From contig NC_086101.1 in the NCBI RefSeq assembly GCF_963921235.1, positions 30,132,001 to 30,196,000 on the forward strand: a stretch of 64,000 bases of DNA, written 5' to 3'. The notes beneath the pieces are model-generated. The model saw only the letters and a list, made by a program, of their open reading frames with translations, had not been told where the DNA came from and ran no database searches. Positions within the stretch are counted from its first letter, which is position 1. Every line of letters starts with the position of its first letter. This DNA is from Mobula hypostoma (lineage: Eukaryota). This document shows positions 1 through 64,000 of this stretch, piece after piece. Made by a program: the position numbers and the translations under genes.

Positions 1-174
1 CCCCTCCCCCACCTTCTTTATAGGGCCTCTGCCCCTTCCCTCTTCAGTCCTGACGAAGGGTTCCGGCCCGAAACGTTGACTGATCGTTTCCACGGATGCT
101 GCCCGACCTGGTGAGTTCCTCCAGCGTGTTGTGAGTGTTGCTTTGATCCCAGCGTCTGCAGAGTATTTTGTGTT
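1..174 (+). mobile_element. Penelope-like element pseudo-LTR 3' end (subfamily B)
   Basis: Motif cagtcctgacgaagggttccggcccgaaacgttgactg followed by gatgctgcccgacctg..gagttcctccagc; same subfamily as 42591-42777. Confidence 0.8.
44..83 (+). ncRNA. Minimal type I hammerhead ribozyme motif (PLE-borne, variant)
   Basis: TCAGTC(44-49) CTGACGA A GGG-TTCCGG-CCC GAAA CG TT GACTGA(78-83). Stem I is 6 bp, the cleavage triplet is GUU, and there is an extra unpaired A before stem II. Confidence 0.6.
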
Positions 175-203
175 CCCAACCTATCTAATCCTTCTGTAGA
201 CTC

Positions 204-370
204 AAGCAACACACATCAAAGTTGCACGTGAACACAGCAGGCCAGGCAGCATCTCTAGGAAGAGGTACAGTTGATGTTTCAGACCGAAACCCTTCGTCAG
301 GACTAACTGAGGAAAGAGTTAGTAAGAGATTTGAAAGTGGGAGGGGGAGGGGGAGATCCAAAATGATAGA
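204..370 (-). mobile_element. Penelope pseudo-LTR fragment (subfamily A), degenerate hammerhead
   Basis: Reverse complement of the pLTR seen at 5040-5235; stem III is mutated (GAAACATC). Confidence 0.75.
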
Positions 371-499
371 CTCCCTGCTTCATCAGCACTACCTGCCCCT
401 TCACTTATCTGTGCGTTATCTGTAAACGTGGGCACAAATGTGTCAATTGCATCATTCATATTGTTGATATACTACATAAAAATAAGTGGTCAGAATACA

Positions 500-1515
500 G
501 ACTAGACACTGGCAACCAACCAGAACAAAAACTCTATTCCCACTGTTTGCCTCTTGCCGACCAGCCAGTTTTCTATCCATGTTACTATCTTTCATGTGAT
601 ACCATCACTTCTTATCTTGTTAAACAGCCTCATGTATGGTCCCTTGACAAAGGCCTTATGAAAATCGAAGTTAACGTCATCAGACTCTCCTTTGTCTATC
701 TTGCTTGTATCTTTCCTCAATGCATTGTAGGTATCCTCAGGCATGATTTCTCCCTTAGAAAACCATGTTGTCTTATGCCTGTTTTATCATGTGCCTCACA
801 GTACCCTGAAACTTCATCCTTTATAATAGACTCCAACAACTTTCTAACCACTGAAGTCAGTCAACTGGCTTATAAATTCCTTTCCTCTGCTCCCTCTATT
901 TGTAAAGGATGAGAGTGACATTTGCAGTTTCCAACTCCTCAGGAGATATTCCAAAATCTAGTGATTCTTCAAAGATCATTACTAATATCTCCTCAATCTC
1001 TTCATCTACCTCTTTCTGAACACTGTGCTCCATCTGGTCCAGACCTTTCAGCTTGCCAAGCAGCTACTCCTTCGTAAGAGCAACTACAACTCACATCTGC
1101 CCTCTGCCACACTCGAATTTCTGACACACTGCTGGTGACTTCCACATTGCACACTGATGCAGAATACTTATTAAGTTAATTCACTATTTCTTTATTCCCC
1201 ATTAATACCTCTTCAACATACTTTTCCAATGGTTCAATATTCACTCTTGCCTCTCATTTAATCTTATAGACAGTAGACAACAGACAATAGGTGCAGGAGT
1301 AGGCCATTTGGCCCTTCGAGCCAGCACCACCATTCATTGTGATCATGGCTAATCATCCACAATCAGTATCCAGTTCCTGCCTTATCCCCATAACCTTTGA
1401 TTCCGCTATCGTTAAGAGCTCTATCCACCTCTTTCTTGAAAGCATCCAGAGACTTGGCCTCCACAGCCTTCTGGGGCAGAGCATTCCATATATCCACCAC
1501 TCTCTGGGTGAAATA
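500..1515 (-). mobile_element. CR1 LINE fragments including a 3' end (1265-1515)
   Basis: Reverse complement of the CR1 3' UTR (ataggtgcaggagtaggcc...) plus decayed RT-region sequence. Confidence 0.6.
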
Positions 1516-2439
1516 TCTTTATATATTTGTAAAATGTTTTGTAGCCTCTTTTATATTATTGGCTAGTTTACCTTCATATTTCATCTTTTCTCTTTTTGTG
1601 CCTTTTTAGTTTCTTTCTGTTATTTTTTAAAAGCTTTCCAATTCTCTGGTCCGGTGACTACTGGACTTTGTTTGGGAATCAAACTTTCACATTGCCCACT
1701 TCAACAAAGAAACAAAGACACTGCCATTTGATACAGTCACCCAGTGATTTAACCACATAACAATCCTTTAATGTTTTGCAGCTTGCTCCATAATACTAAA
1801 GCAATTCACAACATATTAACAATATCCATTTAAAGCCTAATAACAGCATACCAAAATCTGAGTGCTACCAATATATTTTCTGATGAGTTTCAGAATTCCT
1901 GGAAGCTCACTTTTATTCACTTCTGACAAGGAGGTTAAGCACAATGTTTCAAATATAGAACGTTGAGCACTGCACAAGATAGGCCCTTTGGCCCATGATA
2001 TTGTGTAGAATGATTTTAACACCCAGTATTTGGAGACAGGATGTGGTATAACTGATACTGATCAGCCAGGTAAGTAAGCGGAGAAGTACTGCGATCCTTG
2101 AATCAGAATCAGTTTTAATATCAATGGCATATGTCATGAAATATGTTGTTTAGTGGCAACAGTGAATAGTACATAATAAAAGAAACTATAAAAAGCTATA
2201 AATTTCTGGCTTTCAGTCTATATTTATCTGTCTCTCCCTCTCTTTATATATCTTTGATAATTTTCACTATTCTTTTGTTCCTGTTCTGTTGCTTTTATAC
2301 AGTTCCAGTGACCCAAGTTTGATCCTGACTTTGGTGTTGTCTGTGTAGAGGTGCGTGCATACCTCTGTACAGGTTTTTTTGTGGTCAGATGCAGACCATT
2401 TCATATACCAAACTATCATGCATCTAGTTAGAATGCTTC

Positions 2440-2990
2440 CTATGGTACATTGATAAAAATTAATAAAGAGTTATGGGAACACACCACTGTTCCCTAGCTT
2501 CTTGAAGAAGTAGAGGTGATTGTGAGCTATCTCTGCTCTGACATCAGTGGGTTTAGATCCGGACAGGCTATTAGCGATGTTTACTACCAGAAACTTGTAG
2601 CTCTCAACCCTCTCACTCTTAGCACTGTTGATGTAGCCAAGACTATGTGCAACATCCACTTCCTGAAATCAATGACTAATTCTTTTGTTTTGTTGATTCT
2701 GAGAGAAATGTTGGTGCCACGATACCATGTCACTAAGCTCCCTATCCCCCTCTTTTAACCATTATATGAGAGACAGCCCACTATGGTGGTATCATGTAGA
2801 TGGAGTTAGATCAGAGTCTAGCCACAGAGTTACTGTATGTATGTCCAGGAAGCAGAGTGGAGGGCTGAGGATGCAATCTTGTGGACTATGGAGTAGCGCT
2901 GAGTTTCTAGTTCCTTGTCAGTTCACTTCTCCATCCATGTCTTTGCCCTCCTTCTTTGTCCCATACTTGTGTTATCCGCAGACAATTTGT
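2440..2990 (-). mobile_element. Rex1/Babar-type LINE fragment
   Basis: ERVESYKFLVVNIANSLS...HLYFFKKL resembles the Rex1 C-terminal KFLG..LYFLRRL region. Confidence 0.55.
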
Positions 2991-3752
2991 CTTCCTATGT
3001 GGCATGGGATTAAACTCGCATCTACTCCTTAACTGTTGGAATAGGCAACATTGAGTCCAATGCCTTCACCTGTGTTGAATTGTTGGGGAACAATTAGTAC
3101 CAAATCCGTTGTCAAAATTGGACCTCTGACAAGATTAGCTTCTCCTAAGGGTGTCCAGCGAGATAGTTGTTCTTTTTTTCTCTCGGAAAGATGATAGATC
3201 TGTAGACACGCCACCAGTTCATCAATTATTCGTTTCCACAATTGGCCAAATAAGCACTTAAAAGTTCGAGGGAATCTGCCCAGGTGAACGACCTCGATCT
3301 GAATACAGTATCCCCCAGTTCTCAACAAACAAAGGTCACGTATTATATTAGAAGTGGACACAATAACTATTTGTGAATCTGGCATTAAAGTATACGATTT
3401 AAATGGAAACTCTTGATAGTAGACGAGTTTTGCTGAAGTAGTACAGCAAGATCGAAATGAATTGTGATTTACAGGAGAGCATTGGCTTCAAGTATTTAAT
3501 CATTTTCTCCGTCTTATGATTTCTCCCAATATCTCATTGAGTAGATTCTTCCCTAATTGGCCAGGCATCAGTGTCCAGCCCATTCTCTGCCCAGTGTCAA
3601 TGACCAGATCTGATTCCAATACCAATCGAATAGAGTTACAAATAAAGAGCGTTACCGTGAACATTTTTCAGCCCTTGGTCTCACGACACTGCTGGGCATG
3701 TCGTTATAGATAGCAATTTAGATTTGAGGCAGGTTAGGTTCTAATCACCCCG

Positions 3753-3797
3753 CCTAGAAGTTGATGACGAACTCCTATATAGGTACATTCTGATTGG
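3753..3797 (+). promoter_or_regulatory. MHC-type X1-X2-Y promoter module
   Basis: CCTAGAAGTTGATG (3753-3766) matches 12/14 of X1 consensus CCYAGNRACNGATG. TGACG X2/CRE half-site at 3765-3769. Y box CTGATTGG at 3790-3797. Lies 87 nt upstream of the exon-1 ATG in a locally CpG-rich stretch. Confidence 0.75.
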
Positions 3798-3883
3798 GTC
3801 AAAAGCTTCCGCACCGATTCTTTGAGGGTAAAGTGCGACTCGGTTCCGCTCCGGTCTTGGTGAGTCGGTGTGCATAGTTCAGG

Positions 3884-3935
3884 ATGTTCCTGTACGTGCT
3901 CTTGTGTTTCTTCCACTTACAAGTGGTTCTATCCA
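3884..3935 (+). CDS. MHC class I-like exon 1, signal peptide MFLYVLLCFFHLQVVLS
   Basis: ATG at 3884, hydrophobic 17-aa leader, then A|GTAAGT phase-1 donor. A plus TG from exon 2 gives M-SHSL. Lies directly downstream of the X-Y module. Confidence 0.85.
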
Positions 3936-4425
3936 GTAAGTACACTTTTCTAGTTTTATTTATTACTGAATGATGTCCCACCACCGAACAGAAGTGGGCT
4001 CGAAGTTAAAACCGCTTGCGCTCTGTAAAGTGCGGCTGGGGTTTGTGCAAGTGTAGCGTTTAATCTCTTACTTAAGACCGGTCTATCACCAGAACGGAGC
4101 TTCTGTTTTGTTTTTACAACACTTCGGGTTTCATTAGGCATCATTTTACTAGTGCCTAAGACTGAAACAAAAACTGTGCAAGATATTAATTTCTATTTAT
4201 GTAATTTGGGATACGACGTGGAAGATTTGGAGAACCGTGCCTTTCATCTTCATCACTTATAGAACGATATTTGTTGGGAAAATGTTATCACAATGAGAAG
4301 TGAAATTTCTAACTTACAACTATTTTCCATTTCCCCCCATTTACTTAGTGTTTACTTAGTTTGCAGATGACACTAAAATAGTGGTGTCATTACAATGAAG
4401 ATGTCAGGTGTTAGAGAGGGATATT

Positions 4426-5235
4426 AAGCAACACACATAAAAGTGACTGGTGAACGCAGCAGGCCAGGCAGCATCTCTAGGAAGAGGTACAGTCGACGTT
4501 TCGGGCCGAGACCCTTCATCAAGACTAACTGAAAGAAGAGCTAGTAAGAGATTTGAAAGTGGGAGGGGGAGCGAAAGATCCGAAATGATAGGAGAAGACA
4601 GGGGGAAGGATGGAACCAAGAGCTGGACAGGTGATTGGCAAAAGGGATATGAGAGGATCATGGGACAGGAGGCCCAGGGAGAAAGAAAAGGGGGAGGGGG
4701 GAAGCCCAGAGGATGGACAAGGGGTATAGTGAGAGGGACAGAGAGAGAAAACGAGTGCGTGTATATAAATAAATAACGGATGGGGTATGAGGGGGAGGTG
4801 GGGCATTATTCCCCTCGTACCCCATCCATTATTTATTTATTTATATATATGCACATTCTTTTTCTCTCTCTCTCCTTTTTCTCCCTCTGTCCCTCTCACT
4901 GTACCCCTGGCCCATCCTCTGGGCTTCCCCCTCCCCTTTTTCTTTCTCCCTCGGCCTCCTGTCCCATGATCCTGTCATATCCCTTTTGCCAATCACCTGT
5001 TCAGCTCTTGGCTCCATCCCTCCCCCTCCTGTCTTCGATCATTTTGGATCTCCCCCTCCCCCTCCCACTTTCAAATCTCTTACTAGCTCTTCCTTCAGTT
5101 AGTCCTGACGAAGGGTCTCGGCCTGAAACGTCGACTTTATCTCTTCCTATAGATGGTGCCTGGCCTGCTGCGTTCACCAGCAACTTTTATGTGTGTTGCT
5201 TGAAATTCCAGCATCTGCAGATATCCTCGTGTTTG
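4426..5235. mobile_element. Penelope insertion made of two inverted pLTR/3'UTR arms, 13-bp TSD
   Basis: TSD agagagggatatt at 4413-4425 and 5236-5248. Arms of about 370 bp are inverted around about 4802. It interrupts a CR1 RT fragment (FADDTKI..). Confidence 0.85.
5101..5136 (+). ncRNA. Minimal type I hammerhead ribozyme, intact core
   Basis: AGTC CTGACGA AGG-GTCTCGG-CCT GAAA CGTC GACT. Stem I AGTC/GACT, stem II AGG/CCT, palindromic stem III ACGT, GUC triplet with predicted cut after 5132. Confidence 0.75.
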
Positions 5236-5479
5236 AGAGAGGGATATTGATTAGCCTGACAAGTAGGCAAGAAGTACTATGATCCCTGAATCAGTTTTAA
5301 TGTCAATTGCATATGTCAAGAAATATGTTGTTTTGAGGCAGCAGTACATAATATAAGAAACTATAAAAAGCTACAAATTTCTAGCTTTCTATCCACATTT
5401 ATCTGTATTTCTCTGTTCATATATACCTTTGTTCATTTTCACTATTCTTTTGTCCTTTTACTCTCTTTTGGCACTACCT

Positions 5480-5780
5480 GTATAAAATAATTGAGAGTAT
5501 GCTGAGCTGTAATCAATAGACAGCCCCCTGATAAAGGTATTGTTATTGCCTAGCTGATCCAAGTCGAAAGCTAGAGACACATCATCTGCAGTAGGCCTGT
5601 TGTGACAGTCAGGAAATTGCAGAAGGCCCATGTCCTTGCTGAGACAACAATTGCCGAAAGGGTTTTGGCCTGAAATGTCAACTGTACTCTTTTCCATAGA
5701 TGCTGCCTGGCCTGCTGAGTTCCTTCAGCATTTTGTGTGTACTGCTCGGGTTTCCAGTATCTGCAGACTTTCTCTTGTTA
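5480..5780. mobile_element. Rex1 RT fragment (-) followed by Penelope pLTR fragment (+)
   Basis: LQFPDCHNRPTADDVSLA...FIRGLSIDYSSAY resembles Rex1 LQFAYR.NRST.DA...FIDYSSAF. The pLTR tail is gatgctgcctggcctgctgagttcc. Confidence 0.65.
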
Positions 5781-6479
5781 GAGAAGAGTAATAGATCAGC
5801 CATGAGCATAATTCAGTGTGGTGCAGGAACAAGCCCTTTGCCCTGAAATGTTGTGAGGAAGTTATTAAGTAGAAGACATCTAATACCTTCTTCCAGAATA
5901 TGGTCTATATTCATCCATTGTTTGTAATTAATGTGTACTTGTATATTTTCTACATCAACTGCTATCCTGGCAACAAATTCCAGGCACCCTCCACTTTCTT
6001 TAAAAATAAAATCCTGCACCCCACACAACTTTCCTTTCAACTTAAGCATGAGAGGAGTTAATTTTAAAGGTGATGCGTGAGAGAGGGTTGATAATGTGTG
6101 TCTGTGTTGGTGGGGTGGGGGAGGTAAATATTAAACAGTGTGACCCTGGGAAAAGGTTATCAACTGTCCTTTCTGTCTATACCTCATTATTATAGAAACA
6201 TCTATCAGATCTTTCTCAGCTTCTGTTGCTTCTTTGGAAACAACAAAAAAGCAATAGAAGTTAAAAAGACCATAAGACATAGGAGCAGAATTAGGCCACT
6301 TGTACCATCATCTACACTGACGTTCCATCATGCCTAGAAGTGACAGCTACGTATGAAACAATTATATTCTCTTTAACAATCTAATTTGGGGAAGTAAACA
6401 GTAACATAGTTATTGCAATTTCTGTTAATGAAGTTAAGCTAAAGAGCTTTTGAGAATGCTACCAAACACAATTTTACTT

Positions 6480-7110
6480 CATGTCATGAAAAGAATCAGT
6501 TTTAAAATATCCAGCATATGTCTTGAAATTTGTTGTTTTGTGGCAGACGAACATTGCAATACATAATAATAAAACTATAAATTACAATAAGTGCAAGTAA
6601 GTACAGTAGTGCAAAAAGAGAGGAGAAGTAATGAAGAAATGTTCATGGGTTCATTGACTATTCAGAAATCTGACAGTTCTCCAAGGAAGAAGCTATTCCT
6701 GGAATGTTGAGTCAATGTCTTTAGGCTCCTGTACCATCTCTTTGATGTAACATCAAGAAGAGGCCATGTACTGGGTGATGTGGGTCCTTAATGACAGATG
6801 CCACCTTTCTGAGATATCACCTTTTGAATGCGTCCATGATACTGGGGAGGCTAGTGCCCATAATGGAGATGGTGGAGTTTACAAATTTATGCAGCTTTTT
6901 CTGATCCTGTGCCATGGTGCCTCCATACCAGACAGCGATACATCTAGTTACAATGCTCTCCAAGGTGCACCTATGGAAATCTACAAGTGTCTTTCGTGAC
7001 ATACCAATTCTTCTCAAACTCTTGTGCTTTCCTTGTAATTACACCAATATTCTGGGGTTCAGGATAGATCTTCAGAGATACAGAACCCAGGAATTTGCAG
7101 CTTCTCCCCC
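6480..7110 (-). mobile_element. Rex1/Babar LINE 3' fragment
   Basis: FHRCTLESIVTRCIAVWYGG matches the Rex1 FYRCT.ESILT.CIT.WYG motif. Confidence 0.7.
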
Positions 7111-7156
7111 TATTTCTGAACAATCAATGAGGTTTGGTATCTATTCTGTCATTTTA

Positions 7157-7387
7157 AATCAGCGCCGGACTCTGGAGCAAAGGTTCCCGCGCTCGAACCC
7201 AGGTGGGTCACTCCCCGGCCTGCTTTCCATCCATGCCAGGTTGAGCGTCGAACTCGCAACTCGGCTTCATTAAAAAAAAAGACTGCGCTGTAAGAAGGCT
7301 GAGAGGGACCACTCACAGAATCTTTCCTCCAAGACAACCACTTGAAAAGTGGTCAACGAGGCTCTGGCACACACAAAAGAAAAAGAA
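7157..7387 (+). mobile_element. Putative tRNA-derived SINE, 5'-truncated
   Basis: B-box-like GCTCGAACCC near the 5' end, CpG-rich body, A-rich tail, and possible 7-bp TSD attttaa. Confidence 0.4.
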
Positions 7388-7589
7388 TATTTTAAGAAGT
7401 AACTTAAAGCAAGGATTAGAGGTGGCAATAGGAATGTGATTCTACTTTCTAGATCTGAACAAAGGATGTAAATTCTGGAGAATCAGCAAGTCAGAACTGA
7501 TAGCGGTTGGTTCAATGCTTGGGTCAACACCGGAGGTTCACCATGACACTAGAGATTTTAAACATATAATTTGATTTTACTGACTTTTA

Positions 7590-8150
7590 AGTAGACAAGT
7601 AGTAAATGCAACAGAATAACTATATTTGGAATATTCTGAGTAAATTTTGGCCCTGTATCTAATGAAAGATATGTTAGCTCTGGAGAGGAAGTTCAGAAGA
7701 ATTATCCCAGGAAAGAAAGCTTTAACACACGAGGAATGCTTGACATCTCTGAGTCTGTACTTGATGCAGTCCAGAAGGATGAGGTGGGGATGGGGTCCTC
7801 ATTGAAAGCCATTGAATACTGCAAGGCCTGGATAGGGTACAAATGGAGAAAATCTGGCCATTGGTAGGAGAATCTATGATCTGAGTGGACAGCCTTAGAA
7901 TAAATAGAAGACATTAGAAACTGAGATGAAGAGGAATTACTTCAGCCAGATTGACAAATCTGTGGAATTCATTGCCTCGGAGAGTAGTTGATGTTAAGTG
8001 TTTGGGTGTACTCAAGGTAAAGGTTAATGATTTCTTGATCTGTAAGGGTTACAGTGGGCATGGCTAGCAGAAAGAAAGAAAATGTTTATGAATATGGAGC
8101 AAACTTGATGGGCTGAGTGGCCCAATTCTAGTCCTCATTCTTATGGTTTT
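7590..8150 (+). mobile_element. CR1 LINE 3' fragment, decayed
   Basis: FW.PYL.KD..ALE.VQRR-like coding remnant and CR1 3' UTR. Confidence 0.6.
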
Positions 8151-8639
8151 ATTGGTAACAAGGTTCAACATGGTAAGGGAGATAATATGATGCTGGAATA
8201 ATTGTCATCAAACATTAACAGAGGCACATCCAGTGGAATTGCTTCTTCATTGCTCCAGCAAGCTAGTCTAACTCAATTGACCACCAGGCAGTCCATTTGA
8301 AACTTAAATGTTTTTGCTCAATATGTTCTGCTTTATTCTACTTCCAAGGTACATGTAAGTTGGTCACTGTAAATTGACTGGTTTTGATGCATATGGTAGA
8401 ATCTGGAGGGAGATGTTGGAATGTAGGGACAATAGAAGTGGGTTGAGTTTGGATTAGTATAAAGCTGGGTGCTTCATGGTTGCCATGGACACAGTGAGCA
8501 GAAAGGCCTGCTTCCGTGTCTCCATGACTATGTTTCAGCATTAAATGGGCAGTAAATGTGACTGCCTACAAGGTGAATCCTAACATCATGAATGGCTTTG
8601 AAAGGAAGTATAACATTTTGATAGGGAATACAAAACTAC

Positions 8640-8945
8640 ACCTCTCTGAATCCCTGCAGCATCTATTGATCATGTGATCTGTGACTTGGAGGCCAACATC
8701 AGAGCATCTTTCAAGAGGTGTAAGGTCTTGGTGGTATACTTGTAAGGGCACTAAAAACCTATGCCAACAAACCGGCGAGTGTGTTGAAGGACATCTTCAG
8801 TTTCTCACTGCTGCAGTTGGAAGTTCCCATCTGCTTCAAAACTGCAACAATCATACCTGTGCTCAAGAAGAGCAGAGTGAGTTCGCTCAATAACTATCAC
8901 CCAGTGCCACTCACATCTGCTGTGATGACGTACTTTGAGAGTCAA
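8640..8945 (+). mobile_element. Rex1 RT N-terminal fragment
   Basis: LKDIFSFSLLQLEVPICFKTATIIPVLKKSRVSSLNNYHPVPLTS. Confidence 0.7.
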
Positions 8946-9029
8946 ATTTTTGTACCCCAATCACTAGCAAAGGCAAATAAGGTGGGACAGATGGAGTGGA
9001 CTAATGTTAGAGTGGGGAGGTTTTGGCTC

Positions 9030-12000
9030 ATTGGGCTTGTGTGAGGACAGGCTTGGTGATGTACATATCCGCTAAGATCCTTCATCCTACAGTGAGGGTG
9101 TGTAGTTGGAGCAACGAGAATAACCTCAGGGGTGTGTCATGTTTTTTGTGTGCAATGTAGGAATGCTGGGAGGCATCCAGCCTCCTGGGCAACCATGTCA
9201 GCACCAGGTACACTGAGCTGCTGCTCCTCAGAGAATGTGTTATGAAACTGGAGCTGCAGCTTGATCACCTTCCCCTCATATGGGTAAATAAGGTGATAAA
9301 TAGGATCTGAAGGGAGGTAGTCACCCTTACGTTGAAGGCGGCAGGTACATGGGTGACTGTCAGGAGATGGTGCGGAAATGTGCAGCCCGTGCAGAGTACC
9401 CTTATGGCTGTTTCCCTTGATGATAGGTAAGCAACTTTGGACACTGTTGGGAGGGGGGCATGATGTACCAGGGGAAGTTGCAATGGCCTGGTCTTCAGTG
9501 CTTAGTCTTGCACTGTGGCTCAGAAGGGAAGTGGGAAGAAAAGAACTGCAGTAGTGATATGGGATTCCATAGGTAGAGCAGTAGACCCAAGATGCTGTGG
9601 ATACAATAGAGACACCTAGGTGGCATGTTGCCTCTCATGCTCCAAGATCAGGGTTGTGTTGAATTGGGTCCATGGCATTCTGAAGGAGGATGATGATCAG
9701 TCAGAAGTTTTGGTACATGTTGGAAACAAAGACATGGGCAGGAAAAGGAGGAGGTTTTTAAGACAGAATATAGTGAGATGGGGAGAAACATGAAAAACAA
9801 GACCATAATGATGGTAATCTCTGGATGGCTGCCTGTGCCACACACCGGTGAGGGTAAGATAAGATGATTTGGCAAATGGAACGTAGCTGAGGCATGGGCA
9901 GGCTTTCAGATTTCTGGATCATTGGGATCTCTACTGTGGAATGTCTAACCTATACAAAAGCGATGGGTTACAACTGAACCTGAGGGAGACTATCTTGTGG
10001 GCAGACTTTCTGGAACTGTTACAGAGATGTTAAACAATCATGGTCGTGGGAGGGGGAGTGTGCGGGAGTCATCGGGCTGAGGATAGGGCAGTTGGTTTAC
10101 AAGGATAGTCGGTTTGTAGTGAGACTGTCAGGAAAGACAGGTGGATGATAGAGCAAAATTGCAGTCAGTGAGACGAGTTACTGTGTAACAGGGACAAAAC
10201 TGTGAAAGGCTGATGAATACAGGACTGAAGGTGTTATATTTGAATGCACATAGTATATGGATTAAGGCAGGGATCCCCAAACTTTTTTGCACTGCGGACC
10301 AGTTTAATATTGACAATATTCTTGCGGACCGGCTGACCCGGGGGGGGGGGCGGGGGGGGATGGGGGGGTGGGTAAAGTTGCCAACGGACAAGAATAGCAG
10401 TCAAATATGTTGTGTTTACCCAGAAAAGACTACAATGACCATGAAGTCTTGCGTGAGCACCGGTGCACATGCGTGACCTGCCCCTGCGTTTACCTGTTGA
10501 TTTTTTTCCTGCAAATACATTTTTTGGCGATTCTGTTCGGTGGGGGGGGGGTGGTGTTAATCACGACCGGAATATAGGTGATAAGTGGCTATGACACTCA
10601 ATTTCGTTTGTAAAAGGGTTATCTAACGAATTTAACATTAAACACACAGCGCATATTTTCCTCGCCTGAATATAGTGATAAGTCAATTATCAGGGGAGGA
10701 CAGGGGAGCTTGAAGTAAGTGTTGAACGAACTTCCAGTAGAAGTGGCAGAAGCAGGTTCGATATTATCATTTAAAGAAAAATTGAATAGGTATATGGACA
10801 GGAAAGGAATGGAGGGTTATGGGCTGAGTGCAGGTCGGTGGGACTAGGTGAGAGTAGCATTGGACACGGACTAGAAGGGCCGGATCGCCTGTTTCCGTGC
10901 TGTAATTGTTATATGGTTATATAAGTAAGTCAATAGCATCATAACATTTTACGTAACGTTTGGATATTAAACACACAGCACATATGTTCCCCGTATGAAC
11001 GTATAAAATCATTGCAACACACCAATATCGCTGAATCAGTGGGAGCCCTGGGCTTGGTTTCCTCCAGCAACACGGTCCTATCGAAGGGTGATGGGAGACA
11101 GCGATACTCGAAGGGAATTCCTTATGTCCAGTCTATTCCGCAATTTAGTTTTCGTTGCATTCATTGCAGAAAACACCGCTTCGCAGAAAATTGTTGGAAA
11201 TGGAAGCAACTTTTTCAGTGCTTTTGTGGCTATCTCAGGATATTTAGCCTTGACTTTGATCCGGAATACCAGCAGAGATGTTATGTCAAACATACTTTTC
11301 AGCCCGCTGTCATTTGCAAGCTCGAGGAGTTGATCTCCTTCCCACGCTGATATGGATGACGCGCGGGTAATGACCTCGCATGCGTTCAAGATCAACAGTG
11401 GCTGTGACAGGGAATGAGGAAAGGTGCAGCTGACTCATATCGCCAAATCATATCATTTCCTCACGGCCCGGTAGCACATGCTTTGTGGCCCAGTGGTTGG
11501 GGACCGCTGGATTAAGGTAGATGATCTTGTAGCACAATTAGAAATGGTCAGGTATAACACTGTGGACATCACTGAATTGTGGCTGGATGAATATTATAGT
11601 TGGGAGTAACATCCAAGGATACACATTGTATTGAAAGGACACACAGGCAGGCAAAGGATGTGACATGGCTCTGTTGATTTAAAAAAAATCAAATCCTTTG
11701 AGGTGACATGGGATCTGAAGATGTAGAATCCTCGTAGGCAAAGAAATCTCAAGGGTAAAAAGACCCTGATAGGAATTTCCTCAACAGTAGCCAGGATGTA
11801 GGTTGCAAATTACAACAGGAGGTAGATGAAGAATATCTAAAGGGTAATGTTATAATAGTCATGGGGGAAGAATAGTCTGTAGGTGGATTGGGAAAATTAA
11901 GTTTGTGCTGATTTTGTATTCCAAGAGAAAATTTGTAGAATGCCTATGAAATGGCTTTTTAGGGCAGCTTGTGGTTAAACCAACTAAGGGATTAGATATT

Positions 12001-14240
12001 CTGGATTGGATGTTGTGTAATGAACCAGATTTGATTAGGAAGCTTAAGTTAAAGTTACCCTTTGGAGCCAGTGATCATAATATGATAGAACCCACCCAGC
12101 AATTTGAAAGAGAGAAGCAAAAGTCAAATGTATTTGTATTACAGTGCAGTAAAGGGAATTACAGAGGTATAAGAGAGAAGACGGTTAAAGTTGATCGGAA
12201 GAGTGCACTATCAGAGTGAGAGCAGAGCAGCAATGGCTGGACTTTCTGGGTGCAATTCACAGGATGGGTATTTCCCAAAGAAGAAGTATTCTAAATGCAG
12301 GATGATGCAACCGCGACTGATAAGGGAAGTCAAAACTAACGTATAAAGAAAAGAGAAAGCACATCACGGAGCAAAAATTTGTGGGATGTTAGAGGACTGG
12401 GAAAATTTTGAAAACCAAAAGAAAGCAACTGAAAAAACCATAGGAGGGAAAAGATGAAATCTAAAGTTAAGTGAGCATATAATATCAAAGAGGTTAACAA
12501 ACATTTTTCAAATATATAAAGAGTAAAAGAGAGCGGAGAGTGGATACCATACTGCTGGAAAATGACACTGTAAAGTTTGCAAAGGGGCAAGGAAATGACG
12601 GATGAATGGATTACATATTTTGTATCATTCTTCGCTGGAAGACACTAGCATTGTGCCTTAAGTTTGATAGTGGCATGGGGCAGAAGTGCATGCAACTTAC
12701 CAAAAAGAAGGTGCTTGGGACGCTGAAAGGTCTGAAGGTAAGATAAGCCACTTGGACCAGATGGACTACACCTTAGGGTACTGAAAGAGGTGCCTGAAGA
12801 GATTGTGGATGCATTAGCAATGGTTTTTCAAGAATCACTGCAAGGTTTCAGAGGACTGGAATATTACAAATATCCCTACACTATTTTAAAAAAAACAAAG
12901 GAGTCAGAAGAAAGGAAATTTTAAGCCAGTTATCCTAACCTCAGTGGTTGGGAAGATGTTGGAGTCCATTTTTATGGAGGGTGTTTCAGGGAATGTGTAC
13001 TTGATCCAAGTGGAACTTGCAGGCACATGATAAAATAGGCCAAGGGCAGCATGGGAAATCTTTGCCTGACAAGCTTTGCAATTCTTTGAGGAAATAACAA
13101 GCAGAATATTCAAAGGAGAATCAGACGATGTTGCGTACTTAGATTTTCATAAGATTGTTGACTAGGCACTGTACGTTAGGCTGCTTAACAAGTTAAGAGC
13201 CCATGGTATTACAGGACAGATATTAGTGTGAATAGAACATTGGCTGATTGGCAGGAGGTAAAGTGTGGGTATAAAGTGAGCCTTTCCTGATTGATTGCTG
13301 GTTACTATCGTTGTTCTGCAGGGGTCAGTGTTGGGACTGCTTCTTTTTACATTACAGGTCTATGATTTGAATGATGGAGTTGATGACTTTGTAGCTAAGT
13401 TTGTGGATGATACAAATATAGGCGACTGGACAGGTCGTGTTGAAGAAGGGAGGCTGCACAGAACTTGGACGTATAAGGAGAATGGGCAAAAAAACGTGGC
13501 AAATGGAATATAATATCACAAAGTATATGGTCCCGGACTTTGCTAGAAGGAATGCAAGTGTAGACTATTTTCTAAATGGGGAGGAAATTCAAGAATCTGA
13601 GGTGCAAAGTGACTTGGGAGTCCTTGTGCAGGATTCCCTAAAGTGTGACTTCCAGTTCAAATATAAAAGCAAAGGTGTAATGCTGATGCTTTATAAGGCA
13701 CTGACGAGGCCTCATTTGGAGCATTGTGACCAGTTTTGTGCCCCTTATCTAAGAAAACATGCTGATATTGGAGAGGTTTCAAAGGAGGTTCATGAAAATT
13801 ATTCTGGGAATGAAAAGCTCATCATATGAGGAGCTTTTGATGGCTGTGGGCCTGTACTTGCTGGAAATTAGTAGATTAACGACAAATTTCATTGAAACCT
13901 ATTGAATGTTGAAATGCCTTAGTAGAGTGGATGTTTTCTGTAGGGAGGGAGTCTGGACCTGAGGTCAGAACCATGGAATAGAGGGACGTAATTTTAGAAT
14001 GCAGATGGAGAATGGAGATTTCTTTAGCCAGAGGGTGTGAAATCTGTGGAATTTGTTGTCAGAGGCAACCATGGAGGCTGGGTCATTGGGTATGTTTAAG
14101 ACAGAGGTTGATAGATTCTTTATAAGTCAGGGTGTGGAAGGTTACAGGGAGAAGTCAGTAGAATGGGGTTGTGCAGGAAATGGATCAGCAATGATCAAAT
14201 GGAAGAGCAGCTAACAGGCCAAATGGCTTAATTCTGTTCC
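9030..14240 (+). mobile_element. Near full-length decayed CR1 LINE (ORF1 SGNH, APE, RT), interrupted by hAT
   Basis: LKVLYLNAHSIWIK|VDDLVAQLE endonuclease split by the hAT insertion; QGSVLGLLLF and AKFVDDTNIG RT motifs; CR1 3' end near 14240. Confidence 0.8.
10268..11509 (-). mobile_element. Non-autonomous hAT (Charlie/Buster-like) DNA transposon
   Basis: 8-bp TSD gattaagg (10260-10267, 11510-11517); TIRs cagggatccccaa / cagcggtccccaa; hAT dimerisation remnant LLPFPTIFCEAVFSAMNATKTKLRNRLD. Carries a CR1 3' end at about 10700-10922. Confidence 0.9.
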
Positions 14241-14263
14241 TATGTCTTATGGTCTTCTGGACA

Positions 14264-14646
14264 TGTTGATTAAATACTAAGAACCTTAGCAGCTGTGTTC
14301 CTGGGGGGCGGGGGGGGGGTGTTTGACAGCCTGCCTCTGCTTTTCCAATAACCAGCACAGTTTATTATTCTTGTGTTAAAATGATTTTGTGGAATTATAG
14401 TGGGAAGTTCCAGTTCATTTATTGTTGCATTTTATCTTGGGTTGTATATTTGCTTGTGTATTTGTGGGTCACCTTAACTATAACTGTAGTGTGTGATGGT
14501 CATTCTCCCCCATCTGTGTGAGACAGAGCTGTTCTGTCTTTGGGTTATGGTGCTTGGTCTGTTTTTGTGTTTATCACTATAAAATGGTTGTAGAGTTTAA
14601 CGAGCTTCCTCATCTGTCATTATGGACCAATGCTCGCAACACAACA
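14264..14646. mobile_element. Possible solo LTR
   Basis: TGTTG...CAACA terminal inverted ends, 383 bp; no TSD found. Confidence 0.35.
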
Positions 14647-14699
14647 TTAATATACAGAAAGATCTTGAATTGCAAGGCCTTTGCTCTCTGATAATGGAA

Positions 14700-17600
14700 A
14701 CGTCAGTGGAGAGGTTAGTGAAATGTTATGTGGTACCCTTACATTCATAGTCTGAGATATTGAATAAAGGTTCTGGGATTTCTTGATGCAGCGGCACAAA
14801 ACATTGATTAGGACATACTTCCTTTTTTAGGCTTTTTTGAGGTACTAGACAGGGCTGTCCTTTAAGCCCTTTACTATTTGATATTGCCTTGGAGCCCTTG
14901 GCAATCGCTCTTCGTGATTCACCCGATATATTTGGCATTATTCGTGGGATTGAGACGCATAAGGTATCATTATTTGCAGATGACCTGTTACTATGTATCT
15001 CTAATCCAGAGAAATCCATCCCTGCTGTAATATTACTACTCACTCAGTTTAGTAGTTTTTCTGGTTATAAATTGAATCTCAATAAGAGTGAACTTTCCAT
15101 TAAATATGCAAGTTCCAATCTATAGACAATTACCATTTAGACTGGTTACCGATTATTTTACTTATTTGGGTGTTAAAATTACTAAGAAGCATAAGGATCA
15201 ATTTAAAGTTAACTTTTTACCCTTGATTGATCATGTTAAACAACTGCTTACTAAATGGTCCCCATTGTCCCTATCATTGATTGGTTGAATAATTGCAATT
15301 AAGATGATTATTTTACCTAAATTTCTGTATCTATTTCAGATAGTACCAATCTTCATCTCTAAATCCTTTTTTGATATTATTGATTCTAAAATTTCTTCAT
15401 ATATATGGCAGAATGAAAATCCTAGATTAAGTAAGAAATATTTACAGAATATTGCCAAACTTTGGATTCTATTATTGGGCAATTAATATTTGATATCTAA
15501 TGTTCCGGACACAAGATCTGGATGAAATTCAATGTCCACGATGGGTGAACCTTGAGCGTGAGCCTCTGCAGGGGTTCTCATAGGCTTCTATTTCAGGGGC
15601 TTCGCTTCCCTTTGCGTTTACTAAATTGAATAAACAAACAATCCAATAATTAAACATATAATATGAATATGGTTTCAATTTCATAAATTTTTTGGATTGA
15701 ATAAATTTATTTCATCAAGCCTTATTATATCCAATTTTTTCTTCCAACCATCCAGAACTGATCAAGCTTTTCTTTTATGGAAAACAAAAGGAATAATATG
15801 TTTTCATGATTTATTCATGGATAATTATCTCATGTCCTTTGAACAGTTGTCTAATAAATATAATTTGCATTTATCACACTTTTTCAGTTATTTACAGATT
15901 AGAAACTTTTTGAAGGTTATTTTACCTAGTTTTCCGATATCACATCAAACTGAAATTACAGAAAATTTTTTAGGTTTAAACCCCTATCAGAAGAGTTTAA
16001 TAGCAATTGTTTATGATTTAATTACAAAAATACATTTAGGTATGTCTGACAAACTTAAGGAAGAATGGGAAAGAGAACTTTAGGTACCTTTACACACAGA
16101 AAAATCAGAGAAAATTCTCCAACTAGTCAACACTTCTTCAATGTGTTCTAGACATGCTTTGATACAATTTAAGGTGGTTCATAGTGCTCATATGTCTAAG
16201 GATAAGTTAGCTCATTTTTATGGTCATATAAATCCTGTCTGTGACAGATGAAGTTCTGAGGTAGCTTCCTTGACACATATGTTCCAGTCTTGCCCTCTTT
16301 TGAAAAAATATTGGAAAGAAACTTTTGATATTATGTCAGTAGTTTTGCATATTGATTTACAACCTTATCCTATTATTGCATTTTTTGGATTAACAATAAC
16401 AGACTTTAGTCATTTATCCCCTTCAGCTTGTTGTTTGATTGCATTTCTTTCTTTAATAGCCAGAAAATCCATTTTATTTATACCATATAACAATTACAGC
16501 ATGGAAACAGGCCATCTCGGCCCTTCTAGTCCGTGCCGAACTCTTACTCTCACCTAGCCCCACCGACCTGCACTCAGACCATAACCCTCCATTCCTTTCC
16601 TGTCCATATATCTATCCAATTTAACTTTAAACGACAACATTGAACCTGCCTCAACCACTTCTGCTGGAAGCTCATTCCACACAGCTACCACTCTCTGAGT
16701 AAAGAAGTTCCTCCTCATGTTACCCCTAAATTTTTGCCCTTTAACTCTCAACTCATGTCCTCTTGTTTGAATCTCCCCCACTCTCAATGGAAAAAGCCTA
16801 TCCACGTCAACTCTATCAATCCCCCTCATAATTTTAAACACCTCTATCAAGTCCACCCTCAACCTTCTATGCTCCAAAGAAAAAAGACCTAACTTGTTCA
16901 ACATTTCTCTGTAACTTAGGAGATGAAACCCAGGCAACATTTTAGTATACCTCCTCTGTACTCTCTCAATTTTATTGACATCTTTCTATTAATTTGGTGA
17001 ACAGAACTGCACACCATACTCCAGATTTGGCCTTACCAATGCCTTATACAATTCCAACATTACATCCCAACTCCTATACTCAATGCTCTGATTTATAAAA
17101 GCCAGCATACCAAAAGCTTTCTTCACCACCCTGTCCACATGAGATTCCACCTTCAGGAAACTATGCACCATTATTCCTAGGTCCCTCTGTTCTACTGCAT
17201 TCTTCAATGCCCTGCTATTTACCATATATGTCCTATTTTCAAAATATGTCCTATTTTGATTAGTCCTACCAAAACATAGCACCTCACATTTTTCAGCATT
17301 AAACTCCATCTGCCATCTTTCAGCCCACTCTTCTAACTGGCCTAAATCTCTGTGCAGGCTTTGAAAATCTACTTCATTATCCACAACACCACCTATCTTA
17401 ATATCATCTGCATACTTATTAATCAAATTTACCACCCCATCATCCAGATCATTAATATATATGACAAACAACATTGGACCCAGTACAGATCCCTGAGGCA
17501 CACCACTACACACCATCCTCCAATCTGACACACAGTTATCTACCACTACTCTCCGGCATATCCTATCTAGCCACTGTTGAATCCATTTTACTACTTCGAT

Positions 17601-19280
17601 ATTAATGCCTAACGATTGAACTTTCCTAACCAACCTTCCCTGTGGAACCTTGTCAAAGGCCTTACTGAAGTCCATATAGACAACATCCACCACTTTACCC
17701 TCGTCAACTTTCTTAGTAACCTCATCAAAAAATTCATAAGATTTGTCAAACATAACTTTCCACGCACAAATTCATGTTGACTGTTCCTAATCAGACCCTG
17801 TCTATCCAGATAATTATATTTACTATCTCTAAGAATACTTTCCATCAATTTACCCACCACTGACATCAAACTCTCAGGCCGATAATTGCTGGGTTTACTC
17901 TTAGAACCCTTTTTATACAATGGAACCACTTGAGCAATACACCAATCCTCCGGCACCATCCCTGTTTCTAATGACATTTGAAATATTTCTGTCAGAGCCC
18001 CTGCTATTTCCACACTAACTTCCCTCAAGGTCCTAGGGAATATCTTGTCCGGACCCAGAGACGTATCCACTTTTATATTCCTTAAATGCGCCAGTACTTC
18101 CTCTTCTTTAATCGTCATACTTTCCATAACAACCCTTCTTGTTTCCTTTACTTTACACAATTCAATATCCTTCTCCTTAGTGAATACCAAAGAAAAGAAA
18201 TTGTTCAGAATCTCCCCCATCTCTTTTGGCTCCACACATAGCTGTCCACTCTGATTCTCTAAGGGACCAATTTTATCCCTCACTATCCTTTTGCTATTAC
18301 CATAACTGTAGAAACCCTTTGGATTTATTTTCACCTTACTTGCCAAAGCAGCCTCTTATCTGCTTTTAGCTTTTCTACTTTCGTTCTTAAGATTCTTTTT
18401 ACATTCTTATATTCCTCGAGCACCTCTAACTACAAGCTGCCTATACTTATTGAAGATCCCTGTCTTTTTTCGAACCAAGTTTCCAATATCCCTTGAAAAC
18501 CATGGCTCTCTCAAATTTTTAACCTCTCCTTTCAACCTAACAGGAACATAAAGATCCTGTACCCTCAAAATTTCACCTTTAAATGACCTTCATTTCTCTA
18601 TTACATCCATCCCATAAAACAAATTGTCCCAATATACTCCTTCTAAATCCTTTTGCATCTCCTCAAAGTTAGCCTTTCTCCAATCAAGAATCTCAACACT
18701 AGGTCCAGTCCTATCCTTCTCCATAATTATATTGAAACTAATGGTATTGTGATCACTGGACCCGAAGTGCTCCCCACCACGTACCTTTCCATTTAAATGG
18801 AAAGATTCCAATCCCACTACAACATTTCAATGGTTTTCCCAAACTATAACATGTTTAAATTTGGAAAAAAAAAATTGGGTGTGGTACCATTGATCCTTGG
18901 GCTAAATTTGAAGAAACTTGGAGGCCATTTATTCAATATTTTCATATGATGTAAGTTGACCCTTTCAGAATCCTTTTTAATAACTTTTTGTTTGTGTACA
19001 GAGGAGCGGAGTTAATGACAAATAATGATCTTAACTGATGAAATGTGGCAGCCCAGACTTTGTTTCGTTTTGTCTTTTTTTTAGTGTAAGGTGTAAATTT
19101 TTTTTCATTCTTTTTCATGTTCAGCTAGTAAGAGATTGGGAGGTTTAAATTAAATATGTTACTCTGAGTCTGTGCCTGTATACGTTAGCTGTTATTAATG
19201 TAATCCTGATCTGTTTGTATCATGATCATTGTTATGTTTATCAATTTGAAGCTCATTAAAAAAGATTGAAAAAGAAAGGA
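14700..19280 (+). mobile_element. L1-clade LINE ORF2 3' half, split by a CR1 insertion
   Basis: GTRQGCPLSPLLF, KVSLFADDLLL, FSGYKLNLNKS, HMFQSCP. Resumes after about 18790 with FKWKDSNP...W..F and a 3' UTR. Confidence 0.85.
16478..18790 (-). mobile_element. CR1 LINE ORF2 (5'-truncated) inserted in L1
   Basis: YMDFSKAFDKVP, GVPQGSVLGPMLF, KYADDIKIGG; 3' end at about 16478. Confidence 0.9.
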
Positions 19281-19354
19281 AGGACACAGTTGTACTGTAT
19301 AGAGTAATGCTGCAGGAAAGATATGTTGGCATTAAAAAGAATGAAGAAGAGATA

Positions 19355-19560
19355 CATCAACACACACAAAATTCTGGAGGAACTCAGAATGCCAGGCAGC
19401 ATCTGTGAGGAAAAATGTACAGTCGACATTGTGGGACTGCCGAAGAGTTTCGGCCGGAAATATTGACTGTCCTTTTTGCCATAGATGCTGCCTGGCCTGC
19501 TGAGTTCCTCCAACATTTTGAGTGTGTTGCTCAGATTTCCAGCATCTGCAGATTTTTCTT
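19355..19560. mobile_element. Short inverted (hairpin) Penelope pLTR derivative
   Basis: Left arm caacacacacaaaattctggaggaactcag... is inverted relative to right arm ...ctgagttcctccaacattttgagtgtgttg; approximate TSD aagagat. Confidence 0.65.
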
Positions 19561-19997
19561 ATAAGAGATCCAGCAGGCTGCTTTCTGTAGTGCCATTCTG
19601 TATGCAAAACTTGCATAGGCTTTGTCTATTCCCAATGGAACATAGAACATAGGAACATAGTTATAAAAGGTGATGAACTGCCAAGGGGCTCAGGTGTTTT
19701 AGGACATTTTTTTCCAAGTGCAAGGGAACCGGAGATTCAAGGACAGTGAAGAGAAATATAAAAGAGATCTGAATATTATCAGATCTGACTGTTGTCTTTA
19801 TCTCAAATGAGCTGCCAAATGAAGTGGCAGAGGCAGATACAATTCAACACTTTAAAGTCATTTGTGCAAGGATTAAATAGGAAAGGTGTAGAGGGAAATA
19901 GGATACAATGTGGGCAAATGGCATCGCAGTTGGAATGGATGAGCTATGCTGAAGGGGTCAACTTCGGTCTCATATGAAGCTGAATCTCAAGATTGTT

Positions 19998-20135
19998 TCT
20001 AAAAGCACAAACACAAGGAAGTCTGCAGATGCTGGAAATTCAAGCAACACACACAAAATGCTGGTGGAGCTCAGCAGGTCAGGCAGCATCTATAGGAAGA
20101 GGTACAGTCGACGTTTTGTGCCGAGACTCTTTGTC
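19998..20135 (-). mobile_element. Penelope pLTR end, truncated within the hammerhead
   Basis: gtctgcagatgctggaaattcaagcaacacac...agtcgacgtttt. Confidence 0.7.
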
Positions 20136-20289
20136 CTGTGTGTGGTGCTTAAGATTGTTTCTGTTGTTCTCTCTTGATTATTTCAAATTCACTCGAAGCA
20201 CTGATACTGGTTACCATACAGTACACTGTGGAAAAGTACTTGCTAAACAAAAGGCAGTTGTGTGATCCTTGTAACATTCAAACAATCTG

Positions 20290-20520
20290 CTTATTTTATT
20301 GAGCTGTACTGTGTGGAGTAGGTCCTTCTGGCACTTTGAGCCAATCACTCCTTAACTATGATTAACCCTAACTTAATCTCAGGACAATTTACAATGAGCA
20401 AGTAACCTACCCAGTACATCTTTGAACTATGGGAGGAAACCCAAAGGCCCAGAGAAAACCAATGTGTTCCACGAGGAAAATGTACAGAGTCTCCTTATGG
20501 AACAGTGCCGAAAATGAAGT
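20290..20520 (-). mobile_element. V-SINE (HE1-like)
   Basis: Reverse complement of the V-domain (gggaggaaacc...) with a CR1-like tail. Confidence 0.65.
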
Positions 20521-22817
20521 CCAAGGTCCAGAATGCAAAAATTTGTTCCTATCTTTTATCTTGTCATCTTGTTTGTTAGGTTGACACTACAATTACAAGG
20601 CACTATGAGAAACTGTCAGATTAATGGGCAATGTAAAGTTACACTTGTTCGAAAGCTTGATAAAAACCAAGTTAGTCAATTCCTTTGTGTGAAACTTATA
20701 TTTATGTACTGTATTTTCAAGGACTATTGTGAGAGTACATAGTTGAAGTATCTGTCTTGCAAAACCTCAGTGCAAATAACAATTGTGTTAACTGGGGCCT
20801 CTCAAAGAAATGAGACAGGAACTGCCTGACAAAAGACAATGCAGTGAGCTCTCAGAAGGTCATCGGAAGTTCATTAGTGAGAACAACAGATGGCTAGGGT
20901 AACTATATTTAGCTTATGTAATACCTGACCTCAGCATTTGAGCAAACAGAGAGGGAAGTATGCTTTAAAAATGGAGAAATGGCTACAGGGTACTGCTAGT
21001 AAATGTGAAGGAGACAGACAGACAACTAGAGAGGCGAGACAGACCACCACCTACATAGCACTGTTAAGTCCTTTTTTTATTTTAATTGTGTATTCTTGTA
21101 AAAATAATGTGTTGTTAATTTTTAACTTTTTCTTGTAAATGCTGCATATTCAATGCTATGTTTATGATGCAAGTTTTTATAGCACCTCCTTACATGTACT
21201 TATGCACATTCAAAGTTAAATTTATTATTAGAGTACATGCATGTTACCACATACAACCCTGACATTCCATTTTTGTGGGTATACTTAGCAAATCTATAAA
21301 ACAGTAACTGTAAACAAACTGCAAATGCAGATACTGTTTAAATAGTAGATGATAATAAACTTGAATTTGACTTGACATTGGGAAACAGGGGGGGAACCTA
21401 GAAGCAGGAATTGTCAGAGCTGAATCTCTGGTAGATACTGTAATGAAAGAAAATCTCTGACAGAATTATGGATTCAAAGTAACTTTCCAACAGTCCTCCT
21501 ATATCTCTTGATACCAGCATTGTTTAAGCTCTATCATCATTGTCAAAGGAACTGTAGTCACTGATAATAAAATAACGGGGTCCAGACCACATACTCTCAG
21601 GACTCAAGCAGTCCATTTATTTTGCATGCGCCCAAGGAAAACAGCATGGGCCACTGTCACCCACTTGTTATGAAGTATGAACCGAAAACTGCTATTTCAG
21701 TAACGAATTGGCATATCAGTTATGGATATTGATTATTAACCATACATGTTTGAATTCCTTACTTCCAAGATAAAACGCCATTCACAATAGAGATGTTGGA
21801 TTCAATGGAAACTTCAGGCAAACAGCAATGTTATTTAAAGTTTAGTAAGGACAATAGAGCCTTTGTTGAGTATATTTCACAGTCTTTTGTTATCTCATTG
21901 TACTTTGGCACTTGCTATTGTGTAAAGGGACACCTTTTTAGGTTGACATTTCTGGAAGTCTCACTACAGATGCCTCATTCATTTGTCTTGAGTACACATT
22001 GCCACAGTTACCCAAGCCTATCTTATCTATAGCAAGCAGAGGTGATTCCAGCAATCCCACTTCAATGAGCTTGCTTGATTACAACTTCCTCATGATGTCC
22101 TTGCCTTACTGCAGCTTCCAAATAACCATATATATTATCTATTTCATGACTTCCCTCCAGAGCTCTGAGGTAAGGAGATTCAACATTCAATTTGAACTGT
22201 TATTGCTTGAATGAAATCACCGGAGAGAGAGTTACTGGTAGATACAAAGCAGATTCTGTATTCGACAAAATAAGGTTCAGCAGGCATCATACGGATGGAG
22301 ACACGTTTGGTGGAAAGCTCTGCTGCCAACATGGGGTTCGGTTATTTATTTGCTGCACACACAAAGGACAATCTATATTTACAAAGTATAGATAATGCTT
22401 TCTTTTGAAGCTACATACAAACTTCACACCTCCCGATTACATCCATCCCATCACAGCCAGCAGCATCAGGACTGTTATTCAGGAATGCATTGTTCCAAAC
22501 TGAATCCACAATACATTTATTTGGTATTTTACATGCTTAAAATGAAGGACAATCCATATTTACAATATATAGAATATGTTGTCTTTGAAACTGCATGCAA
22601 ACCTCACACCTTCTTACCAGCAGCATCTGGACTGGTATTCTGGTATTCACAGTTTTTAGAAAATGCATTGTAACAAATGGATTGGGATTCTGATATTCAC
22701 AGCTTTTAGGAAATGCATTGTCAAGGATCAGAAGACTGGTGGCTGAAGCTATTTACAAAGTGTTAATGACCTAAACACAAAAATTACTTTAACAGTCCTC
22801 CTGAAGAAATAGGGCAG

Positions 22818-22991
22818 GTTGAATATATTTTCACAGATAAAACTGGAACCTTGACGGAGAATAACATGCAGTTTATCGAGTGCTGTATTGATGGCCACGT
22901 GCACGTGTCTCAGTCTCTGTCCAATGGCCAGAGCTTCTACAGCGACGCAGCAATTGATTTTATTGATGCACCTGTTGCATTAGTGGATCAG
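22818..22991 (+). pseudogene. ATP11A: Isolated ATP11A-like P4-ATPase exon (phosphorylation domain, DKTGT)
   Basis: Stop-free 174 nt: [58 protein letters not shown]. Preceded in frame by EEIGQ, flanked by cag| and |gtaaga. DKTGT at 22836-22850. The paralog call (11A versus 11B/11C) is from recalled sequence. No other clear ATP11 exons were seen. Confidence 0.75.
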
Positions 22992-23097
22992 GTAAGAAAC
23001 TGACCCAAGGAAAACACTGAGCTATTGAATTGCAATTTCTCTGGAATATCATTGAACTGCAGAAAACCAAAAGCAAAATGTTGCTTTTGATTCTTTA

Positions 23098-23650
23098 TCT
23101 TCAGCATTGTGTGCAGTTTTGGTCCCCTAATCTGAGGAAAGACATTCTTGCCATAGAGGGAGTACAAAGAAGGTTCACCAGATTGATTCCTGGGATGGCA
23201 GGACTTTCATATGAAGAAAGACTTGATCGACTAGGCTTATACTCGCTGGAATTTAGAAGATTGAGGGGGGATCTTATTGAAACGTATAACATTCTAAAGG
23301 GATTGGACAGGCTAGATGCGGGAAGATTGTTCCCGAAGCTGGGGAAGTCCAGAACGAGGGGTCACAGTTTGAGGATAAAGGGGAAGCCTTTTAGGACCGA
23401 GATGAGGGAAAAAACTTCTTCACACAGAGAGTGGTGAATCTGTGGAATTCTCTGCCACAAGAAACAGTTGAGGCCAGTTCATTAGCTATATTTAGGAGGG
23501 AGTTAGATATGGCCCTTGTGGCTAAAGGGATCAGGGGTTATGGAGAGAACGCAGGTACAGGGTTCTGAGTTGGATGATCAGCCATGATCATAGTGAATGG
23601 CGGTGCAGGCTTGAAGGGCTGAATGGCCTACTCCTGCACCTATTTTCTGT
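23098..23650 (+). mobile_element. CR1 LINE 3' fragment
   Basis: HCVQFWSPNLRKDILAIEGVQRRFTRLIPGM...RTRGHSLRI, followed by the 3' UTR. Confidence 0.9.
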
Positions 23651-24469
23651 TTCCTCTTGGACCTCCTGGACAAAAATAAATTTGTACCAGGAAAGGCCAA
23701 CCTAGGAGGATCTACTCAAATAGGGCAGCAAAAACGCTCTGCCTTGAAAATTCCCGCAATGTTTTTGTGTTCCTCAATATCTACCCTAGCATTCCCTAAT
23801 CGTTACCTACCGAATATTAAGCAGAGAGGCTGTTCCAGAAATTTGTCGGCACTTTCCCTGCAGACTGATTCCAGCTTAATCACATTCCTTTGTCTTTACC
23901 CCTTCATTCTCTGGTCACTGAAACTCTCCTTCCAGGAGCACCCACAGGTCCTCTCATTAATGTATGGGAAGGGGTTGGGGTGGCCTCTATGTAAGTGTCT
24001 GCAAGGACCTGTGCCCGGTGGCACCCCCTTCTGAACTGTCCGGTTGATCACTGGCCCAACTGCTGAAAGGGCCCAGCTCCTCAGACTGGGGGTGACTGCT
24101 TTCGGATGCCATGTGCCATATGCCATCAAAGTTGTGGAACTTTCTGCCTCTGCTTTAACTTAATATCCCTCCCCATCTATTTTCTAATATTTTTCTATTC
24201 TATGCCATTAAACTAATCATCTACCTTCAGTAACCAGCCTTCTTTACAGAATGCCACCATCATCACACTTTAGCAGGTTATTCATGGTTTTCCATCATGC
24301 TCTTGGCGTTTTCTGCCTTTGTGTTTCCTCCAGGTATGTTTTCTTCAGCTGTGGTCAGGTCTGGCATGGCCGGCTGGTGTTCCTCTCTTAGGCTTTCTGC
24401 AATTACATGTTTATTGGGTACACTTGATCCCCCGCTCTGTCTGTAGGAGCAACAGGAGGGTGAGTTGTA

Positions 24470-26369
24470 TGCTTTAACCTGAGTCCAGTGTTTCCACTGG
24501 CTGCCTCACCGAGTCTGCACACAGGCACACGTATCATTGGTTAAGTGTACCGTCTGTGGTCCTAACCACCTGGGGGAAAACCCCGGCCTTTCTGGCAGCA
24601 CCCTCACATTGACTTGGTCACTGGGCTGTGGAAGGACTATCTCCTTTCCCTCTGGCTCCCTGATCAGCGATTCGCTGCTATTGTTTCACTCAGTCCTTCA
24701 ACACTTTTAAGTTGGTTACAAAGGTCTTTCGCATATTGTGTCATTCTATCCCTGTAAGCCCCAGGCTCCCCGCAACCCACAATTACCCCATAGGGGAGTT
24801 GCATTGCTCGCCCCATCAATAATTCGTAGGAGCTGAGACCCAATGTGTGGTTCGGGGTTGCACGCATCAGGATTCCTAGTAATACATCAACCCATGTCTA
24901 TCCTGTCTTTCCTGTCTCAGCTATAGCTTTGACTAACACATTCTTGATTGTTCGGTTCATCCTTTCTACCATTCCTGAACTCTGGGGGGTGGTAAGGTAC
25001 ATGGAACTGTTGTCAAATCCCTAGCAGTCAGCACATTTCCTTCATGACTTTCCCCGTGAAATGTGGTCCCTGATCTGAATCCACCTGGACTGGAGTTCCT
25101 CACCTTGGGAGGATTTCCTGAGCTAGGATCCATGCAGCAGTCCTTTGTTGGGAAAGCCTTTATCCACCAGGTGAAGTGATCCATTATTACAAGACAGTAG
25201 CTTTTCCCCCTGCTCTTTGGCAGAGACCCTGTGAAGTCTATCTGGATGTTTTCCCAGTGTCCCCTCAGCCGAGGCTGATTTGCCAGCTGTAGCTTTCTGC
25301 CCTTACCAGGGTTATGCTGGGCACAAATGATACAACAACTACAGAATTTCTCAACATCCCTGCGCATCCCTGGCCACCACCAGTCCTGCCGGAGGGTTGT
25401 GATCATGCTTGGCCTTCCCTGATGCATTGCCCCATGGTATAACTTCAATAGTATCTGCCTAATACATAGTGGGGCCACCGTGACTCCTTCCTCTCCGTGT
25501 GTCCAGCACTCGTCTGGTCCCTCCTTTGCCCGTTTTCTCCTCCATTTTTCCTTCTCTTCTGCCTCCACCTCTTCATAGAATTTTACTAAATTGGCTTCTC
25601 TCGTTCCTTCCTGCAGGCTTCCAATTTCAATTGCCTCTTGTTCCTCTGCTGCCTTCTTCGCAGCAACATCTGCCCACTCATTTCCGTTCCGTTTCATGCT
25701 CTCACCTTTCTGGTGTTTTTGTTTCTTTGCTGTACCCTGAACAGTGGTCAGTGCATCAGTGTTTATAGAGTACTGCTTCTGGGGTTTATACAGACCTTCC
25801 TCTATTTTAACTGGGTTTATCTTTACTCGACCACAATCTTGCTTGTGTCTAGCCCACACTGCTGGGAACTGCTGACAAAGTAACCCATAGACACCATCCT
25901 GGCTCCAGTCTCTGGTGATCGGGGCAGCTGCGACTACACTAGCCAGGTTGTGTATTCTGTTGGTTGTATGCGTTTGCTGCCTCTGAATTGTCCATATTAT
26001 TTCTCGCTTTCCCGAATCTTTAACAGCTCCTGCTTCCCTTAGGATGTCTATTCCAAGGATAGTGCTCTGGATATTTGGGCATACTCAGAAATACACTGGA
26101 AACTGCACTGCCCCGATTTCTAGTATTTGTGACTCACTTCTCTGTTTTCCATCTTACTTCCCTAATATAAATGGCCTGTCCGGTTGTTGGCAAGGGTAAG
26201 TCTGTTATCGATACCGATGCCCCTGTGTCCACTAAAATATTGCATTGCTGTCCCCCTAATGTTGCTGTTGTGTATATCCCCGGGTCACCAGCGCTGGTAG
26301 TGGGGCCCGCCGCCACATCTTTTTCTGACCTAGGAGTTGTCTTTACTTGCTCTATGATCTGATTGACAG
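24470..26369 (-). pseudogene. pol: ERV pro-pol remnant lacking RT core
   Basis: PR, then FPAVWARHKQDCGRV..KQYSI joined directly to the RNase H tail and integrase; stops and frameshifts are present. Confidence 0.8.
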
Positions 26370-27243
26370 TCAGAGTGGAGTGAGAGATTGTGTGTCTGCT
26401 GTGAAGTTCACCTGTTTTTCTTTCCTCTGTTTTGTGCACTGCCTCCAACCAGGTCCCAATAGGCCGCACTTGTAGCATATCAACTTCTTTACCCTCCCAC
26501 GTTTATTCCAGCAATTCCTTGCTTCGTGCCTTGACTGTCGGCAAGCAAAACAAACCCACTGGGACATCACAGCAGCTGCATCCACTATAGCCACTTTACG
26601 ATCTCTCTTGCACTTTCTTCGGTTTATCTCACTGGCCCAGAAAACTATCGCAGAGTAGGTCAACCCCACCATTATGACTAAATCTAAAACTTCCTGATGG
26701 ACTGAGCTCAGGCCTTCCTTCAGCATTTTCAGGAAGACTGGGTCGTCCCTCCTTGGATTATCCAACTCTGAATACTCCTCATATGCCCAATACTTATGTT
26801 CTGCATGATCCATAGCCGCCTCATCAGCGTTTTGAATCACTGCCGTTATCATTCCCCAGTTACGCTCACCTCCCCCCAGTCACTGCCTCACTTCCATATT
26901 TAAGAAAAGCATTATTTTTCTTTATTGTTGGCATTCCCATAGTTGTCCTGGTACCACCCCACACCCCTTGGGCCATCCTGTCCCACATATTCCTCGGGCA
27001 CTTCTCTTTTAACAGCACGTGTACATCTTTAGGGTGCATCTGGTGAATTTCAACCATTTCCTCAAGCTTACGCCAGAATTCTGAATTCCCACATGTGACT
27101 TTACGTGAGGGCAAATTAGACAAAATGCTCTGTTTCTCCCCAGGGGTGAAGGGCTTATGAATGGTCGTAATCAAGGTCAAGGGCTGGCTCAGATCATCGG
27201 GGTTCTCAAAAGACGGGTACCAGTTAAACAACACATACTTCAA
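26370..27243 (-). pseudogene. gag: ERV gag (capsid, MHR-like, two zinc knuckles), frameshifted
   Basis: KLEEMVEIHQMHPKDVHVLL; IQNADEAAMDHAEHK MHR-like; CFACRQSRHEARNC and CYKCGLLGPGWRQC. Confidence 0.75.
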
Positions 27244-27245
27244 AC

Positions 27246-28140
27246 CGCAGAGTATGTGTTCAGCAGTCCAGAGATTACTATCTTGGAGGTCCTGTTTTTC
27301 AATGATTTACCTAAAATAAAGTCTCTCTTCAGGACCTCCTCACCTTTCCTACCCATGCAATTAGTGCGAATATGTACCAAGACCTCTGGCTGCTCCCCCC
27401 CACCCCCACCCACTTCTTTCAGAATGCCAGGACCCGAGCTGAGACATCCCTGTCCCTGACAGTTTGGAGGCAATATGCCATCTAGGTGTCTCTGTCGCTC
27501 CCACAGAATCTCATCTCTGTTCCTCTGACTATGGAATCTCCTATCACCACTCTTCACTCTTTACCAGTGCCCATGGTAAATGCTACAGATGCAATTACTG
27601 CACTTTCCCCCTTGTAGGTCATCCTTCTGAAATTTATCCAAAGTGATGTACCTAATATTGAGGGAAACAGCACAGAGGTACTCCACACTGGCTACCCATT
27701 CCCCTTCCTCCTCCTGATAGTCACGCAATTACATGCCTCCTTCAAGCTAGAGGTGACTACCTCCCATTAGGTCCCATTTATCACTTCATCAGTCTCCCGT
27801 ATGAGCCAAAGTTCACCAAGCTGCACCTGTGGTTCCTTAACACTTTCTGTGAGGAGTTGTGGCTTGGTGCACCTGGTGCACATGTGTTTAGCTGGGAGGC
27901 TGGAGGTTTTCCAGAATTCGCACATCTCATCCACAGAACAAAACCCTTCCCTCGAGTCATTCTCACTGCACTAGCTGTGCCCTAGCAGTGATGGAATGAA
28001 AAAATAAAGAGGCCCAAGACTGACCTCGCCTAAGCTTGCTAAGTCAAATCCACTCCAACGCTGGCTCACTCGCACAATACTTCGTATGCGCCTGTCTTAT
28101 TTTTATTCATCCTTTCTAATTAATCCACTTCACCGATTGG
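27246..28140 (-). mobile_element. CR1 5' portion (5'UTR, ORF1 zinc finger/SGNH)
   Basis: VIGDSIVRGT...EQPEVLVHI.TN..RTSKIVISGLL SGNH motifs. Confidence 0.75.
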
Positions 28141-29399
28141 GTGTAGTCCTACTCAATCCTATGTAGTCTACAACCCAATGTTACGAAACAGGGAATTTTC
28201 CAGATCCCAGCAAACTTTATCCTGTGATCTATTCTCTCCCGTTCTACTTGACCTAGGTCTTCTCAACACTATTCCTTCCAAATTACCTCACTGTTTGTCT
28301 GTCACCCAGATCCTTTCTCCTTTCTAACCTGTTCCCATCTAACATCTTTCCTTTATCTTGTGCCACTGATCAACTTCTTTATCAGAATTCATAATTTGCA
28401 GCTTGCTGTAGTTTGCACATCACCTTCCAGCCTGTCACTACCTCATACTTTCCTACCCCACCTACCTCTACCTGCCCATCACCCAGATCCACCTATCTCT
28501 TTCCAGATCTTGTTTCACCCTCCCCTTTCTTCTTCATAATGGCCGTCTCTCCTCAAAACCATCAGAACCACTATAAAGTACAGATCTTGAAGTTGGAGTT
28601 GACAAAGACAAGCACAGAGTGCACGTTGGTGTCTGACACTGCCTGCCTGTATTTGAGCAATCTTCCTCTCCCTTTGGCTAGCTGCTGTCAGAGGAAAGCA
28701 CAGGAACCTTGGGCTCCACGATGCAAGGATTGGTCAGCAAGGCTCGTGGACTCATCTTGGGGGACTTTGAGGTTCATGTTGCATGTATTTCTGGATCCTG
28801 GTTACACTCTTTTGCTGTTTTTGGGTAGTTTGATCGTGGCATTCAGAGCAGATGGGGGCACCTCAGCGAAGATGGGCTCTGTGCCCTGCAGTCAGCTGGC
28901 AACACAGAACTGGACTTATCCTAATAAATTGAATACTCCTAGTTTGATGTTGAGATTCCAGGTGTTGCTCGATCACTTTTTGCAATTTGAATAAACAGTT
29001 CTTTTATTCGTTCATTGGATGCATCATGTTTTCTTTGAACAAATTCCATGGTGTTTCTTTGTTTTGTGGCTGCTGTGGGAGGATGAATCTCAGAGCTGTA
29101 TTCTGTATACATACTTAGATAATAAATATACTTTGATTCTTTGAAATTGTCAAAAGTATCCTCCCTTGAGAGTTTCTGTCTGTTCCGCTACCCTCCTATA
29201 GTAAAAACAAGAGAAAATCTGCAGATGTTGGAAAAGCTTCCGTTTTTTCACCAATCTACTTCCCAGCTCTTTACTTCATCCCTCCCCCTTCAGGTGTTAT
29301 CTATCACCATGTGTTTCTGTCTCCACTCCCCCACTTTTTAAACCTTTTTCTCTCCAGTCCTGCTGAAGGTTTTCCGGCGGAAACATCATCTTTTTTCTA

Positions 29400-31110
29400 T
29401 ACACACATCAAAGTTGCTGGCGAACGCAGCAGGCCAGGCAGCATCTCTAGGAAGAGGTACAGTCGAAGTTTCGGGTCAAGACCCTTCGTCGGAACTACAG
29501 AAACAAGAGCTAGTAAGAGATTTGAAAGTGGGAGGCGGAGGGGGAGATCCAAAATGATAGGAGAAGACAGGAGGGGGAGGGGTGGAGCCGAGAGCTGGAC
29601 AGGTGATTGGTAAAAGGGATATGAGAGGATCATGGGACAGGAGGCCCAGGGAGAAGGAAAAGGGGGAGGGGGGAGGAAAAACCCAGAGGATGGGCAAGGG
29701 GTAGAGTGAGACAGACACCTCCCTCCCCTTTCTAGATCTTTCTGTCTCTATCTCTGGAGACAGCTTAACTACTGATGTGTACTATAAGCATACGGACTCT
29801 CACAGCTACCTGGACTTTCCCTCTTTCCACCCTGTCTCTTGCAAAAATGCCATCACCTACTTGCAATTCCTCCATCTCCGCCGCATCCAGATGAGGCTTT
29901 TCATTCTAGGACGAAGGAGATGTCTCCCTTTTTTAAAGAAAGGGGCTTCCCTTCCTCCACCATCAACTCTGCTCTCAAACGCATCTCTCCTATTTCACGC
30001 ACATCTGCTCTCACTCCATCCTCCCGCTACCCCACTAGGAATAAGGTTCCCCTTGTCCTAACCTGCCATCCCACCAGCCTCCGGGTCCAACATATAATTC
30101 TCCGTAACTTCCGCCACCTCTAACAGGATCCCACCACTAAGCACATCTATCCTTCCCTCACTTTTCTGCTTTCTGCAGTGATCACTCCCTGTGCGATTCC
30201 CTTGTCCATTCGTTCCCCCCATCCCTTCTCACCAATCTCCCTCCCGGCATTTATCCTTGTAAGCGGAACAAGTGCTACACAGGCCCTTACACTTCCTCCC
30301 TCACCACCATTCAGGGCCCCAGGCAGTCCTTCCAGGTGAGGTGACACTTCACCTGTGAGTCTGCCGGGGTGATGTACTGCGTCCGGTGCTCCCGGTGCGG
30401 TCTTCTATATACTGGCGAGACATGATGCAGGCTGGGAGACCATTTCGCTGAACACATACGGTTTATGTGCCAGAGAAAGCAGGATCTCCCAGTGGCCACA
30501 CAATTTAATTCCACATCCCATTCCCATTCTGACATGTCTATCCACGGCCTTCTCTACTGTAAAGAAGAAGCCACACTCAGGTTGGAGGAACAACACCTTA
30601 TATTCCGACTGTGTAGCCTCCAACCTGATGGCATGAACATTGACTTCTCTAATTTCAGTTAATGCCCCTCCTCCCCTTCACACCACACCCCTTATTTTAT
30701 TTATTTATTTATCTATCTATCTATTTATTTATTTAATATTTTTAATATATTTTTAATTTTCCTCCCTCACTTTTTTTCTACCTCTGTCCCTCTCACTAAA
30801 ATTCCTTGCCTGCTCTCCACCCTCCAGGCTCATCTCCCCCCTTTTCTTTCTCCCCAGGCTTCCCGTCCATGATCCTCTCTCTTCTCCAGCCTGGTATCCC
30901 TTTTGCCCATCAACTTTCCAGCTGTTAGATCCACCCCTCCCCTCCTGCCTTCTTCTATCATTTCGGATCTTCGCTCCCTCTCCCACTTTCAAATCTCTGA
31001 CTATCTCTTCCTTCATTTAGTCCTGGCGAAGGGTCCCAGCCCAAAATGTCGTTTGTACTTCTCCCTGTAGATGCTGACTGGACTGCTGCGTTTACTAGCA
31101 TTTTGTGTGT
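29400..31110 (+). mobile_element. Neptune-type Penelope: inverted 5' pLTR, RT C-terminus, GIY-YIG endonuclease, pLTR
   Basis: LPFLDLSV..DVYYKHTDSHSYLD; HFTCESAGVMYCVRCSRCGLLYTGET; LEEQHLIFRL. Both hammerheads are degenerate. Confidence 0.85.
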
Positions 31111-31139
31111 GGTGTTAGGAGAAACAAAACTATAGTTCA

Positions 31140-32130
31140 GTTAGTCCGACGTCAGTGGATGGGAATGTGTTGAATTTGATTGTTAAGGATGTGGTTTTGG
31201 GGTACTTGGTGGGCTGAAGTCAATACAGTTCCCTTAAGGGTACTTGGATTTTTCAGCAGGCCTTTGACAAGGTGCCACACATGAGGCTGTTTAACAAATC
31301 CATGGTATTATAGGAAAGATGCTAGTAGAGAAAGGGCATTGCCTGCTTGGCAGCAGGCAAGAAGTGGGAGTAATGGAAAGCAGTTTATCTTGGCTGCCAG
31401 TGTCTACTCTGTTTTGAAACTGCTTTCTATATGATACCTCAATGGTTTGGATGATAGAATTGATGGTTTTGAGACCCAATTTGCTGATGATATAAACATT
31501 GGTGGAGGTGCTGGTTGTTTTGAGGAAGAATAGAGGATACAGACAGATTTAGACAGATTAGGAAAATGAGCAAAGAAATGGCAAATACAATACAGTTTTG
31601 GGAATTAGGAGAAGAAATAAAAGCATTGACTATTTTCTAAATGGAGCAAAAATTTTAAAAAAGGATTTTGGGTCCTCATGTAGGGATTGCCAAAGGATAA
31701 TTTCCAGGTTGAGTCGTTAGTGAGGATGGCAAATGTGATGTTAGCATTTATTTTGAGAAGATAAAAGTAAGAATGTAATATTGAAGCTTTATAACACCCT
31801 CTGAGGCCTCAGGTGGAGCATTGTGAGCAGGTTTGGACCTTTTATTTAAGAAAGGATGTGCTGATATTGGAGTAGGTGCAAAGGAAGATCAGCTAAATTC
31901 TTCTGGGACTGATGAATCTGTGGAATTCATTGCCATAAGCGATTGTGCAGGCCAAGTTATTGGGCATATTTATGGCAGAGGTTGATGAGCTTTGGTTTAG
32001 TCAGGGTATGGGTGGGTATAATGAGAAGACAGGAGATTGGGGCTGGGAGGGAAATGGATCAGCTATGATGAAATGGTGGAGAAGAACCAATGGGACAAAT
32101 GGTCTTATTCTGCTCCTATGTCTTATGGTA
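31140..32130 (+). mobile_element. CR1 RT/3' fragment, decayed
   Basis: LDFQQAFDKVPH and FADDINIGG remnants, CR1 3' UTR. Confidence 0.65.
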
Positions 32131-32169
32131 TTTTATGAACTTCCAATCTTGTAGCTTGACCTTAGCCCG

Positions 32170-33130
32170 ATGCTGACAGTGCACGAGGCTAAGGATAAAT
32201 GCATCCCAGTGGGAATGCAAGGAGAAATGAAATGGCTTGTGAATGGGAGCTTGAGATGGCCACTGTGGACGGAGCACAGATGGTCAGTGAAGTAGTTGCC
32301 TGGTCTGTGCCTGGTGTCGCCAATATACAGCAGACTATATCGGAGGAGGTTCTCTGCCTCATCAGAAAGGCCAGTTTAGGTCAGTGGATGACGGTAAAGG
32401 AGGTGTTGTAGGGACAAGAGTTGTATTTCTTACTGCTGTAAGGGAAAATACTGCTGGAATATGGAAGAATGGGTGGGGAAGGGTGAATGAGGTTGGTGGC
32501 CATGCAGAAGGTGATCCCTGTGAAAAGCACAGGGATGTGAGAAGGCGGAAATGTGACAGGTGGTGTGGTTGTGTAGCAATGGATGGATATGATGAAGAAT
32601 GATATGCTAGATGCATGGGCTGATGTGATGAAAGATGAGGATCAAAGGAAATCTGCTTGCCTGTGAGGAAGTAGTGCAGGACTAGAAGTGTGGGAAAATG
32701 GAGGAGATGTCACTGAGGAGTCATTAATGTCAGACCGTTGGAAGCCACACTTCTGGAACAGAAAACCATCTCTTCGAGCAGATGTGTTAGAGATAGAGAA
32801 ACCAAGAAAGCCATGGTATCACTACACAAGACAGGGTGAGAGAAGGTGTAGTCTAGCTAGATGATGGATTTGATGTGTTTATAGTACGTTTGTAAATGTT
32901 AGGTGGTATTTTGTCTTCTGAGATGATCTGGATAGTGGGGAAATGTATCAGAAATGCTCTATGTGAATTTGAGAACTGAGTGGGTTAGTAGAAAAATTGA
33001 CAAAACAGCTCCACACAGATATAGTACCAATGCAGTTATCAATGTACTGGAGAAAGAAAGAGGGAGTAGAGCCAGTAATAAGCACTGTACCAAGTTGCTA
33101 TTAAAAAGGGATGCATAGCTGGGTCACATG
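32170..33130 (-). mobile_element. Old Penelope RT/EN fragment
   Basis: The reverse strand gives decayed NIYK..LDYTFSHP and CIYWRHQAQ-like PLE motifs. Confidence 0.5.
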
Positions 33131-33261
33131 TGGGTGTCCATGGCTTCAGGTATTTTTTGTATAAAATGAGAAGAATAAAAAAAAAGTTTGTCTTGATTTA
33201 AAAACGTGTGGAGAAGAGTGAGGAGAGTGTTGGTGGCAGATAACACTCTCCCCAGTAATGA

Positions 33262-33530
33262 GGGTGTTAGCTCAACGGTATTACAACCTGGTGTTCTGGA
33301 GTTCAATTCTAGTACGTGCTATAAGAAGTCTGTACATCCTCCCTTTGGAATGTATGGGTTTTCCTGAGTGTTCTGGTTTCCTCCCAGAGTCTAAAGATAT
33401 ATTGGGTAAGTTAATTGGTTATTGTAAGTCGTCCTGTGATTAGTTTAGGGTTAATTATGTTTGTCAGGTGTTGTTGGGGCAGCATGGCTGGAAGGGCCTG
33501 CCCCATGCTGTATTGCTAAATAAAATGAAA
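33262..33530 (+). mobile_element. V-SINE (HE1-like)
   Basis: B-box-like gagttcaattc, V-domain gggttttcctgagtgttctggtttcctcccagagtctaaag, tail gaagggcctg..gctgtat. Confidence 0.7.
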
Positions 33531-33869
33531 TACTGTAATTGATTGAATCAATATTGTAGAATAAATATGATAGGTCTCACTTTGCCTACTTAAGCATAAT
33601 CTGATGTAACTTAATCAGAGCAGATTGGCATGGAAATCCGTGCTGATTATTTCACGTATCCTACAATAACTCATTTTCTCTCCATATTCCCAACTACTAC
33701 ACCCAGATTTTACCACTCAGTTCCACACTATGGACAGGTTACCATGGGCAATTAACCAACCCAGCTGAGTTTGGGATGTGTGTGGAATATCTTATTGTCT
33801 GAATATATTATTTTAAGCTATTTCCAGTCATCACTCACCAACATATTTCTATTATTTTGTTCCCTCTAG

Positions 33870-34130
33870 TGTCTCACTCACTGATCTATTACTACACTCT
33901 GAATCATGGAAATGCTGATCTACCTGAGTATAGTGTCGTCGGTGACCTGGATGGTTGTGAGATCCAGTATTATGACGCAACCATGGAAATGACAGTCCCA
34001 AGACAAAAATGGATGGCGGCTGCATTTGACAAGTCTTATTGGGCAAAAGATACAATGACTGAACATAGTATCCATGGAATCATAAAGGGGCAAGCTATAG
34101 AATGGCTGCAGCAGCATAACGAAAGTACAG
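33870..34130 (+). CDS. MHC class I-like exon 2, alpha1 domain
   Basis: ttccctctag|..|gttagt; (M)SHSLIYYYT..PEYSVVGDLDG..YYD..PRQKWM..YW..HNESTG; 261 nt; N86 sequon NES. Confidence 0.95.
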
Positions 34131-34869
34131 GTTAGTCTATCCAGTTGAATGAATGTGGAGGGGGTTCTAGGTCAATGCGAATGAACATGTGAATAAAAAA
34201 CACAGATGCTGGAAATCTGAAATGGCATGAAATAATTGCAGAGTTGGATGCCCAAGCTATGGTGCACTAAGTATTTTGAAGGTCAGACATAACAAAACTT
34301 GGGCAATTGATTTACCAGTAACTCCCACTGTAAGTTGTGAAATTCATTCTGCCACAGCTGACATTGACTGACACTGATGTTGTATAACTGATTATTTTTC
34401 ATAATGTTGCTTTTTATCATGTGATATTTTGTTATGTATTCAGCAAATCTTTACTGAAGTAGTATTTAACTCTGGACAGATTGAGAAAGATTCATATCTG
34501 CGGCAAATTATTATTGGTTGGTCACAACTTCTATCAACATTCAGATCTAGTAGTAATATAAATTTTATTTAACAATAAGACAATCATTGAATTATTATCA
34601 GGTTCATTGAGTAATTGAGAGAACAATATCAATCATTATTAAATATACCATTTTTATATGCTTTATTCACGGTGGACATTTAATCTACAGCAGACGTACG
34701 TTTGATAGCTTATAGAGCTATTAGTTTATAGCTCCAGTTACATAAGCTCAATGCTGCCCTCTAGTGCTACCTCTGTGGAGTCTGCATTTTCTTCATGTGA
34801 CCACATTGCTGCCTTGCTTTCCTACAAGTCCCCAAAAGCATGCAGGTCAGTAGGTTATAAATATGTGAT

Positions 34870-35195
34870 TCTATAGATGCTGGAAATCTACAACAGCACT
34901 CTCAAAATGCTGGAGGAACTCAGCAGGCCAGGAAGCTTTTATGGAAATGAATAAACAGTTGACCTTTCGGGCTGAGGCCCGTCATCAGGACTAGAGAGGG
35001 AAGATGCCAGAATAAGAAGGTGGGAGGCGGGCAAGGAATTCAAGCTTAGAGGGTTGTAGATGAAGACAGATGGGTTGGAGAGTGGAAGTGAAGTGCTGTA
35101 AGAAGCTGGGAGATGATAGATGGAAAAGGTACAGGGCTGGAGAAGAAGGAATCTGAAAAGACAGAAAAGTGGACCATGGGGGGAAAAAGACCATA
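34870..35195 (-). mobile_element. Penelope pLTR/3'UTR, degenerate hammerhead
   Basis: atagatgctggaaatct..gctggaggaactcagcaggcc..tttcgggctgaggcccgtcatcaggact. Confidence 0.7.
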
Positions 35196-35569
35196 AGATG
35201 TCAAAATTGAAAGCATATTTATTATCAAAAAATGTGTAAATTAAATAACCTTGACATTTGTCTGTTTACAGGCAGTCACAGATCAGGAAACCAGAAAGAA
35301 CGCAATTTTGAAAAAGGACCAATACCTAATGTGCAGATAGAGAAAGAAAACACACAAATGCAAACAATAAAGCAATCAACAGCATTCAAAATTAAATTTA
35401 GCCCATAGGTGTGATGCCTGGAGTAGGCTCATAGCCTCAGTCTCAAATCATCACTCAGTGGGGCAAATTGGCACAATGCTCACAGACATGAAGCTCAGAG
35501 CAGGGTACAGCCTCAGCGCTGAGGACAGCAAAGCAAACGCCACAGAGTAAATGTATAAAAACACATGGC

Positions 35570-36385
35570 TTTAAGTGAAATTCTGAATCCAGCTGTCTTT
35601 GGTAGCCTCCAGTGAGGTTTCATCACTTTTTGCCTTCTGATCAATTGTTGATGCTGGTAGCACACTCACTTGAGCACCTGTGTCACATTAAAGCATTGCC
35701 CTGAAAGGGTGTCTGTAATGAACAGTAGATGACACTGGCAGCTGGAACGCACAGTGTTCACAGACCTCTGAAGTCACAGTGCACTGGCACTGTTGAAGCT
35801 GCAAGGCAGTTGGCACATACTCGAGTTCATACCAAAGCAAGCATGGCAAAAGCACAGACCCAGAGTTTTCTGCTTCACAGCCAGGGGTGTGTGTGTGCTG
35901 GAGGCCCTGCTGACCAGGCTTATTGAGGCAGGGAAAAGGAGAGGAATTATGCATCTCTGCCTGGATGTGTTTGGACTATCAGGCATTTTAGCAAGCTTCC
36001 TATAGTCCTCCGTGCATGCATTAGTGGGGGCCATGTGAACTTGATCAAACATTGGCTGCATAAAGGGTTCTTTAAAAATTAAACAAGGATAGTGATTTCC
36101 CAGAAGAGACTGTATGTAGTCCATTAGTTCTGAAGGCTGAGCATCTCCCAGGCATCTGTTTGGTATGCTGGAGTTCAATAAGCCCAAAGTTTGTAAAAGG
36201 CGAGCTTTCAGGCTGGTATTCAAGTAAGCACACTACTCTCACAGACGTGGAACTACTGAGTGATGCTACTATGTAGCAATATTTGGTGTCGCATGCAGAG
36301 ATCGGGCTTCAGCGTGCGCAAACTAAGCAGCAGCATTTCATTCCCAAACTCCAGCAACTTCAAAGAAATGCATTAGCTGATGTGT
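35570..36385 (-). mobile_element. Gypsy gag-protease fragment
   Basis: SLKL.EFWE; LGDAQPSELMDYIQSLLGNHYPCLIFKEPF; CFCHACFG..CQLPC; with a frameshift, CDTGAQVSVLP. Confidence 0.75.
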
Positions 36386-36427
36386 GTTCAATTACTCTGG
36401 AATAGTCCTACAGCATTGGGGTCAACA

Positions 36428-37136
36428 CTTCACCTGTGAGTTGACTGGGGTGATATACTGCGTCCGGTGCTCCTGATGTGGCCTTTTATATATTGGCGAG
36501 ACCCAACGCAGACTGGGAGACCGCTTTGCTGAACATCTACGCTCTGTCCGCCAGAGAAAGCAGGATCTCCCAGTGGCCACACATTTTAATTCCACATCCC
36601 ATTCCCATTCTGATATGTCTATCCACGGCCTCCTCTACTGTAAAAATGAAGCCACACTCAGGTTGGAGGAACAACACCTTATATTCCGTCTGGGTAGCCT
36701 CCAACCTGATGGCATGAACATCGACTTCTCTAACTTCCGCTAATGCCCCACCTCCCCCTCGTACCCCATCTGTTACTTATTTTTATACACACATTCTTTC
36801 TCTCACTCTCCTTTTTCTCCCCCTGTCCCTCTGTATATACCCCTTGCCCATCCTCTGGGTCCCCCCCCCCCGTTGTCTTTCTTCCTGGACCTCCTGTCCC
36901 ATAATCCTCTCATATCCCTTTTGCCTATCACCTCTCTAGCTCTTGGCTCCATCCCTCCCCCTCCTGTCTTCTCCTATCATTTTGGATCTCCCCGTCCCCC
37001 TCCAACTTTCAAATCCCTTCCTCACTCTTCCTTCAGTTAGTCCTGACGAAGAGTCTCGGCCTGAAACGTCGACTGCACCTCTTCCGAGAGATGCTGCCTG
37101 GCCTGCTGCGTTCACCAGCAACTTTGATATGTGTTG
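36428..37136 (+). mobile_element. 5'-truncated Penelope (GIY-YIG plus pLTR), 10-bp TSD
   Basis: VIYCVRCS*CGLLYIGETQRRLGDRFAEH; TSD ggggtcaaca at 36418-36427 and 37137-37146. Confidence 0.9.
37039..37074 (+). ncRNA. Minimal hammerhead ribozyme motif, one stem II mismatch
   Basis: AGTC CTGACGA AGA-GTCTCGG-CCT GAAA CGTC GACT. Confidence 0.6.
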
Positions 37137-37389
37137 GGGGTCAACAGTGTAGGTTTTCAGAAATAAAACAGCAGATTTGAAGGAAGCTGTAACAACTCAT
37201 TATTGTCTTCCAAACACAGAACATACTGCACAGTAAAACACTTCATGTAATTGGGGTATCATGTCAGACAATCCTTCTAAATTGAACGCCAACTCAATGT
37301 TGGTGGTTGTGAATCATGCAGGTTTCACTGATTACATTACCCTACAGTGCCACCTTAAACTGCAAGTACATATAGGGAATATGAGGTGT

Positions 37390-38320
37390 TGCTCCTACAA
37401 CCTGAAAGTAGCCTCATCATGGCAGAAATGAAAGTCATGGACTGATATATGGGAATGGATATAGAAATGAAAATAGTTATGGACCAGGAAATCACACATT
37501 TTGCAAATGGAACAGAGGTGCTTCAGAAAGCAGTCCCCATCTATTTGGAGTCTCACCAGTGTAGAGCAGGACTCATTGGGAGCATCTGATACAATAGATA
37601 ACCCCAAAAGTTACACAGGTGAAGTGCTGCCTCACCTGGAAGGACTGTTTGGTGCCTGGAATGGAGGTGAGAGAGGATGTGAATAGGCATGTTTAACACT
37701 TCTGCCCTTGCAGGGATTAGTGCCAGCAAAGAGATTAATGTGGAGGCATGAGGGTGGTGGCAAAGCATTTTAATTCCTATTTCATTCCCATTCCATTATG
37801 GCAATCTTTGGCCGCCTTGTCTGTGACAATGTGGCCATTCTCAGTTTGGAGGAGCAGCACATCATATTCTGGCTGGGTAGCTTCAAACATGATGCCATGA
37901 GCATTGATTTCTTTAAGTTCCAGTAATTTCTTTCACCCTCCCTTCCCTCCTCTTCAATTCCACACACTGGCCTGTTATCTGTTCTCCATACCTATCTACC
38001 ATCTCCCCCAGTTCCCTTCTTCCTTCCCTTTCACTCGTGGTCCACTTTCCTCTCCTATCAAGTTCCGTCTTCTCCAGTCCTTTGCCTTTTCCACCCATCA
38101 CCTTTCCAGCTTCATACTTCAACCCCCTCCCCAATCCACTTGGCTTCACGTGTCCCCATCCAGCTTGTTCTCTTTCCCAACCCTAAATCCTATTCTGGCA
38201 TCTTCCCCTTTCCTTTCCAGTCTGAATGAAGGATCTTGGCCGGCTATGTTGACTGTTGATTCATTATCATAGATGCTGCCTGACCATCTGCATTCCTCCA
38301 GCATTTTCCATATGTTGCTC
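37390..38320. mobile_element. Old Penelope with internal inversion
   Basis: GIY-YIG remnants on both strands, followed by a decayed pLTR. Confidence 0.55.
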
Positions 38321-38589
38321 CAGGTCAGTAGGTTAATTAATGACTAAATTTCCTCTAGTGTAGTTTGGTAGGTTAAAAGGCACATTATTGGAGGAATGGA
38401 ATTACTCAATCAGATAGCTTGGATCTAGTGAGTTGAATGGCCTCATTCTACATCATATAAAACAAGGACTGTTATCCTTGAGGAATTCTCTTTTTGTTTA
38501 GTGTGGGCAGCAGTGTAAAATTAAATTTGTTACCCAATCACTTTGTTAAAACTGTGCTAACTTCATGTGTATGAAAGTCAGGTAATTTA

Positions 38590-41500
38590 TGCTTTAGAGA
38601 GCCAAAGCAACGAAAAGTCATGATACATGTTGGTACCAACGACATAGGCAGGAAGAGGGATGAGGTCCTGAAGTATGAGTTTTGGGAACCAGGCAGAAGG
38701 CTGAAGAAAAGGACCTCAAGTGTGGCTTTCTCAGGATTGCTGCCAGTGCTATGTGACGGTGATGGTTATAATTGAAGGAGATGGCAGTTGAATGCGTGGC
38801 TAAGGAATAGGTGCAGGGAGCAGGGTTTTAGATTTTTTGGATCATTGGGATCTCTTCTGGGGAAGGTGGAACCTGTACAGATTGGATGGGTTGCACCTGA
38901 ACTCAAGGGGGAGCAATATCCTTGCAGGTAGGTTTGCTAGCATGGGTCGGGAGGGTTTAAATTAAATTTGAAAGGGGGATGGGACCTGGAGCGATAGAGC
39001 AGTGAAAGAAGTGCATGGGGGAAAGCCAGATCTAACATACAGAGAGGCTTTGAGGAAAGAGAAGCAGAATAAACGGTGTAAAGACAGTAAGGCAGAAGGG
39101 CTGAAATCCATGTACCTCAATGCAAGAAGCATCAGGAACAAAGGTGATGAACTGAGAGCTTGGATACATACATGGAATTATGATGTAGTGGTCATTACAG
39201 AGACTTGGCTGGCACCAAGGCAGGAATGGATTCTCAATATTCCTGGATTTCAGTGCTTTAAAATGGATAGAGGGGGGAGAAAGGGGAAGTGGGCGGCATT
39301 ACTGGTCAGGGATATTATTACAGCTACAGAAATGATGGGTAATGTAGCAGGATCCTCTTTTGAGTCAGTATGGGTAGAAGTCAGGAACAGGAAGGGATCA
39401 GTTACTCTACTGGGGGTATTCTATAGGCCCCCTGGTAGCAGCAGAGATACAGAGGAGCAGATTGGGAGGCAGATTTTGGAAATGTGCAAAAATAACAGGG
39501 TTGTTATCATGGGTGACTTAAACTTCCCTAATATTGATTGGCACCTGATTAGTTCCAAGGGTTTAGATGGGGTAGAGTTTGTTAAATGTGTCCAAGACAG
39601 ATTCCTCTCACAGTATGTGGACAGGCCAATGAGGGGGAATGCCATACTAGATCTAGTACTAGGTAATGAACCGGGTCAGGTCACAGATCTCTCAGTGGGT
39701 GAGCATGGGGGACAGTGACTACTGTTCTCTGGCCTTTAGCATTATCATGGAAAAGAATAGAATCAGAGAGGACAGGAAAATTTTTGATTGGGGAAGGGCA
39801 AATTATGAGGCAGGTGTGAATTGGGATGATACTTTTGCAGGGAAATGTACTATGGTAATGTGGTTGATGTTTAGAGATCTCTTGCAGGATGTTAGGGATA
39901 AGTTTGTCCCAGGGAGGAAGGTAAAGAATAGTAGGGTGAAGGAATCATGGGTGACAAGTGAGGTGGAAAATCTAGTCAGGTGGAAGAAGGCAGCATACGT
40001 CAGCTTTAGGAAGCAAGGATCAGATGGCTCTATTGAGAATTTTAAGGAAGCAAGAAAGGAGCTTATGAAGGGGCTGAGAAGAGCAAGAAGGGGGCATGAG
40101 AAGGCCTTGACCAGTAGGGTAAAGGAAAACCCCAAGGCATTCTTCAATTATTTGAAGAACAAAAGGATGACAGGAGTGAAGGTAGGACCAATTATAGATA
40201 AAGGTGGGAAGATGTGCCTGGAGGCTGTGGAAGTGAGTGAGGTCCTCAATGAATACTTCTCTTCGTCTTCGTATTCACCAATGAGAGGGAACTTGATAGT
40301 AAGGGCAATATGAGTGAGGTTAATGTTCAGGAGCATGTTGATATTAAGGGACAGGAGGTGTTGGAGTTGTTAAAATACATTAGGATCAATAAATCCCCAG
40401 GGCCTGAAGGAATATTCCCCAGGCTGCTCCATGAGGCGAGGGAAGAGATTGCTGAGCCTCTGGCTAGGATCTTTATGTCCTCATTATCCACGGGAATGGT
40501 ACTGGAGGAGTGGAGGGAGGCGAACGTTGTCCCCTTGCTCAAAAAAAGTAGTAGGGATAGTCCGGGTAATTATAGACCCGTGAGCCTTATGTCTGTGATG
40601 GGAAAGCTATTGGAAAAGATTCTTAGAGATAGGATCTATGGGCATTTAGGGAAACATGGTCTGATCAGTGACAGTTAGCATAGCTTTGTGAAGGGCAGAT
40701 CGTGTCTAACAAGCCTGATAGAATTCTTTGAGGAGGTGACCAGACATATAGATGAGGGTAGTGCAGTGGATGTGATCTATATGGATTTTAGTAAGGCATT
40801 TGACAAGGTTCTACACGGTAGGCTTATTGAGAAAGTCAGAAGGCATGGGATCCAGGGAAGTTTGGCCAGGTGGATTCAGAATTGGCTTGCCTTCAGAAGG
40901 CAGAGGGTCATGGTGGAGGGAGTACATTTAGACTGGAGGATTGTGACTAGTGGTGTTCCACAAGGATCTGTTCTGGGACCTCTAATTTTCATGATCTTTA
41001 TTAACGACCTGGATGTGGGAGTAGAAGGGTGGGTTGGCAAGTTTGCAGACAACTCAAAGGTTGGAGGTGTTGTAGATGGTGTAGAGGATTGTTGAAGATT
41101 GCAGAGAGACATTGATAGGATGCAGAAGTGGGCTGAGAAGTGGCAGATGGAGTTCAACCCGGAGAAGTGTGAGGTGGTACACTTTGGAAGGACGAACTCC
41201 AAGGCAGAGTACAAAGTAAATGGCAGGATACTTGGAAGTGTGGAGGAGCAGGGGGATCTGGGGTTACATGTCCACAGGTCCCTGAAACTTGCCTCACAGG
41301 TAGGTAGGGTAGTTAAGAAAGCTTACGGGGTGTTAGCTTTCATAAGTCGAGGGATAGAGTTTAAGAGTCGAGAAGTAATGATGCAGTTCTATAAAACTCT
41401 GGTTAGGCCACACTTGGAGTGCTGTGTCCAGTTCTGGTCACCTCACTATAGGAAGGATATGGAAGCATTGGAAAGGGTACAGAGGAGATTTTCCAGGATG

Positions 41501-41930
41501 CTGCCTGATTTGGACAGTATGCATTATGATCAGAGATTAAGGGAGCTAGGGCTTTACTCTTTGGTGAGAAGGAGGATGAGAGGAGACATGATAGAGGTGT
41601 ACTAGATAATAAAAGGTATAGATAGAGTGGATAGGCAGCGCCTCTTCCACAGGGCACCACTGCTCAATACAAGAGGACCTGGCTTTAAGGTAAGGGGTGG
41701 GAAGTTCAAGGGGGATAGTGGAGGAAGGTTTTTCTACTCAGAGAGTGGTTGGTGCGTGGAATGCACTGCCTGAGTCAGTGGTGGAGGCATATACACTCTG
41801 AAGTTTAAGAGACTACTAGACAGGTATATGGAGGAATTTAAGGTGGGGGCTTATATGGGAGGAAGGGTTTGAGGGTCAGTACAACTCTGTGGTCCGAAGG
41901 GCCTGTAATGTGCTGTACTATTCTATGTTC
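38590..41930 (+). mobile_element. CR1 LINE: ORF1 3' part and nearly complete ORF2
   Basis: MYLNARSIRNK..ITETWL, GDLNFP, YMDFSKAFDKV, GVPQGSVLGP, KFADNSK; tail ctattctatgttc. Confidence 0.92.
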
Positions 41931-42590
41931 AAACACATCCCCATGTGTGAATAAGTCTGCATGTAAACTACAGATGTGGAGTAGCAGTTATTAATGATGC
42001 CGCTGCCTCACATTCCAATAACCTGAGGCCAATTCTGCCTTCTGATTCTGATGTCCATTTTGCCAGGTTAAATGGGAACTGTTGATGTAGAGAGTTGGTA
42101 GGTATATAAGAGTGAAATCGGTGGGATGATATCATTGCAGCATCAACTTGAAGAAGCATGAGACTAGTTTAGATGAACGTGTTTGATTTCTTGGATCATT
42201 TTCGCAGGAGGGCTTTTTTAAGTGCTATATGACCTGATGAACATGTGATTGCATTGACTCCCTCTGCTCAGAAGAAAGACTTTTAAGTTGTCTGCTCCAT
42301 TTTGTAACTTCTGCACGTGAGGGAATCAATTTAATTTCCTGTGACCCTGTTAAATTAGGTGTCTTGTGTGAGATATTTGGCACAGTTTTCACCCTGGTTA
42401 AGCTCAGAGTGAATTGACAATTCATCTTGCATCATCTTTGTTGATTTATAGAGGGAACAGTGACAAATAATATTTGTCATTAAAGAAAATTGTATTGGCA
42501 TTGATATAAGATTGCAGCATGTATTTCTGACTGACCTTGGTGCTTATTTTTCACTATCTCCCATGACTCTATGTAACAATGTTTATTTCA

Positions 42591-42777
42591 ACACTCACAA
42601 CACGCTGGAGGAACTCAGCAGGTCGGGCAGCACCCGTGGAAAAGATCAGTCGATGTTTCGGGCCGGAGCCCTTCATCAGTCCTGATCGTTTCCACAGATG
42701 CTGCCCGACCTGCTGAGTTCCTCCAGCGTGTTGTGAGTGTTGCTTTGACCCCAGCATCTGCAGATTATTTTGTGTTT
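42591..42777. mobile_element. Hairpin Penelope pLTR derivative (subfamily B), 13-bp TSD
   Basis: TSD aatgtttatttca at 42578-42590 and 42778-42790; inverted arms of about 60 bp (about 42589-42649 and 42682-42742). Confidence 0.8.
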
Positions 42778-42946
42778 AATGTTTATTTCAGGTACTTAAA
42801 TTGGTTCCCATTCTTAATATGAAAGGATTATCTGTGTGAAATTGAACATTCTCCATGGGGCTGGCGGGGGGAAGGTTTGTGTTTTAACCCAGGTACTCGT
42901 ATATTGTCCAGATGTAATAGTTAATGAATGGTTAATTTTCTTTCAG

Positions 42947-43222
42947 GTTATCACTACCTACAAGGGCAGTTTGGTTGTCAGCTGAATGATCATAGTCCCA
43001 ACGTAGGGATACTGAAGTTGGCTTACGATGGAAAATACATACTTAGCTTTGATAAAGACAAACTGGAGTGGATTGCACATGATCCAGTATTTCAGCCCTT
43101 CAAAAAGAAATGGGATAAAAATGAAAGAATGAACAAATATTTCAAGAACTTGTTAGAAAAGGACTGTGTGGGACTATGCAAGGACTATTATGCAGTTGGA
43201 AAAACATACCTGACCCGAAAAG
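42947..43222 (+). CDS. MHC class I-like exon 3, alpha2 domain
   Basis: ttttctttcag|..|gtgagt; GYHYLQGQFGC..AYDGK..W..KKKWD..EKDCVGLCKDY; C101/C164 pair; 276 nt. Confidence 0.95.
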
Positions 43223-43829
43223 GTGAGTTCAGGGCAGAATGCATTGTTTTGTCATTGTATGTGTCGAGTCATGTTTCTTTATTACTTGTAACCTGAACAC
43301 ACTCATTTCCTATTTCCTTATGAGTGAGAAGAAAGTGATCTGGCATACGTTTGCTATGTGCGGTGAAAAACTGGATCACCTGGAGGAAACCCCGAAAGTG
43401 GGTGTAAACTCCATATGAAAAGCAAAGGATGTTGTCCTTCATGAACTGTGGATTCCCTTGATGGTAGATGAAAGAACAGCTGATGACATTGTATCTAGGT
43501 TTTGCTATTCCATTATAACTGCATCTCCTCTTTGGCATAGCGACCATAGGCTTGCCCTGGAACTCACCTACAACCCCTCCAGCCTTCTCTTTCAACACTT
43601 CCTGTCATATTCAACAGGATTCTACCACTAAACTTTTTTTTTCTCATTTCGTTCCATTCCCCATTCAGTCTTTTGCAGTGGTTATTCCATGTGCAAGTCT
43701 GTGGTCTGCTCTGTTGACCCCACCACCCACTCAACTCATCAGAACACATGCAGCACATCATTTTATATCTTTCCTTCCCACTGACAATGGACAGAGGCAG
43801 GAGGGATTAATGCACTTCCAGTCATGTAC

Positions 43830-46680
43830 TGGAACATAAAATGAAGAACCCTACACCACAGTACCAACCCTTTGACTCACAATGTTGTACCGACATTTTA
43901 ATCTACTCTAAGATCAATCTATCTCATCCCTCCCACATAGCTGTCCATTTTCTATCATCCATGTAGCTACCTAAGAAATTCTAATTATAACTAATGTGTC
44001 TGCCTCTACCACCATGCACTCACTACTCACACATTTTTTTTAAAAATAATTCACTGACATCCCTCCTGTACATTCCTCCAGTTGCCTTAAAATGATGCCC
44101 CCTTATAGCCATTTCCACCCTGGGATAAAGAAACCTTGCATATTCATTCGATGTACACCTCTCTCATCCTCTTGTATACCTCTAACCAGTTGCCTCTCAT
44201 CCAGCTTTGTTCCAAGAGAAAAACCCTAGCTCACTCAAACTATCCCTATAAGACAAGTGCTCTAATCCTGGCAGAGTCCTGGTGAATCTTCCTAAAGCTT
44301 ACACATCCTTCGTATAATGAGATGACCAGAAATGAACAGAAAAATCCAAGTATGGTCTCATAATCAGGGTTTTATAGAACTGCAAAATTACTTCAAGGCT
44401 CTTGAATTTATTCCCCTCACTGATGAATCCCAATGCATGGTACACCTTTTTACCCTATCAAATTTTGTGGGTACTTTGAGGGATCAATAGGCAAGGACCC
44501 CAAGTTTCCTTCACTTTTCCGCACTGGCAAACATGTTGCGAACTGTGTTTGCCTCCAAATTTGAATTTCCAAAATGAATCAATTTGCATTATTCTGGGTT
44601 GAACTCCATCTGCAACTCTGAACCCAGCTCTGCATCCTGTTTATGTCCCATTATAACATGCATTACTATCCACAACTCCACCAAACTCTGGGTCATCTGC
44701 AAATCTGCTAACCAAACCTTTCACTTCATCTAAGTCACTTATAATAATCACGAAGAGCAGGGGTGTGGCAAGACATCTCTGAATCCACACAGACGCATTT
44801 TACAGGATCCAAGGCCTCCTGAATTTCTGAATGACTTTTCTGCAGCCTTATCCAATGTATTAGTACATTCTATACACACCACTTCTGCTATATTACTTTT
44901 GTCAATGCTTTGTCGTATCCTCAATGAATTCAATAAGACAATAAGATATAGGAGCAGAATAAGGTCATTTAGCCCATCGAGTTTGCTCCACTATTCTGTC
45001 GTGGCTGATCCCAGATCCTATTCAACCCCATACACCTGCCTTCTCACCATATCCTTTGATGCCCCGACTGATCAGGAAATAATTAACTTCTGCCTTAAAT
45101 ATATAGCCACGGACTTGGCCTCTACCACAGTGGAGACAGAGCATTTTTGCAGATTCACTGCTCTCTGGCTAAAAACCTTCCTCCTTAACTCTGCTCAAAA
45201 CATTTCCCATCAATTTGAGGCTGTGTTCTCTAGTTCTAGATGCCCCCACCATTGGAAATATCCTCTCTACATCCATCCTATCTAATCTTTTCAACATTCG
45301 GTAGGTTGCAATGAGATCCCCATGCATTCTTCTAAATTCCAGTGAGTACAGATCTAAAGCTGCCATATGCTCCTCAAATGTTAACCTGTTCATTCTGTGA
45401 ATCATCTTTGTTTACCTCCTTTGGTCTCTCTCCAATGACAACACATCCTTTCTGAGATATGGGGACCAAAACTGTTGACAGGAATCCAAATGCAGCCTGA
45501 CCAGTGTCTTAAGGCTCAGCATTATCTCCTTGTTTTCATATTCTATTCCCCTTGAAATAAATGCCAACATTACATTTGCCTTCTTTACCAAAGACTCAAC
45601 CTGTAAGTTAACCTTCTGGGAGTCTTGGATGAGGCTCCCAAGTTCCTCTGCACCTCTGATGTTTGAACATTCTCCCCATTTAGATAATAGTCTGCACTAT
45701 TGCTCTTTTTACCAAAATACAGTATCATACATCTCCCAACAGTATATTCCATCTGCAACCTTTTTACCCGTTCTTCCAATTTGTCTAATTCCTGTTGCAG
45801 TCGCATTGCTTCCTCAGCACTACCTACCCCACCACCTATCTTTGTATCATATGCAGACTTTGCCAAAAAGACATCAATTCCATTATCCAAATCAATGACA
45901 AACAATGTGAAAAGTAACAGTCCTGATATAGGTCCCTGAGAAACTCTACTAACACTAGCAGCCAACCAGAAAAATCCCCTTTTATTCCCACTCACCGTCT
46001 CCTGTCTGTCAGCCATTCATGCCAGTAACTTTCCTCTAATGCCACAGGATTTTATCATCTTAAGCAGCCTCATGTATGGCATCTTATCAAGTGCCTTCTG
46101 AAAATCTAATTAAGTGACATCCACTGCATCTCATTTGACCACTCTGCTTGTTACTTCCTCAAAGAGTCTAACAGATTTGTCAGGCAAGGTTTCCCTTCAC
46201 AGAAATTATGCTGACTTTGACTTATTTTATCATCAGTCTCCAAGTTCCCTGAAACCTCATCATTGGTAATAGTCTCCAACACTTTCCCAACCACTGAGGT
46301 TAGGTTAACTGGCCTATAATTATCTTTCTTTTGCCTTGCTCCATTCTTAGAGTGGAATGACATTTGCAATCTTCCAGCCCTCCAGGGTTATACCAGGATC
46401 AAGTGATTCTTGAAAGATCATGAACAATGCATCTGCTATCTCTTCATCAACCTCTTGCAGCTCTCTGGGACGTAGTCCATCTGGTCCAGTTCACTTATCC
46501 ACCTTAAGACCATTGATTTTGCCTCGCACTTTTTCCTTTGTAACAGCAATGGCACTCACTTCTGCACCCTGGACCATCGGCATACTGCTAGTGTCTTCCA
46601 CAGTGAAGACAGATGCAAAGTACTCATTAAGTTTGTCTGTCATTTCTTTGTCCCCAATTACTACTTCACTTGCATCATTA
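43830..46680 (-). mobile_element. Decayed CR1 LINE fragments
   Basis: NYRPVNLTSVVGKVLE, LAKSAYDTKIGG, LYSLEFRRM. Confidence 0.7.
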
Positions 46681-47640
46681 ACAAAAAAAAATCTGCAAAT
46701 GCTGGAAATCCAAAGAACACACACATAATGCTGGAGGAAGTCAGCAGGCAGTCAACATCTATGGAATAAAAGTAAGTGCGGTCGACATCTTGGGCCAAGA
46801 CGCTTCAGCAGTACTGGAAAAAAAAATAGATGAGAAGTAGATGTAAAAGGTGGGGGCGGGGGAGAGGGAAACACAAGCTGATAGGTGAAACTGGGAAGGC
46901 AAGTGATGAAGTAAAAAGCTGGGAAGTTGATTGGTGAAAGAGATGCAGGTCTGGAGAAGGAGTCTGATAGGAGGGAACAGAAAGCCATGGAAGAAAGAAA
47001 AGTGGGGAGGAGTACCAGAGGGTGTTGATGGGCAGGCAAGGAGGTAAGGTGAGAGAGGGAAATAGATGTTCGTACCATCAGGTTGGAGGCTACCCAAATG
47101 GCATATAATGTGTTGTTCCTCCAACCTGAGTGTGGGCTCATCGCGACAGTACGGGAAGCCATGGATTGACATGTTGGAATGGGAAGTGAAATGAAAATAT
47201 ATGGGCACTGAGAAGTCCTGCTTCTTCTGGTGGATGGAGTGTAGGTGCTCTCAGTCTTCATTGGGTCTCACTGATATACAGGAGACCACCCCAGGAACAC
47301 TGAACACACTATATGATCCCAACAGGCTCGCAGGTGAAGTGTCGTCTCACCTGGAAGGACTGTCTGGGGCCCTGATTGGTAGTGAGGGAGGAGTTGTTGG
47401 GGCAGAACTTATCCTTGTTCTGCTTACAAGGATAAGTACTAGGAGGGACGCTAGATGGAGCAGAGCGATGGTGGAGGCAAATTGGTTGTGTCTGATGTCC
47501 AGAAAGAAACAGAGTTTTGAGGTGTTCCTGGTGCATAGGGACTGGATATCCATAGTAAAAATAAGATTATGGGGCAACAAACATTCATCCCTCCCCACTG
47601 ATCTCCCTCCTGGCACTTATCCTTGCAAGCAGAACAAGTG
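46680..47640. mobile_element. Penelope pLTR and GIY-YIG (-) with inverted fragment
   Basis: LRLEEQHIICHLGSLQPDG; RRHFTCEPVGII. Confidence 0.7.
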
Positions 47641-47649
47641 ATCATTGCC

Positions 47650-48260
47650 TCGACATGAAGCTCCCTAATAAGATCTGGGTTATTACACAACAGCCAATCT
47701 ACAATGGTCTTTCCCGAGTAGGTGCAAGCACAAGATGCTTTAAAAAACCATCTCATAGACATTCAATAGAAGAGTTCCCAGATATCCAGAAATCTGAATC
47801 CCTGCCTCCACTCCAACTCTTCAGTCACACATTTATCTGCTATCGCATTCTATTCCTGTCATCATTGATGCATGATACAGGCAACAATGATGAGAATACT
47901 ACTCTTCAGGTCCTGCTTCTCAGCTTTCTTCCTAACTCCATTTATTCTTTTATCAGGATCTCCTTCCTTATTTCTGCCTATGTCGTGGGAACCAATATGT
48001 ACCACGACTTCTGCCTACTATCTGACTTCTGGAAAGCTATGCTGACTATCGCTAATCAGAATATGCTTCTCCAGATGCTCATAAATCCTGTATCCAAGAA
48101 TTTTATCCAAATATCTGCCTACTGCTGAATTAAGATCCATTGGTCTCTAATTCCCAGACTCCCTATCTTGAACAAAGGAATAACATTTGCCATCTTCTAA
48201 TCTTCTGCTACTGCTCCTGTGGTCACTGAAGGCACAAAAATAATCATCAAAGGCACAGTA
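47650..48260 (-). mobile_element. CR1 fragment, decayed
   Basis: Endonuclease/RT linker-like remnants on the reverse strand. Confidence 0.45.
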
Positions 48261-48269
48261 ATCTCTTCT

Positions 48270-50404
48270 CTTGGAAGTTTTCATGTTTTACTGTTTTACA
48301 ACATTGAATCACAGAGGATTTAATTTGCTTTTTTTGACACTGATCAATAGCAAACAGCTCTTTCATTTCAAAGTGAAAATGGATCTATACAAAGTGGTCT
48401 AAATTAATTAATTACAAATATAAAACCCAAACTAATTGCCTAAGTATTCACCACCTTTAATATGACACACCAAACCATCACTTGTGCAGTCAATTGGTTT
48501 TAGAAGTCACATAATTAATTAGGTGTCCTAGCTATATATCAGGTTGTGTGCAGTCAAGGTGTTTAAATTGATTATAGTAAAAATACACCTGTATCTGGAG
48601 GGTCTGCACTTGGAGAACTGTGCTCAGTTCTTGTCACCTCACTACTGGAAGGGTGTGGATGCTATAGAAAGAGTGCAGAGGAGGTTTACAAGGATGTTGC
48701 CTGGATTGGAGGGCATACCTTATGCGAGTAGATTGAGTGTACTTGGCCCTTTCTCCTTGTAGTGACGGAGGATGAAAGGTGATTGATAAAGGTGTACAAG
48801 ATGATGAGGGGCATTGATCGTGTGGCTAGCCAAAGGCTTTTTCCTAGGGTTGAAATGACTAACACGAGGGGGCATAGTTTTAAAGTGTTTGGAAATGGGT
48901 ACTGAGGGGACGTCAGGGTGAGTTTTTCACACAGAGAGTAGCAGTGCGTGGAATGCAATCTCGGCAGTAGCAGTGGAAGTGGATACAATAGGTTCTATTA
49001 ACAGCCTCTTGGATATGTACATGGAGCTTAGAAAAATAGAGGGCTATGCTCTAGAGAAATTCTAGGTAATCTCTAAATTAGGTTACATAGCTGGCACAAC
49101 ATTGTGGGCCAAAGGGCCTGTTATGTGTTGTAAATTTCTATGTTCTATGCTCGACTACTGGAGAGTCAGTCTCCTGGCAAACACTGCACCATGAAGACAA
49201 AAGAGCTCTCCAAGCAACTCCACAGAAAGGATACTGAAAAGCACAAGTCAGGAGCTTGATTCAAGAAAATTTCCAAATCACTTGGAGTACAGTTAAATCA
49301 ATCATCAAGAAATGGAAAGAATATAGTACAGCATTAAATATGTCTAGAACAAGCCATCCTCAAAAACTGAGTGAACATGCAAGAGGGGAAAAAGTGGGGA
49401 AGGCATCCAAAAGACCTTTGCCAACTCTGGAGTTGTTACAAGCTTCAGTGGCTAAGATGGGAAAGCCTGCGCATGCATCACCAATTGCCCTCAACTGTAC
49501 CTCACCAGTCACAGCTTTATGGGAGAGTGGCAAAGGAAAAGCCAATGATGAGGGGAAAAACTCACATGAAACCTTGGCTAGAGTTTGCTGGAAGGTATGT
49601 GTAATACTCTGAAGTCAGCCAGAAGAAGGTTCTATGGTTTGATGAAAGCAAAATTGAGCTTCTTGGCCATCAGACTAAATACCATGTTTAGCATTGCAAA
49701 CACCGCACATCACCAGAAACACAGCATCCCTTCTGTGAAGGAAGCTGGTGGCTGCGACATGCTGTGGGGATATTTCACTGCAGCAGGCCCTGCAAAACGC
49801 GAAGTTAGAGGGTAAAATGAATACAGGAAAATACAGGGCAATCCTGGAGGAAAACCTGTTGCAGTCTGCAAGAGAACTGCGACTTGGGAAAAGATTTGTT
49901 TTTCAGCAAAACAATAAGCCAAAGCTACACAGGAATGGCTTAGAAACAACAAAGTCAATGTCCTGGAGTGGCCAAATCAGTGCAGACCTCAATCCAATTG
50001 AAAATTCGTGGCTGGACTTGAAGTGGCTGTTCACTCATGATCTCCATGCAATCTGACAGAGCTTGAGTAGTTTTATTAAGAAGGGTGAGGAAAAATTGCA
50101 GTGTCCAGATGTGCAAAGCTGATAGAGACCTATCCATACAGAATCAAAACTGCAATTGGTCCCAAAGGTGCATCTACCAAATACTGACTTGAAAAAGGTA
50201 AGTAATTATGCAATCAATTATTTAATGTTTAATAATTGCAATACATTTAGACCAATTTGTTGAAATTTGTTTCACGTTCATGGGAAAGTGTCTTTTCTGT
50301 TGATCAGTGTGAAAAAAGTCTAAGTAAATCCATTGTGATTCAATGCTATAAAACAATAAAACAAGAAAACTTCCAAGATGTGTGAATACTTTTTATATGC
50401 TCTG
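48270..50404 (+). mobile_element. Tc1/mariner IR/DR-type transposon, inactive
   Basis: ATG at 49191 MKTKELSKQL; WSTVKSIIKKWKE; KVLWFDESKIE; FQQNNKP; DLNPIENSW. Long TIRs of about 200 bp; the right end is ctg|TA and the left is truncated. Confidence 0.88.
48607..49151 (+). mobile_element. CR1 3' fragment nested in Tc1
   Basis: HLENCAQFLSPHYWKGVDAIERVQRRFTRML, with a ttctatg tail. Confidence 0.85.
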
Positions 50405-50859
50405 TATTATAATTAATGTAACTCAGATTTTTCAATACATTTACCATATTTTATTGTACTGCTGCCATATAGTTATCAAATTTCACAGCATATGCTGATG
50501 ATATTAATTCTCATTCTGATCTGTTTCTCTGGGGTAAGCATAGAATACCCCTATTAGAGTCATTGCTACTTTCCTCTTGCTTGTTTGCACCTGCACTGAG
50601 ATTCTCCATTCTACAATTGTCCGTTATATGACCTCTTGCACTGTGACCACAAGGACAATGTAAACTTGTGAGCAGCTGCTTATTTTTGCTTCTGTGCTTG
50701 TTGTAGCATTCCAAACTCAATATCCAATGCTCAATTTTAAGGTAGTTTACTTTTTCTGACTGTATCAGAATCGGCCATTCCTACTGAAAGTTATGGACCA
50801 GTGACTGACTGACTGACTGCTCAGGTCCTTATAGAGCAGCATGGAACCCTTGGGGAACC

Positions 50860-52322
50860 GTGATCACAATATGATCCAGTTAACATTGAAATCTGAGAGG
50901 GAAAAAATAAAATCCAATGTGTCAGTATTGCAGTGAATAAAGGAAATTACAATGGCATGACAGGGGAACTGGCCAAAGTTGACTGGAAAGGGATATTTGC
51001 AGGAAAGACAGCAGGGCAGCAATGACTGGAGTTTCTGTGAAAAATTATGGAAGTGCAAGACAGATATAGTGCAAATAAAAGAAGAAATTTTCAAAGGGGA
51101 AGAAGGATATTACCGTGGCTTGCAAGTGAAGTCAGAGCCAAAGTAAAAGCAAAAGAGAGGGCATACAAGGAAGCCAGAGCTTGTGGGAAGGTAAAGGATT
51201 GGGGAGTTTTTAAAAACTTGCAGAAGGAAACTAAGAAGGACATTTGGAAGAAAGAGATGAATTATGAGGGAAAGCTGATGACTGATAGTAAAAGAATGTA
51301 CTAAAAGTTTTTTTAAGTATATAAAGGATAAAAGAGAGTTGAGGGAAGATATAGGATCAATAAAAATGACATTGGAGATATCTTAATGAGAAGTGCAGAG
51401 ATAGCAGAGGAACTGAATGCGTATTTTGCATCAATCTTCAGTGAAAGACGTCTGGAGTATACTGGACATTCAAGGCGTGTCAGGGAAGTGAAGTTTGTGC
51501 ATTGAAAATTATGACTAAGAAAGTGCTCAGGAAACTTAATGGGAGGGTGGATAAATCTCCTGGATCTGATAGAATGCTCCCTCGGGTTCTGAAGGAATTA
51601 GCTGGAGAGATTGTGGAAGCATTAACGATGATTTTTCAAGTATTGATAGATTCTGGCATTGTACAAGATGACTAGAAAACTGCAAATGTTACTCTGCTAT
51701 TTAGGAAGGGAGGGAGGCAGCAAAAAGGAAACTATAGACCTGTTAGCCTGACATTAGTGGTTGGGAAGTATTGGAATCGATTGTTAGGGATGAGATTACA
51801 GAGTACCTGGAGGATATACTGACATTGGAGAGGGTTGACAGAAGATTCACAATGATTCCAGGAGTAAAAGGGTTACTGTATAAGGAACATCTGGCAACTC
51901 TTGGGCTGTATTCCATGGAGTTCAGGAGAATGATGGGGGATCTCATAGAAACATTCCGAATGTTAAAAGGCCTGAACAGATTAGGTATGGCTAAGTTATT
52001 TCCTATGATACGAGATTCTAGGACAAGAGGGCACGACTTCAGGATTGAAGGATGTTCTTTTAGAACTGAGATGCAGAGAAATTACTTTAGTCAGAGGTGG
52101 TAAATCTGTGAAATTTGTTGCCACAAGCGGCTGTGGAGGCCAAGTCAGTGGGTCTATTTAAGGCAAAGATAGATAGGTTCTTGATTAGTCAGAGCATCAA
52201 AGGGTATGGGGTGAAGGCAGAGGAGTGGGGATGACTGGAAGAATTAGATCAGCCCATGATTGAATGGCGGAGCAGACCTGATGGGCCAAATGACCTACCT
52301 CTGTTCCTATATCTTACGGTCT
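50860..52322 (+). mobile_element. CR1 ORF2 with internal deletion
   Basis: NYRPVSLTLVVGK.LESIVRDEI joined directly to LTLERVDRRF; 3' UTR. Confidence 0.8.
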
Positions 52323-53354
52323 TTACAATCCTGGTTCCTTTATCTCTCTTTCTCTCTCCCAAACCCTCTGAATGGGTGACCTCCTCTATAACTTTGTGCA
52401 ATCAACGGATTAATGCAGGAAGTTAAAGAGATTAGAATAGATTAATGGGAGACTTCGACAGCTTTTTTCCCAAGAGGAAGCTGGCTTCACTCTATCCTGT
52501 CATCTCTCCTCTTCCTCTCCTGCAACTGAAAAAATACTATTTTCTTCTTCTCTGTTTTGGTAAAAGCTTTACAGTCTGAAAAGTTAAAACTGTTTCTGAT
52601 TTCATCAATTCTGCATGATTCAGTAAATTCTTAAGTATTTTCAGATTCCTTGTATAAGATTGAAGCCTGGTTATGGGAACTGAGAGACTTGCTCTACCTG
52701 CCGTGCTACAGTGTCACCCCAGTGTGTATCAGTCACTATCCTTTTTTCTAAATATGACATGGTGGAATTGTTTATTTTTCATTTCCTTTGATTTTTTTTT
52801 ACCTGAAGCATTCAGCCCAGTAAAACAACAGTTAATCACATCTACCTCTCAGTTCCAGAGGCCTGGATTTAAGGATACAAAAGTATAGGAGCAGGTGTCA
52901 GCCATTTGGTCATCAAACCTGGCCTGCCAATTAGTGGCTGATCTGCCCAAACCCTTAACTAGGCTTCTTTGCCAGTTTCCTAAGAATCTCAATTCCTCCA
53001 TCTTTCAGCAATACAACCACATTTGTTTTTCATGTATGAAGAGGCCTAGCTTCCTCAAATGTCCGGCATAGAGAGTGCCTGAGATTGATCACCCTCTGTA
53101 AATGGAAATACTTATACATTTTGTTTGTAAATAATCTGTCCCTTAGCTTGGAAAGTTGTTCCATCCTGCCCCCCAACCTAATGAAAATGCTCCCAAGTGA
53201 AGTTTGCTTTCCAACCATGCCCTTCATTTAATAACTTGTCACTTATTTACTATAGTCAATTACATGCCCTAGTGAAAGCATTTTATGTGCTGACTGAAGA
53301 TTTTATGTTCTGCCTGAAATCATGTCTGTTTCGATGATGTGCTATCACTTCCAG

Positions 53355-56300
53355 TGTATGACAAAGATGAGTTGAGTGAGAAATATAGCCCCCATGGCCA
53401 CCCTCAGAATCGCTCAGCTCGCTGTCATCTAGGGAAACAGCCCTCGACCCCAGCAAACTGGGTAATTAGTTTGTGTGGATGCTGTGTGATGTACCCCACC
53501 CCGCCCAAATAACACCCAATACACCAGATACGATTAAATGATTTACAGTTTATACATATTACTGGAACTATATAATTAAGAGAGAATAAAATATAAAAGG
53601 AAAATAAAAGGCGCCACACTTAACAAAGTTCAATCCCTTCGTGCACAAAAAAGTTAGAGCTCAAGACCCTTCTTCTTCCTTCGACCCCTCGGACCACCTT
53701 GACCGGCCCCCTGGGACCAACAATGGTGGTTGACCAGACACTCTACACGAGTCCACCTCCGTCTCCTCTTCTCGCCGAATGCCCTCCTTGGGGTCCGACC
53801 CCGTTAGTGGACATCACAGCACCTGGCTCATCCTCTGTCCCTCTCTCCCGCCTTCTGCCCCCAAACCCCGCGCATCCACATCTTCCAGATACATCAAAAT
53901 CATAACAACTATCCCAATTGGTTAATAGCACACTGTCCAGCTAGAGACTTTCTCAGCATTTAACATAACAAAGAAGCATTCCCAAGTACAACATAACAAA
54001 GAAGCCATTTTAATTAGCCTACGCAGTAAAAGACGAAACCCCCTTACACTCTCCCCCCACCAAATAAAGTCATGTCCTCATGACTTCTAAATAACTCACC
54101 AACCAGTCTTGCAGACACACAACACACACAGACACAGGTACACACAGTGACGGTGCTCCCCAAGCAGTGGACTTTACGCCCGTCCCACGGGCACTACATA
54201 GGTCAACCTATCTGGGAGCTTCTTAACCCTCTGAGACCTCCGTACCCCCTCACCTAAACCCAAAAGTCTCAGACTCTACTAGGGGATACCTCGGGCCTGC
54301 TTGCCAACTCCTATCTCACTCAGGCCACCATTACAGCTTGGAACCCCCTGTCCCGCGTCCGGGGCCCCGCTTCTTTTTCTTCCTGAACCTGCCGTAACCC
54401 AGACTGCCCACGGCTAGCCCTCCCCACTGCACCTGATTCAGTGGGAGAAGGGACAAAGGTCTCTTCCTCAATCACGGGGAAGTTAGCGAAAGGCAGCATG
54501 TACCACATGTGCAGCGCATCAGCCTTCGAATCCGTATTCTTCCTCATTCCCTCGATCGGTAGCTGCTGTTTGAGTTTCTCCAAACTGAATCATTTAGCCG
54601 GGGCTACCCCTTCAGCCTCCTGCAGTCGAGACGTCAGCTTCAACTCTCGCCACAGCCTCAGCAGTTCTGACTCAGGGCTCTTGGCCATTTCAATCTGGGA
54701 CGCAGTTACCCCACCAGCTTCTTCCACCCTGACCTGAAAAGCAGCAGTTAAAGGAAGTTCAGCCTCCAGTTTTTTCTTCCTGATGATGTCTTCCAGGTGA
54801 ACTTTCAGTTTTTCCACTCTTTTCTAGATCGACGTCTTGAGTTTCTGCTGATCCCTTCGAAGGTGGGTCATTGTTTCTTCTTGCTGGATTAATTCATCAG
54901 TACATGACCGCAGTGTCGGCTCGGAATTCTGTTGCTCCTTCTCCACGTTGACGAGCGTGAATTGCAAGTCTGCAATGGTCGTCCCACAAACGCAGCACTC
55001 AGTCTCTGGCCGGCATTTCTGAGCACACAGTTCAGCAGTGCAAATCTCCTCTCTCCTCTGTGTCTCATTCATGGGGTTTCCATCCCCAGGTCCCCCACCG
55101 TCTGTTCCAACACCAGGAAGTTCAACTAGTATGTCGGGTCATTTTTCTCACATTGCACCTGTTATGTACCCCGTAACTGGGTTGCCAAACCAGCAGAAAT
55201 GGATCACTCAGTTGGAGTCTGGATTACTAGAACTAAGAAAGTGTTATTAAAGAAACAAACAACACAGTACTCTAATCAAAAGGATAATAAATGTAACAGT
55301 TCAGCAATGATAAACACACATGTACACAGAATTAGGGTAACAGGATCAATCAAGCTCTACCGTCTAGGGGTAAATGACCAGTTTCAAAGTGACGCAAAGT
55401 TCAGTTCAATTGAATTCAGTTCAGTTCGCAGTAATCAGTGCCGTGGGAGATGGACAGTGGGGGGAAGGAGAGAGAGAGCAAAACAAATGAATATTCAAAC
55501 AGCTTCCACACAGACCTTCGATATTCTTCGCAGTCAGCTTTCGGGCGAGCCCTTTGTGATGTCTTCTGAGGTCACCGACCGTGACCACTCTGTTTCCAGA
55601 TACGATCGTTTCTCTGCGGTGAACCTGGCACCCAGGCAAGGGTGGACACACACACCAGGCTCCCGCCGATCATGCCTTTTCACCCTGTGCGTCTATGGCT
55701 TTGTCCCGCGACCGGCCCTCCAAAACTTCCCACCGACTTATGGGAGGCGCACCGCTTCCAGGGTCTCGTTACCTCATGGTGTCGTGTGTGTCTTGCCTTA
55801 GCAAACCTGTCCCTTTTTATCCCCCTGCTGGGGTATCACCTGTCCATCACTTCAAACAGTTCAGGGTTCAAAGGGGAAGCTGATCTTGACAGCTCTCCTT
55901 CCGTTAAACTCTCCCGTCCCTTCATTAACATCTCCAAATGCTGCTCCATTGTTTTCCTTATCTCTCTTTCTCCTGAAGACAGGTGGCAGACCAATTGCTG
56001 ATCCCACTGGTGCCAGCACAGTACAGCTAACATCTTAATTTATGTGTATTCTTGTCACACACCAAACTCCCCCGGCCAAAAACTCCTCCACATTTGACAC
56101 TTCGCTTCTGTCGCCCGGGCTCAGTCCCTCGCCTCGCCGTATAGTCCCTCCAGGCGAATCCAAGCTCTAGGAGGTCATCCACAGACGCCAAAACTCCACA
56201 CACCTTCTCTTCCCCCATGGTCTTCCTCATGCCCCGCGGGAAGGATGCAGGAGCTCCGGATATGCCCTTGGGCATCTTTTCGGATCGGAAGAATCCTAGG

Positions 56301-57490
56301 GAACTAATAACGGCCGTCTTCGGCTCGACAGCCGCACTCCTCGGGATCTGGCAACATCCACTCCTCAGATCCAGAGCATTAAACCACGTCGCATATTCCG
56401 CACACAGGCTGCCTCCATCTTCCACGGTGCCAGGCTCCAGCTGCCGCAACCTCTCTCTCACTGAGGTGTCTTTAGCGGTCAACTCCCCTCCTTTGTGGTA
56501 GTTTGGGCCATCTACTAAGAGGGTCTCACCCTCAGCTACTTTCCCCAGGCCGTACCACCGCTGGGTCTCGTTTAAATTCGGTACCGGCTCAAGGCTGCTA
56601 CACACGTCCTCAGAAGCAACTCGCACGCTTGGTGCCCAGACAATGCCCCCATGAACTCCAGGATCATTAACCAATCATCGTCTTCTGGGTAACTACTGGC
56701 ACTGGTACCCACAATCTCCGGTGCCCTTGCGGTTGTCAAGGGTAAATGCTTCAGACACCGGTTGTAAAACGAACTGTACAACATGTTGACCTGCGCCCCG
56801 AGGTACATTGGTACATTGCTGGGAATGTGCTTCCCCAGAGATCCCAAGCTGTTCCCCCACTGGGCCTCCACTAAGTTTCCCGACACCTCTCTAATCAGCT
56901 GAACAACTGAAGGCGGGGCTGATCCCCTGAAATGATCCCCCTGGCACTGCAAACAATTTAGCTGCCCTCCTAGCCAGAGAAGATACACTAAAAACTACCC
57001 CCCGCCCTTTCAAATAACTGACAGCTGTTACTACGGTGTAAGTAAGTGTAAGTGAACCTGACAGCTCTAACACCGTAAATACGTCACCAGCCCGCCGCCT
57101 TAAACTTGCAACCAATCCCAGTCGCTCTCCCTCAACCGAGCACTGCCATTCATCTTACAACTGAGAGATCCGCTCCGCCCACGTCTCGCATGCCTCCGCC
57201 CCTTCTGGAGTGGACACTATCCGAAACCTGCCAGAGCTAGAACATTTATTCGCACACACTACCGCCAAATCAGACCACTCTTTCCTCTCTCACCCAACAG
57301 CATGGACAGCCCCCCGTTCCACTTCCAACTCGTCAATGCTAGCCTGAACTCGAACATAGACGGCATCCACCACGCATACAGCAATAACCAGCAAATAACC
57401 CACAGAGACACACATTACAGATGTAAACAGAGCACCCACACAACATACCAGTAGACTCAATCCCGGAGTAAAAGAGGAAACCCCCTTACA
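53355..57490 (-). mobile_element. Deleted Gypsy LTR retrotransposon with nested solo LTR
   Basis: LTR ending cccccttaca at 54048 next to a PPT (reverse complement ggtggggggagag). Integrase C-terminal remnants at 54300-55150. [53 protein letters not shown]. Second LTR about 57026-57490. The left boundary is uncertain. Confidence 0.75.
55160..56059. mobile_element. Solo LTR, 900 bp, 4-bp TSD CACC
   Basis: TGTT...CACA termini; cacc at 55156-55159 and 56060-56063. Confidence 0.8.
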
Positions 57491-57510
57491 GACGTTGTTT
57501 ACTTGTTAAT

Positions 57511-57787
57511 TTATTTTTTATTTATTGAGATATAGTGCAGAACAGGTCCTTCCAGACCTTCAAGCCACACCACCCAGCAATCCCCCACCCCCATTTAATC
57601 CTAGGCTAATCATGGGACTATTTACAATGACCTATACCTAACCAGTAGATCTTTGGACTGTGGGAGGAAACCGCAGCACCTGGAGCAAACCCATGCAGTT
57701 ACAAGGAGAATGTACAAACTCCTTATAGGCAGCGGTGAGAATTGAACCCAGGCTGCCTGCACTGCTAACCACTATGCTACCATGCTG
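57511..57787 (-). mobile_element. V-SINE (HE1-like)
   Basis: tgtgggaggaaaccgcagcacctggagcaaacccatgcag..gaattgaaccc. Confidence 0.75.
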
Positions 57788-57915
57788 GTTGTTGTATGTT
57801 TTTCTTAATGTAAGTGAATATGGGAGAAGAATTAAGGACTGATTGGATGATGGAAATGAAAGAGGGAAAATGAGATTAGTGGAATCGATTCTTTATGGTT
57901 GCAGTACAAATCATA

Positions 57916-60066
57916 CTAGATCTAGTAGTAGGTAGTGAACCGGGTCAGGTCACAGATCTCTCAGTGGGTGAGCATCTGGGGGACAGTGATCACCGCTCCC
58001 TGGCCTTTAGCATTATCATGGAAAAGAATAGAGTCAGAGAGGACAGGAAAATATTTAATTGGGGAAGGGCAAATTCTGAGGTTATAAGGCTAGAACTTGT
58101 GGGTGTGAATTGAGATGATATTTTTGCAGGGAATTGTACTATGGACATGTGGTCAACATTTAGAGATCTCTTGCAGGATGTTAGGGATAAATTTGTCCCG
58201 GTGAGGAAGATAAAGAATGGTAGGGTGAAGCAACCATGGGTGACAAGTGAGGTGGAAAATCTAGTCAGGTGGAAGAAGGTAGCATATATGAGGTTTAGGA
58301 AGCAAGGATCAGATGGGTCTATTGAGGAATATAGGGAAGCAAGAAAGGAGCTTAAGAAGGGGCTGAGAAGAGCAAGAAGGGGGCATGAGAAGGCCCTGGC
58401 GAGTAGGGTAAAGGAAAATCCCAAGGCATTCTTCAATTATGTGAAGAGAAAAAGGATGACAGGAGTGAAGGTAGGACTGATTAGAGATAAAGGTGGGAAG
58501 ATGTGCCTGGAGACTGTGGAAGTGATCGAGGTCCTCAATGAATACTTCTCTTCGGTATCCACCAATGAGAGGGAACTTGATGATGGTGAGGACTATATGA
58601 GTGAGGTTGATGTTCCAGAGCATGCTGATATTAAGGGAGAGGAGGTGTTGGAGTTGTTAAAATACATTAGGATGGATAAGTCCCCGGGGCCTGATGGAAT
58701 ATTCCTCAGGCTGCTCCACATGGTGAGGGAAGAGATTGCTGAGCCTCTGGCTAGGGTCTTTATGTCATCGTTGTCCACAGGAATGGTACCAGAGATTTGG
58801 AGGGAGGCAAATGTTGTCCCCTTGTTCAAAAAAGGTAGTAGGGATAGTCCGGGTAATTATAGACCAGTGAGCATTATGTCTGTGGTGGGAAAGCTGTTGG
58901 AAAAGATTCTTAGAGATAGGATATATGGACATTTAGAGAATCATGGTCTGATCAGGGACAGTCAGCATGGTTTTGTGAAGGGCAGATCGCGTCTAACAAG
59001 CCTGAAAGAGTTCTTTGAGGAGGTGACCAGGCATATAGATGAGGGTAGTGCAGTGGATGTGATCTATATGGATTTTAGTAAGGCATATGACAAGGTTCCA
59101 CGTGGTACGCTTATTCAGAAAGTCAGAAGGCATGGGATCCAGGGAAGTTTGGCCAGGTGGATTCTGAACTGGCTTGCCTGCAGAAGGCAGAGGGTCATGG
59201 TGGAGGATTGTGACTACTGGTCTCCCATAAGGATCTGATCTGGGACCTCTACTTTTCATGATTTTTATTAATAACCTGGATGTGGGGGTAGAGGGGTGGG
59301 TTGGCAAGTTTGCAGATGACGCAAAGGTTGGTGGTGTTGTAGATAGTGTAGAGGATTGTTGAAGATTGCAGAGAGACATTGATAGGATGCAGAAGTGGGC
59401 TGAGGAGTAGCAGAAAGTTGCCTCACAGGTGGATAGGGTAGTTAAGAAAGCTTATGGGGTGTTAGCTTTCATAAGTCGAGGCATAGCATTTAAGAGTCGT
59501 GATGTAATGATGCAGCTCTATAAAAAACTGGTTGGGCCAAACTTGGTGTACTGTGTTCAGTTCTGGTCGCCTTAATATAGGAAGGATGTGGAAGCATTGG
59601 AAAGGGTACAGAGGAGATTCACCAGGATGCTGTCTGGTTTAGAGAGTATGCATTATGATCAGAGATTAAGGGAGCTAGGGCTTTACTCTTTGGAGAGAAG
59701 GAGGATGAGAGGAGACATGATAGAGGTGTACAAGCTAATAAGGGGAATAGATAGAGTGGATAGCCAGCGCCTCTTCCCCAGGGCACCACTGCTCAATACA
59801 AGAGGACATGGCTTTAAGGTAAGGGGTGGGAAGTTCAAGGGGGATATTAGAGGAAGATTTTTTTACTCAGAGTGGTTGGTGCATGGAATGCATTGCCTGA
59901 GTCAGTGGTGGAGGCAGATACACTAGTGAAGTTTAAGAGACTACTAGACAGGTATATGGAGGAATTTAAGGTGGGGGCTTATATGGGAGGCAGTGTTTGA
60001 GGGTCAGCACAACATTGTGGGCCGAAGGGCCTGTGCTGTGCTGTGCTATTCTATGTTCTATGTTCT
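57916..60066 (+). mobile_element. CR1 ORF2, 5'-truncated; same subfamily as 38590-41930
   Basis: 365-aa ORF at 58141-59238 with NYRPVS and YMDFSKAYDKVP; tail ttctatgttctat. Confidence 0.92.
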
Positions 60067-60069
60067 ATA

Positions 60070-60791
60070 ACCAACATTTTGCAGCTGTACATTGATAGGA
60101 TGCAGACTGTGCTGAGAGGTGGCAGATGGAATTCAAGCTGGAAAGGTGTGAGGCGATATACTTTGAAAGGACAGACGAATGCAGACTACAGGGTTAATGG
60201 CAGGATTTTTCACTTGTTAAAGCAACAGAGGAATCTTTGAGTTTTCAACCATAGATCACCCAAATTCACCATGGAATTTGATGGGGTGTATAAGAAGGCA
60301 TGTAGTGTGCTGGCCTTAATTAGTTGAGAAATTGATTTCAAACAGAGGATATTTACTAGGATGCTGCCTGGATTACAGATCATGTCTTATGAAAAATGTG
60401 GCATGAACTTTTCACTTTTGAGCAAGGGAGAATGAAAGCTGTCTTGATAAGATGACAGAGTGGGAAAGCAGCCCCTTTTTCCTGGGGAGGGGGTGTAATA
60501 GTTAATATGGGTGCTCATAATTTTAAGATGTTTGGAGGAAAGTATAGTGGGGAGGTCAGTAGTTTTTTTTTACACAGGGAGCAGTGGGTGCGTGGAATGT
60601 GTCACTAGATATTGCGGTAGATACAGATACATTTTGGACATTTAAGATTCTCATAGGCATAGAAAGGCAGATGGAAGGCAATATGGGTGGGAACCATTAG
60701 ATTGATCTTGGATAGATTAAAATATTAACACAAAATTATGGAAAAAAGGGCACATATACTATATACTATTTTTTTCTGTTCTATGTTCTAT
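60070..60791 (+). mobile_element. Old CR1 3' fragment ending just upstream of the alpha3 acceptor
   Basis: Decayed RT C-terminus and 3' UTR ending ttttttctgttctatgttctat. Confidence 0.7.
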
Positions 60792-60798
60792 CATGTAG

Positions 60799-61065
60799 TT
60801 GTTCCTGAGGTCTTTCTTAATGCACAGAAGCGCGATTACTGGTTTCTCCAATGCAGCGTATTTGGGTTTTATCCAACGGCCATCAAAGTGAGCTGGTTCC
60901 AGAATGAGAAACATGTCTCTGAGACAAAATCTACTGGAGTATTACCAAATGAAGATGGAACATATCAACTGCGGTCTGTCCTTGATATTGATCCATTTGA
61001 TGGCAAAAAGTATTACTGCCATGTCAATCATAGTAGCATGCCGGATGGGAAGACAGTCATCTGGG
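60799..61065 (+). CDS. MHC class I-like exon 4, alpha3 (C1-set Ig)
   Basis: catgtag|..|gtaagg; LQCSVFGFYP..VSW..LPNEDGTYQL..YYCHVNHSS; 267 nt. Confidence 0.95.
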
Positions 61066-61847
61066 GTAAGGACATTCATATCTGAGCAGATAGAATAAGT
61101 TTTAGAACTATTAATAACAGAGTTTATCATTATCATTTCCTATTTCCTTTTTAATCCTCCAGACTGCATCCTGTATTCTAATTCCTTTGAATCTTGTTTA
61201 TACTAATATATTGAGTAGTCTTCCATGTTGCTGATGAACGAAAGCAAAAACTGTAACAATTTATAATTCCCATCTTCCAATGTTCATCACAGTGTAAATT
61301 TCTGTCCTTTGCTTTACACAACATTTAGTTGTACATCAGACATTGGTACCACGAATGCAACTTGTTCCAGTTGTTACTCATCTGAAATTGAAAGAAGTAT
61401 TATCAAATGTATTGAACCAAGAATGCTGTGAGAATGGAGAGAGAAGCCCTGTCATATTTTGTAATTATTGAGGTTTTAATTAAATGTTAGAAAATAAACT
61501 ATCTTTAATCAACTGAATTAGCCACCAAAGTGTAATTGATTTATCTATTTATAAGCCCTGGATAAAATGTTCAATTGGATTGTTAAGTGCATAATATTTT
61601 TATCACAAATGCTGGGTACGATCATGCCCATCAAGTGGTAATCTGGCTACCTTTTGATATAAAATGCCATTGCCATTAAATACTGCCCCACAGTTGGCCT
61701 CTTGCATTAACCATGGTGCAAAACCTTAACTGGACTAAGTGTTTAAAGCAAACAACAGGAATTCTGCAGATGCTGGAAATTCACGCAACATACATCAAAG
61801 TTGCTGGTGAACGCAGCAGGCCAAGCAGCATCTATAGGAAGAGGCGC

Positions 61848-61883
61848 AGTCGACGTTTCAGGCCGAGACCCTTCGTCAGGACT
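61848..61883 (-). ncRNA. Minimal type I hammerhead ribozyme, intact core
   Basis: The reverse strand reads AGTC CTGACGA AGGGTCTCGGCCT GAAA CGTC GACT. Confidence 0.75.
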
Positions 61884-61986
61884 AACTGAAGGAAGAGTGA
61901 GTAAGGGATTTGAAAGCTGGAGGGGGAGGGGGAGACTCCCCCTCCCCCTCCAGCTTTCAAATCCCTTACTCACTCTTCCTTCAGTT

Positions 61987-62022
61987 AGTCCTGACGAAGG
62001 GTCTCGGCCTGAAACGTCGACT
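61987..62022 (+). ncRNA. Minimal type I hammerhead ribozyme, intact core
   Basis: AGTC CTGACGA AGGGTCTCGGCCT GAAA CGTC GACT; predicted cut after 62018. Confidence 0.75.
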
Positions 62023-62339
62023 GCGCCTCTTCCTATAGATGCTGCTTGGCCTGCTACGTTCACCAGCAACTTTGATGTATGTTGCTTAAGTGTTTAAAGC
62101 TGTGGTTATCTTACCCAGTCAGTAGCCAATAACTTACACATGATATGCTAAAGCCCCTCCACTATCTTCATGGTTCAAGCAGCACAAAACCATGAGGCCT
62201 GATTTCTACTGTGTGTGTGAAGCCACAAATTTTTTGCTTCCACGTATGTAGTGTGCACTGTCTATAAAATACACTGCAGTCATTTGCCTAGGCTACTCTA
62301 GCAACAAGAAGCAAATATATGACCAGTACAACCATGTAC

Positions 62340-63260
62340 GATGAAGGCATAGAATATAGCATGTTACAGTAGAGACCATGCACTACAGCTCATGATGTTG
62401 AGTGCCAGTTTTAACCTACTCCATCATCAACCTTGCCCTTCCCTGTAACATAGCCCCACGTTTTCCTATCACATGTGCCTATCTAGGATACTTTTAATTA
62501 TCCTTAATGTATCTACCTCTAGTACCACTCCATGACAGCATATTCCATGTAATCAACGACTCCTTTATAAAGATCACAAAGAGCAGATATCCTAAAACAG
62601 TTTCCTGCAGGAAATTATTGGTCACCAGCCTCAGGACAGAATATGCTTCATCTACAGTGACTTATTGTCTTCTATTGGCAAGCCAATTTTGTATCCAAAC
62701 AGACCGGCTTCCCTGTATCCCATGCTTCCAGACTTTCTGAACAAGCCTACAATTTGGAACCTTATCAACTGCTTTACTAAAATCCATAAGCATCCTATCT
62801 ACTGCTCTGCCTTCTCAATGTGCTTTGTCACAACTCCAAAAAATTCAATCAGCTTTGTGAGGTATGACCTGCTCCTCATAAACCCATGTGTCTCCAAATA
62901 CTCATCCTATATCTCAGAACATTTTCCAAAGGCCTGTCCACATCAGATGTCAAACTCACTAGTCTATAACTTCCAGGGTTATCTGTACTCCCTTTCTTGA
63001 ACAAAAGAATATTTGCCAAGCCTCCCTCATCTCGTCCTATTACTGCTTCCAGTGAGCACGCAAAAACATCACAAAAAGTGTATCAATCTCCTCCTTCATT
63101 TCCCATAGTAACCTGGGGTATACCACCATCCAGCCCCAGGGACTTATCTATCCCAAAGTTCTTCAGAAGTTCCAGTGATTTCACTTAATATGAGTATGGT
63201 CAGACATATCATCATGTCCTTGCACTACCCTCACAATCATCAAGTTGCCTCTCACTGGTG
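62340..63260 (-). mobile_element. Decayed CR1 fragments
   Basis: Reverse complement of the CR1 3' end and RT region (ataaacccatgt.., tctataacttccagggtt). Confidence 0.55.
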
Positions 63261-63846
63261 AATGCAGAAACAAAAAATTCATTAAGAAGCTCCTATCAAA
63301 CATACATTGATCATAATTCATACTCATTTGTAAGGAGAAATGCAATAAAACAAACAAGAACACAAAGTCCATGCTAGCACAACATTATGAAAATTAATTC
63401 TAATTTTACATCTTAATTTTTGCATTCTACTATGAAGTTGATTTGATTACACTACAACTTGCCAATATACACCCTATCCACTGTATTACTTTAACACATT
63501 GTTTCAGACGCAGGTTCCTTTCAAACTAATCACAAAATTGAGTTTTTGATCATTGTTCTTCAAATTATACTTTTATATCAAGCATTTAATTGATCCTCTC
63601 TGATTATAAGCACTTAACCCTTTGCTGTCAGCTTCATGCTTTGTTCTGCAATGTGTTGTTTGCAGAGACCTGTTCTGCAAAGTCTATGGAGAAGAGAAGT
63701 TATCCTTTATAAAATAATGCACTGTATACATAGTTCAAGGGAATGCCAGGCTTCTAAAACAACATATAACCTACTTATTTGGAACAATGCCATATCTGCA
63801 AAGCTTATCATTATATTAGTATAATTGCAAAACTATTATTTTTCAG

Positions 63847-63954
63847 ACGGCAGTGGGAAGAAGGACAGGCACATTGGGTTGATCGGTGTATGTATTCTTT
63901 TATTGCTGAGTACTATCCTTGCAGGAATTTATTGCTGGACAAAGAAGAGAAGCG
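63847..63954 (+). CDS. MHC class I-like exon 5, connecting peptide/TM
   Basis: atttttcag|..|gtaaga; DGSGKKDRH-IGLIGVCILLLLSTILAGIYCW-TKKRS. Confidence 0.9.
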
Positions 63955-64000
63955 GTAAGATGAAATTGCTAATGAAACCATTGACTTTGAAGAAAATGAT

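What the first reader, a model, noticed from the sequence alone, without database searches (positions are those of the whole stretch)
22796..22997. Orphan ATP11A-like flippase exon carrying the catalytic DKTGT motif inside MHC intron 1
Seen: a 174-nt stop-free, phase 0-0 segment bounded by cag| and |gtaaga, encoding [30 protein letters not shown].., preceded in frame by EEIGQ. It is missed by the ORF track. Established: DKTGT is the P-type ATPase phosphorylation site and the flanks are ATP11-type (about 33/58 identical to human ATP11A as I recall it). No other clear ATP11 exons were found in 64 kb. It sits in non-repetitive sequence next to an ERV relic. Inference: a genomic exon was moved by segmental duplication or TE capture, or it is an interleaved or mis-assembled locus. 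Its intactness among decayed neighbours suggests a recent origin or constraint.
Basis: partly seen in the sequence, partly recalled or inferred. Interest (0 to 1): 0.7.

Follow-up and report, generated by a model that had tools for sequence, protein, structure and literature searches.

The report
Half-spliced flippase RNA copied by LINE
The lone flippase exon is part of an 850-base, apparently dead insert in a ray's immune-gene intron, made of the spliced join of two ATP11A exons, the start of the next intron and the tail of a jumping gene, so a jumping-gene enzyme likely copied a half-spliced message from the intact ATP11A gene 2.5 million bases away.

Summary
The exon is real and sits in intron 1 of an MHC class I-like gene, but it is not an orphan and not a DNA duplication. 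It is the middle of an ~850-nt insert (22802-23653): the last 16 nt of the preceding ATP11A exon spliced to the 174-nt DKTGT exon, 111 nt of the next intron, then a CR1-type LINE 3' end with its tail. TCCT is duplicated at both ends, inside an LTR retroelement whose other copies are uninterrupted there. The parent ATP11A lies 2.45 Mb away and has a LINE with the same 5' junction in that intron. A second organism's DNA holds the same insertion junction, so mis-assembly is very unlikely. The copy decays neutrally: 3 of 3 changes are non-synonymous, the second organism's copy reads a stop, and splicing into the MHC transcript would give a stop. One twist: the copy's LINE differs from the parent's at five linked subfamily sites, suggesting a homology-guided template switch (tree tests did not reject one origin). 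The scan noted the same architecture before on other DNA (MNS1 in this genome, PCNX2 in another). Mechanistically neat, functionally inert.

The parts
22802..22817 (+). Last 16 nt of the preceding ATP11A exon (exon 12 by inferred count; EELGQ, read EEIGQ here), joined by a spliced junction; 5' end of the insert, first T shared with the target
   Evidence: 15 of 16 match to the parent exon end at C12:32616080, best of all CAG|GT sites in 200 kb (15 of 20 against 12 for the next); parent mRNA-like contigs align from exactly 22802 in 3 of 4 RNA-guess runs laid, the fourth starts inside the exon; second organism reads the parent's T at 22809
22818..22991 (+). Copy of the ATP11A DKTGT exon (exon 13 by inferred count; 174 nt)
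   Evidence: 172 of 174 nt identical to C12:32610129-32610302; both changes non-synonymous, V>I and E>Q
22992..23102 (+). First 111 nt of the next ATP11A intron, retained, with its GTAAGA donor
   Evidence: 106 of 111 identical to the parent intron
23103..23653 (+). 3' end of a CR1-type LINE: end of ORF2, 3' hairpin region and start of the 8-nt tail repeat; same 5' junction as the LINE in the parent intron but another subfamily haplotype
   Evidence: 39 other copies at 94-96% among 3,340 candidates, 40 scored; junction and tails; haplotypes; hairpin z = -2.74. The name CR1 rests on recalled ORF2-end and tail features
22799..22802 (.). Left copy of the 4-nt target duplication TCCT
   Evidence: Sequence; uninterrupted site in other copies
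23652..23655 (.). Right copy of the target duplication TCCT; its first two letters also fit the LINE tail (2-nt microhomology)
22198..22794 (-). LTR (TG...CA) of a decayed ERV-like LTR retroelement, its 3' LTR; the insert lies in the purine tract beside it
   Evidence: 38 other loci at 77-90%; flanks of 19 copies; 27 of 31 loci join this LTR end directly to the sequence that follows the insert here
23652..27261 (-). Internal region of the same decayed element (gag-, protease- and integrase-like pieces), antisense to the insert
   Evidence: Matches to other copies; Pfam Integrase_H2C2 E 2e-15, weak aspartic-protease hits
3884..63956 (+). Host MHC class I-like gene: leader 3884-3935 (phase 1), alpha-1 about 33870-34133, alpha-2 about 42947-43222, alpha-3 about 60798-61067, TM from about 63849; the insert is in the 30-kb first intron
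   Evidence: Pfam MHC_I and C1-set; tblastn with 5 of 14 homologues; splice sites

Best explanation
The exon is part of a single ~850-nt insert holding a spliced ATP11A exon-exon junction, a retained intron start and a LINE tail between 4-nt direct repeats, which was likely written by a CR1-type LINE reverse transcriptase that began on a LINE RNA and likely switched onto a half-spliced ATP11A pre-mRNA. Shown: the anatomy, the parent, the uninterrupted site in other copies of the host retroelement, presence in a second organism, non-synonymous decay. Inferred steps: (1) a 5'-truncated LINE first landed in sense in the ATP11A intron, 111 nt behind the DKTGT exon; (2) a LINE protein-RNA complex of a sister subfamily nicked the purine tract of an old LTR element 2.45 Mb away and primed on its own tail (2-nt microhomology); (3) the cDNA paired with the 550-nt homologous LINE piece in an ATP11A transcript whose upstream intron was already removed and whose downstream intron was not, probably a nascent one near its gene; any unpaired cDNA end would be trimmed to the edge of the homology, which would put the switch where it is seen (23103-23145); (4) synthesis went on through 111 nt of intron, the exon and 16 nt of the previous exon, and the 5' end was joined with 1 nt of microhomology; (5) the copy has drifted since, without function. 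The core (LINE-primed copy of half-spliced RNA) I put at about 0.9; this version with a switch at 0.55, the version with the parent's own tail at 0.33.
For: Spliced junction: homology to the parent's genomic DNA starts exactly at the acceptor CAG, and the 16 nt before it match the previous exon's end 5,777 nt away; parent mRNA-like contigs align from exactly 22802. 3' end: homology stops at the LINE tail. Target: 27 of 31 other loci join the LTR end directly to the sequence after the insert, 4 differ by deletions or lack the LTR end, none has an insert; TCCT is doubled here. Real and inherited: junction bridged in organism A (99-nt contig, 0 differences) and organism B (141-nt contigs in 2 runs of one sample). 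Switch: copy and parent LINE differ at 23146, 23229, 23275, 23546, 23553; of 58 other copies 13 carry the copy's five states, 25 the parent's five, 20 are mixed, r2 0.31-0.58; three of these variants are common in unselected contigs of run X1 (69%, 56%, 41% of depth); no derived state private to copy plus parent; 4 of the 29 copies nearest the window's LINE share its tail variant, the parent does not, and two of them are its sisters in the tree; two starred branches separate copy and parent in the full tree. Both LINEs have equally long end branches (0.028, 0.027), close to the 2.3% per lineage of the unique intron (5 of 111), so neither looks recently overwritten. Dead.
Against: AU tests did not reject a common origin of the two LINE pieces (p 0.158 on all columns; p 0.207 without CpG columns, where no starred branch separates them). 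The 58 comparison copies were picked by likeness to the copy or to the parent, which sharpens the contrast. Copy and parent share minority states at 23246 and 23293. Pairwise distance (33 of 539) fits either history. A 4-nt repeat is short: in 45 family copies the same loose search gave 3-4 nt in 28, none in 6, 5-8 nt in 11, and short ones are often chance. The removed intron has CAGGTTG at both ends, so a DNA-level slip is not strictly excluded. Nearness to the parent (0.14% of the genome) is one post hoc observation.
Confidence: 0.55

Rival explanations
1. 5' transduction through the parent's own intronic LINE tail: the LINE enzyme recognised the hairpin and repeat inside the half-spliced ATP11A transcript and primed there; one of the two LINE pieces was later overwritten by gene conversion from a sister subfamily, or the five differences are parallel changes.
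For: Identical 5' junction of the LINE in copy and parent; 3' end at the tail; one step fewer at insertion; AU tests do not reject one origin; the same layout is described for SVA (PMC12593883, passages).
Against: Five linked subfamily differences across 23146-23553 and the tail variant; no private shared change; neither LINE has the short branch expected after a late conversion.
Confidence: 0.33
2. DNA-level local duplication (or a LINE cDNA invading the genomic LINE in the ATP11A intron and copying DNA), with the 5.8-kb intron lost by a slip at the 7-nt microhomology CAGGTTG at its two ends.
For: The microhomology exists; parent and copy are 2.45 Mb apart on one contig.
Against: The jump would have to hit both splice sites exactly, which RNA gives for free; no flanking DNA is shared beyond the LINE tail or upstream of the exon; ends look like target-primed insertion.
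Confidence: 0.06
3. The LTR element captured the ATP11A RNA by template switching during its own replication (LTR-mediated retroposition).
For: The insert lies inside an LTR element; the route is described in animals (PMC5131818, passages).
Against: The insert is antisense to the element; nothing of the element is replaced but target letters are duplicated, whereas the paper's cases replace internal sequence and share a median 6 nt of microsimilarity; it sits in the purine tract beside the 3' LTR; it ends in a LINE tail; no second copy among 19 candidates.
Confidence: 0.03
4. A functional or selected cassette exon (MHC-flippase chimera or regulatory poison exon), or an assembly error.
For: Sense to the MHC-like gene, strong donor kept, frame open in this genome.
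Against: Joined to the phase-1 leader, either possible exon start gives a stop within 2 or 6 codons; 3 of 3 changes non-synonymous; organism B's copy reads TAG at 22869-22871 plus further changes (one contig, depth 4.6); junction present in two organisms.
Confidence: 0.03

Closest known systems
SVA 5' transductions by canonical splicing followed by intron read-through (UQCRC1, LINC02916; PMC12593883, passages read)
   Same: Spliced host exons, then retained intron up to a retroelement in that intron, ending at the element's 3' end, inside a target duplication.
   Different: Here the element is a 5'-truncated CR1-type LINE with a hairpin-repeat tail, not a poly(A) SVA moved by L1; the piece is internal (about exons 12-13); the element's haplotype does not match the one in the parent intron.
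mRNA/LINE-1 5' chimeras by template switch, RNA ligation or trans-splicing (bioRxiv 10.1101/2025.02.02.635956, passages read)
   Same: Host exons in sense 5' of a LINE 3' part in one insertion; some cases lack a matching source LINE in the gene.
   Different: Those are L1 and mostly first exons joined at splice sites; here the join reproduces an existing intron-LINE junction, pointing to 550 nt of homology as the guide.
Stringent LINEs (CR1, L2) and their SINE partners (PMC3747384, PMC8665684, PMC5470649, passages; PMC4176376, abstract; PMC4245944, passages)
   Same: Mobilised RNA ends in the LINE's own 3' structure; short target duplication (about 5 nt reported for ZfL2-1); microhomologies at both ends.
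   Different: The passenger is host pre-mRNA in one copy, not an amplified SINE.
LTR-mediated retrocopies (Tan et al. 2016, PMC5131818, passages read)
   Same: Partial host RNA copy found inside an LTR element.
   Different: Antisense to the element, target duplicated instead of internal sequence replaced, LINE tail present.
ATP11A, P4-ATPase flippase (P0001)
   Same: The exon carries the DKTGT phosphorylation motif, 94% identical to stingray ATP11A.
   Different: 63 of about 1,195 codons, no start, no membrane segments; cannot be an enzyme.

Membership tests
Semi-processed retrocopy (RNA-derived gene fragment) | At least one intron removed exactly at its splice sites | tested here: met
   caveat: 7-nt microhomology at the intron ends
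Semi-processed retrocopy (RNA-derived gene fragment) | At least one intron or intron part retained | tested here: met
   111 nt at 106 of 111 identity
Semi-processed retrocopy (RNA-derived gene fragment) | Multi-exon parent elsewhere in the genome | tested here: met
   28 ordered exon hits over C12:32524300-32660566; first 13 residues not found
Target-primed LINE insertion | Target-site duplication against an uninterrupted site | tested here: met
   TCCT doubled; 27 of 31 loci uninterrupted; only 4 nt, and the left flank has one C fewer than most copies
Target-primed LINE insertion | 3' end at the LINE tail, 5' truncation with microhomology | tested here: met
L1-type processed pseudogene | Poly(A) tail and 10-20 nt duplication | tested here: not met
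   No poly(A); 4-nt repeat
CR1 clade of LINEs | 3' hairpin followed by a short (8-nt) tandem repeat | tested here: met
   Hairpin z -2.74, 2 of 200 shuffles as stable; 8-nt tail repeat in family copies; feature from PMC8665684 passages
CR1 clade of LINEs | Reverse-transcriptase phylogeny places the family in CR1 | not tested
   No RT tree built; the ORF2 end of L054 had no Pfam hit; the clade name is recalled
5' transduction in the strict sense (element in the parent intron is the source) | Element in the copy descends from the element in the parent locus | tested here: inconclusive
   Same junction, but five linked differences; AU p 0.158 and 0.207
LTR-mediated retrocopy | Passenger replaces internal sequence, in the element's sense, with microsimilarity at both switches | tested here: not met
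Segmental duplication | Co-linear genomic homology with introns on both sides | tested here: not met
   No upstream intron homology; 834 nt only
Functional cassette exon of the MHC-like gene | In-frame inclusion or purifying selection | tested here: not met
Functional cassette exon of the MHC-like gene | Spliced reads that include the copy | not testable with these tools
   Only contigs of guessed RNA runs were available

The most novel reading that the evidence does not exclude
Truncated LINE pieces in introns act as landing pads: the cDNA of an active, tail-specific LINE pairs with the homologous piece in a nascent, half-spliced transcript still near its gene and carries on along the host RNA. 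This would let 'stringent' LINEs copy host exons without ever priming on host RNA, and would leave two marks, both seen here: a LINE haplotype that differs from the one in the parent intron, and an insertion close to the parent gene.
Probability: 0.35. Interest if true: 0.6.

Novelty: new variant of a known kind. Interest (0 to 1): 0.35.

Why it matters
The copy itself likely does nothing. Its worth is as a readable record of mechanism. CR1-type LINEs are held to need their own 3' structure and so to make few gene copies (PMC5470649, passages), yet cartilaginous fishes have many retrocopies (14,081, 5.4% of loci; bioRxiv 10.64898/2026.06.26.734816, passages). A half-spliced copy ending in a LINE tail shows one way round the rule, and the haplotype mismatch plus the short distance to the parent give two countable predictions that separate 'own tail' from 'template switch' in a genome-wide survey. 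It is also a presence/absence marker for ray phylogeny (seen in two organisms, not seen in a third).

Tried and rejected
Other ATP11 exons in the window: none. Further copies of the insert: none among 19 candidates; the other 10 hits were 48-72% paralogous ATPase exons, not examined further. The 12 other MHC-like alpha-1 hits are 29-44% identical, so the insert is not from a recent MHC duplication. A 12-nt match at 21489-21500 to the left junction: no role found. Selection: three changes are too few for dN/dS; no synonymous change among 3 has chance 0.50, so the result is 'no sign of constraint'. Tree tests of LINE origin: inconclusive. Target-duplication survey: weak, much chance signal. Expression: no RNA holder on record; five guessed-RNA runs showed only parent-type spliced contigs in the four laid (X18, X17, X13, X14), which is no evidence on the copy because contigs drop rare forms. 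The right junction and the LINE haplotypes in other organisms could not be read: contigs break at the repeat. In organism C one 1,514-nt contig matches 22815-23092 and runs on unlike the window on both sides, read as the parent without the LINE; no contig with the copy junction was listed, which does not prove absence. Run X1 may be the window's source sample and is not counted as independent. Literature: searches listed no paper describing a CR1-tailed semi-processed copy with a subfamily switch; the library lacks most subscription papers, Suh 2015 was not held and is known only through citing passages; no supplements were read. (MHC lineage) was seen as a listing only and not followed.

Full report
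1. Observation. Window 22818-22991 is a 174-nt open stretch between CAG and GTAAGA that reads [30 protein letters not shown]...VDQ, with EEIGQ in frame before it. The best of 416 protein hits is stingray ATP11A at 94%, mammalian ATP11A is about 66%; solved ATP11C structures match at E 2e-14. tblastn with 4 of the 120 listed proteins finds no second ATP11 exon in the window. The host is an MHC class I-like gene on the same strand, leader 3884-3935 and alpha-1 from about 33870, so 'intron 1' holds; one database isoform models an extra 16 codons at 4212-4259. By protein likeness the genome is a ray close to Mobula. The surroundings are not unique sequence: an LTR ends 24 nt before the exon and a LINE starts 111 nt after it.

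2. Parent. A search of the own genome gives one close match, C12:32610129-32610305 on the minus strand, 2.45 Mb from the window. In 200 kb around it, stingray ATP11A gives 28 ordered exon hits from residue 14 to 1195. Genomic homology between copy and parent runs 22815-23648 (834 nt, 94%) and begins exactly at the parent's acceptor CAG.

3. The spliced junction. Upstream of the exon the copy does not continue into the parent's intron. Its 16 nt at 22802-22817 match the end of the previous exon, 5,777 nt away, at 15 of 16; this was the best of all CAG|GT sites in the 200 kb. Contigs of guessed RNA runs that carry the parent's spliced message align to the window from exactly 22802 (X18, X17, X14; X13 starts inside the exon) and leave it at the donor. 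In organism B the copy reads the parent's letter at the one mismatch (22809). Caveat: the lost intron has CAGGTTG at both ends, so a DNA slip could in principle give the same join.

4. The ends. After the exon come 111 nt of intron (106 identical) and 550 nt of LINE with the same 5' junction as the LINE in the parent's intron; homology stops at the LINE tail. The tail region folds as a hairpin (z -2.74) and family copies end in an 8-nt repeat, the structure described for CR1 (PMC8665684, passages); the label CR1 is otherwise recalled. The insert interrupts the purine tract beside the 3' LTR of a decayed ERV-like element on the minus strand. Of 31 other loci, 27 join the LTR end directly to the sequence that follows the insert, 4 have deletions or lack the LTR end, none has an insert; TCCT is doubled around the insert, with 1 nt (5') and 2 nt (3') shared with the insert's ends. 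Four letters are weak alone: a loose search in 45 of the 58 family copies gave 3-4 nt in 28, none in 6 and 5-8 nt in 11.

5. Real, and how old. The left junction is bridged by a contig in organism A (X1, possibly the source sample) and by 141-nt contigs in organism B (X5, X6, one sample, another study). In organism C one long contig matches only 22815-23092 and runs on unlike the window, which I read as the parent without the LINE; absence of the copy there is not proven. Divergence is about 2% per lineage (exon part 3 of 190 on the copy's side, intron 5 of 111, LINE end branches 0.027-0.028).

6. No sign of function. All 3 coding changes are non-synonymous (L>I, V>I, E>Q); staying stop-free has chance 0.81-0.88 and no synonymous change 0.50. 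Organism B's copy reads TAG at 22869-22871 and has two further amino-acid changes (one contig at depth 4.6, which the tool warns may err). Spliced to the phase-1 leader, an exon starting at 22818 or at 22796 stops within 2 or 6 codons. Expression of the copy was not testable.

7. Whose LINE tail? If the parent's own intronic LINE had been copied, the two pieces should be sisters. They differ at 33 of 539 columns and share no private change. At five sites they carry opposite linked states; among 58 other copies 13 have all five of the copy's, 25 all five of the parent's, 20 are mixed. Three of the variants are common in unselected contigs. Four of the 29 copies nearest the window's LINE share its tail variant. 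Against this: the 58 were chosen by likeness to one or the other; copy and parent share two minority states; AU tests did not reject one clade (p 0.158; p 0.207 without CpG columns). I infer a homology-guided switch (0.55) over own-tail priming with later conversion (0.33). A switch with trimming of the unpaired cDNA end would fall at the 5' edge of the homology, as seen (before 23146); this step is my inference. The half-spliced template and the 2.45-Mb distance (0.14% of the genome, post hoc) both fit a nascent transcript.

8. Rivals. DNA duplication with a microhomology slip (0.06), capture by the LTR element (0.03; antisense, nothing replaced, unlike the cases in PMC5131818, passages), function or mis-assembly (0.03).

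9. Known kin. The layout matches SVA 5' transductions with canonical splicing and intron read-through (PMC12593883, passages) and mRNA/LINE-1 chimeras (10.1101/2025.02.02.635956, passages). It lacks the poly(A) and longer duplication of L1-made insertions (PMC5110952, passages). Tail-specific LINEs are held to limit retrocopy formation (PMC5470649, PMC3747384, passages; PMC4176376, abstract), with about 5-nt overhangs for ZfL2-1 (PMC4245944, passages), while cartilaginous fishes have many retrocopies (10.64898/2026.06.26.734816, passages). Searches listed no description of this variant; coverage is partial and no supplements were read. Earlier scan notes describe the same architecture for MNS1 (this genome) and PCNX2 (another genome); I did not test them, and two of the notes led me to PMC12593883 and PMC4245944.

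10. Verdict. A dead, half-spliced retro-fragment of ATP11A with a LINE tail: a new variant of a known kind, interest 0.35. What lifts it above routine is the LINE haplotype mismatch together with the local insertion, which make the template-switch route countable genome-wide.

Noticed in passing
G000:C12:28.87-32.0 Mb (window included): Ten of 13 alpha-1 hits of MHC class I-like genes lie in this stretch, beside ATP11A; the other nine are only 29-44% identical to the window's gene, so this is an old, diverse class I-like cluster whose lineage and link to the MHC were not worked out.
   Followed up: no
window 4212-4259: A database isoform of the Mobula birostris orthologue has 16 extra residues between leader and alpha-1 that match here at 16 of 16, but the flanks show no clear AG/GT sites; it may be a modelling quirk.
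   Followed up: partly
window 22198-27261: Decayed LTR element family with many copies (770 candidates): gag-like frame with two CCHC-like motifs, protease and integrase pieces, no reverse-transcriptase hit in this copy's frames; four other copies show a primer-site-like motif beside the LTR (recalled as tRNA-Leu type). ERV or Gypsy not decided; the window's copy showed no second LTR.
   Followed up: partly
L002:854-1395 (parent intron LINE): The parent's LINE mixes states of the two subfamily groups at several polymorphic sites, and 20 of 58 family copies have mixed haplotypes, hinting at recombination or a graded series of source elements.
   Followed up: partly
window 9116-9831 and 27261-27964: Two diverged copies (66%) of another repeat in opposite orientation; one abuts the gag end of the LTR element.
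   Followed up: no
window 61743-62097: A short region with a near-palindromic arrangement of a SINE/LINE-like repeat: open frames on both strands translate to almost the same peptide.
   Followed up: no
X6 record 6 laid on window 22815-22849: A contig of organism B matches only the first 35 nt of the exon and runs on unlike it on both sides; probably a paralogous ATP11 exon.
   Followed up: no

Follow-up and report, generated by a model that had tools for sequence, protein, structure and literature searches.

The window analysed here, a 64,000-nucleotide stretch of the Mobula hypostoma genome, contains an MHC class I-like gene on its forward strand, and the locus raises the question of which class I lineage this gene belongs to and what, if anything, its groove holds. 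Membership of the class I family itself is plain from the domain order: Pfam MHC_I matches over alpha1 and alpha2 are followed by an Ig C1-set match over alpha3, both above the Pfam cut-offs (Table 1), and the cysteines of the C101-C164 pair and of the alpha3 disulfide are invariant (4/4) in a 60-sequence alignment.

A preliminary description of this DNA had placed an intact, non-classical class I gene at positions 33870-43222. The alpha1 and alpha2 exons do lie there, but the leader, alpha3 and transmembrane exons and the tail are all found outside that interval, the leader 30 kb upstream of the alpha1 exon, and the gene is far larger, with an annotated span of 69.8 kb. The accompanying claim that the exons are open and spliceable stands. 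Read directly from the sequence, every exon is open, in phase 1 and bounded by AG acceptors and GT donors, and the spliced model matches residues 1-320 of XP_062904350.1 (P0166) with 100% identity, this being a RefSeq protein of Mobula hypostoma, automatically named 'MR1-like', that was used in our comparisons in place of the spliced translation. The leader exon agrees with the N-terminus of that protein and, by tblastn, has 16/17 identity to its M. birostris ortholog. The gene encodes a heavy chain of 334 residues, a type I membrane protein with a signal peptide, an alpha1/alpha2 groove domain (the alpha1 exon encoding an N-E-S sequon at the N86 position), an Ig-like alpha3 domain, a transmembrane segment and a short tail, DYENIRAHRNVNC, whose cytoplasmic exon or exons lie beyond the end of the window (base 64000). 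A homolog of an extra exon present in M. birostris isoforms falls outside the product in the M. hypostoma genome because it has an in-frame TAG and no AG acceptor. The Y-box-like sequence CTGATTGG is present upstream of the leader; it occurs four times in the window against 3.9 expected by chance, and we therefore make no promoter claim.

Table 1. Exons of the class I gene and neighbouring features, in window coordinates.
Feature	Position	Strand	Description	Evidence
Leader (signal-peptide) exon	3884..3935	+	ATG at 3884; encodes MFLYVLLCFFHLQVVLS plus 1 base of the following codon	Donor gtaagt after A
Homolog of extra exon in M. birostris isoforms X1/X2	4212..4265	+	YDVEDLENRAFHLHHLQN	tblastn; isoform sequences
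Alpha1 exon	33870..34130	+	261 nt, phase 1	Pfam MHC_I E 3e-07; PDB 9CH4 E 4e-37; splice sites
LINE fragment	39002..41605	+	Endonuclease and reverse-transcriptase ORFs; intron 2 filler	Pfam Exo_endo_phos, RVT_1
Alpha2 exon	42947..43222	+	276 nt, phase 1; C101-C164 pair	Pfam MHC_I E 2e-13; PDB 9CH4 E 1e-31
LINE reverse-transcriptase fragment	58141..59238	+	Intron 3	Pfam RVT_1
Alpha3 exon (Ig C1-set domain)	60799..61065	+	267 nt, phase 1	Pfam C1-set E 1e-17; PDB 9CH4 E 8e-31; RNA contigs
Connecting-peptide/transmembrane exon	63847..63955	+	Phase 1; encodes D-GSGKKDRHIGLIGVCILLLLSTILAGIYCWTKKRS	Equals P0166 residues 286-320

As to lineage, the gene belongs to UGA, one of the old non-classical branches of class I in sharks and rays, and is its ortholog in Mobula hypostoma. 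The top PDB match for each of the three domains is 9CH4, released on 2026-03-18 under the title 'Crystal structure of shark nonclassical MHC CLASS I, UGA'; against its E-values in Table 1, the next matches stand at 9e-12 for alpha1, 8e-15 for alpha2 and 7e-20 for alpha3. An AF2 model (pLDDT 93) has class I secondary structure and finds its top structural match in 9CH4_A at Z 30.1, with an rmsd of 1.8 Å over 267 residues and 59% identity; the predicted class I fold almost coincides with the solved structure of shark UGA. The 9CH4 sequence was absent from our ML tree, where the zebra-shark protein P0159, a near-identical full-length match to it (E 7e-170), stood in as proxy. This protein falls in a UGA clade of 19 shark and ray rows with a support of 100/99 (starred), and the protein of the window sits inside a batoid subclade of the same clade (100/100, starred). 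Classical UAA is placed elsewhere in the tree, apart from the UGA clade, with full support. The suggestion of a possible new lineage in the preliminary description is refuted, because the title of 9CH4 and the starred tree clade show an ortholog of UGA, for which a RefSeq annotation already exists. Full-text searches turned up passing mentions of the UFA and UGA lineages but no primary paper for 9CH4.

The RefSeq label 'MR1-like' on the Mobula gene should therefore read UGA. Identity with MR1, as in the automatic name 'MHC class I-related gene protein-like', was considered and rejected: the MR1 score is close to that of classical class I (for alpha2 slightly above it, E 8e-15) and far weaker than that of UGA (1e-53, where the zebra-shark ortholog scores 7e-170), and the landmark alignment suggests that the equivalent of MR1 K43 is not a lysine in the ray gene. 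MR1 is listed as absent from cartilaginous fish in a recent review (PMC12562908). The nearest clade to UGA is a sister elasmobranch lineage (P0007 and P0194), likewise 'MR1-like' in RefSeq, the union of the two having a support of 100/99 (starred) and their identity being about 41%. The sister lineage has L159, F156, Y155, M152 and the FHGI motif in common with UGA, but forms a separate clade with signatures of its own (H59, F7, C99, R146 and L143) and a more hydrophobic groove (mean hydropathy 1.54). When the window was searched by tblastn with sister-lineage proteins, the matches fell at the UGA exons only.

The residues lining the groove were numbered by alignment to classical shark UAA (Triakis P0026) and by a set of landmarks (the N86 sequon, C101, Y118-D-G, W147 and C164), with no HLA-A2 sequence used. 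All of the residues previously listed for this gene were reproduced in this way, namely the kept anchors Y7, Y59, K146, W147 and Y171, the replaced anchors 84Q, 123I, 143F, 159L and 167L, and the groove positions L5, Y9, Y22, V24, I70, I73, I74, W81, L95, F99, L114, L116, F140, M152, Y155 and F156. The five kept residues bind peptide termini in classical class I. The classical anchor set (Y7, Y59, R/Y84, T143, K146, W147, Y159 and Y171, plus W167) is incomplete here, with Q, F, L and L at 84, 143, 159 and 167. Roughly half of the peptide-terminus anchors are gone, and the gene is both intact and non-classical, as had been proposed. Averaged over 49 groove positions, Kyte-Doolittle hydropathy comes to 0.73, against 0.26 in UAA, which on so crude a mean would represent a modest gain in hydrophobicity over the classical molecule; 34/49 of these positions are the same as in the 9CH4-like protein, and hydrophobic residues at L5, Y9, F99, L114, Y155, F156, L159, L160 and W81 are conserved across the UGA lineage.

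These features make it extremely improbable that this is a classical or classical-like peptide-presenting gene. The ray gene does share with classical UAA (Triakis P0026; nurse shark PDB 6LUP) the arrangement of its domains, the two disulfides, the N86 sequon and five of the conserved terminus-binding residues, but identity is about 33%, R84, T143, Y159 and W167 are all replaced, and the UGA clade is separate. Nor does variation suggest a classical gene, since M. hypostoma and M. birostris differ at 9/267 ectodomain residues and at none (0) of the listed hydrophobic groove positions.

By homology with shark UGA, ray UGA probably associates with beta2-microglobulin and carries a lipid or some other hydrophobic ligand in place of an 8-11-mer peptide. 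According to a review, crystal and mass-spectrometry data, unpublished and quoted as a personal communication, suggest lipids similar to those of human CD1d as ligands of UFA and UGA (PMC12562908); UFA has been described as a new elasmobranch class Ib lineage that is CD1-like (PMC10751288). The hydrophobic-ligand or lipid-binding role put forward in the preliminary description agrees with that report for the lineage, and we base a putative lipid-binding function on the review, on the conserved hydrophobic groove residues and on the conserved YxxΦ motif of the tail, which is seen in 13/18 listed UGA-clade tails and takes the form of a juxtamembrane YENI here. In the mechanism we propose, the clamp for the peptide C-terminus (positions 84 and 143) is lost together with a portion of that for the N-terminus (159 and 167), Q, F, L and L standing in their place, and a groove floor and helix faces that are hydrophobic and conserved lineage-wide would hold the lipid or hydrophobic ligand. 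YENI would take UGA through endosomes, where it would be loaded in the manner of CD1, and the loaded ligand would then be displayed to T cells; beta2-microglobulin pairing, endosomal routing and T-cell recognition are all steps that we infer by homology.

The proposed function, lipid display, is also that of CD1 in mammals, birds and reptiles, and the two share a hydrophobic groove and perhaps a low copy number. CD1 tails carry a YxxΦ motif, as UGA tails do. CD1 differs in that UGA retains Y7, Y59, Y171, K146 and W147, and chicken CD1-1 is no better a structural match to the model than classical class I. No specific sequence kinship with CD1 is seen in the PDB matches of alpha1 and alpha2, among the best 60 of which no CD1 chain appears for either domain, CD1 matching through the Ig-like alpha3 domain only.

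A ligand with a peptide part, for instance a lipopeptide, has to be weighed, given that the ray gene keeps the A-pocket tyrosines and K146/W147. UGA might present lipopeptides or acylated small ligands with the acyl chain buried in the groove and a short polar or peptide moiety held by Y7, Y59 and Y171 together with K146 and W147, comparable to chicken YF1*7.1, whose ligands are N-acylated amino acids and peptides. Retention of these residues across nearly the whole UGA clade would suit such a ligand, and structures of YF1*7.1 with N-myristoylated or N-palmitoylated ligands are close matches to the model (Z 26.2-26.6). However, classical peptide-binding structures score as high as YF1*7.1, so that the fold ranking does not discriminate, and the sole report on UGA ligands names CD1d-like lipids (PMC12562908); we consider a lipopeptide ligand unlikely. 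It is more doubtful still that ray UGA presents no ligand and serves, like HFE, FcRn and ZAG, as a class I-like receptor ligand or transport protein. The sequence and structure matches do include HFE and zinc-alpha-2-glycoprotein, and the loss of peptide anchors is typical of molecules of this type as well, but the positions that face the groove show strong conservation throughout the shark and ray clade, a sign that a binding site is under selection. The solved ortholog, moreover, is reported with lipid (PMC12562908), and a YxxΦ tail suits an antigen-sampling route.

The groove of ray UGA is not simply that of the crystallised shark protein. Shark UGA (9CH4) and the ray gene have in common FHGIIKGQ in the alpha1 helix, W81, F99, F143, Y155, F156, L159 and L167, as well as the YxxΦ tail, the shark side of the latter being judged from the zebra-shark near-homolog of 9CH4; the ray tail is longer, with RAHRNVNC after YENI. 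Copies from the Myliobatiformes (stingrays and devil rays) differ from all of the sharks at F70I, A140F, W168C and Y/C/F/A63D, a set for which Mobula and Hemitrygon are fixed and to which Hypanus comes close, with Y in place of F at 140. Position 69 is S, not G, in 4/5 myliobatiform copies, and position 123 is I in M. hypostoma, where most sharks have A and 2/9 shark copies have I. These substitutions raise the tentative idea that the stingray and devil-ray groove has been remodelled, so that its hydrophobic ligand may be of another class than that of the crystallised shark UGA; Cys168, near the N-terminal end of the groove, might then allow covalent or redox-dependent capture. We regard this as possible but doubtful.

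The UGA gene is transcribed in two Mobula species. Public RNA contigs from two runs cross the alpha3-transmembrane junction exactly as predicted and with 0 mismatches, passing from 61064 to 63846 and skipping 2781 nt with GT..AG ends, and spliced contigs cover the alpha3 exon without mismatch. The substitutions of the M. birostris protein appear in RNA runs from a second organism, of which one (X3) also crosses this junction. Among contigs from two runs of one organism there is no variation in the alpha3 and transmembrane exons. The 90% identity cluster contains a single M. hypostoma protein; Pristis and Pristiophorus each have three copies.

This study has shown that an immune gene of 70 kb and five exons, together with a sensible reading of its function, could be recovered by the preliminary description from raw sequence. 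It adds little to the biology, because RefSeq already carries the gene, and UGA is a named lineage for which a crystal structure has been released and lipid binding reported. The additions are modest: the UGA label for the Mobula gene, its transcription in two Mobula species, and the conservation of YxxΦ in most copies of the clade. The distinct groove substitutions of stingrays and devil rays could now be compared with the shark structure.

The gene that the preliminary description had recognised as an intact nonclassical MHC class I gene belongs to UGA, a named elasmobranch class Ib lineage, and it is already in the public record. Our spliced gene model is identical to residues 1-320 of the RefSeq protein XP_062904350.1 (P0166), whose final 13 residues, DYENIRAHRNVNC, are encoded past the window end; the UGA gene of the lesser devil ray is therefore already annotated. 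It begins near 3.9 kb and continues beyond the window, with an annotated span of 69.8 kb. All exons found are open, in phase 1 and bounded by AG/GT splice sites, which bears out the claim of an intact gene. The coordinates first proposed for it, 33870-43222, hold for alpha1, intron 2 and alpha2, while the leader, alpha3 and transmembrane (TM) exons lie outside them. The leader exon sits 30 kb upstream, with the donor A|gtaagt, and the first two bases of alpha1 complete the codon ATG. A tblastn search of the whole window recovered no class I exons apart from those of UGA itself. The long introns contain fragments of LINE endonuclease and reverse transcriptase, and an integrase fragment.

Exons of the UGA gene and retroelement fragments in the window
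Feature	Positions	Strand	Remarks
Leader exon	3884-3935		ATG; located by tblastn with a related protein
LINE reverse-transcriptase fragment	16554-18346	-	
Integrase zinc-binding (H2C2) and adjoining gag/protease-like retrotransposon ORFs	24966-27557	-	Inside intron 1
Alpha1 exon	33870-34130	+	Open, phase 1; polypyrimidine-AG acceptor, GT donor; Pfam MHC_I
LINE reverse-transcriptase fragment	39002-41605	+	
Alpha2 exon	42947-43222	+	Open, phase 1; polypyrimidine-AG acceptor, GT donor; Pfam MHC_I
LINE reverse-transcriptase fragment	58141-59926	+	
Alpha3 exon	60799-61065	+	Open, phase 1; polypyrimidine-AG acceptor, GT donor; Pfam C1-set
TM exon	63847-63955	+	Phase 1; connecting peptide, 23-residue hydrophobic segment, basic stop-transfer stretch

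The ortholog in Mobula birostris differs from the window protein at 9 of 267 ectodomain positions, none of them among the listed hydrophobic groove positions. Isoforms X1/X2 of that species include an extra exon (RYDVEDLENRAFHLHHLQNV), the homolog of which lies at 4212-4265; here it carries an in-frame TAG and has no AG acceptor, so that an isoform of the X1/X2 type cannot be made in this genome, and in M. birostris itself the extra exon may stem from faulty annotation. Directly upstream of the leader exon, positions 3760-3800 hold TGACG (X2/CRE-like), TATATAG and CTGATTGG (an inverted CCAAT, Y-box-like). As a putative class I-type promoter these motifs are only a lead, because the Y-box octamer is not enriched in the window (4 found against 3.9 expected by chance).

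Contigs of public runs, placed on 60500-64000, provide evidence of expression. Two runs of one organism yielded contigs (647 and 1089 nt) that read from alpha3 straight into the TM exon, jumping 2781 nt with GT..AG ends and 0 mismatches, for which spliced RNA is the sole possible source; the UGA gene is transcribed, and spliced at the alpha3-TM junction. The longer contig has 642 nt preceding alpha3, a length that fits 5'UTR, leader, alpha1 and alpha2 together. Runs of a second organism carry G60834A, A63894G and A63912G, corresponding to D191N, an I-to-V and a T-to-A change of the M. birostris protein, and in one of them (X3) a contig joins alpha3 and the TM exon; this second species therefore also transcribes and splices the gene. 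Within intron 4, positions 61670-62137, which form a long palindrome, attract dozens of contigs from all four RNA-type runs, with many variant letters and a summed depth of about 1e5 (contig depth being unusable for ranking expression). Such depth and variation identify the segment as one copy of a transcribed repeat family of very high abundance. Rfam gave no match above threshold there: generic hairpins (miRNA precursors) were hit below it on each strand, and hammerhead families were absent at any E value up to 1, so that hammerheads in this segment are not supported.

The preliminary description had allowed that the lineage might be new, and the match to a titled PDB entry and the phylogeny dispose of this. 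The family was retrieved by an exhaustive HMMER search with alpha1 and then a word-based search, which yielded shark and ray proteins. Alpha1, alpha2 and alpha3 each have as top PDB match, by a wide margin, chain A of 9CH4, titled 'Crystal structure of shark nonclassical MHC CLASS I, UGA' (released 2026-03-18). An AlphaFold2 ectodomain model from a 60-sequence alignment (pLDDT 93, pTM 0.83) superposes on that chain with Z 30.1 and an rmsd of 1.8 Å over 267 residues, at 59% identity. In a maximum-likelihood tree of 58 ectodomains (LG+C20+F+G4; built without named UFA references), 9CH4 was represented by Stegostoma P0159, a near-identical full-length match (E 7e-170). The UGA clade comprises 19 rows (support 100/99*), and UAA and other shark class I groups stand apart from it, consistent with non-classical status. 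Within a batoid subclade (100/100*) the window protein adjoins M. birostris, then stingrays. In line with orthology, the branching of the shark and ray copies roughly tracks the species tree; Pristis and Pristiophorus show local duplications. Sister to UGA is another lineage conserved in sharks and rays, the P0007/P0194 group, with about 41% identity; the two unite with support 100/99*.

Residues were numbered by landmark-based alignment to Triakis scyllium UAA (P0026) and lineage members, rather than to an actual HLA-A2 sequence. The alignment reproduced the kept anchors Y7, Y59, K146, W147 and Y171, the replacements at 84 (Q; R in UAA), 123 (I), 143 (F; T in UAA), 159 (L; Y in UAA) and 167 (L; W in UAA), and each floor and helix residue originally listed. 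In the ray protein the residues clamping the C-terminus of a peptide (84, 143) are gone, as is half of the set at the N-terminal end (159, 167). The 19 UGA sequences from sharks and rays all have L5, Y9, F99, L114, F156 and L159, and nearly all have W81, Y155, L160 and L167. Mean hydropathy over 49 groove positions is 0.73 for the window protein, 0.95 for its zebra-shark ortholog, 0.26 for UAA and 0.06 for sturgeon class Ia, so that by this crude measure the UGA groove set is only moderately more hydrophobic than the classical one. At 34/49 groove positions the ray protein is identical to its 9CH4-like shark counterpart, and the hydrophobic core is invariant. Stingrays and devil rays share the substitutions F70I, A140F, W168C and Y/C/F/A63D, beyond which nothing in the gene departs from the known UGA lineage. 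The ectodomain also has two cysteines besides the canonical four, at P0166 residues 29 and 164 (HLA-style about 31 and 168); the first, in LDGCEI, is kept in nearly all UGA sequences, and Cys168 occurs only in stingrays and devil rays, this position being Trp in every shark copy and in almost every other batoid one.

Thirteen of the 18 listed tails carry a tyrosine-based YxxΦ motif right after the membrane (YENI, YESI, YQTI, YNVI, YNTV, YNAV, YNVV). Signals of this kind route CD1 molecules via endosomes. The tail motif SDYENI, kept across UGA orthologs, fits the ITIM consensus as well as a YxxΦ sorting signal. The early guess of a lipid or hydrophobic ligand agrees with reports for the lineage: a remark in an earlier paper describes UFA as a new, CD1-like elasmobranch class Ib lineage (PMC10751288), and a 2025 review relays a personal communication that crystallographic and mass-spectrometric data point to binding of lipids by UFA and UGA, similar to the lipids of human CD1d (PMC12562908). 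This statement, the conserved hydrophobic groove, the lost peptide clamps and the YxxΦ tails together make a lipid the candidate ligand. Because the retained Y7, Y59, Y171, K146 and W147 would offer space for a polar or peptide head, we leave room for a lipopeptide in the ray protein. The original observation is correct, and it describes something already known: an annotated gene of a lineage that has been both named and crystallised.
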